A stretch of 64,000 nt of DNA from the human T2T-CHM13v2.0 reference genome, Homo sapiens, in NCBI RefSeq assembly GCF_009914755.1, contig NC_060946.1; one strand, given 5' to 3'. Position 1 is the first letter of the stretch. Every line of letters begins with the position of its first letter. A model generated the notes under the pieces. The model had not been told where the DNA came from, searched no databases, and saw nothing but the letters and a program-made list of their open reading frames with translations. This document shows positions 1 to 64,000 of the stretch, one piece after another. The translations under genes and the position numbers were made by a program.

Positions 1-2160
1 ATATTAGGGTTATACTAGCTTCACAAAAAGAGTTTAGAATAGTTCTTTCTTCTTTAACTTTTTAGGAATGTTTGAGAAATATTGGCATTAATTCTTCCTT
101 AAATGTTGGCAGAATTCTCTAGTAAAGTCATCTGCACCTGAGATTTTCTTTCTTGGAAGATTTTTGAGTACTAATTTAAACAGCTTACTAGCTATAGATT
201 TGTTCATATTTTGTATTTCTTTTTGATTCAGTGTTGTTTGTTGTATATTTCTAGTAATTTGATTTTTTTCTAGGTTATCCAATTATTACCATAATCATTC
301 ACAGCAGTCTCTAATAATCTTTTTTATTTCTGTGGCATCAATTACAATGTCTACTTTTTCATTTTTAATTTTATTTGGTTGAGTCTTTTCTCTTTTTAAT
401 TGCCATATTCCATTGTATAGTAATACCACAGTTTTTTTTTAATCTATTCACTTGCATTGGTTCTTTCTGGTTATAATGAAAATATGTGTGTGAAAATATC
501 CTTTATTTGCTTAATCTTTATTATTTCCTTCCTTTTGCTGGGTTTGGGCTTGGTTCTTTTTTTTAGTTCCTTGAGTTGTAAAGTTAGGTTGTTTATTTGA
601 GATCTTTCTTCTTTTTTAAGGTAGGCATTTATTGCTATAAATTTCCCTCTTTAGTACTGCCTTTGCTGCATTTCTAAGTTTTGCTATGTTGTGTTTTTTT
701 ATTTTTTTGTCAGCTTGTTTTCTAATATTCTTTTTGATTTCTTCTTTGACTCATTGGTTGTTCAATAGTATGTTGTTTAATTTCCATATATTTGTAAATG
801 TTTCCGTTTTCCTTCTACTATTGAATTTTTGCTTCATCCTACTTTTGGTCAAAACAGGTTCTTGATTTTCTTTGTCTTAATTTTGTTAAGACTCGCTTTG
901 TGACCTAACATTTGATCTATCCTGGAGAATTTGTCAGGATATGTCACTTTGCCAGATAATTTATATACCTCCATTTTTGAAGGGTTGATATTTGGAAACT
1001 TATTTTCTTCCTTTTATTAGGCCATGTTTCCCTGTTTCCTTGTGTGCCTTTTAATTTTGTGTTGTGATTCTAGGATTTGAAAAAAATAACCACTTCTCCT
1101 TGTCTTTACAGACTGGTTTTGCACTGGGAAATCCTTTCACCAGTCAGCCCAGTTAGAGATTCTGAAGTGTGTCAAATCTTTCTGTGAATGTATTGTCTCT
1201 GAAATTGTGTGTAAATTCTGAGAAAAATTTGCAGGTCTTTCTTCAGGAGCATGTAATCTCTTGCTCTCTTTGTTATCTATCTGTAGTACTGTAGGTTATC
1301 TGGAGTTGCTATAACCCCCTAGCTCTCTTTTGTTCTCAGCAGTCCTCAGACATGAAGAGTATCCGGTCAGACAGAAAACAGTCCGTCAGGCTGACTGGGA
1401 AAAGTTGAAATTCTGGATGCACACTCCAGCTTTTTCCTTCTCCAAGGGGAAGCCAGGAGATGAGGGTTTTATCCCACTCATTGCATATTGATCCAGGGAA
1501 GGATGATATGATAAGTGAATGTATGCTAACCCAAACTTCCTCAACTCATTTATTCTTAATATCCCCAACCTGGAAAGCTTTCCTATTAACGCTTAAATTC
1601 AGGCAAGACAGAAAACAATCACTTGGCAACTCCCCCAAAATCTGAACACTGAATGTGTGTTGCAGTATTCTCTTTCACTTCTGTGGGGGAATCAGGAACT
1701 GTAGAGTATTCTCCCAATCTTGTTATACTGAGTCACAGGAGGAATGATGGTGATTGAGTGACAGTCCAAACTGTGGCTTTATCAGCAGGCATGCAATTTG
1801 GCACCCTTTCCTGTTAGCACTTAGATTCAGGGTAGATAGGTGCTAGTGCCCTCCCAAAAAGTCAAAATGTTGGACATATGTTCTAGACTTTTCTTTCTCT
1901 CCCTAGAGATGAGCTGGGAGTTTGGAGCTTTCTCTCCATTGCGTTGTACTGCTGAAGGAGGATGAGTGAGTGCAACAAATTTACCTGCTGGTTTTGATGT
2001 GCCTGGCTTGAAGCCTACCAGGGAATCCAGAGTCTTTAAATTCGCCTCTGAACTTTTCACAAAGGGGATTTATCTGTGTATTATCGTCTAGCTGGTGTCT
2101 CCTTGGAGAGGAGGGTGGAGTGGCTTTGAGGCTTTCTATTTCATCATCTTGCTGGTATCC
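1..2160 (-). mobile_element. Old LINE-1 fragment (ORF2 remnant plus 5'/ORF1-side sequence), antisense
   Basis: ORF 88..282(-) reads NLEK..LNQKEIQNMNKSI..LPRKKISGADDFTREF, a degenerate match to L1 ORF2 (LNQEEVESLNRPI..LPTKKSPGPDGFTAEF). T-rich + strand. Boundaries approximate. Confidence 0.8.
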
Positions 2161-2329
2161 TGATGGGAATTTTAAACTGGGCTCCTTTCCCCACATTGTT
2201 GGAGAATGGATCCTGGGTGATTATAGGTACTCATGAAATACTGGATAAATTATTATTTATCATTTACTTACAAAAACTTAAAATTTTTATTATGGGAAAT
2301 AAGTTTTTAATCACTATTAAAGTTTGTTT

Positions 2330-2625
2330 GAAGCACTAATTCATTACTGTGAAAAGTGGGGAGGGGTATAAACGTCAAGCATTTGTCTACTTATCTTGTT
2401 TTTCCTGTCCAAACTGTGTTTTGGTGTAATCAATACACATTTGGGAGGAAATGTTCTTTTAGAAATTATTCCAGCTAATAAATGAAGAAAAAAATGAAAG
2501 AATGTAGTACCCTGTTATAACACTTAGTAAAATAATGGTTGAAACAAGTTTTCTAATGAATGCTAAAGCTATTAGTTGAAAAGTTGATGCAAAACTTTAC
2601 TGTGGAAGAATGTAGCTGACATTAA
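2330..2625 (+). mobile_element. Old L1 (L1MC/L1ME-type) 3' fragment
   Basis: Motifs TATTCCAGCTAATAAATGAAG and GAAAAGTTGATG resemble old L1M 3' UTR consensus. Confidence 0.45.
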
Positions 2626-3111
2626 TTTCTTATCTGAATTACATTTTTTGAAACTTCATGACTCTTTGAATTTAAAAGGGATTTTGGTGTCATTATTTTT
2701 TCTTTTACAGTCTCTTTTTTCACATAAAAATCAACTATTAACTGATTGGTTTTATGGTCTTTTGGAAAGAGACTATATAAATTCTGCTTTTTGTATGAAG
2801 ATCTCTTTTACACCGTCAGAGGAAATTTTATCTCTTGTAAGCTCTGATTTCATCTTTCAATTTTATTTTGAATTTCTTTCTTTGTCTTTTGTTTTATCAG
2901 CACCTTGTTTAATTTAAAATAGATTCAGTGTCAACAAGGAGTTAAATCAGGAAACTAATTTATCCAGAAATGCAAATATTTTTGCAGATATTTTATCCTT
3001 TGTTTTAGATCTTTAATATGTAATTTCTAAAAATGAAATATGGACAGTTTGCTTGATTTCTGAGCATAGTCATTGAATAATTTTACCAAAATAAGCAAAC
3101 ATTTTTCGAGC

Positions 3112-3409
3112 TTTTCTTTTTCCTTGAGACTGAGTCTTGCTCTATCACCCAGGTTGGAGTGGGGTGGTGTGATCTTGGCACACTGCAAACTCTGCCTTCC
3201 AAGTTCAAGCAATTCTTCTGCCTCAGCCTCCTGATTAGCTGAGATTACAGTTGCCCACCGCCACACCCAGCTAATTTTTTTTTTTTATTATTAGAGACGG
3301 GGTTTCATCGTGTTGGCCAGGCTAGTCTCCAACTCCTGACCTCAAGTGATCCGCCCACTTCGACCTCCCAAAGTGCTGGGATTACAGGCATAAGCCACCA
3401 CGCCCGGCC
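3112..3409 (-). mobile_element. Alu (AluS-like), full length
   Basis: T-tract, GAGACTGAGTCTTGCTCT...CCCAAAGTGCTGGGATTACAGGC..CGCCCGGCC. Confidence 0.95.
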
Positions 3410-3670
3410 TGGAGCATTTTGATATAATTAATTACTGATGAAACCTTTTAATATAATGTTAGACAGCCCATTTAAAAATAATCCAGTATAATTATTATAT
3501 TCTTTATATGACTACATTTCACAGTGAAATAACTTAGCACTCTGTATTTATAATGCTTTGAAAATACATATTAGTTGCTAATTTTCTATTCCAAACAGAA
3601 ATTATAGGACACCTTATTATATAAACACAAGAATTCAATATCAATTTTCACACTTTAAAACAATAGTCTT

Positions 3671-3964
3671 GGCCCTGTGCGGTGGCTTGCGCCTGTATTC
3701 CCAGCACTTTGGGAAGTCGAGGCAGGTGGATCACGAGGTCAGAAGATTGAGACCATCCTGGCTAACAAGGTGAAACCCCGTCTCTAATAAAAATTTAAAA
3801 AAAAATAGCCTGGTGTGGTGGCGGGGGCCTGTAGTCCCGCTACTAGAGAGGCTGAGGCAGGAGAATGGCATGAAGCCAGGAGGCTGAGCTCGCAGTGAGC
3901 CGAGATGGCGCCACTGCACTCCAGCCTGGATGACACAGCAAGACTCCGTCTCAAAAAAAAAAAA
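3671..3964 (+). mobile_element. Alu (AluY-like), full length
   Basis: GGCC..GCGGTGGCT, GATCACGAGGTCAG, GAGACCATCCTGGCTAAC, GAGAATGGC and an A tail. Confidence 0.95.
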
Positions 3965-5142
3965 CTTTTCAATTTTTAAAGTTTTTCTCAAACTACCCAT
4001 CAGAGAAGTTTAACATCTCCATTTACATTTCTATGATGTTATACAGAAATATTTTATTTCTCTCCCCAGAATAATATAGGCAAAATCTCTCCCTCTGACT
4101 ATACACACCTGGTATTGTTATTTTAATTGTTTAAGGATTTCTATCTCTTCCTATTCTGAATGATTACTCTCTTTTTGAGCTTTCTTGCAGTAACCGTTTT
4201 AAATAGTCTCTAGACAACTTTCTAGATTCTAGGATCCACATTAATCTTCCTGCCGTTGCACTTTCTGTCTTCTCCAAGAGTCTAGCTTTTATGAGAACAA
4301 AATAGTCATATCTTCTTTAAAGAAGAGTTTCCAGTGTAAAGACTAAAAGTTTAAGTTAATTGTAAATGAAAGACTCCAGTTAGAGGAGAAAATATTTCAT
4401 TTTCAGATGACTGTTTCAGAACACAATTACTATATTGAAGACGACTCTCACTATAGCCACATTAATTACGTCTATTTCAATTTAAGGAGACACAGCAACA
4501 AATCTTACCTCTCTGAAAAGAAATCAAATCTGAAACATGGTGGACAAGTATGAGTCCTGACCAAGAGATTTTCTTGGAAGACATAGATTGACTTGTAGCA
4601 AATGTTATCAGAAGTAGTAAAATCTTACACTTTATTTTTATAGAAAACAGACAATAAAAATCTTTCTAAATTAATGCATAGGTACTTTTGTAAAAATAAC
4701 GTAAAAATATCTGATTAACTTAGATACATAAGTTCTTTAAGTTCCAAAATAAAGAATGAGAGAAGTTTATAGTTTGTCTGACTTGTATTCTTTTTGATCC
4801 ATAATTAATTCCATAGATAGAATAATTTATAATGTAACTTTAATCATTACAACCTTTGATCAAAAATATACATATATTCTTAATTTTTCTTCTCATATTT
4901 ACTTAAATTATTTTTCATTGCTTTAATATTTCTTTATTCACTTGTCCCACAATAGTTCACTAAGTTTGGTATTTCTTGGTTTTGTAAAAAATTTCCCAAT
5001 TCAGCTCCTGAGCACAATTAGTACTCTTCTCTCCTCTTTGTATTCTTTTTAGGTCCAACCCCATGGCTTTCCTTTTGTACTCTCTAGGCCAAGAATGTTC
5101 TTTCTTCTTCCTACCATTTAACCGTTATTCATTTCTCATGGC

Positions 5143-5514
5143 TGTATTAGTCTGCTTTCACACTGTCATAAAAGACTTTCCTGAGACTGGGTAATTTATA
5201 AAGGAAAAAAGGCTTAATTGACTCACAGTTCTGCATGCTGGAGAGGCCTCAGGAAACTTACCATGATGGTGGGAGGAGAAGCAGACACATCTTCTATGGT
5301 GGCAGGCAAGGGAGAAAGTAAGCATGTGAAGGAGGAACTGTCAAACACTTATAAACCCATCAGATCTCTTGAGAACTTAACTCATTATCATGAGAACAGC
5401 ATGGGGGAAGCTGCTGCCATGATCCAATCACCTCCCACCAGGTTCCTTCCTTTATATGTGGGGATTACAATTGAAGATGAGATTTGGGTGGGGACACAGA
5501 GCCAAACCATATCA
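5143..5514 (-). mobile_element. MaLR solo LTR (THE1/MST family)
   Basis: TGTATTAGTC...GAGACTGGGTAATTTATAAAG...GGGGACACAGAGCCAAACCATATCA. Perfect 5-bp TSD ATGGC at 5138-5142 and 5515-5519. Confidence 0.92.
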
Positions 5515-6982
5515 ATGGCCAAAATAATATATATTTTTCTTTTCTCATCTATTCCTGACTATGTCCTTTCTGAATTTCTTCCATACTTTCAACCTGACCC
5601 ACAAAAGGCAGAGCTTACTCATATTTCTTATCCTGTTATTTAAAAATTAATTTTGCTTGAGTTTGAGAATAATGGTCAATAGGCAGGGGACAAGCAGGCC
5701 ATCAACAGCATCCTTTATTTTGGCAGAAATTATTCTGAATCAAACTTACCTTGTCATGGGTATAATTACATGATCTCAAAAAGAATTAAAAATCTCTATC
5801 ACTTGAACCACAGTTTCCCTTAGCATATTTAATATACTTCATTTTTGTCAGCTAACAAATGTTAGCTAATATTTTTACCATCAAGAAGAATATCCTTTGG
5901 CAAAAGTATCTCTGTTTCCTTAGTACATATTGAGAGAGTTGTACCCCATGGCCTCCCAACTTGCTCAGGAATGGAGAAGCTAGGGTATCCAGATAGGTAA
6001 TCTTCTGTTATGATACTTATATGCTGACTGTACACGGTGTCAAATCTGGGTCTTGACCTAGCAGGCACACATTAACACAACATGAAGGAAGGAAAAAGTC
6101 ATTTATGAAACTACAATGGCTGCAGTAGTTATTTGGTAGTCCTCTTTTTAAAAATTTCCTTTTAAGTGAAATGAAAGTTTATAAGTGATCATACTGTAAA
6201 TGATATGACATTTTATAATGTTTTATTACAAAAACTCAAACACTCCGGGAGTGAATTAAATGTAAATTGAAATCTTCCTCTCTCTACAATTCCACTTGCC
6301 TCATGATTTCCTCTATTCCTTAGAAATCCACCGACAACAATTTAATTAGAACTCAAATACTCTCACTCATAAAACGCATATGTGTACTTTTTTAAAAGTG
6401 AGATTATGCTAATTATGATTTGTAGTGAACTGATATTTCATTTGAAAATACATTGGATATCTTGCCGTCATTTAAAATGACTGTAAAATGTTAATTTTTA
6501 CCAGTATTTTTATAAAACATATCTATTGAAAATTCAAGTCTTTACCATCTTTGCATTTTTTTTAAACTTGTATAATGAACAGCTTTGCAAATATTAGTTA
6601 GCACACTGTTTCAACTATTTAATAGAGATCTAATCTGAGGAGTTCAGAATTTTCAACTCTCTCAGGACCATTCCTTTGGAGTGATTTTGGAAATGTAGGT
6701 TATTTTTGGTTGTATCGATGATGGAGACATGATGAGCACTTACAAGTAAAGGGTAGAGATCACATGCAGCATGCATTGGGCCAAACAGTGCATTGAGACA
6801 AACAGTCCTGTATAAGGAAGAATTGCTTCTTATGAAGGCCCAATAGTACCTCTTGGAGAAACATGGCAACATGAAGTATTTCACTGTCTACTTTAAGAAA
6901 TATTGCACTGTTTGTGCATTTTACAATAAATATCTATTGATCTTATAATCTGCAAAATTATAATATACTATTATTTAAAGTT

Positions 6983-7316
6983 CTTTTTTGTTTTGTTTTG
7001 TTTTTGTTTGTTTGTTTGTTTTTTTGAGACAGAGTGTTGCTCTGTCACCCAGGCTGGAGTGCAGTGGCACAATCTTGGCTCAATACAACCTCCACCTCCC
7101 GGGTTTGAGTGATTTCTTGTGCCTCAGTTTCACAAGTAGCTGAGACTACAGGCACATGCCACCATGCCCGGCTAATTGTTGTATTTTTGTGTTTTTAGTA
7201 GAGAAGGGGTTTCACCATATCGGCCAGGCTGGCCATGAACCCCTGTCCTCAAGTGATCCACACACTTTGACCTCCCAAAGTGCTGGGATTACAGGTGTGA
7301 GCTACCATGCCTGGCC
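6983..7316 (-). mobile_element. Alu (AluJ/S-like)
   Basis: (TTTG)n tail, GAGACAGAGTGTTGCTCTGTCACCCAGGCTGGAGTGCAGTGG...CCTGGCC. Confidence 0.95.
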
Positions 7317-7359
7317 TATTATTCTAAGGATTTAATCTTCTCCCATCCCAACAGCAATG

Positions 7360-9810
7360 GAATTTTTCAATAAATCCAAAAAATTATTTCTTTGAAAGGA
7401 CAAACAAATTAGATGACAAAAAAGAGAGAGCCTATTAAAATATAACAAGAAAAATGGAAAACTGGATAACTGAAAATTTCAAAAGAATGTAATATGTACC
7501 TTTTGGTCATTATATTTGAAAATATATATGAAGAGGTTAATTTTTTAGGGAAAATTTAACTATAAAAATAAATCTAGAGAAATGAGATCATTTGAAGATA
7601 CCAACAATAGAAAAAAATGAAACCGGTGTAAAGTTATAGCACCTTTAAAAGCTCAAGGCCCAGCTGTGTCTCAAGCAGGTCCTCTTAAACTTAATGGAAA
7701 AGTTAATTCCTGCATTCTTCAAACTATTCTTTTGGTTAATGGGAGCAAAGGAAGCATATCTCTCCCTCCATTTATTTCTTAAAACAACTGAAAACCAAAA
7801 GAAAAATCAATATACAAAGAAAAAAAAACTCCACCAACTTTGTTAAAAATAAACACCATTAAAATTATAAACCAAACTTTGAAGACTAGTTGTTAGTGCC
7901 ATTACAATTTAGCCTTTCTTCAAAAAATGATGAGAGTAGATGCAGGCACCTGAGCAACTATGGCATGTTAAACACATAGAGAGACTTATTTTCCCACCTG
8001 AAACTATAACATGATGACAAATGGCTTATTCAAGTGATATAAAAAGAAAACAGCAACATTTTTGAAAATAGGAAGTCCATAAATGGCTGGTAACTGACTT
8101 AGCTTACCAAAAAGTGTAAAATTGTAAGTAGCGGGGAAATCTGATTCTACAAAATGTTCATAAATTGGTTGCACGGGATACCTCTGAAAGTAGAAGTAAA
8201 GGTAGGGCTAAAACCCAGGAAGATTGGTTGAAAGACTGTTTCCAATGTCCACTCCATCAAGCTGCATGAATGCCTCTAGGTTCTGCTGGTGGAAAAGTAG
8301 ACATTTGCTGTCTAGAGAGGTAACAAGGAATCTTAGTACTGGCAATATCATCTTCAATGGTGATACATAAATTAGGGGTGCAAAATGAACAGTAACTACT
8401 GAAAGCTAGATCTCCCCAATTTTCACCTCTATCTAGATTCAAAACATAACAGTCTATTAGTCTTATATCCTCAGAGAAGACTGGAAGACTCTAGTTGGAA
8501 GATCATGATCAGCCCAAAGGAATAGACCAGTGGATATGTCATGAGGAGCTTTTCTGGGAAAACTTCTCGACCTGATTGCCCTGTCTGGAAGCCACAGTTG
8601 ACAATTATTACCTAAGAACCTGAAGCTTACCGTAAACATTTATTGTATTGCTCTTGAACGCAAACAGATAACAAACAATCATGAGATTCTAGGTACAGCC
8701 AATAACAAACACAGAAACAAAAAATAAACAAAACAACTGAAAGTAAACAGAGCCTATACAGTGTGGGAAAAAAGTAATTATTAATTTCCTCAGAGAGGGA
8801 AGATAAGATAATACAACAAGAACAAGGTGTGATATAAAATGGATATTCAAAAAAATAGAATTCTTAAAAATTAAGAAATTTATTGCAGAAATATATAACT
8901 TAATGGGAGATTTGGAAGGTAAAGCTGACTGCATCTGCAGAAAAGTTAGTGTAAACAGAGTTGGGAATGAGAAAGGGAAAGTTTAATGAATTAAATAATT
9001 GGTCCTATAGGGCCAGCAACAAAATACAGGCATTTGGGAAAAGAAAAAAGTACAATGAAGTATGATATATGTAAATAATTTTTTGAAATGGGTAAGAGTT
9101 AAAGTGTATGAATTTCAGATTGAATGTATCCACCAGAATTCAAGCCAGTGGTGAAAATAGACCTAGACCAATGCACACACACACACACACACACACACCA
9201 GCACACTCAGGAAAAAAAAAAAAAAAAAAGAAGACACTTAAAATTTCCAGAGAAGAGAAATATAAATGGTCACTAGAAAACAAGCAAAGCCTTATAAATT
9301 GAAAAACAAATTATTTCTAATGCAGAATAGTATCTCCAACCAAACTAAATCAGATAGGAGGAAACAATAATAAGCATTTACAGCATGGCAAGATTCTAAA
9401 ACTCTACATCCAATACATCCTATCTCAGGAATTTACTGGAGAAGAGTTTCACTAAAATGAGGAAGTAAATGAAGAAAGAGTAGGGTATAAAGTACAGGTA
9501 ATCTCCTGATTATTAGATGTACAGTATGTGTACACAGCAACCTGTGTAAATTAGAGCTATTTAGAAAAAAATTTTCAAAAAGATAAATCTGATAAAATGT
9601 CTAATGCTTCTGAATGCATTATGAGACTCATTAGAAAACTGGAGTAGAGTTTGGAATTGGTACTTTGATACATACATAGAAAAATGAAAAAAACAAAAAT
9701 TTTAAAAAATTGTCAGTTTAACGGAAAAAAATGTTGTGTAGACATGAAATTCAATCATTTATGCTCCATGTTTCAGGTGTGAGTAACATTTACCTAATTA
9801 TAACAGTACT
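7360..9810 (+). mobile_element. Highly degenerate old L1 fragments
   Basis: A-rich + strand with L1 ORF2/ORF1-like phrases (TTTGAAAGGACAAACAAATTAGA, CTCAAGGCCCAG, TTCAGATTGAA..CACCAGA). Includes (CA)n and poly(A) at 9174-9229. Confidence 0.5.
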
Positions 9811-9812
9811 AG

Positions 9813-10060
9813 TGTTACTGGAAAAAGAGGTCCGATCCACACTTCAAGAGAGGGTTTTTGGGCCTCACACAGGAAAGAATTCAAGGTGAGTCACAGAGTA
9901 AAATGAGAAGAAGACATAGTTTATTGAAAGCTACTGCCTTTTAGAGTAGGGCGTCCTCAGAAAGCAAGCAAAGGAATGCACCCTCTTTGTTTTCAGTTTT
10001 TCTGTTATAGGAGTTTTGTCTATGTAAAGACTACATTGAATTGTCTATGTAAAGACTAAA
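9813..10060 (-). mobile_element. ERV1 LTR fragment (MER4 group)
   Basis: TGTTACTGGAAA..GGTCCGATCCA..CAAGAGAGGGTT..GAAAGAATTCAAGGTGAGTC matches the MER4-type LTR 3' end in reverse. Confidence 0.7.
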
Positions 10061-11353
10061 TTGGAAACAAAATAACAAGAAGAAGGAATTTATGCATAAT
10101 CTTCAAATCATGAGGAGTAAAATTCATACAGGACCTACCGCTTAAAGAGTTTCATAGTGGTTACCAGTAGTCATTTTGTGATGTTTATCGATGTGATTCT
10201 TGAATGTAAAAAGAACTACATATAAGATTTCATATTCTGAATTAATGTGCAGCATATTATGTTAAATTGTTAACCAATTTAAAAAATTTTTGAGTTTAAA
10301 TTAGAAATCTTGTTGTTCTATTTATAAATCTAGTACATTAAAAATTATTTTTAAGGGGGACTTTGATTAATGTTTGGTCCATTTACAACTTAGTTAATTA
10401 AACTCCCTTAAAGATTTTAAACTACATTTACAAATTTAATATGTTGAATTATCTTTATGAACATTTTAATTATCGGACTAACAAATAAAGCCTTCAGAGT
10501 ACTTAAACAACCCTTATAGAGCTAATAAATTAAACCCACAAAATCATGAATCTTAAATTATCTTCAATGTTAAACCACTACTGGCAACTCGGTAAAACCG
10601 CTTATAATTTCAACTAAAAAAAAACCCCAATATCTAAAATATTCTGTTACACATTGAAAATTGGAATGTAAAATGCTAATCTATATTTAAATACTAATAC
10701 AATTATAAATAAATATCACATCTCTAAAGTATAAATGTTATAGTTTTCATATACTTCATCATCTCTAAACTTTTTTTCAATGTTTTCCTGGGATAAAAAA
10801 AATCATAAAAACAATTACATTCTCTTAAGCAAATGAGGTTATCACCTCAGTGAGTTGTGGCAACTTTTTCAGGTTGTTTACCTATCAGAGATTTTGACTG
10901 GAAAATGAGATTTGGAGCTTCAGATACTCAGGGTAATTGTTTTTCCCTCATTAATATGGGAACAAATTCTAACATTGTAAAAGTTATGTTAATAGAGATT
11001 CCAAGCCCATGAACTCTAAGTGAAATGGCCATGCAATCCGTTTTCTAGATCCATGTTGCCTACATCTTTAGCCTGATTTTAATATCTAACCTCCCTACTC
11101 TGATTGTTTAGGTACTAGATTAAATTCAAAAATCTATTTACTGTATGATTCTTGACAGAGTTCTTTTTATATTCTTCATACCTGGTGAAGTCATAGCTTT
11201 TCTGGATATTTAAATGACATACACATGTATTATTTAATCTCATGTATATATCTGATTCTGTGGTCACATTTCCCAAGGCCAGATAAATGACTGTAGCCAG
11301 ACAGATGTAGGGCTAGGTGTAAAAGGAGATATTCCCACAGATTATATAGTTGC

Positions 11354-12123
11354 TGTGTAGAGAAAACACTCTATGTTTTTCCTCTAGTCTCACACCACAA
11401 AGATCAATCAGCAACACAGAAGACTTCTGTGACCAAATGTGTGCATTTTTTCCTCCATACCTACACCAAGGAGCAGACACCAGCTGAGTGTCCTCTAATT
11501 CAGTTCTGACACTACACTGTCTACCTGGAGATAGTGTCAGGTCTCACAGGTCAGTCCCCAAGACTGCCCACCCTCAACCTACCAGCCACAAGCCCAGGCC
11601 TCTGAACTTCTGACCTACTGGCTTCAAGTTGGGTTCTCATGACCCCCTCTTTGGGTTTGATTAATTTGTTGGAGTGGCTCACGGAACTCAGGGAAACACT
11701 TACATTTCATGGTGTATTATAAAGGATATTGCAAAGGACATAGATGAAGAGACATTTAGAGCAATGCATGGGGGAAGGGAGCAGAGCTTCCATGTCATCC
11801 CTGGGTGGGCCACCCTCCAGGAACATCCATGTGTTCAACTGCCCAGAAGATCACTGAACCCTGTCCTCCTGGATTTTCATGGAAGTTTCATGATATCAGC
11901 ATTCCTCCCTCCAGGGTATAGGGTGGGACTCTCTCCTGAGATCGTCTTAAGAGCCACAACCAGAAAGGCAGGAACATAAAAATGAAAAAAGGCCATGAGA
12001 AGGTGAGAAGCCTGCTCCTGAGACCTAACACAGCCAATATTATAACAAAAGATTGTAACAAGAGCTAGGGGAGTTATAAGCCAGGAACTGTGGATGAAAA
12101 CCAATATACATCATAACACCACA
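11354..12123 (-). mobile_element. MER21 solo LTR
   Basis: GACTTCTGTGACCAAATGTG, CTACCTGGAGATAGTGTCAG, GAACTCAGGGAAACACTTAC motifs. TG...CA ends with 5-bp TSD GTTGC (11349-11353, 12124-12128). Confidence 0.88.
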
Positions 12124-13375
12124 GTTGCTGAGAAAATATTCATGGAAAATAGACCTAAATTGATACTGCCTGTTGACATAATTTACTTTACTGATCTTTT
12201 CCTTCACCATTTTAATAAATAGCTCAGACAATAATGAGTCCAATTCAAAAATAATAATAGAAAAGACACCAGCACTGTGCCTGTGTAACATATATTTCAT
12301 GTTAGAGAAAAGCAACAAAGACAATATAATATTAAAAGACAGAAAAAAATTACATGCCACATTGACTATCATTGAATCACAAAGTGAATACAAATTTTTA
12401 ATGCATTGTTTCATTAAATCAAATTCCCCTTCCCGCACCAATACAACTCCTCTGATGTAAGTGACCTAAAAAGACATAAATAGGTTTTAAAGCAGATATA
12501 AGATAAATGCAATATATGTAGAGTGACTTTAGGGAAAGATAAAAGGAAAAATACCTTTTATCTGAGAAATATATATCACACTAGAAACAGCAAGAATGAA
12601 GAATAGATATTTTCAAAATTTACTCAAATAAATGGGTATAAGAAAAAAATCGAGCAAAACAAAATGGAAAAGAATAAATAGGTAACAAGGGTAGAACAAT
12701 ATTTATAGTTGTTTGAAGACAGACAAAGCTGACCTAACATGTTACCATGTATATTTTATCCAGTTTTCCAATTTTGTTTTTATTGCTGGAAAGTTAATTT
12801 GGTCAGAGTTATTTCACCATATTAGCAAGTATAATTTTCAAAACTCACACCCCTTACTTTTTGTATCTTATTTTTTATCCTTTTATTACATATTTTATAA
12901 TATTATATATTCTATACTGAATTATACAGTAAATAAAAAATAAAATATGAACACAACAATTTCATAGAAATGGTGAGTTTTTTTTTTAATTGAGGCAGAA
13001 GTTCATGACTTGAAAATAGAATGATGCAGTAAAGAAATAAACTCAAGAACTCATTTTATGGAAAACGTGAAAACAATTTGCAACATTAAAATAATTAATC
13101 AGAACCTCAATCCAGATTAAGAAGGAATAGAGAACAAATATTCAAATTGGAAGGCAATGAAAATATAATCACAGATATTGATCAAGTAATTAGATAAGAT
13201 CATTTTCTTAATTTTACACAAATATATTGGAAACCCTGGATTATATGATTTTTTCCATATGAAAATATAAGTGACCAAAATGACAAGAGTTATAAGATCT
13301 CAGTATCTTATTAATGGAGAAAAAGATGTTGAAGATATAAAATTCTGAACATTCTCCTCTCAACAAACAGACACC

Positions 13376-13569
13376 AACTCGTCATCTGGCATTAGGTATA
13401 TCTCCCAATGCTATCCTTCCCACCTACCCCCACCCCACAACAGAAAGTGCACCGGCATGGCACATGTATACATATGTAACTAACCTGCACATTGTGCACA
13501 TGTTCCCTAAAACTTAAAGTATAATAATAATAAATAAATAAATAAATAAAAACTTTTAAATAAAAAAAA
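13376..13569 (+). mobile_element. Young L1PA (L1PA2-like) 3' end with 5' inversion (twin priming); driver of the CFTR transduction
   Basis: 13376-13443 is antisense L1 3' UTR (AACTCGTCATCT.GCATTAGGTATATCTCCCAATGCTATCC). 13446-13525 is the sense L1 terminus (GCACC.GCATGGCACATGTATACATATGTAACTAACCTGCACATTGTGCACATG..CCCTAAAACTTAAAGTATAAT), followed by a (TAAA)n tail. Confidence 0.92.
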
Positions 13570-13972
13570 TGGGGACCATTTGCTTATGTGGTTATTAAGG
13601 TCAAATGTAAGTCATGATTTTCCTCGACCAGCTCTGAAAAAATGTCTGTTCTGGTTAAGACTGGGTAAAATGGATGATTTATTTATTCAATAAAGTTATT
13701 GAATGCTCGCCGTGTGCAAGATACAGTGTTGAATGTGGTGCGAGATATAAAGATGTGGAAGAAAAAGCCACTGAAAATAATATGAGGAAATAAAAAACTA
13801 GAGTAAATTATCAGTGGAATAATTTCTATTACACAAGACACTACACCCAAACATTCTCCTAATGCTCATGTAAGAATTTCTCCAAAAATACCTTCCAGCA
13901 CTACAAACTAGAAGACAAAAGAGACATGGATACCAAATTAAGTTCTTAATAGTGAAGAATAAAAGAGACTAC

Positions 13973-14241
<269 letters not shown>

Positions 14242-15589
14242 TCAGGAAGAAATGTATCAAGATATGAAAGTACTGATAACTCAATGCTATTTAAAGTTTT
14301 CCTCTTTTAATTCTAGCTATGAAAAATTAATTTGTATTAGGCCATCCCACTTGGCAAGAACAATTATGAAAGCTGGATAAAATTAATTAAAAATAAGTAG
14401 CTATTTAAGGCCTTCTGATAGCAATCAAAGTATCCAGAACTTGAGTGTGTAAGCTCTCATAAAGAAGAGAAACACATTGAATTGATTTCAACATTCTCCA
14501 CAACCTTTCATTTGGATACATTTGCTGAGCAGATAGCTAAGAAGAAAATGGTAGCTCAAAGATGTTAGAAATCTGGTAGGCCTGCATAGACAACAATTGG
14601 AATTCATGACTATCATGGTGGCCAGGGCTTGATAAAGGGCCAGTAGAAACAAAACAATTTCGTTTTGTTTTTCCTTCACAGCATTTTCTGATTCTTTAGT
14701 TGCAGAAGGTGAGCAACTAAGAAGCTTAGCATAAAATGGAGCTACCCGACTAAAAGGAAGTTAAGCAGACCTCTCAGCAAAAGGATAGACAAAATTGGAG
14801 TTCAACAAGGAACAGAGGACCTAGAAATCTCTGTAGGCATTGAGACCCCTAAAAAGCTAATTCCTAGCTGAAAAGGCAAACTAGAAATGCACCAGCTGCC
14901 ACAAAAACTGAAATCTAGCCTCAAGGCATTTCAGTCTGATTAGACCAAGAGGATCTACCTCTAAGCCAGAAGAAAACTACAATTTCTTTGGAGGGAGATC
15001 CCATCTAAAGACTTTTTCTCTTAGGTCAATGTCTGGCTTTTGATCATAAATAACCAGGCGTATCAGTCAGCAGGGCTAAATGATGCATGCACACACATGT
15101 GCGTGCACGCACAAACAGAGCGAGAGTGACAGAGGGAGAGGAGAAATCCATAGCTTTAAATGTTTCCATGTAAAGAAAATAAAAATACTTCCAAATATAT
15201 TTATGAATAAATATTGTATTTATACTAAACTGGACCAAAGCTGAACACATGTGTTCTCTTCCCATCCCTTTCTCTTCATCTCTCTCATATACACTACACA
15301 CAATAAAATACAGGCCTATTCCACTAATAAATATTACTGCAAATATTCTAAAGCTGTACTTTACAATTAAAAGTTGCAATCCCATTAAAATCATACTTCA
15401 TAATCAAGTAGTGTTCATGTTAGTAAGCAAGAATGGATGACTATTAGGAAATAGTTTACTATAATTTATCATGTTAATAGAAAAACAATAATCTCCAGAA
15501 ACTTCAACATATATTACCAATTAAATAATATTAATAGAATAGTATTATAATGAGATAGATGCAATTTAATCCAAAATTCAGAATTTATG

Positions 15590-15894
15590 TGATGGTGTTT
15601 GGGTACAGAGCCTTTGGGAAGTAATAAGGTTTAGATGATGTCATGAGGGCAGGGTTCTCATGATGGAATTAGTTCTCTTATAACATAGAAACCAGAGAGC
15701 TTGCTCTCTTTCCCTGCAATGTGAGGACAGAGTGAGAGAACTTGACTGTCTGCAAGAGAACGCTCACCAGATAGCAAACATTCACAGATCCTGATCTTGG
15801 ACTTTCCACCCTCCAGATATGTAAGAAAATACATTTCTGTTTAAACCACTCAGTCTGTGGTATTTCGTGATGACAGTTCGAGCAGACTAAGACA
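15590..15894 (+). mobile_element. MaLR LTR (MLT1A/MSTD-like)
   Basis: GCCTTTGGGAAGTAAT..TCATGAGGG..CTGATCTTGGACTT..CAGTCTGTGGTATTT..GACTAAGACA. Confidence 0.8.
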
Positions 15895-16469
15895 AATAAT
15901 GACACCATTCATGATTGTTCCCATCTACCAGTCACCAAAACAAGTTCTAACAAGATTAAAGAATAAATTCCCCCAAAAGGTAAACTTAAAGCCTAAAAAT
16001 TAGAATAAATTGTAAATAAAGATGAAAAATATAACTGGAGGCAATCAAAAACATATATATCCTAAGGAGATTGTTAAAGCTATATGAAAAATGTATGCTA
16101 AAAATCTCATTGGAGCACTATTCATAAATCTAAATAATTGTAAAAGTAACTATGGTTATATTGATTATGGTAAATCCATATATGTTTGTTAACATAATGT
16201 GGTAATTTGTAAATGTTTATAAAGCATTCTTGTATATTAGCAAAACAATTTGAAGTATCAAATTAAAAATCCTGAATACAAACTTACATGTAAGTTATAA
16301 TTCCAAGTATGTTTGAAAAATTACATATAAAAATAATGGAAGTAAATGCAACAAACTATTCACGGTAGAATTTTATTTTACAACAATTCAAAATAATGAA
16401 ACAAATCTTCAGGCTTACAACTTTCAACTATGTATTGTGATTTTCTTACTATTCCATTCAGTAGGATAC

Positions 16470-16583
16470 AGGTGGCATGGTTGCATTCTCAGTTTGTCAG
16501 TGTTCTCCTGGCATCATTATTAATAGTGTCCCTATCACTTTCACAAGTTTCCTGGTTTGCAGAATAAATTATATGGTTATCTG
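16470..16583 (-). mobile_element. MER94-like hAT DNA transposon remnant
   Basis: ATTATTAATAGTGTCCC..TCACTTTCA..GGTTTG..AATAAATTATATGGTTA resembles MER94 in reverse. Confidence 0.55.
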
Positions 16584-16950
16584 AGATATGGGAAACCTAA
16601 TTTTCTTCCTTCTTCCCCAGTAATAATCTATACAATTCTGGACAACTCACCTATCCATGAAACAATTTGATCTCTACCTTAAAATAGATATATCTCTGCT
16701 ACTTAACTTCATAGAAATATTGTAAGGATTAATGAGGAGATGCTTGGAAAATACTTTGAGCTCATCAGAGAAAAGTGCTATGATATTGCCACTAATAAAT
16801 TTATTTACTAGCTTGCTGAGTAGAAAGTCAAGGGAAATCAAGATTTTGTGGGTATGAGCGACAAAACCAAATCAATCATGCATGTTCTGGAAGTCCATTT
16901 TATATAAGTTCCCCAGAGTAGAGTAGCTAGTGAACATAGAACTTTTCCAA

Positions 16951-16991
<41 letters not shown>

Positions 16992-17689
16992 CATAGAACT
17001 TCTCCATATATATATATATAATCTATATATAATTAATTAGAAAAATTAGAGACACATAAGCTAAATTTTGGCTCTTATAGGCTATTCAGTTAGCAGTCAT
17101 GAGTAAATGTATTGAACTTCTCTTTCTTGGTGAAAATATTGTGTTCCATCAAGCACTAACCATATGGAAAGTTTGGAAGTTGAACAAAGACTGTTCATTA
17201 AGCTTGAAAGGGACAGATCAGAGCCAGCTAGCACTTTGTAACTTGGCAGTCAGGCCTCAAAATCAAGCCTATTATTTTAGTAGGCCAATTAAATTTTTTA
17301 GAAACTCAGTGGAAAGGTGGCATCTTCACACATTTTCAGCACCTTATAAATTAGGTACTTTTGCCTGGTACTAAAATATCCTTCTTGAACTTAAAAATCA
17401 AAATCAATAAATCAATCTACTTCTCAGGCAACAAAGAAGCAGATGAAAGGCAACAACGGGGCAGATTAAACTTCTAGCAATGAATCCCAAATATACAGGA
17501 GCCTTAGTTTGATTAAGATGACAAAAAATCTCCTGGAGGAAGGGCACTCAAGTCTGTCTCATGGTCTCTTTGTTCTTCCTAAAATCTACATCCCTTGCAT
17601 CAACTACAGTACTATAGTCAATGATTTGAAGTTGAAGCATAATATCTTATTTTTTCAGACATTGCAAGTATATAACAGATCACAAAGTT

Positions 17690-17925
17690 TTTTTTTCTTT
17701 TTTTTTTTTTTGAGACGGAGTCTCGCTCTGTCACCCAGGCTGGAGTGCAGTGGCACGATCCTCACTGCAAGCTCCGCCTCCTGGCTTCACGCCATTCTCC
17801 TGCCTCAGCCTCCCGAGTAGCTGAGACTACAGGCGCCCGCCACTACGTCTGGCTATTTTTTTCTATTTTTCAGTAGAGACAGGGTTTCACCGTGTTAGCC
17901 AGGATGGTCGCGATCTCCTGACCTC
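17690..17925 (-). mobile_element. 5'-truncated AluY with 12-bp TSD
   Basis: AluY diagnostics (GCAAGCTCCGCC, CACGCCATTCT, GTGTTAGCCAGGATGG). TSD GATCACAAAGTT at 17678-17689 and 17926-17937. Confidence 0.95.
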
Positions 17926-20710
17926 GATCACAAAGTTGATTATCTTTTCACTTGTCAAGTTCTTACACTGTCTATCTAAAATTCATATCTTGACCTTTCA
18001 TGTCTGTCTTCAAAAACAAATCATCTCTCTTCCCACTCTCTGTCAATTGGATCTCTTTGTCTTTGCTTTGTTCTGGAGGAGAGAAAGGTATAGCTGTATT
18101 ATTTTCTTCTTTGTCTGAATTAAACAGCTGTTCTTGGAGAGTGGTGAGCAGTTCTTTATGCAAAGGAGAACTGGTTACTTAGTTTTGTACCATTTACAAA
18201 AAAAGTAAGAAAATGCTGAAAACCAGTATCTTAAAATATTCACTTTATTCAGTTTTATTTTAATTGGGGCACAGATATAAGGGAATATTTTTAGTTGAAT
18301 AAGGAATAAAAATATTTTGTTATAAATCCTCAAGAATATTTATACCTTAAAATTGTTTTTATAATTCTGTTTCTATGACATCCAAATGGGCAAAATTTTT
18401 TCTGGAATTTAGACAGATTTACAAATAATTGCATAAATATGTCTAGAAATTGAAAAATTAAAAGAAAAATACAACAATGAGAAAGTGAATTGAACTTGAA
18501 AAATACCCTAATTGTGAAAACCAAACTTTCATAGTATTATTTTAATGTTTTCTGATTTGCATTTTGGGAATTCTTGCCTTCACTGTGTTTTTTTCCTTAG
18601 ATTTTCTCTACATACTGTTCACAAAATTCAGTTAAAAACTATTTTAGAGATTTTCTAGGGAAAGGGCTGCATGCTCAGTCATTGACTGTTACTTACTTTG
18701 GTACAATTAGGGGTATTAAATTTGAATTCATAGGATTTGTGCTTCTCCCCACACAGGCTGACTATTCGTAGCTGTTCCTGCTTGGAATACATATTGGCTT
18801 AATTAATCAGTACTATTTGGAACTCTGTGAAAATGCAAACTAATTATGAACTTTCTCTGATAAGAGACAATTTTGGCTCCTGATTATTTGCTTTTCCCTA
18901 CATTTATATAACAGCAATCTCATGAAATCGAGCATTAGATCAGCATGTTACTGATTTGCACTTCAGGCAATTTGCACCTCTGAATTGCTTTCCTTTCTGA
19001 TATCCTCAGATGCAAAATCTTGAAAAAGAGCATGCAGTCAGACCTTTATTTGATTGTTTGATAATTGTTTTTCCTCTCTGTTTCCATTAGCATTATTTGT
19101 GGAAGACCATAGCAGTGGGAGTTCTTGTCACAGAAATCTTGTGACCTCTGTGTTTGGTAGCTATAGACTGCAATGAGTTTATCTCTTCATAGGGGAAATT
19201 GAGAAGAGATCACTGCTACCCACTACCCAAGCTCTGGTTTTCTTTACAAAGCTTCTGCATAAATCACAACTACATAGCTTCAGTGACGGACCTAACTCTT
19301 GCTTGGAAGTGTGGCAGCAGAGTTGGATTTAAGAGTCATGGATTTAAGAGCAGAGTCATGGATTTAAGCTACAGTCTCATCACTACTTTATTTATAGTAA
19401 ACACTCTGGGGGAGACTTTTAGTGCTAGATTCTTTGCTAGACTCTGGTGTTGAAATATATGTCAGCTATGGCCTCAGCTCTCAAGGCATTAGTTGTGTTT
19501 GTGTGTATTGTGTGTTTTGAGGGAGGTGTTAGGTGTTGGTTGAAAGAATGAGGAAGGGGAGCAAGATTTGAGGAGAAAACAAACATGCAAACGTACATGG
19601 TTTCATTGAATAATCTGCACTTCTGAATTGTCAATACATCCATCTGATTCAGTCATAATTGAATTAGAATCATCCTGAGCGGCGGTGGAAAACATTGAAT
19701 ATTTTTTTTCACACTGAAGCCAGAACTCTTGGGTACCATAACCCAGCAATATTGTTTGCTGGCTGTCACTTAAACTCACAAAACACCTCTGTTTTATCAT
19801 CTCTAATAAATACAGACACAATATTCTGTTTTATATATATGTATATATCTTGCAAAATTATTGTGATGATGAAAAATGAAATGTAATACACACTGAATAA
19901 TGCATAGTAGATGGTAAGCACTAAATAAATGGCTATGTAAGCAGTGATTCCTCTCTTTGTTATCTTCATCATTACAATTTCTACATAGGTTTTATTTCAG
20001 TGATTTTTATAGTAATGACTTTGCTTATTTTATAAAAATACTTCATGCCAAAGAGTACAAAGAAAACAAAATAAATCACCCCAAATTTTCAGAAACAACC
20101 AATGTTAACTGTTGGTGGAATTCATTTGGGTGATTTTTTTGTTTGTTTCTTCTTTGCACTTTTTGCTATTTTTCAAGTTTAAAAGGAATAAGCACATACA
20201 ATTATTATAATAGCTGTAAAATAGTTATATGTGTTTCAAATTTCATACTCCAAAAAGTTTGGATATAGATGGAAGATACATAACTATATGTATAGTGAGA
20301 GAGAGAGCTAGCAGAATAGATAAAAAATAATTTTATAATAAAAGAATACTATATCTGCTTTTTTAATTGGAAGTATTAAATTTATCTATGTGACTGCATT
20401 ATTTCCTAAAGGTCACATTTTTTTAAAAAAAATTTAAAAAACATTAGAAGATTGCATCATTATAATTTATTTCTTAAATTTTAATTATATGTATATCTAT
20501 GAATAATTTATGCATAAACATATATATGTAATGTCAAATCCTAAGAAAATGTATACAACTTAGGGAATTATCACAAAACAAACACCTCCACAACTACCAC
20601 TCAGAATAACTTTTTTTTGCAAAATAGATTACTACTCCTTGATTTGTCTTCAAAGATACCCACTATTTGGAGTTTACTTTTCTTAATGTTTTGATATTTA
20701 TATACCCACA

Positions 20711-21496
20711 CTGTGGTAGGCCAATAATGCCTCTGAAAGGCATGTCCATGTCTTAATCCATGGAGCCTGACTTTATTTGAAGTAGGGCATTTGCAGATGT
20801 ATTTAAGATATTTGAGGCTGGGCACAGTGGCTCACGTCTGTAATCCCAGCACTTTGAAAGGCCGAGGCAGGTGGATTCACCTGAGGTCAGGAGTTTGAGA
20901 CCAGCCTGTCCCACATGGTGAAAAGCCCGTATCTACCAAAAATACAAAAGTTAGCTGGGTGTGGTGGTGGCGGCACATGTAATCCCAGCTACTCGAGAGC
21001 CTGAGGCAGGGAGAATCACTTGAACACAGGAGGCTGAGGTTGCAGTAAGCCAAGATCGCACCATTGCACTCCAGCCTGGGTGGCAGAGCAAGACTCTGTC
21101 TCGGAAAAAAAAAAAAAAAAAAAGAAGAGAGAAAAAAGAAATTTGAGAGGAGATCATACTGGGTTATCTGAGTGAGCCCTAAATGCCATGACAAGTGTCC
21201 TTGTAAAAAGGAGACAGAGGGAGCAGAAGGCAACGGGACAATAGAAACGGAGAAGTTTGAAGATGCTGTGATTCTGGCTTTGAAAATAGAGGAAGGCCCA
21301 CAGGATGGAAGAGGCCATGAATGGATTATCTTTTGGAGTCTCCATTGAGAATATAGCCCTTCTGCCATCTTGACTTCAGGTCAGTGAAACAAATGTTGTA
21401 CTTCTGGTCTCTCTAACTGAGAGAGAATGAATTTATCTTGTTTAAAATCACTAAGTTTGTGATAAGTTGTTACAACAGCCCCAGGAAACAAATACA
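20711..21496 (+). mobile_element. MLT1 (MLT1C/D-like) LTR interrupted by an Alu
   Basis: TGTGGTAGG..AATAATG..TTTGCAGATGT / GAGATCATACTGGGTTATC..CCCTAAATGC..CACTAAGTTTGTG..GGAAACAAATACA. Confidence 0.8.
20817..21137 (+). mobile_element. Alu (AluS-like) inserted into MLT1
   Basis: Full Alu with A tail. TSD-like AAGATATTTGA / AAGAAATTTGA. Confidence 0.95.
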
Positions 21497-22344
21497 CACT
21501 CATTTATTTTCTTTTACTGATTAACATTATGCATCGGGAGTTTGACCTATGTTGTTACATGTAGTTCTAATTTGTTCATTTTCCTTGCTGAATAATATTC
21601 AATATGCAATTTTAAAAATTCATCTTTTTTAAAACAAATAATGCTGCTATGTACATACTTGCTTGTATCTTGTGGTATAAATATGTAAGTGGGTAGCTGC
21701 ATTCATTTACTTTTTCTCCAACAGTCTATGAGAATTTCCCTTGTTCTGTATCTTCAATTGTCATCGTTATTGTTAGTCTTTTAATGTTAGACAAACTAGT
21801 ATGTGTAGAATGGTATGTCATTACAGTTTTAATTTAAATTTCTCTAACAAATAATGAGCCATTTTCATCAGGACTGAGCCTTGGGTGAAGTAAGAGAGGC
21901 ATCTAGGGTATACAATTTAAGGACGTGTTTATTCCCTTTCTTTTCTGTCCTTGTTTGTGATGAATAATTTCTACTTTATCAGACAAAATCGTAATAGGTA
22001 TACAATTGATTTTTGCTTTTTGTGCATTTGTTATAAATCCAGTCACCTTACCAAACTGGCTTTTATTTCTAATTGTTTGTAGATAATTTTTGACATTTGT
22101 ACATAGCCATGCCATCTCCAAAATAGCATTTACTTTCCTTTTCAATATTTACAAATTTAACTTCTTTTAATTGCCTTATCCTACTACCTGGGCCACTATA
22201 AATCTTTTATAATTGTTTTGATGTCTATAGAAACTGTAGTCATGTCTTCTCCTTTATTAATTTCTCACACTGGTAATTTCTGGTCTCTCTTTCTGTCTCA
22301 CTGTTTATCTTTCTGTCACTCTCTTCCCCTCTTTCTCCGTGTGG

Positions 22345-22345
<1 letters not shown>

Positions 22346-22376
<31 letters not shown>
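22346..22376. repeat. (TG)n microsatellite
   Basis: Uninterrupted TG run. Confidence 0.95.
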
Positions 22377-22377
<1 letters not shown>

Positions 22378-22399
22378 TGTATAAAAGAATTTAAATATA

Positions 22400-22721
22400 C
22401 GGATAGTCCTTGACTTAGTGATGGTTTGACTTACAATTTTTTGACTTTACAATACTGCAAAACAATCACAATTTCAACATAATATACCATATTCAATACA
22501 TTACATGAGAGATTCAACACTTTCTGATAAAGTAGGCTTTCTGTTAGATAATTTTGCCCAACTGTAGGCTAATGTTAGTGCACCGAGCATGTTTAAGGTA
22601 GGTTAGGCTAAGCGATGATGTTTGGCAGGTTGGGTATACTAAATGCATTTTCTACTAATGATATTTTCAATTATATTGGGTTTATCAGGATGTAACCCTA
22701 TCATAAGTTGAGGAACACCTG
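22400..22721 (-). mobile_element. MER47/Tigger5-type DNA transposon (TcMar-Tigger)
   Basis: TTTGCCCAACTGTAGGCTAATG, TTTAAGGTAGGTTAGGCTAAG. Imperfect terminal inverted repeats with TA on both sides. Confidence 0.85.
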
Positions 22722-22807
22722 TACTATAATTATGCAATTATAAAGAGATTCATTATTTTTTCCAGGCAAAACATTTTTTTTTGTTGATTTTTCTCTTATA
22801 CGTCTGT

Positions 22808-23471
22808 TGTATTAGTCAGTTTTCAAATTACTATAAAGATACTACCTGAGACTGGGTAATTTATAAATAAAAATGATTTACTTGATTCACAGTTCTGCAT
22901 GGCTGGGGAGTCCTCAGGAAACATACAATCATGACAAAAGGTAAAGGAGAAGCAATGCACATCTTACATCGCAGCAGGAGAGAGAGCAGGAAAAACTGCC
23001 ACTTTTTTTTTTTTAAGACAGAGTCTTGCTGTGTAGCCCAGACTGGAGTGTAGTGGTGTGATCTCGGCTCACTGCAACCTCCACCTCCCAGGTTCAAGTG
23101 ATTCCCCTGTCTCAGCCTCCTGAGTAGCTGAGATTGCAGACGTGTGCCACTATACCCAGCTAATTTTTTTTGTATTTTTTGTAGTGATGTGTTTTTGCCA
23201 TGTTGGCCAGCTGGTTTTGAACTCTTGATCTGAAGTGATCCACCTACCTCAGCCTCCCTAAGTGCTGGGATTACAGGTGTGATCCATTGCACTGGACAAA
23301 ACTGCCACTTTTAAACCATCAGATCTCATGACAACTCCCTCACTATCACGGGATAGCATGGAGGAAACCACCCCCATGATCCAATTACCTCCCACCAAGT
23401 CCCTCCTTCAACACGTGGAGATTACAATTAAAGATGAGATTTGGGCAGGGACAGAGTGCCAAACCACATCA
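22808..23471 (-). mobile_element. MaLR LTR (MST/THE1) interrupted by an Alu
   Basis: TGTATTAGTC..CCTGAGACTGGGTAATTTATA...GATGAGATTTGGG..GGGACA..CCAAACCACATCA. Confidence 0.88.
23007..23297 (-). mobile_element. Alu with 15-bp TSD
   Basis: TSD AAAACTGCCACTTTT at 22992-23006 and 23298-23312. Confidence 0.95.
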
Positions 23472-26439
23472 TCCTCATTTTTTTCAATAATTTCCTCATC
23501 ATATCTCGTCATGTATTTATTTACATGTATTTTTAAATTGAGTACTAGGCATTATATATGAAAAACTGAGAGTAATTTGAGGCCCTGGAAATGTTAACAT
23601 TCTCTAGAGAGGAATTACATTTGCTCTTTGCAGTAAGCTAAGGACACTAGCAGGTTACTTTAATGCATCCATAAGTGTACAGATAATCAGACACTAGGTT
23701 TATGTCTCTGAGTGGGCTGGTCTTTATCGAGTGTAGTCCTTGCCCCCAACTCAAAGCCTGGAGGGTACTGTGCTCCAATTCTCACCACCACATTCCCTTG
23801 CACACTCACAGTTACATGCATTTCACTTCCAAAAGTATTCCTTAGTTTTGCAATCTATTTTTTAACTTCCTAGAATCAGTAAAAATCTTGAGCTGAAAAG
23901 TGATGCTCAACGCCAAGCTCATCTCTTGGATCTGGGCTTTGCAATTTTCCATGGCTTTGTTAACACTTAGTGTCTCAAAGAAAATTTTGTTGTTGTGTTC
24001 CATGGGAGAGTTGATATCAATTACAAATCTGCAGTTACTGGTAGAAGTTCCTGTGGTTTCTATTTTACCTTAAGATTTTACTTTTAGACTGCTCCAGTCT
24101 ACATCTTTTTATAAGAGGTTATGTGAGAACAGTTTTTTTTAATTCTCTTCTGCAACCTCTGGAGTTTTGTAACTTGCATTATTCTAGTTTTACTAAAATT
24201 TATGCCTTTTTTCTATAGTCTGCAAGAAGTTTTCTTTAGTTGCTTAATCTATGTGCTGTATTTATAGGACTTATTGTTCATCTGTCATTTCATAAAATGT
24301 CTCTTTTTACTTTCTCCTTATTTTGGCTCATTCTTTGGCTAGATTTTTGGGGTGATGCTATCTCAGTTCTCTTATGTCTATTTGTTGTTTGAATGACCCT
24401 TCAGGTTTTACATAATTTTTTCAGCCATCCTTTTATTTTCTTAAGAATGTCCTGGTAACATGTTTCCCCTATAAATCTACATCCAAATCCTTCCTTAATT
24501 TAAGGAATCATTACATGATAATGAACTTTTAATTCTCTTTCATTCCAATTTGAGTTATCAATGTCAGTGCCAATTTTTCAAGATATCATTGCCTGCACTC
24601 TTCACATATTATCTTGTTTATAATGACTTGAATCAGTTTTGTTTTTGAACATACATAGCTACACTCCCCCCAGAGGAATAGGGAACTCACATATGCAAAA
24701 GAAAATCCACGGGAACACCCACAACACAATTTATACATCATCCAGTATTACTGAGTAAAGGCTCTTGGAATAAGAGTTTTCAACACAAATAGAATATGAA
24801 AAACTATAATATGCATACAAAATGTGAGAGAACTTGGACATTTAAAAAAAGTACTTCTAGTTGAAAACTAATGTGTAGACTGACGAGCAGAAAAGATATA
24901 GGTGGAATTGATGAGCATAAAATTATTAAATAAAAACAAAAAATAGGAGTACATGATAAATATTTTCAAAGTATGATATCTGAGATAGCAGAGATCAGAA
25001 TAACAAAATCATCACTGAGATGCTGCAATAGGAAACCGTGATACCTTCATGGGCTGCCAAGGCAGCCTAAGCTATTTGTTACTGCACTCAGTGTCCCCAG
25101 ACACCTGTGTGGCTGTCACTGCCTCTGGTGTGTCCATTTTACTTCTCTTCTTCTGCCTGAGCTTCTGCTCTGAACTCTGTCTCTAACTTACAAGAAATCA
25201 AACTCACTGGATTCTGAGCTCTTCGGGGTCAAGGACTGTGTCAGTAGTTCATGTCTCTTTCTAGAGATCACAGCTGAATATCTGGCACAGAGCAGATACT
25301 CAGCCAATGCCAAATGATTCATTTGCCAGAAAGCTGAATTTCATCCATAAACCTAGTCAATGCAAATACATTCTGCCGGTGGGGTGTGTTTGTCCTCTGA
25401 AGGCATGTTCCCAGGCATTGTAAATACATACAGGCCATTTAGAAATTTGAATGTCAAACAGTAAAGGAGCTTAGAAAGTAAACATTGGAGAAGTGTGGGA
25501 GGGTGGTATTATTTGCAAAACATTCCTGGGTCCTTGTGAGTTCTATACACCCTGGATGAGCACAGATTCTGGGCCAGACCAGACACCCAGCTGGACCCAG
25601 GAGATACTGAGGTGAGTAAAGCCAAAATGCCTCCCTTCAGCAGGAGTTAGGCAGTCACACCAAAGTGATAAAGGCACAAAACCCAGAGGCAGCAGAGGAG
25701 CAAGGACTACCTTGTTCCTGGACTCTGTGACCTCAGGCAGAGCTTTCAGAGGAGGACATCTGTGCAGGGCTTGGAAGGATGAACACAAATTTGCCTAGCA
25801 GAAAGGGGAGCCAAGGAAATCCTGATGGAGAACAGCTTGGGTGAGAGTGTGAGCCACAGGATTGAGGGGCACAGGCATGGAACTGGAGGAGCAGAAAGAA
25901 TGAGGGGTGATAAAATTGGGAGGTCAGCAGAGGTCAATCACAGAAGGTTTTGAATCCTGGTGAGGGAGAAGTGGGTGCTGCACAAGGGACATGGGCCTGG
26001 AGGAGATGCAGTTAGCTCTGAGTGAAGATGGAGCACGCCGTCCACTAGGGAACCACAAGATGCAAGAGAAATAAGAACCCCGAGAAGCCTGCACAAAGGA
26101 TGAGGGGCCCAGGGGTAGCACCAAGAAGGTCCCTGTCAGAGGTCAGCTTTGAACGGAGACGGAAAAGACTCTTGAGGGCCTCAGCTGCCGCAAACCTCCT
26201 CAACAAACCATATTTTACCTTCAAATATTTGCTAAAGAATACTAACTACTGGAAGAGCAATGGTCCATTGATAATAATTATTCCCTCACTACATTTTTAC
26301 AATTCTCAAAATGCTCTCAGTCCAGTGTCCCATTGGAACCCCCATAAAATCCCATTTTATAAATAGGGAAACGAGGCCCTGTGATGTCACACCGAGGTTT
26401 GCAGCAGTTCCAGGATAGAAAATAGGGAGCACTTTCATC

Positions 26440-26818
26440 TCAGCCTCAAAGTTCCTTTTCTGGGAGGGGGTCCTTGAGGCCATCCAGCATCCCATAGTCC
26501 AAGTCTTCTTCTTCCTCCTTGGGCTTCTCCACACCTGTGTCCAAAGCCTCCTTCTCCTCCTTTGTTCTCAGGTACCACTACCGGTTGCTGGGCAGGGAGC
26601 CCTCCTGCTGCTGCCCATCCTAGGGTGCATCCTCCAACATGGGTGCATTGTGGTTCAGCCAGGACCTACACCACCTTCAGCCCAGGGCTCCTGTGGTGGG
26701 CCTGAGGTTCCTCCCTATCAAATGGAGATGTGCTGGGGTTGCTGCCTTTGCTGAAGCCCATGTCCAGGTTATCTTGGGGGTGGCCAAGGTTACAGGGCCT
26801 TGGGGACAGGCCAGAGGG
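26440..26818 (-). pseudogene. BSND: Barttin (BSND) pseudogene, exon 4 coding part
   Basis: Acceptor ..TTTTTGCCCCTGTAG|C, then [36 protein letters not shown]...[56 protein letters not shown]. This matches the barttin C-terminus ([37 protein letters not shown]...[27 protein letters not shown]) with frameshifts and stops. Confidence 0.95.
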
Positions 26819-26859
26819 CTACAGGGGCAAAAACCAAGAGGATGAGGGGATCTCTGAGT

Positions 26860-27060
26860 CAGACCGCCTGGATCCACATCCCAGAGACTAGCTGCAAGGC
26901 CTGGGGAAGACTGGTTCACCTCTCTGGGGGTCAGTTTTCTCCTCTGTAAAGTGGGAGGTATAACAGATTCACTCCTACAGTTGTCTCTGAGCTTTACAGC
27001 CGGTAATGTGTGCAAAGTACTTCGCACAATGCCTGGCACATGGTAGGTGATAATAAACAG
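26860..27060 (+). mobile_element. MIR SINE
   Basis: TCAGTTTTCTCCTCTGTAAAGTGGG..TAAC and GTACTT.GCACAATGCCTGGCACATGGTAGG. Confidence 0.75.
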
Positions 27061-27589
27061 GGTTACTATGATATCATCATCTGAGCTAGGTCACTCATGT
27101 ACTTCTCCAATGCTTCAGGGTTCCCCTCCATTCCTCACAGGGCAGCAGCAAGTGAAAGGGATACCCCTGGCCTTGAGGAGCTCACATCTACTCATTTCCC
27201 AGGGGTCTCCATCCAGTGCCCACACATGCCTGGCATGCTGTAGGCACCTCATCCACATCTGGTGAAAGAGTGGAAAGCAGGTCATTGTCATGTATTGTTT
27301 GGCACAGAATCTGCAGTAGGGGACAGAGAAGTGAGTGACTGTAGTTGTGCCCACCAATTCCTGTCCCTGAACTTACAGGGATCAAGAGGCCTTAGCAAGT
27401 CTAGTACCAGGGAGTGGGCACTGTGTGGTGGAGCAGGAGGAAGGTCTTAAGAAAGGCAGTGGGGTGACGAGAGGAGCTCTGCATTTGAGGTCTGGGAGAT
27501 CCTCCATCAGGACTTCACCAAAGGCCCCGGGCTGGTCATCCCTCTTCCCAGAATCTCTCTATGCTCTTCTGTATAATGGGGCTAGCCTG

Positions 27590-28070
27590 GAAGAGATACT
27601 TGCACAACCATGTTCAGAGCAGCATCATCCACAATAACCAAAAGGTGGAAGCAACCCAAGTGTCCATGGATGGATGGACGGAACAACAAAATGCTGTCTA
27701 TGCATACAGTGGAATAGTGTTCAGCCTTGAAAAGGAAGGAGAGTCTGACACCTGCTGCATCAAGAGTGAACCTTGAGGACATTAGGTTGAGCAAAATAAG
27801 CAAGACCAAAAAGAAAAATGCTGTATTATTCCACTTTTCCAAGGCACCTAGAGTAGTCAAATCTACAGAGACAGACAGGAGAATGGTGGCTACCAGGTCC
27901 TGGGGAGGGTGGTGATTGAGGTGTTGTTTTTAAATGAGTTACTGAATTGTAGTTTTACAAGATGAAAAGCATTCTGGAAATTGGTTGCACAACATTGCGA
28001 ATGTATTCAATGCTATTGAAATGTAAACTTAAACATAGTTAGACACTAAATTTTAGTATATTTTACCACA
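27590..28070 (+). mobile_element. L1MB-type 3' end
   Basis: CCATGTTCA.AGCAGCA..AAAAGGTGGAAGCAACCCAAGTGTCCA..GAACCTTGAGGACATT..CAAGATGAAAA..TTCTGGA. Confidence 0.85.
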
Positions 28071-28574
28071 ATTCTTATAATGGGGTAGTTATGCCTGTCT
28101 CCTTGTGTTGCTGTAGGATTTCATGAGATAACATATAAGGAACCACCCAGAATGTTGTCTGGCACATAGTAACTGCTCAATAAATCACAACTGGATGCTA
28201 TTGAAGATAAAGTTACCTGAGTTCTCTGAGGCTTGCTCTCTTCAGCTGAAAATTCTCCCAAAATATATGAGATGAGACCCTACTGTATTATACAGGGTTC
28301 ATAAATAGCACTCCCCCTTTTCCCTTCCCACAGAGTGCAGTGAATAGAAGACACTTCTCTGCACCCCAAAAGCTCCATGCTGATTGCGAGAAGGAAATGC
28401 TGGATGGAGGGGTTCCTGGTACCACTGTGAGGGGTGAGATTTCCCCAGATGTCTAGAAATGAGGCAGGGGCCCGACATCTTCCACCCCCACTAAGGTTAC
28501 CTTGCAGTTCCTAGCTGGCTCTATACTTCCTAGAAACTGCCACTTTTCTGCCTCCATTACCTCATAGCCCAGTC

Positions 28575-29087
28575 AGCACTATCATCATCATCACCATGAT
28601 CACCACCACCATCCTTACAATCACCAACACTATCATCGTCGCCATCACCATTCTTACCCTCGCCATTCTCACCATCATCAACACCAGCATCTTCACCATA
28701 ACTATCACTATCGTTATCACCACCTTCACCATCACCATCCTCACCATAATAATTATTGTCACCCTCCTCATCCTCATAATCGTCATCATTATCATCATTA
28801 CCATCACTATCATCATCACTATCACCATTCTCACCATCATCATCCTCATCATCATCACCATTATCCTCACCATAAATATCACTATTATCATCACCACCTT
28901 CGCCATCACCATCCTTATCATCACCATCACAATCACCACCATCACCATTCTCACCATCACCATGTTCACCTTTACCACTCTCACCATCATCATCACCTTC
29001 ATCATCCTCAACATAACTATCACTTCATTATCACCTCCACCTTCACCATCACCATCCTCACCATCATCATCACCACCATCACAATGA
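28575..29087. repeat. Degenerate (CAT/CAC)n trinucleotide tract, copy 1
   Basis: ATC/ACC triplet low complexity with recurrent CATAACTATCAC sub-motif. Confidence 0.95.
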
Positions 29088-29094
29088 TCTTTGC

Positions 29095-29700
29095 TACATG
29101 GAACCATGAATTCTGGGTATGAGGGCTCTTGGGTCAGGGCATCGAACACATCTTGTAGGATAGAAACCCAGCCCCTCAGGGTCTCACAGTTGGTGAAGTA
29201 ACTGATTCTTGTGAGGTCATGTTCCTCTGAGTGATGTGGGATGTCACAAGACCAATAAATATGGGCTGAAGCCCATGGCATCACTTCTTTTTTTGTAAAA
29301 TAAGCTCCATCATCAGTAGCAATTGCATGATAGCAGAGAATAAGAACTCAGCAAATGTAAATAATTTGATGCTATGAGAAGCATACGAAGTGGAGTCCAT
29401 ATTCTGATATGCATCTATTCCAGTGAGGGCAATTCTTTACCACTTCCATGAAGGAAGGGAAAGAATATTATTACAACATTACCAGAAATCTGTCTGGTCT
29501 AGGCAAGGTAGTTCCTCTTTCCAGGGTCTCAGCATTGCTCATTGTTGGCAGTCAGGGCACTCATCTGGGCAGTAGGCAGCACTGCTGCAGGGAAGTTCAT
29601 GTTATTGGAAACATGTACCATCTTCACCTGCTACCATCGCCACATTGTCCATGAACCCACTGGGCAAACGATGAGGAATCTGGGAAAAGTTCTCATAACC
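29095..29700 (-). mobile_element. ERVL/MaLR internal fragment
   Basis: GGAACCATGAATTCT, GACCAATAAATATGGGC..CCCATGG, TCTATTCCAGTGAGG and CCATGAACCCACTGGGC resemble ERVL/MLT internal sequence in antisense. Confidence 0.45.
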
Positions 29701-29714
29701 AGAATATAATCATC

Positions 29715-30170
29715 CACATCAGGATATCAGCATTCACCCAACACTACGGTCCAATCAACAGATGCTATAATCTCATCCAAATTTTCTCAGGTGTGCCCTA
29801 AATACATTTTTTTGAACTTTGTAATCCAGGATCCAATCCAGGATTTCCCATTGCATTAACTGTCATGTCTCTTAAGCTCCTTCAACCTCAAAGAGTTCCT
29901 CTGTTTTGCCCTATTTTTCATAAACTTAAGAGTTTTAAAGAGCATAAGCATTTATGAAGGATGTGTTCACCTTTTTCCATCTGATGTGTTTCCAACATCC
30001 AGACTTAGGTCATGTATCTTTCAGAAGAAAACCGCAGAAATAATGCTGTGGTCTTCCTAGGACATCACAGCAGGAGGAACATGATCAAGTTTGAGCCAGA
30101 TTTCTCCACCACAAAGTTATCATTCTTCCAATTGTAATTGACAAGTATTTCATATGAAGATATTAAATAC
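29715..30170 (-). mobile_element. L1MC-type 3' fragment
   Basis: CCAGGATCCAATCCAGGAT..CATTGCATT.A.TGTCATGTCTCTT. Confidence 0.6.
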
Positions 30171-30189
30171 ACATACACATGAGTGTATA

Positions 30190-30395
30190 TTTATATGTAA
30201 AATACATACAAAATATTATTTCAATGTCTAACCAACATAAAAGTTATTAATTAGATATGTTTAATTTTATTTCCTACTAAGTTTTCAAAATCTGGTGTGT
30301 GTTTTACCCTGACAGCACATCTTGGTCCAGCCTAGCCACATTTCAAATGCTTAATATTCACATGGCTGTGGCTACCATATTTGTCAGGGCAGCAC
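30190..30395. mobile_element. MER33/MER3-like hAT-Charlie remnant
   Basis: AAATATTATTTCAA..AAAATCTGGTGTGT..ACAGCACATCT..CTAGCCACATTTCAA.TGCT..GTGGCTACCATATT. Confidence 0.7.
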
Positions 30396-31639
30396 TAAAG
30401 CATTAAGGAACTTCTTCCTTGGAGAAGTTCTAAGCTTTCAAAATGTTTGGCAAATACATTTTATAAAATTCTTCAGAATCCATAAATAGGCAGTTACACA
30501 TTTAGAAAGCCATAGAATCCAACATGACATTAAAAATGAATCCCTCAAAAAAAAGAAGGTAGGCAAAATGTTCTTCAGACCAAATGGACAAATCAATTAT
30601 GATTACCTAACATGCCCATTATTATTTATTAACATCCTTCATTAATACCCCCAAACCCCATCAACAGGTAAATGAATAAATGCATTGAGGCCTATCTGAA
30701 CAATGTCCCAATTCCTTACCATTCTTACTTCTTTTGCAAGCAGAAAGACTCAGTATTACCAAAGACTATTCAGATAGTTTGTTCTTATGCCAGTAGTTGT
30801 AATTTCCTGGAGGTCTATATGATATCAATTATGTACTTCAATACTTCTCACAAGTACTTTTCCTGTTTGGCCATTTTCTGCAGTATATCCATGCTCCCAT
30901 TTTCTATATTCTTTTATTTCTATCCTAGACTTTTCTTTCATCCTATAATTCTTTATCCTAAAAATATTAATTTAAGGATAACATCACAAAATAGTGTATT
31001 TCTTCAGATGATACTCCAAATTGATGCTTAATATACGGAAATGACTATCATGGACATAACCCACAACATGTGAAATGTATGGCTGATTCTACTGACATTA
31101 TAAAGGAAAGTTAATGACAACTGAGTTTCTAGTCATTTTCCACCCAACCAGTTGCTTATAAAATGGCAAGGAGTTGTAGATATGTACACAGTGGCTATTT
31201 TTTGGTGGGGTGTTCAGCAATTGTCCTCTTGAGAGCCCCCCTTTTCTTTGAGGGCCATTTGAATGAGCACCAACTGGGCCTGACCCAACCTACCAGCCCC
31301 AGCCCTAGAGGTGATCATGATGTCCAGCTCTGGCAAAATACTCTACCCTTGGATCATAGCAACTGTTTCAGTACTTTTTTTTTGGAATCATCAGGAAGGA
31401 CTCTTGCTTTTTCTACCACTGTGGTCTGTGAGGACAAAGTAAAGTGGGTTATCTGTAGCACTATCTCTTGCTACAGACAGAGAAGAGAGTCATCTTCAGA
31501 AGGAAAAAATGAGGCTAAAACAAAAGGAGAAGTGTCAAGAGAAAGAAGGAGAAAAATTTCTTGATGATTTTATGTAAGCCTCTGGGTCCAGCTATGCATG
31601 ACAGAGACTTGGGTTAAAGCTCTGTCACTTATAGGATCA

Positions 31640-32690
31640 TTGACTTAAATATAAAATAAAGTATTAAAAGCTATGAACTTTTAGATGAAAATACAGAAAA
31701 AAAATCTTTGTATTATTCAATTAATAAAAAATGTCTTAGATGAAGCCCCAAAAACCAAATGCACAAGAACAATTAATAAATTGGACCCCATGGAAATTAA
31801 GAGCATCTGCTATTTGAAAGATAGTGTTATGAGAGCAAAAAAGAAAACTCAAGGGGAAAATACTGGCAAGTCTCATATCTAATAAGGGATTTGAATCCAG
31901 AGTATATAAAGAAACTATTAAATTTAATAATGAGAAAATAAGCAAAGAAAAAAACAAAAAAGGAAGAAGCAAAAAAAATGTGAACATACACTCTACCAAA
32001 TATATACAGATGGCATGTAAGTACATAGATACTACATATTATTAGGCATTATGGAACCACAATAAAATACTATTGTACACACATGAAAATGTCTAAAATT
32101 TTAAAAGAAGGCCCATACAAACTGTTGGCAAAAGTGTGGAATTCTTATATACTGCTGATAAAAATATAAAATGGTACAACCATTTTGGCAAACATTTTGA
32201 CAGTCTCTTAAAACTAAACCTAAACCTATTAGCTATTACACTCCTAATATTTACTCAAAGTTAGAAGAACTTATGTACATGAATGTTCATTGCAAATGTA
32301 TTTGTATAATTCCAAAACCGGAAGCAATGCAAAAACCTATCAACAGGCAAATGGATATATAAATTGTGACCGATCTGCACAATAGAATACTACTCAGTAA
32401 TAAAATTAATGACTTATTGATGCCTGCAATATAGCTGAATCTCAAAATAATTATGCTGTGTGAAAGATGCCAGACCCCTCCAAAAAAGGGTCCATACTAC
32501 ACTTCATTTATATAAATGTCTAGACAAGGCAAACTATTTTATAGTGACAGATTGGTGATTTCCAGGGAGAGTGGTAAGGTAGGAAGATACAGAAAGTTTG
32601 GGATTATAAAAGGGCAAGGGGAAACTTTTATGAGTGCTGGATATGTTCATTATCTTTATTTTGGTGATGGATTTGCAAGTACATATAAAA
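31640..32690 (+). mobile_element. Old L1 (L1MC/ME) ORF2 end and 3' UTR
   Basis: CATATCTAATAAGGGA..TCCAGAGTATATAAAGAA, AAATGGTACAACCA.TTTGG, GAATCTCAAAATAATTATGCTG. Confidence 0.8.
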
Positions 32691-33018
32691 AATAACACAC
32701 AATGGAAGTAGAAACAGTATTTTTGTTTCTTTCTTTAAAAAGCACAATTTACTTACTATTGGGATGTGTGTGCCTGTTGGGCACACAGCACAACTTTTCA
32801 AATCTTAAAATCGGACTGGATCTCAACCACTGGACCTTATTCCTATTCCACACTGACTTTAGCACAATACCTCCTTTCATCGCGGTAATTAACAACACCC
32901 ACCCTAAAGGTAAAGAAATGCACTTCTCACTAACTACTTTTGAAACTATGAACTGCCTCAGGCTAGTAGTTCTTAAGGTCTCCAGCAAATGTTGCTTTGT
33001 TTTCCTCAAAAATATACA

Positions 33019-33184
33019 GCCTGGGCAACATGGCAAAACCACGTCTCTACTAAAATTACAAAACTTAGCCAGGCATGGTGGTGCATGCCTGTTGTCCCAG
33101 CTACTCAGGGAGGCAGAGGCTGCAGTGAGCCTAGACCTCACCACTCCACTCCAGCCTGGGGGACAGAGTGACACCCCCATCTCA
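33019..33184 (+). mobile_element. Partial Alu (AluJ-like)
   Basis: GCCTGGGCAACATGGCAAAACC..CCCAGCTACTCAGG..CACTCCAGCCTGGG. Confidence 0.85.
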
Positions 33185-33399
33185 GGTACACTCACACACA
33201 TACACATACTCACACGCTATCCGCTGGTGCCCCTGTCAGTTAAACACAGCATCTCAGGGCACCTTAGCACACAGTGTGAGAACCGTGGTTCTAAACACTT
33301 CAATTAGAAGTGAAACATCTCTGGCTGGATTTTTAGAATATTTACTTTTTAATGTTTTATATTATATTTATTTTGTATGTTTTAATTAATTTATCTGAA

Positions 33400-33860
33400 T
33401 ACAAGAATCCAGACATTTGGAAGTAAAACAATGGAAAACATGCCTACAAACACTAATCAGCACAAAGCTCATGTTGCTATGTTATTATTGACAGTTTAGA
33501 CTTAAGCAAAGAAATATTGCTAAGATAAAAAAGATTTTACGATGTCAGTCACTAGAAAAGTATGCCAATTTTAAATATGTATAAATATAAAATATCCCTT
33601 CAAATTATTTACTAAAGAAACTGATATAACTAAAAGAAAAATGGACTAATCTACAATATAGATTTTAACATACCTTTCAATTACTGATGGAACCAACAGA
33701 AAACAATCCATAAGAGAAAGGGAGATTTGATGAACACAATGAACAAACTTGACATAAACTGACATATACAGAACGCGACACTCAACAACTATTGAATACA
33801 CATCCTTTTCCAGTGCATGTATCATATTTACCAACATAGATTATATGTTGGAATTTAAAG
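33400..33860 (+). mobile_element. Old L1 ORF2 (endonuclease region) remnant
   Basis: CTGACATATACAGAAC..CACTCAACAAC..GAATACACAT.CTTTTC.AGTGCA..CATATTTACCAA.ATAGA. Confidence 0.65.
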
Positions 33861-35339
33861 GGACTCATCACAGAGTATTCAGTCGTGGGATTTTGCCTAA
33901 ATTTGTCTGGCCTTCAACAGGGTTCAAATACAGTTAAATTCTTATTTCATCTAAAGAGTCCTATCCTTTTTTTTTTTTTTTGGAAATTTTACTGCAACAA
34001 TCTAAATTTGCATAACAACTGAACCCAGCCCTTGGAACTTGAAGTTTATTCTAGCCAAAGGCAGATTAAACTGTCTAAGTAGTAATGTCCTTCAAATTGT
34101 TGTCCCCTGTTCCAGTAACAGAGTATAGCTCCAAGAAGCTAACAGACTGTTTGTCCTTCATAGTATACATTCTATGTTACATCAAAACACGGTATAAAGC
34201 CTTGAAATCAGCAGCAGAGAGAAAATGAGATCAACAACCATCTAGCTGTGACTTCACAACTTAGTAATTATGCTTTTAGCTGACTCCTTTACTTGATTCC
34301 TAACTGCTTATTTCTGGCAAGGTAGCACTAATCCCTGACTAAGTTGACCTTTTAAGAAGTGAGTGGAACGAAAAGGCTCTACCACCAGTGATCAGTTTAA
34401 CAAGCTGCAACACTAGTCACTGGCTGCAACTCTAGTCACTGGCTGCAACTCTTATTGTGGGTTTTAAGAGCTCAGAATTAACATGGAAATACTGTTGACT
34501 CCAAAAGAAACCCAGAAATCTCTGGGAATCCAGCAAAGATAGAAAGGGTCTTCTCAATAGTCACCACTCATACTTTGCTTTGTCTTGGTAACTATTTTTA
34601 TTACATACGGAGAATATCAAAAAAGTATGCCTTTTCCTCATTGTTAATGCTAAACTTAAAATGGTAAGGCTCTTGCAGGTTGAAACCCCCAGGCTCTCAC
34701 TGGCTCTTCAACAGAAGGCAGTGAATTCACCTGCAAGAGTGATCACCCAAAAAGCTTCCAGGCTGGACAAGTTGGGACTCAGTTCTTGCAGTTCCCAAAT
34801 TCACAGTTCTCTTGGGACACGGTTATTTTTGGAGCTCCTGAAGATGAGAAATTCCACCCACGAAATTCTGTTTATGAAAATTATTCACATCTAATTATCT
34901 CAGGAGACATTAACACAGCAATGTTGAAAATTTTCCATTAATTGTTAATCCACAGAGAAAAACTGAACAATTATTTTTTAAAATATGAAAAGCTTCATAT
35001 AATACAAATTATACTCCCACATGTGATTCAATTTCTACTCATTAATGTCAGAGAAGTTAATAATTATGAATTGCCAGTGGTTAAAAAAAATAAATCATTC
35101 ATCATTGGAGAAGTACAGAAGGTTTAAAAGAGATAAGAATTAGCTTTTGGCTTTGAGGCGTTTTACGCTTTCCAAAAGGTTTTGCTCTTTTTTTTGCTCA
35201 TGGCTTTCTCTCTCTCTCTCTCTCTTTCTGATTTCAGTTTCTTTTGATTTCTCCTGCTTAGAAATGGTGAGAGAACTTTGGATGTGGAACGTGGAGTAGG
35301 AGTAACACGAAGTGAGGGTCTGCACTTGGGGTGGTCAGC

Positions 35340-36250
35340 ACTGCGGATGCCCAGCAAAGGCACTGCCTGGTCCACATCCCGGGGGTGTCTCTGTGCCCCA
35401 GTCGGCATCGCAGCTGATGGTGAAACTTTTGGTGTGGCACAAGAGTGTCCACAAACTTTGGAAGGTATCTGCTGCATCCTCCATGGCCGTGTATGCCTGC
35501 CGAGGGCGATCTTCTCGGGGAGCGGAAAGTCCTGTTCATGGGGCAGGGCTGGCTGGCTGGAGCCACTTGCGGGGCACAGCCCTGGCGGAGGTTCAGGCGG
35601 CCCCGGTTTCGCAAGCGGCTGTGAATAATGCCTCCTTGGGGCCGGAGTGGTACCAGGAAGGCTGCAGACCAGGGCTGACCAGCAGGCAGCATGGTGGCCG
35701 CGATGGAAGGTGACGGGGTTCGCAGCGCCAGGGGGCCCAGCAGACCCCAAGCCCCGGCATCCCGCATCGCCAGCAGCACCGCGGGGAGGCCTGGCGCTGG
35801 TGTCGCGGCGGCCACTGCATGAGGCCCACGACCCAGTCCCAGAGGCCAGCCCATCGTCAGCTAACATCAGGAACTCCGGGCCAGCTGAGGCCCGGGCCCC
35901 AGGGGCAAGACAAAGGGCAGAGGGTCCGCAGGCAGGGCCAAGAGCCGGCAGCGCAGGCCTGGCTCCACCGCCACGGAGCTCGCAGGGCGCAGCAGGCACC
36001 GGGCAGCGACCAGGGCTTCCAGAGGAGGCTGCGCACCCCCGCAAAGGCTTCTGCCGGGCGTCCAGCTTATCCGCGGGGACTCCACGTGCACCCCCTCCTC
36101 ATTGTCCTTGTCTAGGGCCACGGCAAGGTCCTACCTCCCATGGCGTGACTCCGGGGGTGTAGGAGCCTGGGCTGAGCAGGTGGAGTAGGGTGAGCACCGC
36201 CAAGAACTCAGCGAGAGTGGCGCCCCAGGGCGGCACAGGAGGCCGCATTT
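35340..36250. promoter_or_regulatory. CpG island / GC-rich non-repetitive segment (candidate promoter or first exon of a non-coding transcript)
   Basis: Abrupt rise in GC and CpG density in AT-rich surroundings. Overlapping Pro/Ala/Gly-rich ORFs with no recognisable domain. Confidence 0.65.
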
Positions 36251-37089
36251 AACGTGTCATTCATCTCAAAGATTTTATGACATCTTCTTTTTTTGACATC
36301 TTATAATATCTATAACGTTTATTATATCTTGTGATATAATTATTAACAGCACTTCATTGTGATTATGATTATTTTTATACCAACACATCTTCAATTATTA
36401 ATATTCGCAGTTGCTGAAGAAAAATGAAAACGACTAGTTTTGAAAGCCTTACTTCTGCCAATGGAAGCACATTCCAGCATGTCGCCAACGCAATCCACTT
36501 TCCACCACTTTCACAAGAAACGTTACTGCACAATTTTACTATCCTACCCTTATATACTTTGTGTGTGTGTACTTGTGTGTATGTATACATGTTATATATG
36601 TAATAAATATATATATAATATATATAATAAATATATATGTAATAAATAAATATATAAAGTATGCCACAGATGAACAAGTATTAGAAAATTAAATGCACAT
36701 AGGTCATGTCAGTGCTATGTATAATGTGGTGTACTAAGTATAGATGTTCAACAGTGTGGGATCTAGGCTGGAACAACACTCCTAATCTTAAGCAATTCTT
36801 TCTAGGTTCAGTCTCTGGAAATAATGCTTTGTATCAAATGTGCAAGAAAATTAATGGGTTTTAAAGACTATTCTATGTCAACTATAACATTTCATTTGGG
36901 AATTTCTGTCCCTTATAATATCTACCTCAGTTTGGATGGATTCCTTGAGGCCTGGTTTATTTTTCTTTTCCTATCTACATATCACTGCTCAGAGTGATGA
37001 ATGGAGTTGTATTTTGAATAAAATATCTAAGCATCCTTTTGTGAGCAAGGAGCATGATGGTATTTAGGCCTACCATTTCTTGTTACGGT

Positions 37090-40000
37090 GGTTACGGTTA
37101 TGGTGGGGCTGGGGTATTTACCTGGAGCCTGGATGTCCACTGGGACATGATACCCACTGGGATTTTTTTGTGTCAACCTTTTCTCTGATGTCCTCCTGGG
37201 GACTGGGTATCCACCTAAGGCCTGATGTTTACCTGGAGCCAGATGTGCACCTGAGGCCTGATGTCTATCTGTGGCCTTATGTTCACCTGGTGACTGATGC
37301 ACATCTGAAGCATAGTTATTCACCTGGGGCCTGATATCCACCTGTAGTATGGGTGTCAACCTTAGGGCTGACGTTCAGCTGGCATCCACTGTCTACTTCG
37401 GGCCTGGTGTACACATGGGGCCTGGGCATCCACCGGACACTTGATGTTTAATATGGTCTGGAGTTCTCTTGGGGCCTGTTGTACCCTGGAGCCTGGGTGT
37501 ACACCTGGAGCCTGATGTCCCAGGTGGACACCTGGGTCCCAGGTGATCTTCAGGCCATAGGTGAAAACTCCAGGCTCTAAGTGGACAACAAGGCCCCACG
37601 CTGATGTTTACTGGGGCCAGATGTCTACCAGGCCCCAGCTGAAAACTCCAGGCTCCAAGTGGACAACATGGCCCCAGGTTCCAGGTAGACACTGGAATCC
37701 AAATCAACACCAGGCCCCAGATGGACACCCAGGCCTGTGGTGGACATCAGACTCCAGAAGGTCATCTGGCTCTAGGTGAATATCAAGCCCCAGGTGGATA
37801 CCTAGTCCCCAGGTGGATATCAGGCCCCACTTTGACACCTGTCCCTGCGTAGATACCTTGGCCTCAGGTGGATATCCATTCTCTAGCTAAGCATCAGGCT
37901 CCAGGTGGACCCAGGCCCTAGCTGACTGGGGACTGGTGTTCATATGGGGCCACATGTCCATCTGGGCCCTGGGTGTCAACTTGTAGCCTGATGTCAACCT
38001 GGGAGCTGGTGTTCACCAGAGGACTAAAGTCCTCCTGGTGGCTGATGTCCAACTTGGGACTTTGTGTCCACCTGGAGACTGATGTCCACTTGGGACCAGA
38101 TGTCCAACTGGAGCAAGATGTCCACCTGTAGCCTAGAACTTCACCTAAGGCCTGATGTTCCCCAGGGCCTACAGGGCCTGTGTATCTACCTAGGGACTTG
38201 TGTCCAGGTGGGACCTGAGTTCCATCTGGGGCCTGGAATTAACATGGGACCTGATGTCCACCTGAGGCCTGGGTGTTCCCCTGGAGTCTGATATCTATCT
38301 GGGGCCTGGGTGTCCTCCTGTGGTCTGATGTCCACTTGAAGTCTGGTGTCCACCTGGGGCCTGGGTGTCCACCTAGGAACCTGATGTATACCTGAAGTCT
38401 AGTATCTACCTGGGTACTGATGTCTACCAGGAAAGTGATATAAACCTGGGGACTGAAAGCCACCTGGGCTCCGAGTGTCCACATATGTTCTGATTTCCGC
38501 TTTTGGCCTGAGTGTAGGTCCTGAGTGCCACCTGGGTCCTGATGTTCACCAGGAACCTAGGTATTCACTTGGGGCTTGCTGTCCACCTGGGGCCTAATGT
38601 CCACGTGGGACCTGGTATTCACCTAGAGCCTGGGCAGCCACCTGTGGCCTGATGTTCAGCTGGTGACTAGGAATTCCACTAAGGCTTGATGTCCACCTGG
38701 GGCATAGGTAACCACTTGTGGCCTAGTGTTGCCCTGAAGCCTAGGTGTCAACCCAGGGCATAATGTCTTCTTGGGGCCTGCCGTCCACCTGCAGAATGGT
38801 GTCTGCATAGAGCCTGGTATCCACCTGGGATCTGGTGTCTGCCTGGGGCCTAATGTCCACCTGAAGACTGAGTATAGACCTCAGACCTGATGTATGCCTG
38901 GGGCCTGTTTATCCACCTGGGGATGAGCATTCATCTGGGGCCTCATGTCCACTTAAGCCCTAGGTGTCAACCTGGTGCCTAATGGCCACCAGGGATCTAT
39001 GTACTCACTTGGGGCCTGGTGCTCCCATAGGGCCTAGGTATACACCTGGGGAATGATGTGCAGGTGGAGGTGGATGTCTTCCTGGATGCTGGTGTTCACC
39101 TGGGGACAAGGGTCTCCCTGGGGACCGGTGTTTATCGGGAGCCTCATATGCACCTTGAACCTGCTGTCTACCTAGGGCCTGATGTCCATGTTAAGGCTGG
39201 GTGTCCACCTGGGACCTGGTTGTCCACTTGGGGCCTAATGTCCACCTAAGACCTAGTGTTCACCTAGGGCCTGGGTGTCCACCTGGAGCCTGATGTTCAG
39301 CTGGAGATGCATCCACCCAAGACCTAGGTATCCACCCAGGGTCTGGTGTCGAACTGGGGTCTTGTGTCCACCTGGGGACTAGATATCTACCCGAGGCTTG
39401 ATGTCCACCTGGAGCCCGATATCCACCTCAGAGCTGGGTGTCCACCCAGGTTCTGGTATCCACCCAGAGCCTGGTGTTCATCTGGGGCCCAGTGCCCACC
39501 TGGAACCTGGGTATCACCATGGGGCCTGGGTGTCCACTTGGAACGTGATGTGCACCTGGGACCTGAGTTTCCACCTAGGGCCTGATGACCACCTGAGACC
39601 CAGGTGTCCACCTGGGGTCTGATGTCTACCTGAAGCCTAGGTAACCACCTAGGGCATGATGTTACCTGTGCCTTGATTTCCACCTCAGCCTGCTGTACAC
39701 CTGGGGCCTGGGTGTCCATCTGAGGCCTGACGTACACCTCAAGTCCAGTGTCCACTTGTGGCCTGATGTCAACTTGGAAGCTGATATCCACCTGGGGACT
39801 GATGTTCTCCTGGGGCCTGATATCCAACTGGGATCAGATGTTCACCTAAGGCCTGGAGTTAATCTGGGGCCTGATGGTCACCAGGGTCCCAGGTGTCCAC
39901 CTAGGACCTGATGTCCACCTGGAGTCTAGTATCCGCCTTGGCCCTGATGCTACTTGAGGCCTGGGTGTCTTCCTAGAACCTGAGTCCCCAACTGGGCCCT

Positions 40001-40285
40001 AATGTCCACCTGAGACCTGGTGTCCTTGTAGGGCGTGATATCTACCTAAGGCCTGGGTATCCTCCTGCAGCCTGATGCTCACCTGTAGGCTGGTGTCCAT
40101 ATGGGGCCTAGGTGTCCACCTGTGATCCTGATGTACACCTGGAGTCCAGTGTCCCCTTGGTTACTAATATGTACCAGGAAAATGGTATATACCTGGGGCC
40201 TGATATACCCCTGGAGCCTGTATGTCCACCTGAGCCCTGATGTCCACCTGGGGCCTGGTGTTTACCTGGGGCCTATATCCACCCA
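37090..40285. repeat. Degenerate 18/19-bp minisatellite (GGGGCCTGATGTCCACCT / GGGGCCTGGGTGTCCACCT), ~3.2 kb, with an inverted block at ~37520-37925
   Basis: The unit is visible throughout. The inverted block reads AGGTGGA(C/T)A(T/C)CAGGCCCC. Confidence 0.92.
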
Positions 40286-42829
40286 CTACCCAAAGTCAAG
40301 TTGGGAAAAGGGCCCAGGATAGGTGAGGAGTACAGAAGAGGGACCTCATTCATAAGAAATTCTGCTGTAGAATGGGTGCTCTAAGCTCTTAAAACAGCCT
40401 CGGCCTCAGGAAAGTCTGTCCAGGGCATAGGAAGCCCACACACAGGGTGGGATGACAAGTTCGCATCTGGCCCTGCTGGGAGACCTGGGGGCCTCTGCCC
40501 TTTTGGCTGCGTTGTCTCCTGCCTCTTAGGGTTGTGGGATTCTGGGCCCTGATTGCAGCAGTTGGATTCACTTAGCTCTCCTCCCCTTTTAGCATTACTG
40601 TCTTCTGTAATAAACCTCTCACTTTGATCTGCCAGGCTGTCAAATGCTTTGATTACCCTCTCTGTTTTATTCCAATGGTTCATCAATTCAAATATCCACA
40701 ATAGAAGGACAGATTTTAGTCTCTTCATACAGTGAGATATTTCACAGCTATTAAAAAAATAAAATAAATGCTTGTATATTGATATGCAAAGTTGTCCCAC
40801 ATCAATAACTTTTAAACACATTTTATGATCCCACATCTATATCTATACATAATGTTTGCCACTGCTTAAACGAAACAAAATCTAAGCTTTAGACTCCAAA
40901 TGGAATTACAGGGGAGTCTTGATGTCTGTGTTCTGCAGTTCTGTCAAGTTTGAAATTGTGAAATAAACATGGTGCCTTTCCGGTAGCCACTCAGAATTCC
41001 TCCTCTCTTTCCACAAAGCATTGTCACCCTCCCTGTCCCATTTGCCCCAGCCCCGTGGAGCTTGCTGAGCTGGCACCATCATCTCTTGTAATAGACAAAG
41101 ACATTGAGAACCAGAGAGGGGAAGCACCTTGTTGACATCCCACAGCTCTGAGTCAAAGTGGACTTGGACTCCCTTACTAGCTGTTTCCTAAAGTCCAGGG
41201 AGCCCTGGAGGCCCAGGAATGTAAGGGCCAGAGCCTGGGGCTTTCTGTCCAGAAGTAGGGGAGGTGGGGCTACAGCTCATGGCTTGAGTGCATTTCCTCT
41301 CAAGTACAATAAGGGCTGCTTTGTAGATGAAAAATATAAATGGCTGCCTGCAAATTTGTCAGGTAATGTGTTTGTCTCCCCTATGATACTGTAAACTTGG
41401 TATAAGCAGGGACCTGTCTGAATCACCCTAGTGTCCCCAGCACCAAGGCAGAGCCTGACATAGAAAATGAATGATTTCATTAAATACCAACACCTTCTAG
41501 GTGCCAGGTACTGCTCTAGGTGCTGGAATCTGCAGTGAATAAGATACCCAGAATCCCTGCCCCTGTGTAGCCCTCACTGTAGTAGAGCAGAACAGATGAT
41601 GAATAAGTAAGCATGCAGGGTGTGAGATGGGCGGGAGAGCTCCATTTTGGAACCGGGTAGTGTGCAAAGCGGACACTCAGGAAAGAACGTGAGGGTTGAG
41701 CTGTGGAAATGATGGAGAAAAGTCGCCCCTAACATGAGTGCAGACACTACAGCTACAATAACAAGTGAAGGTGGAGAAGGAAGCACAGAGGCAAGCAGCT
41801 GGGGAGATGTGGGGGTGGGATCCAGGGAAGGGTCTCTCTTTATTGCATCTATTTTCAAATTGAAATAGGAAGCAAGGCAGCAGGAGTAAGGAAGCCTGGG
41901 GAAGGTTTTAGAGGTTTAAGGAGGAAGGAGAAGGCACGATACTGTTGCTTGGGGACAAGGCAGCACTTCCAGAGCTGGGTGTCTGGGCTCCAGGGCAAGT
42001 CACTTCATCTCTTCCTGTGCCAGCATCTCCTCAGCTGTGAAATGGTGATTATTATAGAACAGATTCATAGAGTTTTATGATAATTAAATCAGTTGGTATT
42101 CATAACATGCTTAGATTATATATATCTTTATTAAGATAACAAAGAAGTCTGGCAGACTTATGGACTCAGGAAATGAATGAGTTTGTAGGACATCATCCAG
42201 GGCCCACTGGAGGTTTGGGCTTGATGACTAAATGAGAGCAAAAGGCACGTGTGTTTCTCTCTGGCTGTGCTCAGCCACCTGACTGCAGGGCTCAGCCACC
42301 TGACTGCAGGAGCAGAGGGAGTGGGTGGCTGGTTTTCAGCAGAGTGCAGTTTTGCCCTGGGAGTAAAATCAATTGTGGGACAAGAGAGTGGAGAGTGTTA
42401 GAGAGGGTAGATGACAAGCTGGGCCATATAGTCTCAGCTGGGAGGAGGGGAAATTTGCAAGAAAGTGGGTGAGACACAAAAGTGAAAATTTGGAGTCATT
42501 GAAGTGTGTTGGATTTGCGAGGCAGCTGGAAAAAGGAAAGTGGTGGTCAAAAAAAGCGTGTTTGAAATTGAGGGTCTGGAGTAGCTACAGTTTCTGCAGT
42601 GACAAGGACAAGAATATACAGGTAGGAGTGGGTGACTCAGGGAGAGTGGAGACAAGGTCTCTAGGGGTGGAGGGACCAAGAGCCAGAGCATGAGGAGGAC
42701 TCTCTATGTGCATGTTGGCATGACCTCAGCAGGAGAAAGTGCCCATGAACTGGGAGCCAAGTCTTCAATGCATAGGGATGTGGCCCTGGGTGCAATTTGA
42801 CGGCAAGAGCTTCAATATTGATTCCCTTT

Positions 42830-43453
42830 GTGTGTCACCGTGTCCTCGGGTAATTTTTCTTTGTGAGAACATCACAAAGTGTGGTTACAGACACCTCAAT
42901 ATTGTACCTACTGTACACCTAGGCTCTATGGCACAGCCTACTGCTCTCAGGCTGCACACCTGGGCACAGGTTACTGCAGTGAATACTATTGGCAGTTGTA
43001 GCACAATGGTCAGTATTTGTGCATCTAAACATATCATGAAAAGTACAGTAAAAGCATAGTATTGCACTATATACAAATATAGTATGGTACCTAGACATGG
43101 TGCACTGGTCTAGGACACTTACCATGAATGGAATGTGCAGGGCTGGAAGCTTCTCTGGGTGAGTCAGTGAGTGGTGAGTGAAGGTGAAGTCCTAGGGCAT
43201 GACTGTGCACTACTGTAGATTTTATAAACACTGGACACTTAGGCTACACAACGAGATATATATTTCTTTTTCTATAGAATTATAAATCTTTTTTAATAAA
43301 TATATTTTTAAAGTAACTCTGCCATAACATTACAATTGTTATGTCACGGGGCTAGGCAGTAGGTGTCTTTCAGCTCCATTATAGTTTCATGGGTACACCA
43401 CTGCACACGTAGTCTGGGTTGACGGAAACATTATTTCGTGGCACATGAATGTA
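42830..43453 (+). mobile_element. Tigger3 (Golem) DNA transposon derivative
   Basis: CCTACTGTACACCTAGGCT.TATGG, CACTTACCATGAATGGA, CTGGGTGAGTCAGTGAGTG, TTTCAGCTCCATTATA, GTTGAC.GAAAC. Confidence 0.88.
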
Positions 43454-44152
43454 TTTTTATGGGAGAGAAGGATGATGAGCTGAAAGAGGGAGGCAATGAG
43501 AAGCAAGGAGGACCTATCCTGCTCAGGCCCAGGGAAGGGCTGCAGCAGAGGACAGCAAGGCAGCAGTGTCCTTGGGGGATCAGGCCTCTTACTCACAGGA
43601 AGGAAGAAAAGGAAGAGTTCCCTGGGGCTGCTGGAAACCTGGGGGCTGCTCGTGCTGGAGCAGGATTTTGAGGACATGCAAAAGGGTTTCAGCAAGGGAG
43701 GGAGGGAGGAAGGAACTGGGGAGCGAGGGTCAGCCCAAGATAACCAGGCCTCTCCCAGGAATCTTCTGGCCACTCAGAAGCAGTGGTCATGCCCAGTTGA
43801 GCCCACAAAGGGCACCCAGTGCCCAGCGTGAGAACCTGGCCTGCCTATTGCCCAGGCCTGAGGCAGCCCAGCCATTGCTGGTACCTGCTGTAGCCCCTAA
43901 GATGGATCAGCCTGGCCCGGTCCTCAACAGCCCTCACTGAGGCAGGTAAAAACACAGGCACCTGTAATAAGAGGCAGGCAGAGGCAAGTCACATGGCAGT
44001 GGCAGACCAGGTCTGCAGGAGCCCAGTCAGATGGGCACTGAATCCAGGCAGGCTTTCTAGAGGCAGTGACTCAGGATTTGTGTTCCAGTTGTGATGGTGG
44101 CACATCCAGGAAGCAGCACATGGTCCAGCTGGGCACATTGGGACTGGAGGCT

Positions 44153-44230
44153 GTTTTTTGTTTTCGTTTTTGAGATGGAGTCTCACTCTGTCTCCAGGCT
44201 GGAGTGCAGTGGCATGATCTAAGCTCACTG
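44153..44230 (-). mobile_element. Short 5'-truncated Alu
   Basis: TTTTTGAGATGGAGTCTCACTCTGTC.CCAGGCTGGAGTGCAGTGGC, flanked by GGAGGCTG(G)TTTTT repeats. Confidence 0.8.
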
Positions 44231-44839
44231 GAGGAGGCTGGTTTTTAATGAGTCTTGAGGCCAAGGCAAGGGTCATGACCAGGGTCCAGCCTCAGCAATG
44301 CACTCACCCCTTCACCCTGGGGCACTGCTGCAGGCCCACCATCACCAGCCTACATTTGCTCCCCTCCTGCCCTCTCTTCCCAGGAAGCCCCTCACCTGTC
44401 ACTTCATGAAGAATATGGAAGCCAAGGAGGTCTTCTTCAGGCATTCCTCTCCACCCATGCACTTCCTCCCTCCCTGCCAGCTTCAAAGGAATTGATGTCC
44501 AGAGAGACCCTCCCCAGTTGCCTCACCTTTCCCTCAGCCTCTTCCAGGAACTGTCCTCTGACATCTCTCTGTCTAGGTCTCCCTGTCACTCTTGTGCACA
44601 CCAGGACTGTTCTCCCTTTTCCTGTCAGCCGCTGAGTCCACTCAGATATCTTCTGCTTCCCAAAATTAAAATTACAAACCAAAACAGAAACAGCTTCCAT
44701 GACCTTACACATTGTAGACACTTGGCTACAGCAGTGAATGACCTAGACAAAGTCCCTTTCCCCATGTAGCCCTCATGCTAGTAGAGTGAAACCGATAATA
44801 AATAAACTAGTCAAATGTTCAGCATGTGAGTTGGTGATG

Positions 44840-44980
44840 AGAGCATGGTGCTTCATGCCTGTAATCCTAGTGCTTTGGGAGGCCGAGATGTGAGGATGGT
44901 TGAGGTCAGGAATTTGAGACCAGTCTGGGTAACATAGTGAGACCCTGTATCTACACAAACTGAAATAAAATAAAATAAAG
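44840..44980 (+). mobile_element. Alu monomer (FLAM-like)
   Basis: ATGCCTGTAATCCTAG..GAGACCAGTCTGGGTAACATAGTGAGACCC plus (TAAAA)n tail. Confidence 0.8.
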
Positions 44981-47289
44981 GAAAAGTGAAGGAGGATAGA
45001 ATGTATCAGTGGGAAAGGGGGATGGGAGAGCCACATTTTAGACAGGGTGGTCCAGGAGGGTAAAGCTCCAATCACTATTCCTCTGGCCCATTCCACATCT
45101 ATCCCCATCCCACCCCCTGCACAGTGCTTGGGTCAAAGCCTCTCAGTCCTGCTTGTATTTCTCCAAGAGTGATCCAGGGTCCAACTGCATCAGAACAGTG
45201 GGGTGAGGTCACAGCCCCTGCCTGTGAGAAGTGCAGATTCCTCTTCCTGGACCAGAATTCCTGGGAACTGGACCCAGGAATTTCCCAAGATCTCTGGGGG
45301 ACTCTGAGACAACCCAAGGTATGGGAGCTGCAGATTTCCTCCTGAAAAGGGAGCACTGTCTCAAGGGGTGCAGGTCACTCAGCTCTACCTTGTAGCCACC
45401 AGACTAGTCTGAGCCTTGGAGAATGCTGCTCTTTCCTCCTGGAATGCCCTTCCCTGTTTTCCTTGCCGGGTAACTCTTACACATCCCTCAAGACCCAACT
45501 CAAGGGCCACCTCCTCCTGACGTCACTCCCTGAACTTCCTCCTGTGTTTCCACTCTCCTCTTCACCAACTGATGTTGACATTTCTATGGGACCATCTCTC
45601 TCTCTCTAGACCAGAAAAGCCTACTGTTGCGGCCCCCTGTAGAGCAATTTGTGTCAGTCTGGGGAGAGTGGATTTGGAGCCCAACCACCACTGAGGAAAA
45701 TCTGTCTGATGGACATGGTGGGTTCCAGCCCAGACGCAGGGGTCAGCGAGGGGTGGTGTGACAGTGAGCACAGACCTTGGGTGGTGGTGACAGTGGCTGT
45801 CATGGGGAGGAAAGGAATGGAAAAGGGACCTCATGGGAGCAGAAAGAAAGGCCTTAGCTGCAGATGGGCAGGACCCCACCAGGAATCCAGAACCCGCATC
45901 CTAATCCCAGCTCTGCTGTAAGTCCACAGTGGAACCCTGGCAAAGACTTTCCCCTTTCTGAGCCTCATTTTACTCATCAGTAAAATGGTGACTATAACTC
46001 CAACTTCACCAAGGAGATGCAAGGCTCAATGAGATAATGGATCTGAAAATGCCTTATGTTTCATGGCACAAAGGAGAGGGATTCCTGACATGCGACAAGC
46101 ACAGGGTGAGAGGAAGGATGGGGTCTGTAAATGGCCAGGTGGCAGCCCCACCCCTCCACACACACAAACACCCACCGTATCACCCACGCTGGTGATTTTC
46201 CCAGGAGGACCCCCAGCCTGCAATTAGCACTGCCAGGTGGGCAGGGAGGGCTGCAGTCCCATTACAGGGGTGAGGAAACAGGCTGCGGATGGTCCCACAG
46301 GGAATTAGGAGCAGAGTCTAGCTCCCCATGGCAGGCAGGGAAGATTGAAGTTGCTGCCTGGAAAGAGGAAGGGAGACATTGACTGGCACTCCGTGATTTA
46401 GGTGAGAAGCCCAGGCTCAGCCTGGTGACTTGAGCTTCCTGATGTAGAAGTTGAAGGATGCAGAGGAGACAGAGGGCAGGAGGAAGAAGATAAGGAAGAG
46501 AACAGCAAACTGGAGTCACTACAGGACACTAGCTGCTCCAGGCTGCTCTGTCTCATTCTAAGAGAAAAGGAAAAGTGGGAGAGGGGATCACAGATCATGT
46601 CCAGATTCCTCACTGGCATGGATGCTGCTATGGAAACAAAGATGGTCCAGGTTTGTGGACCTGGAAATCTGTGTTTACAGCCAACACAGTTGCTGCCCGA
46701 GACAGCCCCACCTGAAGACCCCAGAGCTGCCCCAGCTTGCCAGGCTTCCCGTCCTCCTGTCCTCCTGTTATCACCCCATGCTGCTGAGAACCTGCCTGGC
46801 AGGCTGCCCAGCCAAGGCCGGGGCCTAATCTCAAGTGAAACTGACATGTCCCTGTGAGGGCTGAGGAACATCCTCTCTCCCCACAGAGCCTCACTCAGGT
46901 TCTCATCTACTTCCTTGGGGTCTGCCCCACCTCCCTCAGGAGTTTGGAACCACATACCGTTCTGGAGAGGACCTCTCACTGCTGCCGAACCTGTCCTCCA
47001 GGATACCCACAAGTGTTCATCTCGGTCGTGGCTAATTAACTTATCATATGGTAGTGAACTACCTTCTGGGGCCCCAATATTTTGTTTATTTTTTTAAAAT
47101 AAAATTAGTACCATTGTTTATTTTCTGAATGTGCAGAAATATTTGTCTGATTAATATTTACATGCCCTTTGGGAAAACTTTACAAAATAAAAAATATGAA
47201 GGAGAATCCTACCACACAGAGATAATCACTTTAATTATTTTTCTATTCATATTTGCACATACAGGTATATATGGGATCATGCTCTGTAT

Positions 47290-47700
47290 CTGTTGGGAGT
47301 GCATTAATCTGAAAGTTCAGCCACTTAAACAAAGGTTCATTTTTCTTACATAGTTAAGAGTATCTATGGTTCCTGGCTATGGTTCACTGGTTCAACAATA
47401 TTAGGCCCAGCATCTTTGTGAGTCTATTGCAATTTAGCTTATGGCTGTAAGACGGCTACTGCAGCTCCAACCACTACATGAGTTTACAAGGCCAGCAAAA
47501 GCAGTCACTTCTGTATTCTTATTAGAAAAGCAAGAACTTCAGAGGTGACCCCCAGAGGATTTCTCTTTAGGTCTGGAAATCTGTGTTTAGATTGGCCAGA
47601 ACCTGATCTCATGACCATCCCTTACACTAGAGAATAGCATTGTCATGATTGACTTTGGATCAAACATAATTTATTGACTGAGAGTGCACATGTGGTTCCC
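47290..47700 (-). mobile_element. Old MLT1 LTR
   Basis: AAGA.GGCT.CTGCAGCTCCA, CCCCAG..GATTTCTCTTTAGGTCT..ATTGGCCAGAA. Confidence 0.6.
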
Positions 47701-48269
47701 CCCAAAGAAGATCAGGAAAGGAAGGAATTTACAGTGTGTACTACAGCATGCATGCTGTTTTATAAACTGCTCTTTCTCTTAATGGCATATTTCAAACATC
47801 TTTCCATACTAAGAAATATAAATTCAGTCATTCATTTAACAACAAATTATTGAGAGAGTACTGTGTTCCAGGAACTTAACTTGGCATGGAGGACACAATA
47901 ATGTACATAGTATACTCCTTGCCTCCATGGAGCTTAGGATCTAATGAGGGATACAGAAATTCATCAAAGAGGTTCACAAAGAAATGTAAAATTACGATTG
48001 TAATTTGTGCTGAAAAGGAGGGAGGTGTGTGGTGCGTGAGAGCAGTGACAGGAGATTTGACTCAATCAGGAGGGTCTGTGTTCTGAATGGCCATAAGCCG
48101 GCCCCTTGCCTAGCTGTAGCACTATTATTTAGCCAATCTCTTATTGCTGGACATTCACATTCTTCCCACATCTTACTTTCTATCATCAATGAAACAATAA
48201 ATACCCTTCTCTAAGTACTGCTTGGCACACTTGTCTGATTACTTCCTCGGGATAAATTCCTAGGGTAAA

Positions 48270-48398
48270 GCCAGGCACCATGGTTCATGCCTGTAATCAC
48301 AGCTACTCAGGAGGCCAAAGTGGGAGGATCACTCGTGGCCAGTAGTTCATGGCCAACCTGGGCAACATAGGGAAGTCATGACTAAAAAAAAAAAAAAA
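48270..48398 (+). mobile_element. Alu monomer (FLAM-like)
   Basis: GCCAGGCAC..GGTTCATGCCTGTAATC..GGGAGGATCACT..CCTGGGCAACATAG plus A15. Confidence 0.8.
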
Positions 48399-48450
48399 TC
48401 CTGGAAGAAATGAACATTTCTTAGATGTCGAATTGCCAAATCAAGGGGTG

Positions 48451-48912
48451 CACCATCACCATCCCCATACTCACCATCACCATCCTCATTATCGTCATCA
48501 GTCTCACCCTCACCATTCTCACCAGCATCAGCAGCAGCATCCCCACCATAACTATCAGTATCATCACCACCTTCACTATCACCATCCTCACCATCACCAT
48601 CATCATCACTATCACCACCACCATTTTCACCATCACCATCCTGACCATCACCATCATTATCACCTCACCATCACCATCCTTACCATCACCATCACCATGC
48701 TCACTTTCACCATTCTCACCATTCTCATCATCATCCTCCTCAGCATAACTGTCACTATCATCAGCACCTTCACCATCACCTTCCTCACCATCACCAATAT
48801 TATCACCATAACTATCCTCACCATCATCCTCAACATAACTATCACTATCATTATCACCACCTTCATCATCACCATCCTCACCATTATCATCATCATCACA
48901 ACCACAATTATC
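48451..48912. repeat. Degenerate (CAT/CAC)n trinucleotide tract, copy 2 (homologous to 28575-29087)
   Basis: Same triplet composition and the same ordered variant motifs as copy 1. Confidence 0.93.
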
Positions 48913-51900
48913 AAAATCTTGGAGGAAAAGGAGAGGAGGTAGCATATTAAAATATAGGTACTTTGATGAAGAGGAACAAGCAGGGTTGAAGCTGGGGAGG
49001 GGATATCAAAAAATGGAGACCCCCAGAACATAAAACTAAGAAGCTCAGGCTTTGCCCAGAATCAGAGGCATCCTTGAAGATTTATCAGCAGGAGAGTATG
49101 TACTCAGATTCGTGTTTAGGCAGAACATTGAGCAATCCTCAGAAGGAAGAAGCAGAGGGAGGGAGGCCCACAGAGGAGACAGAACCTTCAACACCAACCG
49201 TGGTCCTGGTCCTGGGTCCAGCAGATCTGGCAGGAATGAGGAATGGGAAGCTCATGGGTAAAGGCTGCAGCCAGGCAGGGAAAGACCTCACTCTCCCTGC
49301 CACTCCTTTCGCTGCTTCCCACTTTCCTGTCCCATCTTTGCTAATAGGCTCAGCATCTCCAACTGCACTCAACCACTAGATTTGCCCCAATTCCTCCTCC
49401 TCTCTCATGCCTGAGGCCCAGGTGGCTTCCAGAGCTGACCAGGTCTACTTTAGAATTCTAATGAGATAATCTGGGTAGAAGTGCTGGTGCCCTGCCAGCC
49501 ACAGCAGCTACTCCTCATATGGTAAATTGGAACTGTCTTCTCAGTTCCTACAGCCTTGGGTTCAAATTCTCCCTAATCCAGATGACCACCGTCTCTCACC
49601 TGAGCAGAGAAGCCTCCCATTGGTCTCCCTGCCCCAGACCATCCTCTTTCCAGATATCAGCCTGATAATTTTCTCAAACTGCAAACCTGGTCATGTCCCT
49701 CCCTTGTCCCTTTGACTAAAGGGTAAGATCCAAATTCCTTAGCATGACACCCCAGGCACTGAGGAGCTGAGGCCCCTCCATTTCCACCTTGACTTTTTCC
49801 CCTCCCCCTCTAGTAGCATTGCTGACCCACTTGCCTTGTTCTTTCACCACATGGCTTTGATCCTGTTGCTCTTCTGCCTGGAGCGTCTTCCTACACCTTC
49901 TCTGCTTGGTGAATTTCTACTTAACCTACAAAGCCACGCTCACCTTCTCTGTGAATCCTACTTCCTCCCCATCATGCCGCAAATTGTGTCTCTCACTAGA
50001 CCTCCAGCCCCTAAAAATCAGGGACAGCTTAATGCATGTTGGAAATGGCTACTCCTCACTTAATTACCCTAATTAGCTAGTTATATTCCCTTATATTTAT
50101 GTTTCCCCATTTACTGACGCTTTCCACAGGCCAGGAACTGAGATCTGGGGGAGGACCCTGAGGGTAGGAAAAGCATGAGCACTGAAGGCTACAATGGCAC
50201 AGGCACCAACAGACCATGTGGGGTGCAGGAAGCCTCATCTCTAGAGTGTCTTCCTGGTTTACCATGCGCTTTCCTCCCTTCCCTTATTGGAGTCACCTTG
50301 TGCTGGTTTTGATAGCCTGTGTCCCTGAAACATGCACTCCCACACACACAAACAGACCCACACGTATCCACATGTACCTGCCCATACATGCACAGACCTC
50401 TCTGTGTATCCCCCAGAGCCACAAATACCAATCTTGAGAATGAAGATTTCGCAAGTGCTCTGTGCCAGGTATGATGCCAGGTCCCTGACAACACAAGACC
50501 ACTCTGGTTTCTCCCACTCAGCTGTGCAAGGTTCGGGGTTGAGGAGCTCCCCCTGCCAAGGTCACAGACGTGGAGCATGAGGTAACAGCTATTTGAATGT
50601 AAGCCTGTAGGTCACCAAAACATAAGCCATCTGCACCCCACCAGACTGCCTCCAAAGCACATGAAGACATGAGTCTATCAACTGTGACTCATTAGTACCC
50701 AGCAATATTTCCTCCTCCACTTCGTTTCCCACTGCCACTCCAGTATCCCTGCCCACAGTCCCAGAGCCACCTCTGCTTAAGGGGGAGGTCAGGACAGATG
50801 TCCCGATCCACCCGATGCCATCTCCCAGGGTGCAGCCTCCTCATGGGGAAGAGGACTACCATGGCTAGTGGTGACATGGGTAGCTCTGGCCTCCAGGACT
50901 TCTCCCGGGGACCTCTGCTCAGGACATGGCATGGACAGAGGTGAGGTTACCATAAACTTCCTCGGAAATGACTACAAACCAGCTAAGACCATTCCAGCAC
51001 CTAACACGCTGACAGCACAGGGTGGGCCCACAGAAGGGGAAGGGCTAGGGAGTCCAAGGCCACAAGAGTCCTCCCTCCCTGAGCCCTTGAGCACAGCCAT
51101 CCAAGTGTAAAGGACAAATATGGGGGTTCTGGGGATTCCCAAGCCTGGGCCCTAGAGGTGAGTTCTAGCAAGGTCTCCAGATATCCTCCCCATCCATCCC
51201 CTCATCCTGTCTCACATATTGTAAAAACAAGGAAACTGAGGCCTAGAGAGGGAAGGGGCTTGAGCAGTCTCCCAGGCAGTTAGAGACAGAGCCCGAGTTA
51301 GATTCCATGTTTCTCTCATTTTTTTCCCCTAGGTCTGTCTCTGACTAGCTATGTGACCTTGGAAGAGTCACTCCACCTCTCTGGGCATTGAAGGTTTACA
51401 ACTTCTGACATGTTCATTCCAGAGGGTTGTCAGGACCTGACAGCCCTTCACCTAAACAAAACATTCTACAGTCTACAAGTATTCGTATATCTCTTCTCTT
51501 CTCTGACCTCTGTAATAGCCCTATGAAGCTGTGAAAGTTGGTGTTTGTGTCCTATTATGCAGATGCAAATACTGGACTCAGAAAGACAAAGATCACACAG
51601 AAAGTTTGGGACAGGACTGGAACTAGAACCCAGGTCTCCCAAAGTAGGGTCCTTGCCATCACTAAGGCTAGGAATACATTAAGACTCCACAATATGGAGA
51701 GTTGCTCAATGCATGCCACCAAGGTTAGAGCTGACCAACCCCAGAATGCTCAGCAGCTCTGGGACCCTGGAGTGGAGGACTCAAGGCAGAGGGTGATGCC
51801 TAAGTCACACACATCTGAGCTCCAATCCAAACTCCACTATGCAGCTGTGTGACCCCATTTTATGAGGCTCAGCATTCTCTACTACAAAATGAAACTATAG

Positions 51901-52087
51901 AAGGTGCCAAAAAGCTCAGGATGAGGGGAGAACTGCAAGCTGAATGCAGGACTACCAGGCAGATGGTAAGCACTCATTAGATTTTGTTTCAAGCACACAA
52001 ATCATATGTTGTTTTTCATCATGTCTCCCCATGGTGTCTGGTCTATGGCTCCAGAACCAGGAGGCTTCTGATCAATCCTTATGCTAA

Positions 52088-52212
52088 ATGATGGACAGAT
52101 AGATGGATGGGTGGTTGGACAAATAAATGGATGGATGCATGGATTGATAGATTGATGCTGGGATGAATGGATGGATGAATAGATGGATGAATGGATAAAT
52201 GAATGGATGGGT
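52088..52212. repeat. (TGGA)n degenerate tetranucleotide repeat
   Basis: GATGGATGGATG... run just inside the BSND-pseudogene intron 1. Confidence 0.9.
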
Positions 52213-52348
52213 GCTCAGAAGAGAAGACAGAATAAAACGAGAGTCAAAATGAAAATAACAAGAAGATGATTGAAGGATGGGGCAGATACATGGAAGAGAG
52301 GTACAAGATCCAGCCCTTCGGGCTCCACTCAGCCCCACAACCACATAC

Positions 52349-52533
52349 CTTGGGGTAGCACTGGCACATGCTCCAGATTATACCCCTGGACACCACGATG
52401 CTGCCGCAGAAGGTTTCATTGAACTGGGGCCCATCATGGCTCAGGAGGAATGTACTGAGAGCCAAGAGAAGACCCATACATTGAAGCAGAAGCAGAAGGT
52501 CTTCTCATCTGCCAAGGTCTCCTCACCTGCCAT
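52349..52533 (-). pseudogene. BSND: Barttin (BSND) pseudogene, exon 1 coding part
   Basis: GCCATGG start, [61 protein letters not shown]|GTATGT, versus barttin [59 protein letters not shown]. Frameshifted, donor site intact. Confidence 0.96.
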
Positions 52534-53087
52534 GGCTGCCAGCCAGGCCCTGGCCTGTGCACCCCTGCCAGAAGGGGCCCGTGTCATCCAGCATAAACAT
52601 CCAGACAGGATCACAGGAAGAGATGAAGCTCTTGGATCACTGCAAATCAAAGTTTAAAGTTAAAGGGATGGCAAGACCCCTTCAGCTGCAGGCCCATTCC
52701 CTGGACCCAGCAGTTCAGCAGGGCTGAAGGCAGCATGCTTCGGTAGACCAATGAACCCACTCCCCACCCTCTCTCCTTCCCTTGGGGCCCAGAAGGCCTG
52801 GAATGCATGTGTGAATATGGGTGAGGGGAGCATGCAAGGGAGGGACAAGGGGAGGTTACAGGGGCTGGGCCCTAGACAAGCCTGTGACAAAACCTTCTTT
52901 GCCTACTTTGGGGCTGAACTGAGTAAGCAGCTGATCCCACACCTTCTAGCCCCGGGAAGCAGGGTACAATTCTGTAGCCAAAATATGTTAAAATGCTGCC
53001 GGAGGATTTCAGGATCCCACTGCCAGGCATTTCAGGATCCTAGATTTTAGACCCTTCAAGGATCCTGGTCATTTTAGACCCTTCAAT

Positions 53088-54140
53088 GGTCCTGGTCATT
53101 ACCTCTTTCCTCCTGCCCAGCATGTGCTCACACCAGCCCCTCTGCCTCATAGTCCTTCCCACAGGCCCTTTTTCTTACATTGTTTTAGAGAAGGTAAGCT
53201 CAGAGGGACTTTTAATCCATCTGGGATTCAGACATGATGGCCCATATGTACTGGATGGTGACGATGCGCATGGCACCATTCTAAGCATGTTACAGTGATT
53301 AACTCACTTAAGGGACTCCATGAGGCAGGTATTGCTATACCCACTGTGCAGAGGACGCTGAGCACAGACAAGTAACTTGCCCAAGGTCACACAGCTGGAA
53401 ATTGTAGAGAAGCTGGAACGTGAACCCAGAAGCTGTGCCCCTGGCCACAGGGCAATCCTGCTTAAAGGCAGCACGAGGTTATGGGTGAGAGCGCTGATGG
53501 CAAGGCAGGCTGCCTGTGTTTAGATCCTGGCTCCTGTACTGCGGGGCAGCATGGTCTTGATCACATTACCTGCCAGTGTCTGTTTCCTCCTCTGTAAAAT
53601 GGGGATAACAACGGTACCACCCAACATTGGCGCTATCTCCAGGCCTAGGTGTCCTGGATCCTTCTGCCCCCTTTACACTCTGTGCAGCATCCAGACCTGC
53701 TTGTAATGAGCTCCTCTACTCCCCCACCAAAGCTCTGGTGAATTAATGTCCCTGTGGGGTATAAGTAACTGACAGTAACTTCCTCAGTCTCCTTGCAGCC
53801 TAATCTAAGATGCCTTCTAAAGAATAGCATTCTAATGTGAAATTTTTGTCCTGTGAAAGGCTAATGGGAGAAATCAGATTCCTTTGCAAGGTTACAGAAA
53901 AAACAGGACAATGAGTATCTCTAAGAGAGAATGTTCACTTGGAGTGTCGATGGGGTTAGGTGGCTGATACAGGATGAAAGGCTTTCCTTTGGCTCCCTGA
54001 CTTGCTAGGTTTGAGGATTTCCCTGGTCCTGATCATTACCTCTTTCCTCCTGCCCAGCATGTGCTCACACCAGCCCCTCTGCCTCATAGTCCTTCTTCTT
54101 ACATTTTTTTAGACAAGGTAAGCTCAGAGGGACTTTTAAT
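53088..54140 (+). repeat. Dispersed ~120-bp direct repeat (53088-53216 and 54025-54140)
   Basis: GGTCCTG.TCATTACCTCTTTCCTCCTGCCCAGCATGTGCTCACACCAGCCCCTCTGCCTCATAGTCCTTC...AAGGTAAGCTCAGAGGGACTTTTAAT occurs twice. Confidence 0.93.
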
Positions 54141-54227
54141 ATGCCAATCGATGTTAATAAAACACAACTCAAAGACAAGTGCAAACATGCTTTCAACCAA
54201 CATTAATGAGGAAACAAGACACAAATT

Positions 54228-54486
54228 CTTTTTCTTTTTATATTTTATATTTGAGATGGAATCTCGCTGTCGCCCAAGCTGGAGTGCAGTGGCGTGATCT
54301 CCACTCACCACAAGCTCCTCCTCCTGGGTTCACGCCATTCTCCTGCCTCAGACTCCTGAGTAGCTGGGACTACAGGCGCCTGCAAACATGCCCGGCTAAT
54401 TTTTTGTATTACAGTAGAGATGGGGTTTCACCGTGTTAGCCAGGATGGTCTCGATATCCTCATCTCATGATATGCCCGCCTCAGCC
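54228..54486 (-). mobile_element. AluY-like, 5' end missing, no TSD seen
   Basis: CACGCCATTCTCC, GTGTTAGCCAGGATGGTCTCGAT; ends at GCCTCAGCC. Confidence 0.9.
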
Positions 54487-54739
54487 AATATTTAAGTAAA
54501 TATTTATGACAATATTTAAGTCATAAAAACCAAACAAATACTAAATTTGCTAACTAAGAGACCTTCATTAAAGGAAATTCTAAGAGATGTTTTTCAGTAG
54601 AAGGGCGTTCCCCTAGATGGAAGACTTGAGTTGCAAGAAGAAATGGTGAGTACGTAAGAAGACAAACAATGTGAGTAAAAATAAATGAACACTGACTATA
54701 CAACATGTAGTTTCCAGTGGATTAAGAATAAGATGAGAA

Positions 54740-55830
54740 GCAAAACCATAAAACTTCTAAAGATAATATAGTAAAACTACCTTAATAGCCCCAGCGGGTT
54801 TTCATATAAAACCTAAACAAATTCTGTTCACCAAAAAAAAAACACTATCAGGATCAAAGACCCAAATATAAGGGGTAAAACTATAAAATCTGTAGAAGAA
54901 AACATAGGTATAAATCTGTGACCGTGAATTAGGCAACCGGTCTTAGATACAACACTAAATGCAAGAGTGACAAAAGGAAAAAACAAACTGGACTTTAACA
55001 AAATTCAAAACTTTTGTACTTCAGAGGATACCATCAGGAAAGTGAAAAGAACCCACAGAATGAGAGAAAATATCTATTAAGTCATACATCTGATGAGGAA
55101 CTAATGTCCAGAATATATAACGAATTCTTAGAATAACAAAAAGACAACCCAATTAAATGAGCAAACAATCTAAACGAACATTTCTCTAAAAAGATAAACA
55201 AATGGCCAATCAGCACATGAAAAGATGCTCAACATCATTAGTCATTAAGGATATGCAAATGAAAACTAGATACCACTTCACATCTACAAGGATGGCTATA
55301 TTTTTTTTAAAAAAGGAAAATAAGAGATGTTGGCAAGGAGGTAGGAAAAAACGGAACCTCCATACACTGCTGGTAATAATATAAAATGGTACAGAGACTT
55401 TGGGAAACAGTTTTGAAGTTTTTCAAAAATTTAAACATAGATTTACCATATGCCCACTACCAGATATATAAAGAAAATTGTAAAAATACGTCCACACAAA
55501 AACGAGTACATGAATCTCATCCCAGTACATTATTAATCATAGTCAAAAAATGAACACGACTCAAATATCCATCAACTAATGAATGGATAAACAAAACATA
55601 GTATACTCACGCAATGGGATTCAGGCATATAAAGCAATGAAGTGCTGACACAAGATACGACATGGATGAATCAGGACAACATGCTAAATAAATGAAGCCA
55701 AACACCAAAGGTCACATATGATTCTGTTCTTTTTTGATATTTGGCATATGCTAGTCCATAGAGACAGAGAATAGACTAGTGGTTGCCAGGGGCTGGGAAA
55801 AGGGGGAAATGGGGAGTAACTGCTAGTAAT
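54740..55830 (+). mobile_element. L1MB-type ORF2 end and 3' UTR
   Basis: GCACATGAAAAGATGCTCAACATCATTAGTCATT, CCATCAACTAATGAATGGATAAAC, AGTGGTTGCCAGGGGCTGG. Confidence 0.85.
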
Positions 55831-56350
55831 ATATTAAAATATTAAATCTAACAAATATCTAGGTAGACTGATGGAGAAAAATACAGAAAATACACAAAAA
55901 AACAATTATCTGGAATGCGAAGGTTAGAAAACGTCAGCAGTTATAGATTTTAAATTAGCAATGACTTTGAGTTCAACCATGATGGGGTATATTGAAAAGA
56001 ATCAGAAAAAAAGAAAAAGAAAACTTATAAAGCTATGTACAAAAAGTTAAGCACTATTAAAGTCTTCCAATTCTACCAGTTATGGAGTTATTGGTCTTGG
56101 ACTAACTCTCCTGAAAAGAAAAAAACAAAATGAAACAAAACAAAACCCAAAAACCTGGATAAAATGGACTACCGTGGGCACTGGCCATGCAACCAAGCAG
56201 GTAGGACATGGGTGCTACATTCTCTTTGTCAGAACACAAAGCATTCATACACTCCCGAGCTGGGAGAGCTGGACCCGGAGGGCCCCTCGGCGCTGCCCTT
56301 GCCAGGACGCCAGTGGAGCTGGCAGCCCAGTCTGCCATTCCCGCCCTCAG

Positions 56351-58150
56351 AGCCGCGGCGGCGGGGGTAAAAATCCTCGGCGGCGGGGGTAAAAAGCGGC
56401 GGCGGCAAAAAGCGGGGGCGGTGGGGTAAAAAGGCGCGGAAGCGCGGGCAAAAAGCCGCGGGAGCAGGGTCAAAAAACCACAAAAAGCCGCAGCGGCGGG
56501 GGGAAAAAGCCACTGCGGCAAAAAGCCTCGGCGTCGGGAGCAAAAAGCCATGGCATCGGGGGTAAAAGCCACGGCGGCGGGGGCCAAAAGCCGCGGCATC
56601 GGGGGAAAAAGCCAAGGCGGCGGGGGCAGAAAACCGCGGCGGCAGGGAGCAAAAGGCCGCGGCGGTGGGCGCAAAAAGCTATGGCGGCGGGGGCAAAAAG
56701 GGGCGGCGGCGGGAAGCAAAAAGCCGCGGCGCTGGGGGCAAAAAGCCGCGTTGGCAAAACCCGCGGCGGCGGGCGCAAAAAGCACCGGCGGCCGAAACAC
56801 GCGGCAGGGGGAGCAAAAAGTCGCGGCGGTGGGGGCAAAAAGCCGCAAAAAGTAGCGGCGGCGGGGAAAAAAACCCGCGACGGGGGGAAAAGCCGCGGCG
56901 GCATGGGCAAAAAGCCACCTCGGCAAAAGCCGCGGCGGCGGGGACAAAAAGCCGCGGCGGTGGGCGCAAAAAGCCCTGGCGGTGGGGGTCAAAAGCCGCG
57001 GCGGCAAAACCCATGGCGGCGGGGGCAAAAAGCTGCAAAAAGCAGCGGCGGTGGGGGCAAAAACCCGCGGCGGCAAAAGGTCGCGGCGGGGGGCCAAAAA
57101 GCCGCGGCGGCCAAAACCCGCGGGAGGGGGAGGCGGGCAAAAAGACGTGGCGGCCAAAACCTGCGGCTGGAGGAGCAAAAAGCCGCGGCGGCGGGGGAAA
57201 CAAGCCCCGGCGGCAGGAGCGAAAAGCGCAAAAAGCAGCGGCGGCGGGGGCAAAAAGCCTCGGCGGCAGGGGCAGAAAACCGCGACGGCGGGGGCAGAAA
57301 TCCACGGCGATGGGGAGCAAAAAGCCGCGGCGGCGGGCGCAAAAAACCGCGGCGGCAGGGACAAAAAGGGGCGGCGGGCAGCAAAAACCGCGGCGGCGGG
57401 GCGCAAAAAACCGCGGCGGCGGGGGCGAAAAGCCGCAAAAAGCAGCGGCGGCGGGGGCAAAAACCGCGGCGGCAAAAAGCCGCGGCGGCGGGGACAAAAA
57501 GGGGCGGTGGCGGGAAGCAAAAAGCCGCGTTGGCAAAACCTGTGGCAGCGGGCGCAAAAAGCACCGGCGGCCAAAACCCGCAGCGGTCAGAGCAAAAAGC
57601 CGCCGCGAGGTGGGGAACAAAAGCCCTGGCGGTGGGGGTCAAAAGCCGCATCGGCAAAACCCATGGTGGCGGGGACAAAAAGCTGCAAAAAGCCGCGGCG
57701 GCGGGGGAAAAAACGGCGGCAAAAGTTCGCGGCGGCGGGGGGCCAAAAAGCCGCGGCGGTGGGGGCAAAAAGCCACGGCGGCCAAAACCCGCGGTGTGTG
57801 GGGGGGCAAAAAGCCATGGCGGCCAAAACCTAAGGCGGCAGGAGCAAAAAGCCGCGGCGACGGGGGCAAAAAACTGCAGCGGTGGGGGCAAATAGCCTCG
57901 GCGGCCGGGGCGAAAAGCCGCAAAAAGCAGCGCCGGCGGGGGGAAAAAGCCTTGGCGGCAGGAGCAGAAAGCCGCGACGGCGGGGAGCAAAAAGCCGCGG
58001 CGGCGGGGACAAAAAGCCGCGGCGGCGCGGGAGAAAGCCGGAGCGATGGGGGCAACAAGCCGCGGCGGCAAAAACCTGCGGCGGGGGTGACAAAAAGCCG
58101 CGGCGGCGGGAGCAAAGAGCCACAAAAACCCGCTGCGGCTGGGACAAAAT
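56351..58150. repeat. GC-rich pericentromeric tandem repeat, unit ~CAAAAAGCCGCGGCGGCGGGGG
   Basis: ~1.8 kb of A4-6 tracts alternating with GCCGCGGCGGCGGGGG. This repeat type is known from hominoid pericentromeric duplicon junctions. Confidence 0.92.
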
Positions 58151-58292
58151 AGTGGAAATGGGGTAGAAGGCCAGCACAGCTTGGCATTCCTGGAGTGTGA
58201 TGTGGAAGAAAAAGTGCAGCGGAAGACAAAGGTGTAAGTAGGCTTGACTCAGTGCAGCTAAGAACCCAGATGTTATCTTGATGTTAGTCTAT

Positions 58293-58418
58293 CAGCTAAT
58301 TTTTTGTATTTTAGTAGAGAAGGGGTTTTACCACGTTGGCCAGGATAGTCTCGATCTCCTGACCTCATGATCCAAGCACCTCCGCCTCCAAAAGTGATGG
58401 GATTAGAGGCATGAGGCA
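58293..58418 (-). mobile_element. Partial Alu (left arm)
   Basis: GCTAATTTTTTGTATTTTAGTAGAG..TCTCGATCTCCTGACCTC..GGGATTA.AGGCATGAG. Confidence 0.85.
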
Positions 58419-59453
58419 CAAAGTGCTCAAAAAATCTATTAATTAAAAAATGTGTATGTAGCCGTTTTTAATCTACCATGTCCATTAGCAGATAAATACT
58501 ATAAGCAAAATAACAACAATGAAAGAAACATAGACTTAGAGTAGATACAGTGATTTATTTAATAAAAATTTGAAAATAGACCAAATTACTCTATGATAAA
58601 AAAAAATCTGTTACTATTGAGGATGAGGGTTAGTGTTTGGAAAGGGGCAGGAGAAGTCTCACTATATTTAGTAATGTTCTATTTTCATACATGGTTATGA
58701 GCAAATACATGTGTTTCATTAATCAAGCTATCCATATTTAATCATTGTACTTTTCTGCATGTATGATATATGTCAATAAAATAAATTATTGCAATAAAAT
58801 AAAGCAAAAATAGACAAAACCACAAGACATACACAAATGTTAAACCTAGAGAGAAATTTGAATATGAGTAAGTCTCTGAGTGACTGGTAGAAGAAACCGA
58901 AAAATAATCAGGATGGAGAGGTTTGGAACAGCATGATTAGCAAAATTGACATATCTGTCTTTTAATATAGGCAGAAACATAGATAAAAAAAGGACTTGTC
59001 TCAGAGTATGATTTCTGAAAATAGTGGAATCAAGTTTGAATCTAGCAAGTACATAATAAATGTCTTAAAACTCCTCTTATGTTAGCTAATTAAATATTGT
59101 AATAGATATTAGAAAATATTTTAATAAGTTGAGTGGATTTCACACGCTAAGGAAATGATCTTACTTGCATTTGATAGTTCAATTACATACATATATACCT
59201 ATAGGCAGTTTAAAATACTTCTAATAACCTTATATACTTTTAAAAAGCATTGATATCTGTTTGCACTATCTGGTCTATAGAGTACACACACGAAACATGA
59301 TTATAGCTCTTCTGCTATAAACTTCAAATGTCTAATTAATACAAAAATCTAGAATGAGAGGAGTTCTTTGCAATTTTTTTTTTACCAAATAGAATATAGG
59401 AAAGATAGCTGCAAATATACCTGACACACTTATCTGTGAGTATGGTGGTAGCC

Positions 59454-59755
59454 TTTTTATTTTATTTTGTTTTATTTGAGAGAGAGTCTCACCTTGTCAC
59501 CCAAGATGCAGTGCAGTCATGTGATCAGAGCTCACTGAAGCCTTCACATACTGTGCTCAAGCGATTCTCCCACCTCAGCCTCCTGAGTAACAGGGACTGC
59601 AGGTGCATGACACCATACTAGCTAATTTTTGTAAAGATGGGGTTTCACTATGTTGCCCTGGCTGATCTCCAACTCCTGGACTAAAGAGATCTGGCCACCT
59701 TAGCCTCCCAAAGTGCTGGGATTATAGTTTTGAGGCACCGCGATCAGCCCAGCCT
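59454..59755 (-). mobile_element. AluJ-like
   Basis: GCTCACTG.AGCCT, GCTCAAGCGAT, CACTATGTTGCCC, CCCAAAGTGCTGGGATTA. Confidence 0.9.
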
Positions 59756-62700
59756 TAAAAAAGGCTGACTAGAGATCTTTATCTATGTATATCTATATCT
59801 ATTTATAAAATAAACTTGTTTATTATATAAAAATTTATTAATATATAAAATTTTTTTTCAAGGTAGAAATATATAAAGAGGGTACATGTAGAGCCTCGGT
59901 CATTGTGTAGTAAAGCTCAAGGCCTTTGAAGAAATGCCCCTTGCCTCTTTTGTCTGTGCTAGAATCCGAGAAGGGAAAGCAGCAGATGCACTGGTTCCCA
60001 GGTTCTTGGCATCCTACAGAGAGAAACATGTTTGAGCTAGAGTAGCGTTAAACACCCTTGTTCTTACTCTCCTGTTTTATATAGTGAGCAGAGACTAGCT
60101 TCATGAGAACAGACTGTGATAGTCAAGGCTGTCTGTTATTTTGTGCAGCATTAATTGAGAAATTCTAGCACCTGAAGACCTCTGGGCCATTTGAGGGTAG
60201 GTGCTGGGGAGTAAAGGGAAGTTTGCATCCCTCCTGCTGTGGAGAGAACCCGTGGGAAGCACAGACCTTGTCCTAACTGAAGGCAGACCCCTTGCTAACC
60301 AGCTTCTCATCAGCCAACCCTGGATGAGTTTCCATGTCTATTTACTAAATAATCCTTATTGCTTTTCTTCATATGGGCAAAGTATGGTTTACAGGGACTA
60401 TTGTTCCTTTGAACACCCATCGTGCAAACCCCTTCCTGTTGTGGGAAAACAGGCTTCCATATGTGTCTTATTGGGAAACACATATGCAATTTCTATGTTT
60501 TTACTGCATCTATTTCATGGATATGGGAACTGAATAGTGCCCATCAAAGGCTCACCTCCTGTTGGAAATTGATCTGAGAGCGCGGAAGGACAGAATTATT
60601 TCTTTGTTCCTGGGCAGCTGTGGTTGAGGGATCATTTTGTGGCAGCTACAGTGGCAATGATGGAGGCAGAATGGAGGGCTCAGTACCAAGACAAGGAGAG
60701 ACTTAGCCTCACAATGGCAGCATTGCAGGGGTGCGCTCTACAGAGCATTTGCTCACATGGTTTTGGGCATTGTCTCTACATTGCTTCCCCAATAGGTTGA
60801 CCCATTCTAAATAACTCCTTTTCTCTTTAAAAAAGCAAACTTCATTTGTATGACTTGCAATTGTAAATGACACCAATTGGCCAGTTATCATTCAAATTCT
60901 CTGTTACTTTATCCTGCCTTTGCCTGACATATGCAACTTTCCCCTAAAAAATTGGACACTTTGTTGCTTACTCATTGTCTTTACACATTTTAAAATGTTG
61001 CTTTATGCCCCCAATCCCTAACTACATTTTCAATGTTTTGCAAGTGGAGTCCATGTGTTCTTGATTTACATGAAGCTCAAAATAATGGTTATAGTAACTA
61101 GTACTTCATAATTAAGCAAAAAGCTCTTATTGAAAAATGACAGAACTATACATAGAGATGAAAACATGGAGAGATATTTCCTGAGATCACAAAGTTATGG
61201 TATGCCAGAACTAGAAAGTTGAGAAGAGACTCTGTGTTCCCAATCATTATTTCTACCAGCAGCTTTCTATTTTGATGTTAATAATGTTCTTATGTGGGCA
61301 ACCCTACATATTTGCCAATGTTTAGTTCATTGACAAAGAAATAGAAAGAGCTTCAAGAACACTCTAATCTTTAAAAAATAAAATATCTATAATTGGCCAT
61401 ACGAAAAAAAAATTGGTACTTGACATATACTGAGATCGTTTTATTTTGTGCGAGACAAATGAAGTCATAGAACAGAATGTGCTTTAAGTTTTATGAATAG
61501 TGTTTGCGTGTGTGTGTGTGTGTGTCTATAGATGCATATTAGGCCGTTGAAAAGTTTTATTATTCTTTCCAGGAGAGAGACTGCCAACTTTTGAACCTAA
61601 TTAGAGCAAGTAGATTGCTTCTTCATATTTTTATGAAGGCAAAGAGAGTCTAGTTAAAAATAATTCAACTTGTCGTGGAAATGCTATAAATTGCTCTGAA
61701 GTGAGTTGCTGGCTATGGCTTGTCAGAGCAAATATATTGTACAAATCTTAGGGGAGAATTAGTGCTTATGCATTAAAATCAAATCATCTTGCAGCACACC
61801 GAGAAAACGGTTAGATTTTTAAAATAATTTCAAAGTCATGAAAAGAGCAAATATGCTCAAGAAAGAGCCTAGCAACCCTCAATGACCAATTCCCCTTTTA
61901 TATAGTTTGGTATCTGAATTAGAATGCCAGCATCTACAAATTCCTCTGGGTGTGGGTGCTGCATTTTGAGGATTTTATAACACTGCCATCACCAAGCTCT
62001 CTTTTGATATTCACTTTAAGGAGATAATTTACGGGCAACCAGGGAGCATAAACCAAAGTAGATGTCTATCTAGATATATAGATACATCTCCATATCATTG
62101 ACAAGATACCTTCTGGCCTAGTGTGAGTACAACCTATGGGTGTGGTTGGAGAGAACATGTGTTCCACCTGAATGGCAGATCAAGATTATTCCTTCTCATC
62201 TGCTGCAATGGCTCAGTGTGTTAAGGAGAGGAGCGAGACAGCAAGAACTGCATTCACTCAGTCATACAGACCAAAAGGAGGAATGTCTGCCAGCCCTCTT
62301 AACTGACCCAGAACCCAGCTCATGTCTCAACTGCTACCTCTACTATTTAGAAAGAAGTAACTCCGCCAAATCAGGGTTCTGGACAAATATATTTTTATTG
62401 ATCACATACAAATAGATGAAGATGGACTTGGATGTTAAGAAAAATCATACTATACAAAATCGAGAGTAGACAGTCACTCCTAGACTTAAATTAAGAGTGT
62501 GTACATTAGATAATTTAATCCAGTGTATCAGGTAAAAACTTGAACAAACCTTTTGGCCTCTTCCATACAATTCAGGGAAGCATGTCCTCCACAAAACAGT
62601 ATCAAAATATAAATAAAAGACTGGCTTAAGATGAAAGGAAACCTTATGAATGAAAAGAAGCCAGATGAGAGGCACTTAACTGAGAATGAAAAGAAACTGA

Positions 62701-63689
62701 GTGGACAAAATAATTATGAGAAGATGAACCTTCAAATCAGAAAGAGGGAAAAAAGCTTAATTCCAGGAGTAAAGAAAAGTAGCATAGCTAAATTAAGAGC
62801 ATGAGAAAATGTTTTCAATTTTGAGTAATAAGAACAGAAATCAAAAGTAACTATTGTATGTTATATTTTAGTAGAGCAACACTGAAGAAGGATGAAAACA
62901 AGAAATAATATTAAATATGAACATATGGAGAACAGAATAATATTTTTAAAATTTTGAGTTTCTAAGTCTACCTGAAAATTTAATTTTGGTTTCTTATGTA
63001 ATACCAAAGTTATTAGGAAGTTATTAGCTAATAGCACTATTTTCAGTGATATTTTAAGTATTTGTCCTAGAAAAATTTCTATTTTTTAAAAATGTATATT
63101 TAAAAATACATTAAATGTGTATATATATCAATCGTATGTATCGATTTCTGTTTTTTTTGAATTGCAAATGAAATCTGTATTTTTGTGTTCCTGGAAAAAA
63201 ATAAACTTGACTGGATCGTAATATATTATTCATGCTGTAATTCAATGTATTTGAATACTTTAAGAATGTTACATTTATAGTTAACAGACATTGACCTATA
63301 AATTTTCTTTCATATAATGATGCTGTGAGACAATCTAAGAAGAATTAAAATTTAAATTCATGTATTCCTACTTTTTCCTCTGTTCTCTAACTGTAATATA
63401 TTTTAATTACAGATGGAGGCACAGATAGATGTTAGATAAATAGGTATACAATAGATCATCCAAAATTCTTATTCTTATGGTTTTATGCAGTCAGTATTTA
63501 CCTCTATTTTTCTACATGTTTATCCTTCCAATTTAGTTCATTACTTCCTGCACCTTTGATGTCATATATATAAACAGCAAATAACACATGGTGGTCGGGA
63601 TGTAGAGAGAGCCACAAGACTTGTGAATAAAATCCACAGGCAAGCATGTGGCGATTCCTTTTGCAGTTTTGGAGGGAATGCCAAACCCT

Positions 63690-64000
63690 ATGTTTGCTGT
63701 GGAAAAGAGTATGGTAGTTCCTCAAAACATCAAAATGATATTGCCATATGACTCAGCAGCGCCACATCTCAGGATAGCAAAAGAATTGAAAGCAGAGTCT
63801 TGAAAAAATATTTGCACATCCATGTTTGCAGCAGCATTATTGGCAATAGCTAAAACGTAGAAGCAAGTGAAGTGTCCAACAACAGATGAATGGATAAGCA
63901 CAATATGATATATACATACAATGGAATATTATTCAGCCTTAAACATGAGGGAAATATTCTGACATATGTTGCAACTTGGATGAAACTTGAGGATATTACA
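63690..64000 (+). mobile_element. L1MA/MB-type 3' region (runs off the window)
   Basis: GAATTGAAAGCAG.GTCT..TTTGCACATCCATGTT..GCAGCATTATT..CAGATGAATGGATAAG..AACTTGAGGA.ATT. Confidence 0.85.

What the first reader, a model, noticed from the sequence alone, without database searches (positions are those of the whole stretch)
13376..13600. Fossil record of a source L1 that once sat antisense inside CFTR, ~400 bp downstream of exon 10
Seen: the L1 tail joins CFTR intron sequence directly at ~13570. The L1 bases (GTCATCT, CTCCCAATG, CATTGTGCAC) look L1PA2-like. Inference: an active, probably full-length young L1 was inserted in the CFTR intron at that position. I do not recall such an element in the reference CFTR gene, so the donor allele may have been polymorphic and then lost, making this copy its only trace.
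Basis: inference. Interest (0 to 1): 0.7.

Follow-up and report, generated by a model that had tools for sequence, protein, structure and literature searches.

The report
Old L1 copied CFTR exon 10
This is one of six human copies of an already reported insertion holding a LINE-1 end plus a backwards piece of the cystic fibrosis gene, likely made about 12-17 million years ago by a LINE-1 that then sat in that gene's intron and was likely never fixed in our ancestors.

Summary
Window 13374-14211 is one L1-made insertion between target-site duplications. It holds an inverted L1 3' UTR piece, a sense L1 3' end with its tail, about 636 bp of antisense CFTR (intron 10, exon 10, intron 9) and a second poly(A). 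CHM13 has six copies and four empty paralogous sites, so this is one insertion spread by segmental duplication, not the "only trace". In CFTR the join lies 407 bp from exon 10 at TTTTT/GT, an L1-endonuclease-like site. There is no L1 end or scar there, and the tail was found nowhere else in the genome. A 3' transduction from a donor L1 that never fixed is the best reading (about 0.78). Template switching from an independent antisense RNA is not excluded. Copies differ from CFTR by 2.9-4.0%, and carrier flanks differ by up to 3.6%. That likely places the event near the orangutan split, not in recent humans, so orangutan and gibbon are the informative genomes. The locus is in print (Rozmahel 1997, Liu 2004, El-Seedy 2009; titles seen only), and donor-less transductions are a described class. 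Low interest.

The parts
13365..13373 (+). 5' target-site duplication (9 bp; 12 bp, from 13362, if the chr20:25.9 Mb copy keeps the original 3' end)
   Evidence: Exact 9-mer shared with 14212-14220; present once in 4 of 4 empty paralogues; chr20:25.9 row
13374..13443 (-). Inverted L1 3' UTR piece (G-rich tract to just before the inversion point); 2-nt microhomology with the end of the duplication
   Evidence: Opposite-strand hits of query 13-84 next to the hits of 87-210 in genomic L1s; compared base by base
13444..13445 (.). Inversion junction: about 7-8 L1 bases missing, 2 extra A
   Evidence: Comparison with genomic L1 3' ends and all six copies
13446..13525 (+). Sense L1 3' end
   Evidence: 88-98% matches to 33 L1-end loci genome-wide among the 40 scored candidates
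13526..13569 (+). Patterned, interrupted A-rich tail, likely the donor L1's genomic tail; its last five A are shared with CFTR
   Evidence: Shared by all six copies; a 29-base stretch of it matches 6 places within 2 mismatches, all six being the copies; control 8
13565..13972 (-). First 407 bp of CFTR intron 10, copied antisense; its start would be the donor's 3' target-site duplication
13973..14146 (-). CFTR exon 10 (legacy exon 9) copy, 174 bp, with 4-bp and 5-bp deletions and an in-frame stop
14147..14200 (-). End of CFTR intron 9 with the TG/T acceptor tract (TG7, 8 T counted up to the final AACAG, against TG10, 9 T in CHM13 CFTR counted the same way)
14179..14184 (+). AATAAA on the antisense strand of CFTR intron 9, about 15 nt before the second poly(A): likely the cryptic signal used
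   Evidence: the same hexamer is in CFTR, which has no A-run at the cleavage point
14200..14211 (+). Second poly(A), not templated by CFTR beyond its first A
14212..14220 (+). 3' target-site duplication

Best explanation
The element is a single L1-made insertion with a 5' inversion, carrying antisense CFTR intron 10-exon 10-intron 9 and present in six duplicated copies, and it likely arose by 3' transduction from a donor L1 that would have sat antisense in CFTR intron 10, 407 bp from the exon, and was likely never fixed. Steps: (1, inferred) an active L1 inserted at the TTTTT/GT site in a great-ape ancestor. (2, inferred) Its RNA read through its own tail, crossed exon 10 backwards and was cleaved about 15 nt after an AATAAA in intron 9. 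(3, anatomy shown, twin priming inferred) The RNA was reverse transcribed into one member of an already duplicated block, with a short inversion and a 9-12 bp target-site duplication. (4, shown) That block was duplicated again to chr9, chr20 (three), chr14 and chr22. (5, inferred) The donor allele was lost by drift or selection, and the untouched allele is today's CFTR. The copy is a frameshifted, promoterless fragment with no expected function.
For: Two A-rich tracts and a target-site duplication, the layout that PMC4859970 gives for 3' transductions (passage). Four empty paralogues join cleanly across one copy of the duplication. Carriers form one clade on the right flank with 100% bootstrap; 7 left-flank and 10 right-flank columns (6 events) separate all carriers from all empties. 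The CFTR join is TTTTT/G, found at 94 of 30,000 positions (0.31%) of the surrounding sense strand. No scar, A-run or L1 3' end is left in CFTR. Both L1 pieces come from one continuous stretch of L1 RNA. The interrupted tail is in all six copies and nowhere else, so a switch model would likely need a lost L1 as well. CFTR's branch (1.5%) is no longer than the copies' root-to-tip lengths (1.4-2.6%), and L1s with the same diagnostics lie 2.2% from their majority (7 loci). Transductions without a donor within 5 kb are reported in 13 macaque, 9 orangutan and 1 chimpanzee cases (PMC4862182, passage).
Against: The donor itself was not seen and no ape genome was available. TTTT/GT is an imperfect site: the consensus is TTTT/AA or YYYY/RR, and none of rows 1-57 of the table read has TTTT/GT, though ATTT/GT and TTTT/GA occur. 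The five shared A would equally guide a template switch. Three of 9 fixed differences from CFTR fall in the first 16 of about 618 columns (P about 0.001), unexplained, though the copies also vary more there (5 of 47, P 0.007). The L1 age groups are small, were picked by similarity, and did not order by age as recalled (PA3-like 1.65% to majority, below the 2.2% of the matching class).
Confidence: 0.78

Rival explanations
1. No L1 was ever in CFTR. L1 reverse transcriptase started on an independent polyadenylated antisense CFTR RNA, then switched at the five-A run to the tail of an L1 RNA (trans mobilisation plus template switch).
For: The donor site is empty and unscarred. The join has 5-A microhomology. 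A 2025 paper cites Rozmahel 1997 and Ejima and Yang 2003 for 'orphan' transductions (PMC12533184, passages). Antisense transcription exists in CFTR (BGas, PMC5023374, passages).
Against: BGas is described as lying in intron 11 and ending about 1.2 kb from the F508 codon, so it does not reach exon 10. The model needs an extra RNA, a switch landing at the very end of an L1 tail, and an L1 with this tail, which was not found in CHM13 (tails mutate fast, so this is soft). Described chimeras mostly have L1 at the 3' end (recalled).
Confidence: 0.15
2. The donor L1 was fixed in CFTR for a time and then removed exactly, by recombination between its target-site duplications or by gene conversion.
For: The cluster of three differences in the would-be duplication could mark repair at this spot.
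Against: Exact removal is rare (recalled), and loss of a segregating allele needs no special event. The CFTR branch shows no excess length.
Confidence: 0.05
3. DNA-level duplication of a CFTR fragment next to an existing L1 end, or two separate insertions side by side.
For: The region is a segmental duplication.
Against: One target-site duplication encloses L1 and CFTR together, the second poly(A) is untemplated and follows AATAAA, and empty paralogues lack both parts.
Confidence: 0.02

Closest known systems
Amplified CFTR exon 9 sequences / LCR7-20 / CFTR pseudogenes (Rozmahel 1997; Liu 2004; El-Seedy 2009; Deeb 2015)
   Same: The same exon with flanking introns in several duplicated copies; chr9 and chr20 pseudogenes are named in PMC5121184 (passages). 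Titles seen in reference lists. That Rozmahel described two L1 segments, antisense transcription and empty copies is recalled, not read.
   Different: The chr22 and chr14 copies are not named in the passages read, and RefSeq annotates no gene in this window. The endonuclease-like donor site, the tree and the date were not found in the papers that could be read.
L1 3' transduction with 5' inversion (twin priming)
   Same: Two A tracts, downstream AATAAA, target-site duplication, inverted 5' piece with a small indel (PMC4859970, passages and part 2 of 4 of section 6).
   Different: The source locus holds no L1, and the product was later multiplied by segmental duplication.
Donor-less transductions in primates (TIGER class 1, PMC4862182)
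   Same: Transduced sequence whose source has no L1 within 5 kb, read as separate segregation of donor and product (passage).
   Different: Those are polymorphic today; this one is old and present six times in the reference.
Trans mobilisation of an ATM exon (Ejima and Yang 2003)
   Same: Exon plus introns, antisense poly(A), no L1 at the source (content recalled; title seen).
   Different: Here an L1 3' end with its whole tail is joined directly to the transduced sequence.

Membership tests
L1-mediated insertion (TPRT) | Target-site duplication against an empty site | tested here: met
   9-12 bp, single in 4 of 4 empty paralogues
L1-mediated insertion (TPRT) | Untemplated 3' poly(A) | tested here: met
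   CFTR has no A-run at the cleavage point
L1-mediated insertion (TPRT) | Endonuclease-like target at the recipient site | tested here: inconclusive
   Bottom strand reads TGTT/GA or GTTT/GT depending on the duplication length: pyrimidine/purine step, not the consensus
L1 3' transduction | L1 3' end and tail, then unique DNA, then a second poly(A) after a signal | tested here: met
L1 3' transduction | Donor L1 immediately upstream of the source sequence | tested here: not met
   None in CHM13 CFTR; loss is inferred, so membership stays likely rather than shown
L1 3' transduction | Transduced sequence starts at an endonuclease-like site (donor's 3' duplication) | tested here: met
   TTTTT/GT; TTTTT/R at 94 of 30,000 positions; imperfect against YYYY/RR
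L1 3' transduction | Donor present in an outgroup or another haplotype | not testable with these tools
   G000 has no relatives in the collection
Twin-primed 5' inversion | Inverted 5' piece adjoining the sense piece on the same L1 RNA, with small indel and primer microhomology | tested here: met
L1PA2 subfamily | Diagnostic 3' UTR bases against the curated consensus | tested here: inconclusive
   No repeat library on hand; labels recalled. The piece shares TTGGGAG/GCTAGA with the younger group and CATT with the PA3-like group, so it looks transitional
Amplified CFTR exon 9 / LCR7-20 copies | CFTR legacy exon 9 with flanking introns inside a multi-copy duplication | tested here: met

The most novel reading that the evidence does not exclude
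The donor L1 survives at this exact spot of CFTR intron 10 in orangutan or gibbon through incomplete lineage sorting. That would give a dated parent-offspring pair for a textbook exon-shuffling case and show an L1 antisense promoter reading across the disease-relevant TG/T acceptor in a living ape.
Probability: 0.1. Interest if true: 0.55.

Novelty: already known. Interest (0 to 1): 0.24.

Why it matters
The locus and the mechanism class are known. What this adds is modest. It gives a base-level anatomy favouring a lost donor over trans mobilisation, and a date that redirects the search from human or archaic genomes to orangutan and gibbon. It also lists six CHM13 copies, two of them on chr14 and chr22, that carry the exon and its TG/T tract and could draw off or donate short reads in CFTR testing (the chr9 and chr20 copies are already known to do so).

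Tried and rejected
Donor remnant in CFTR: 23 L1-end queries against 30 kb gave only Alu-type flank matches and a 27-37 bp match about 4 kb away. No 10-12 base repeat of the junction within 1.5 kb, longest A-run 6. Sibling or intermediate L1 with the same tail: none beyond the six copies, so serial transduction is not supported. The G variant next to the inversion point as a lineage marker: 68 exact matches, but in the 20 inspected it sits on two backgrounds, 4 CATT and 16 CAAT, so it does not define a donor lineage. BGas as the template: lies in intron 11. RNA editing as the source of the fixed differences: only 3 of 9 are A-to-G on the RNA strand. Primary papers (Rozmahel 1997, Ejima and Yang 2003, Liu 2004, El-Seedy 2009, and L1 dating and twin-priming papers) were not read: look-ups were not held, and Liu 2004 was seen only as a title. 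Searches showed no paper that discusses a lost donor at this site, but the library lacks most subscription papers, so this is no evidence that the idea is unpublished; I recall it being raised in the 1999-2003 L1 literature. No supplements were read; Supplementary Table 2 of PMC5121184 may list the copies. Earlier scan findings were not available.

Full report
Observation. A search of the window's own genome with 13360-14230 gave six end-to-end matches (chr22, chr14:8.68 Mb, chr20:25.92, 30.58 and 31.27 Mb, chr9:48.43 Mb) and one match on chr7 that covers only 13561-14200. A search with the CFTR part alone gave the same 7 places from 7 candidates. The chr7 exon is CFTR residues 404-464, exon 10 in current numbering and exon 9 in the old one (PMC5172161, passage).

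Anatomy. From left to right: a 9-bp duplication (13365-13373), an inverted L1 3' UTR piece (13374-13443), a junction lacking about 7-8 L1 bases, the sense L1 end (13446-13525), a patterned tail (13526-13569), antisense CFTR intron 10 (407 bp), exon 10 (13973-14146, with 4- and 5-bp deletions), about 54 bp of intron 9 with AATAAA at 14179, an untemplated poly(A) (14200-14211) and the second duplication (14212-14220). The layout is the one reviewed for 3' transductions and 5' inversions in PMC4859970 (passages).

One insertion, many copies. The right flank has 10 close paralogues and one weak match. Four of the ten (chr15:44.9, chr7:57.9, chr14:8.41, chr12:37.4 Mb) lack the whole insert and hold the duplicated bases once. 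The same ten share at least window 500-24980; the chr15 copy is the most distant (91-92%) and may be the ancestral locus (inference). Carriers and empties separate with 100% bootstrap on the right flank and 94% on both flanks together. On the left flank the split is broken by an exchange near window 11.0-11.3 kb, left of which the chr22 and chr14:8.68 copies are about 1% from the empty chr14:8.41 copy. Inside that point, 7 left and 10 right columns (6 events) separate all carriers from all empties. So the insertion happened once, in a block that had already begun to duplicate.

The donor site. In CFTR the copied stretch begins at a run of five T followed by GT on the sense strand, 407 bp after the exon. 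T5/purine steps make up 94 of 30,000 positions nearby and YYYY/R steps 1,150. The consensus cut site is TTTT/AA with common variants; the 57 table rows read include ATTT/GT and TTTT/GA but not TTTT/GT. No L1 3' end lies within 30 kb, and no repeat or A-run scar lies beyond the join: today's allele looks like a site that was never used. The interrupted tail is in all six copies and, within two mismatches, nowhere else (6 matches, control 8). The short stem before the carriers split (13 events over roughly 5 kb) makes it likely that the interruption was inherited from a genomic donor tail (inference).

Age. Copies differ from CFTR at 18-24 of 604-616 sites, 2.9-4.0%, with 95% intervals spanning 1.8-5.8%; without the first 16 columns the range is 2.2-3.4%. 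Apart from the two recent pairs, carrier flanks differ by 2.4-3.7% over 3.3-3.8 kb, and carriers differ from empties by 3.2-4.9%. With recalled genome distances (human-chimpanzee about 1.2%, gorilla about 1.7%, orangutan about 3.1-3.4%) the event likely falls near the orangutan split, roughly 12-17 million years ago; faster mutation near centromeres would make it younger. Of 43 L1 loci examined, 31 were full over the 490 bases compared. The 7 with the insert's diagnostics lie 2.2% (non-CpG) from their majority, the 18 with the CAAT variant 1.4% and the 5 PA3-like ones 1.65%; one was unclassified. The samples are small and biased and do not rank as expected, so they show only that the L1 class and the transduction are of compatible age. 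L1PA2- and L1PA3-type transductions are reported in orangutan (PMC4862182, passages).

Mechanism. Most likely (0.78) an active L1 inserted antisense at the T5/G site, read through its tail, ended at the cryptic signal in intron 9, and was copied by target-primed reverse transcription with twin priming; the donor allele then failed to fix. The main rival (0.15) is a template switch from an independent antisense CFTR RNA to an L1 tail at the five shared A. It predicts the same junction but needs more events, and the one antisense RNA I could read about, BGas, lies in intron 11. Exact removal of a fixed donor is a minor rival (0.05). One thing is unexplained: 3 of 9 fixed differences sit in the first 16 bases of the copied stretch (P about 0.001), where the copies also vary more among themselves.

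What is known. The amplified CFTR exon 9 sequence (Rozmahel 1997), its duplication unit LCR7-20 (Liu 2004) and its effect on diagnosis (El-Seedy 2009, Deeb 2015) are in print; I saw their titles in reference lists and the citing passages only. That Rozmahel reported the two L1 segments and the antisense origin is recalled. Transductions whose source lacks an L1 are a described class. My ten searches did not show a paper with the donor-site or dating argument, but the library lacks the key older papers.

Verdict. Observation confirmed; interpretation partly supported: likely right on a lost donor, wrong on uniqueness and likely wrong on recency. Already known; interest 0.24.

Noticed in passing
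window about 11000-11300: Exchange point: to the left the chr22 and chr14:8.68 copies are about 1% from the empty chr14:8.41 paralogue (19 shared private sites from 9509 to 11246), to the right they are closest to the carrier at chr20:30.58 Mb.
   Followed up: partly
window 500-28000 against G000:C14:8663906-8691764: The chr22 and chr14 blocks are 99-100% identical, which suggests recent exchange between these chromosomes; chr14 has about 310 extra bases at window 15007-15020, whose opposite strand matches the window repeat at 17689-17926.
   Followed up: no
window about 24985: Duplication boundary: the ten-member block ends here and a second block begins that is shared with chr17, chr13, chr20, chr14, chr21 and chr7, with a 74% match on chr1:54.89 Mb.
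   Followed up: no
L044 and L046 (chr20:31.27 and chr9:48.43 Mb copies): These two sister copies carry further L1 3' ends on both sides, near window-equivalent 9300 and 17710, that the other copies lack.
   Followed up: no
window 37185-40283: Degenerate 18/37/55-bp GC-rich tandem array, about 129 copies of the 18-mer.
   Followed up: no
window 56351-58121: GC-rich 22-bp CAAAAAG-type tandem array with strong strand skew; such arrays are recalled as markers of pericentromeric duplication ends.
   Followed up: no
window 28573-29082 and 48451-48904: Two degenerate CAT/CAC triplet arrays of about 450-500 bp.
   Followed up: no
window 14147-14175 and the five other copies: The TG/T acceptor tracts of the copies differ in length (6-7 dinucleotide units, 8-12 T up to the final AACAG), and three copies have a TG-to-GG change; relevant to short-read typing of the CFTR tract.
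   Followed up: partly

What the first reader, a model, noticed from the sequence alone, without database searches (positions are those of the whole stretch)
28575..48912. Two homologous (CAT)n tracts act as direct repeats around a 19-kb insert: possible integration of a circular DNA
Seen: the tracts share ordered variant motifs beyond simple low complexity. Examples are ACCCTC.CCATTCTCACCA.CATCA.CA.CAGCATC..CACCATAACTATCA, CACCATG.TCAC.TT.ACCA.TCTCACC and CATCATCCTCAACATAACTATCACT. All four flanks differ, and the outer flanks lead to BSND exon 4 and exon 1. Inference: A-[CAT]-X-[CAT]-B is what recombination between a circular intermediate and the chromosome at a shared repeat would leave. This predicts that X is circularly permuted, with sequence left of 48451 joined through a CAT tract to sequence right of 29087 at the donor locus. 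The repeats could also mediate recurrent 19-kb deletion. This is the most novel-looking structure in the window.
Basis: partly seen in the sequence, partly recalled or inferred. Interest (0 to 1): 0.75.

Follow-up and report, generated by a model that had tools for sequence, protein, structure and literature searches.

The report
Rearranged old BSND pseudogene, duplicated minisatellite
The two CAT-rich tracts are two old copies of the one minisatellite in intron 1 of the BSND gene, and they flank a 19-kb patchwork of DNA inside an ancient, broken BSND copy now repeated near several human centromeres; this is an ordinary relic of old rearrangement, not a recent or active insertion.

Summary
The tracts lie at 28573-29082 and 48451-48904 and align end to end. 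They share locus-specific motifs in the same order. They are flanked by BSND exon-4-like and exon-1-like DNA.

The similarity is weaker evidence than it looks. Unrelated CATCAC-type minisatellites score up to 343, against 365 for the pair.

The parent BSND locus on chr1 has one tract in intron 1, so the 19.4 kb between the tracts is extra. That block is a patchwork:
- an ERV-like piece with one relative on chr19;
- 5.5 kb from chr4;
- about 1 kb from chr17q;
- a 3.1-kb minisatellite with an 18-bp unit;
- 8.1 kb that lies 13.5-32 kb downstream of the tract at the parent locus.

The parent order D-z-g'-C-T-E has become g'-C-T-[patchwork]-D-T-E, and both new junctions sit at the edges of the tract.

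All pieces are about equally old (K2P 0.23-0.27 to their parents). All 12 full copies in this genome keep the insert, and all 8 copies read at the junctions have both tracts and both junctions.

I read this as one ancient, local, duplication-type rearrangement of a pericentromeric BSND pseudogene. The donor junction predicted for circle integration is absent from this genome. The tracts are too diverged (81-86% identity, longest exact match 25 nt) to drive recurrent deletion. Interest is low to moderate.

The parts
24988..28460 (-). Block C: 3' part of an old BSND copy, matching chr1 54891295 down to 54884365. Exons 2-3 are missing through a 3.1-kb gap at 27141/27144.
   Evidence: blastn map, 74-76% identity. 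K2P 0.240+-0.010. The chr1 exons 2 and 3 fall inside the chr1-only stretch 54885663-54888810.
26684..26815 (-). BSND exon-4-like remnant.
   Evidence: PF15462 positions 157-200, 21.5 bits, E 0.26, below the cut-off. The placement rests on colinearity with chr1.
28573..29082 (.). Tract A: a full-length copy of the intron-1 CAT/CAC minisatellite. Its left edge is the original edge next to block C.
   Evidence: Present with both junctions in 8 of 8 copies read.
29083..29701 (.). Junction J1 (about 29083-29100), then piece R, which looks ERV-like by my reading of the sequence.
   Evidence: Only non-paralogous match is chr19 21930692-21931268, 72%. The alignment starts around 29067-29150 and there is no CAT tract on chr19.
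29696..35155 (-). Piece Y: copy of chr4 123589061 down to 123580693.
   Evidence: Four colinear HSPs at 76-78%. K2P 0.227+-0.008.
35231..36235 (+). Piece U: copy of chr17 30503421-30509834.
   Evidence: Four colinear matches at 71-80%.
37173..40283 (.). Piece M: minisatellite with an 18-bp unit, with an internal stretch in reverse orientation. Origin not traced.
   Evidence: TRF rows with periods 18, 37 and 55. Inverted pairs I3, I9, I20, I21. No tandem repeat in chr1 54910001-54920000.
40353..48448 (-). Block D: copy of chr1 54916066 down to 54897442, which is DNA downstream of BSND at the parent locus. It includes an Alu-monomer-like element with an A-tail (48269-48393) that chr1 also has.
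   Evidence: Colinear HSPs at 67-78%. The end-point alignment runs to 48448. K2P 0.271+-0.008. D occurs once per copy, 14 of 14 candidates scored.
48451..48904 (.). Tract B: second copy of the minisatellite. It lacks about the first 20-28 nt, and its right edge is the original edge next to block E.
48905..54059 (-). Block E: 5' part of the old BSND copy, matching chr1 54882955 down to 54878040, with an exon-1-like piece at 52331-52441.
   Evidence: blastn at 72-77%. PF15462 positions 1-39, 37.7 bits. K2P 0.249+-0.008.
24983..24988 (.). Junction with an unrelated duplicon (W) that cuts the BSND block short on the left. It is found only in the chr22 copy and two chr14 copies.
   Evidence: Seven W copies on chr9, 12, 15, 20 (three) and 7 stop at query base 1504, which is window 24983. 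In the chr17, chr20 and chr7 copies the BSND block runs on to the equivalent of chr1 54894802.

Best explanation
SHOWN. The window holds an old, dead copy of the chr1 BSND locus. It belongs to a pericentromeric and acrocentric segmental-duplication family with 12 full copies in this genome. The parent locus reads, in window orientation, D - z (2.65 kb) - g' - C - T - E, where T is the single CAT/CAC minisatellite of intron 1. The copy reads g' - C - T(A) - [R, Y, U, M] - D - T(B) - E. Block D has changed sides, z is gone, pieces from chr19-like, chr4 and chr17 DNA sit beside D, and T is present twice. The new junctions lie at the two edges of T. Tract A ends where the tract normally ends. Tract B starts about 20-28 nt after its normal start.

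INFERRED. This was one ancient, local, duplication-type rearrangement within a primary 38-kb chr1-derived duplicon that lay next to other duplicons (R, Y, U, M). There are two likely routes:
- A single replication-based event with serial template switches (FoSTeS/MMBIR-like), or rejoining of breaks across two sister chromatids. In this route the tract is copied twice because the departure point was its far edge and the re-entry point was its near edge.
- A tandem duplication whose junction is T|R, followed by a 13.4-kb deletion from the end of D to the start of T.

In either route the tracts are a by-product of overlapping breakpoints at a fragile minisatellite. They are not attachment sites. 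The event came before the family spread. The DNA does nothing today.
For: Parent locus:
- It has one tract, between Barttin exon 1 (chr1 54879500-54879601) and exon 2 (54885925-54886026).
- It holds only one CAT-type tract in 110 kb.

Map of the window against chr1, chr4, chr17 and chr19.

Left boundary of the block:
- g' continues to the equivalent of chr1 54894802 in the chr17 (two), chr20 (two) and chr7 copies.
- All five stop at the same query base.
- The 2.65 kb next to it on chr1 is unique and absent from the copies.

Tract structure:
- Each tract has one head module and one tail module in the same order.
- The alignment runs end to end, so the whole tract is doubled, and nothing beyond it.

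Age:
- K2P to the parents is 0.240, 0.249 and 0.271 for chr1 and 0.227 for chr4.
- Dispersed copies are 90-97% alike in unique DNA.

The event predates the spread:
- Both tracts and both junctions are present in 8 of 8 copies read.
- A versus B within a copy is 81-86% identical in every one, while A-A and B-B across copies are 94-100%.
Against: - No intermediate form exists in this genome. There is no colinear D-z-g'-C-T-E copy, no copy with two D blocks and no copy lacking the insert.
- Left of g' on chr17 there are only Alu pieces and then unmatched DNA.
- Junction microhomology cannot be judged after about 25% divergence.
- The one-step and two-step routes, a circular intermediate, and a pre-existing dimeric tract all predict the present sequence.
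- Tract homology beyond the class grammar is only modest.
- It is an assumption that R, Y, U and M lay beside D before the event.
Confidence: 0.55

Rival explanations
1. A circular DNA carrying a CAT tract plus R-Y-U-M-D recombined with the intronic tract (Campbell-type integration), leaving a tract on each side. A variant: a chr1-derived segment passed through a circle and was reopened elsewhere.
For: - Homologous recombination inside the tract would leave two complete tracts bounded exactly at the tract edges, as seen.
- The chr1-derived material is in permuted order relative to the parent (D before C-T at the parent, after it here).
- Permuted order is the signature used to infer circular intermediates in tilapia vasa. 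That paper cites cattle KIT and yeast cases (PMC3245284: abstract and Discussion passages read).
Against: - No donor exists in this genome. The right end of the insert continues into unique chr1 DNA. Its left end has only a chr19 relative without a CAT tract. No high-identity copy of R, Y or U lies outside the 12 BSND-family copies.
- A circle made from the parent segment and integrated at T would give a plain tandem duplication that retains z-g'-C. That is not seen.
- A circle of R-Y-U-M-D plus T needs two earlier breakpoints at the tract edges, so it explains nothing extra.
Confidence: 0.13
2. The tract was already an internal dimer (two 0.48-kb higher-order units) in the pseudogene copy. 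The patchwork was then inserted between the units by ordinary stepwise duplicative transposition, as pericentromeric mosaics are built. On this reading, nothing was duplicated by the insertion.
For: - These minisatellites do build higher-order repeats. The chr1 tract carries a recent 144-bp unit in about 4-5 copies.
- A and B joined end to start would read as normal tract grammar.
- Patchworks of duplicons are the rule near centromeres (general knowledge).
Against: - The insert would have to land within about 10-20 nt of the unit boundary of a roughly 960-nt array. By my estimate that is about 2-4% by chance.
- Block D comes from the same 38-kb parent neighbourhood as the host copy. That would be a coincidence for an independent transposition.
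- All pieces are of similar age.
Confidence: 0.1
3. The two tracts are unrelated low-complexity DNA that look alike only because every CATCAC-type minisatellite does.
For: Unrelated tracts align to A over its whole length at 80-83% identity and score up to 343 in size-matched windows and 362 at full length, against 365 for A-B. The motif class is common: 592 genomic matches to a 22-mer at up to 1 mismatch, against 2 for the reversed control.
Against: - A is continuous with the parent's left flank and B with its right flank, so both descend from the BSND tract.
- None of the 854 size-matched unrelated windows reaches the A-B score.
- Locus-specific 10-mers are shared 43-64 times with the 455-nt partner, against 8-38 times with unrelated tracts 1067-1727 nt long.
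- Head and tail modules are single and colinear.
Confidence: 0.03

Closest known systems
Pericentromeric and acrocentric segmental-duplication mosaics (two-step model: seeding of duplicons, then spread of blocks between pericentromeres)
   Same: - 12 full copies lie close to centromeres or on acrocentric short arms of chr7, 13, 14, 17, 20, 21 and 22.
- The block is a mosaic of pieces whose parents lie on chr1, chr4, chr17 and chr19.
- Another duplicon abuts at 24983.
- The chr22 and chr14 copies are 99-100% alike. That fits exchange between acrocentric short arms (PMC10172130: search listing and start of abstract only).
   Different: The pieces are only 70-80% identical to their parents (K2P 0.23-0.27). 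That is far below the usual 90% threshold for calling segmental duplications (definition quoted in the abstract of PMC2566985), so the seeding is much older than the classic cases.
Gene duplication through circular DNA intermediates (tilapia vasa; cattle KIT and yeast cases as cited there)
   Same: The order of source segments is permuted in the copy. This is the signature used in PMC3245284 (abstract and Discussion passages).
   Different: There is no circle junction that joins the two ends of one source segment. Foreign pieces sit at the junction. The permuted part is followed by a second tract and the colinear rest of the gene, which a tandem-duplication junction explains equally well.
Replication-based complex rearrangements (FoSTeS/MMBIR, templated insertions)
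   Same: Several templated segments, some from within tens of kb, are strung together. There is a short duplication at the point of return, and breakpoints lie at a repeat likely to stall replication. The mechanism is as described in PMC8421209 and PMC6258378 (search listing and start of abstracts only).
   Different: Those cases are recent and show microhomology at junctions. Here the junctions are too old to read, and the segments are kilobases long.
BSND pseudogenes (BSNDP symbols)
   Same: Non-processed BSND-like fragments that keep intron DNA. The symbol BSNDP3 appears in a gene list in PMC11094034 (one passage seen).
   Different: I found no description of their internal structure. One full-text search returned only that list. 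RefSeq annotates no gene in this window (hub note).

Membership tests
Campbell-type integration of a circle at a shared repeat | The insert is bounded by two copies of the repeat, each complete, with four different flanks. | tested here: met
Campbell-type integration of a circle at a shared repeat | A donor exists in which the two ends of the insert are joined through the repeat. | tested here: not met
   No such junction in T2T-CHM13. Other primates and extinct donors cannot be tested here.
Duplication via a circular intermediate (permuted copy) | Source order is permuted in the copy, with a junction joining the two source ends directly. | tested here: inconclusive
   The order is permuted. 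The junction holds 11 kb of other DNA, and 2.65 kb of the source is missing.
Pericentromeric segmental-duplication mosaic | Multiple high-identity copies near centromeres; juxtaposed duplicons with parents on other chromosomes. | tested here: met
Transposable-element insertion with target-site duplication | A short target duplication (up to a few tens of nt) and an element with its own termini. | tested here: not met
   The duplicated stretch is about 0.48 kb. The insert is a patchwork of single-copy DNA from four chromosomes with no terminal repeats found.
Processed pseudogene | Loss of introns and a poly-A tail. | tested here: not met
   Intron and intergenic DNA of the parent is retained over about 17 kb.
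Direct repeats able to drive recurrent deletion by non-allelic homologous recombination | Long stretches of near-identity. A few hundred nt is the usual requirement (from general knowledge). | tested here: not met
   81-86% identity. Longest exact match 25 nt. All 12 full copies keep 14.2-21.0 kb between the flanks. Population long reads were not available.
FoSTeS/MMBIR complex rearrangement | Microhomology or short templated filler at each junction. | not testable with these tools
   The junctions are about 25% diverged from their parents. Older or intermediate copies from other primates would be needed.

The most novel reading that the evidence does not exclude
The permuted order of the chr1-derived blocks, together with whole-tract duplication, is the footprint of an early-primate circular intermediate. 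On this reading the circle carried the BSND-downstream block plus captured DNA from other chromosomes and re-entered at the minisatellite. That would make it a human-lineage counterpart of the circular shuttling inferred for cattle KIT and tilapia vasa.
Probability: 0.12. Interest if true: 0.55.

Novelty: new member of a known kind. Interest (0 to 1): 0.3.

Why it matters
The direct importance is small. The DNA is non-functional, no gene is annotated here, and the event is tens of millions of years old. Three points are still useful:
- It is a worked example of duplicons that are far older (70-80% identity to their parents) than the usual 90% cut-off. They are hidden inside blocks that later spread between pericentromeres and acrocentric short arms.
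- It shows a minisatellite supplying both breakpoints of a rearrangement.
- It is a caution for sequence-only reading. Unrelated CATCAC-type minisatellites align end to end at 80-83% identity, so alignment alone nearly fails to tell homologous tracts from look-alikes.

Tried and rejected
- A whole-insert search of the genome (19.4 kb) was not scored. I replaced it with shorter queries.
Tracts and junctions were therefore read in 8 of the 12 full copies only. For the other 4, only the flank spacing is known.
- k-mer diagonal counts could not separate A-B similarity from the internal periodicity of each tract.
- The chr1 tract could not be used as an outgroup to decide between a monomeric and a dimeric ancestor. 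It has its own recent 144-bp amplification, and only one module can be matched.
- I looked for a CAT tract at the parents of the insert's ends and found none on chr1, chr4 or chr19.
- I looked for a second D block or other chr1 DNA left of g' on chr17 and found only Alu pieces.
- The origin of the 18-bp minisatellite was not traced (one search covers only chr1).
- A search for the GCTTTTTGC boundary repeat in the literature gave nothing relevant.
- Dating by Alu subfamily was not possible, because no repeat library was available.


Full report
WHAT IS THERE. The two tracts are real. TRF places imperfect CAT/CAC arrays at 28573-29082 and 48451-48904, and I read both with their flanks. They align from base 28 to base 506 of tract A against bases 0-448 of tract B, with a score of 357. 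Shuffles of B gave 97+-14 for 3-nt blocks, 158+-14 for 6-nt blocks and 216+-14 for 12-nt blocks, 100 shuffles each.

Each tract has one head module and one tail module. The tail carries the second string and the exact 25-nt string. The modules are in the same order in both tracts.

HOW STRONG IS THE SIMILARITY? A 22-nt word from the tract has 592 matches in the genome at up to one mismatch, against 2 for the reversed control, so this minisatellite class is common.

I compared A and B with five unrelated tracts of the class:
- Whole unrelated tracts score 209-362 against A and 213-343 against B. The A-B pair scores 365.
- In size-matched windows, none of 443 (for A) or 411 (for B) reaches 365. 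The two closest tracts average 305-322 with a maximum of 343.
- A aligns to unrelated tracts over its whole length at 80-83% identity. A-B identity is 84.3%.

Alignment alone therefore barely separates the pair from look-alikes. Locus-specific words do better. 42 of the 240 10-mers of A that are absent from all five unrelated tracts occur in B. In leave-one-out tests A shares 43-64 such words with the 455-nt partner, against 8-38 with unrelated tracts of 1067-1727 nt.

THE PARENT LOCUS. The window's own assembly could be searched. The left flank has 11 further copies at 95-100% identity, one of them in two pieces. It also has a match on chr1 at 80%. The right flank has 12 further copies at 93-99% identity, one of them in two pieces. 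It also has a match on chr1 at 72%.

Pfam Barttin hits place BSND exons 1-4 on chr1 at 54879500-54889324. Weak exon-1-like and exon-4-like pieces lie in the window at 52331-52441 and 26684-26815. A blastn map of the window against 110 kb of chr1 gives, with window plus strand equal to chr1 minus strand:
- 24988-28460 matches chr1 54891295-54884365. A 3.1-kb chr1-only gap here removes exons 2 and 3.
- 48451-54059 matches chr1 54883416-54878040.

Between these blocks chr1 has a single tract, 54882961-54884002, in intron 1. Part of that tract is a recent amplification of a 144-bp unit. The A-[CAT]-B arrangement is therefore simply the parent gene, and the 19.4 kb in the window is extra.

WHAT THE INSERT IS. 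It is a patchwork:
- 29148-29701 has one relative, on chr19, at 72%. By my reading it is ERV-like, and there is no CAT tract beside it.
- 29696-35155 is colinear with chr4 123589061-123580693 at 76-78%.
- 35231-36235 matches chr17 30503421-30509834 at 71-80%.
- 37173-40283 is a minisatellite with an 18-bp unit.
- 40353-48448 is colinear with chr1 54916066-54897442. That DNA lies 13.5-32 kb downstream of the tract at the parent locus, in the same orientation.

The alignment of this last block runs through a shared Alu-monomer-like element to two bases before tract B. On chr1 the sequence then continues into unique DNA, not a CAT tract.

In the chr17 (two), chr20 (two) and chr7 copies the block left of C runs on to the equivalent of chr1 54894802, and all five stop at the same base. 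The adjoining 2.65 kb of chr1 is unique and absent from every copy. In the window the block is cut short at 24983-24988 by another duplicon, a junction found only in the chr22 copy and two chr14 copies.

THE REARRANGEMENT. The parent order is D - z - g' - C - T - E. The copy order is g' - C - T(A) - [R, Y, U, M] - D - T(B) - E.

The two internal junctions sit at the edges of the tract. Tract A ends where the tract normally ends. Tract B begins about 20-28 nt after its normal start. The whole tract is doubled, and nothing beyond it.

AGE AND FIXATION. K2P distances to the parents are:
- C 0.240+-0.010
- E 0.249+-0.008
- D 0.271+-0.008
- chr4 piece 0.227+-0.008

All pieces are thus about equally old. 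The divergence is several times that among the dispersed copies, which are 90-97% identical in unique DNA. From general knowledge of primate substitution rates, this points to an early-primate event; that is inference.

Both tracts and both junctions are present in 8 of 8 copies read. Within every copy A versus B is 81-86% identical, while A-A and B-B across copies are 94-100%. The doubling therefore predates the spread, and there is no sign of later homogenisation.

All 12 full copies keep 14.2-21.0 kb between the flanks (my subtraction of coordinates). A thirteenth copy, on chr17 at 23.40 Mb, starts inside D at 42115. D occurs once per copy, 14 of 14 candidates scored.

MECHANISM. The sequence shows a local, duplication-type rearrangement of a chr1-derived duplicon. 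How it happened is inferred. I favour one of two routes:
- One replication-based event with serial template switches, or rejoining of breaks across two sister chromatids. The tract is then traversed twice.
- A tandem duplication whose junction is T|R, followed by a 13.4-kb deletion from the end of D to the start of T.

Either route makes the minisatellite a fragile site that supplied both breakpoints.

The order of the chr1 blocks is permuted, and this is the signature used for circular intermediates in tilapia vasa (PMC3245284: abstract and Discussion passages). But its specific prediction fails in this genome. No donor joins the insert's two ends. A circle of parent DNA integrating at T would leave z-g'-C in place.

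A pre-existing dimeric tract split by stepwise insertions is possible. It needs the insert to fall at the unit boundary, and it needs D to arrive independently from the same 38-kb neighbourhood.

No intermediate survives in this genome. Left of g' on chr17 there are only Alu pieces. Junction microhomology is unreadable at this divergence.

WHAT IT IS NOT. It is not a transposon insertion, because the doubled stretch is 0.48 kb and the insert has no termini of its own. It is not a processed pseudogene, because introns are retained. It is not a good substrate for recurrent deletion, because identity is 81-86% and the longest exact match is 25 nt.

IN PRINT. One full-text search for BSND pseudogene names found only a gene list containing BSNDP3. 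I found no description of this structure. Supplements were not consulted.

The context is the known class of pericentromeric and acrocentric duplication mosaics. For this I saw passages of PMC2566985 and only the search listing for PMC10172130. For the replication-based mechanisms I saw only the listings for PMC8421209 and PMC6258378.

VERDICT. This is a new member of a known kind, of low to moderate interest.

Noticed in passing
window 37173-40283: A 3.1-kb minisatellite with an 18-bp unit (TRF periods 18, 37 and 55). An internal stretch is in reverse orientation (about 37519-37874 against 39311-39776). It has no counterpart in the adjoining chr1 parent DNA. Its origin is unknown.
   Followed up: partly
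window 56351-58121: A G+C-rich tandem array with a 22-bp unit and a GCAAAAAGC core. From recall it resembles the GCTTTTTGC-type repeat reported at boundaries of pericentromeric duplications. A literature search found nothing relevant, so this is recall only.
   Followed up: partly
window 24983-24988: Junction between the BSND block and an unrelated duplicon. That duplicon has copies on chr9, chr12, chr15 (92%), chr20 (three) and chr7. The junction is present only in the chr22 copy and two chr14 copies.
   Followed up: partly
window 24988-54059 and its parents on chr1, chr4, chr17, chr19: All duplicons in this block are only 70-80% identical to their parent loci (K2P 0.23-0.27). This is an unusually old mosaic, below the usual threshold for calling segmental duplications.
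   Followed up: partly
G000 contigs C4 (0.10-0.33 Mb), C7 (66.07 Mb), C17 (21.82, 22.43, 27.72 Mb): Further Barttin exon-1-like fragments lie outside the 12 full copies, including four near the tip of chr4.
   Followed up: no
L011 2961-4002 (chr1 54882961-54884002): The intron-1 minisatellite of the functional BSND gene carries a recent amplification of a 144-bp unit (about 4-5 near-identical copies) that the pseudogene copies lack.
   Followed up: partly
window as a whole versus G000 C14 8.69 Mb: The chr22 copy and one chr14 copy are 99-100% identical across every piece tested. This fits recent exchange between acrocentric short arms.
   Followed up: no
window 37172-48905 versus copies on C17: The two chr17 copies are about 4.7-6.1 kb shorter than the window between the chr17-derived piece and the right flank (my subtraction of coordinates). 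The place of the difference (minisatellite or block D) was not read.
   Followed up: no
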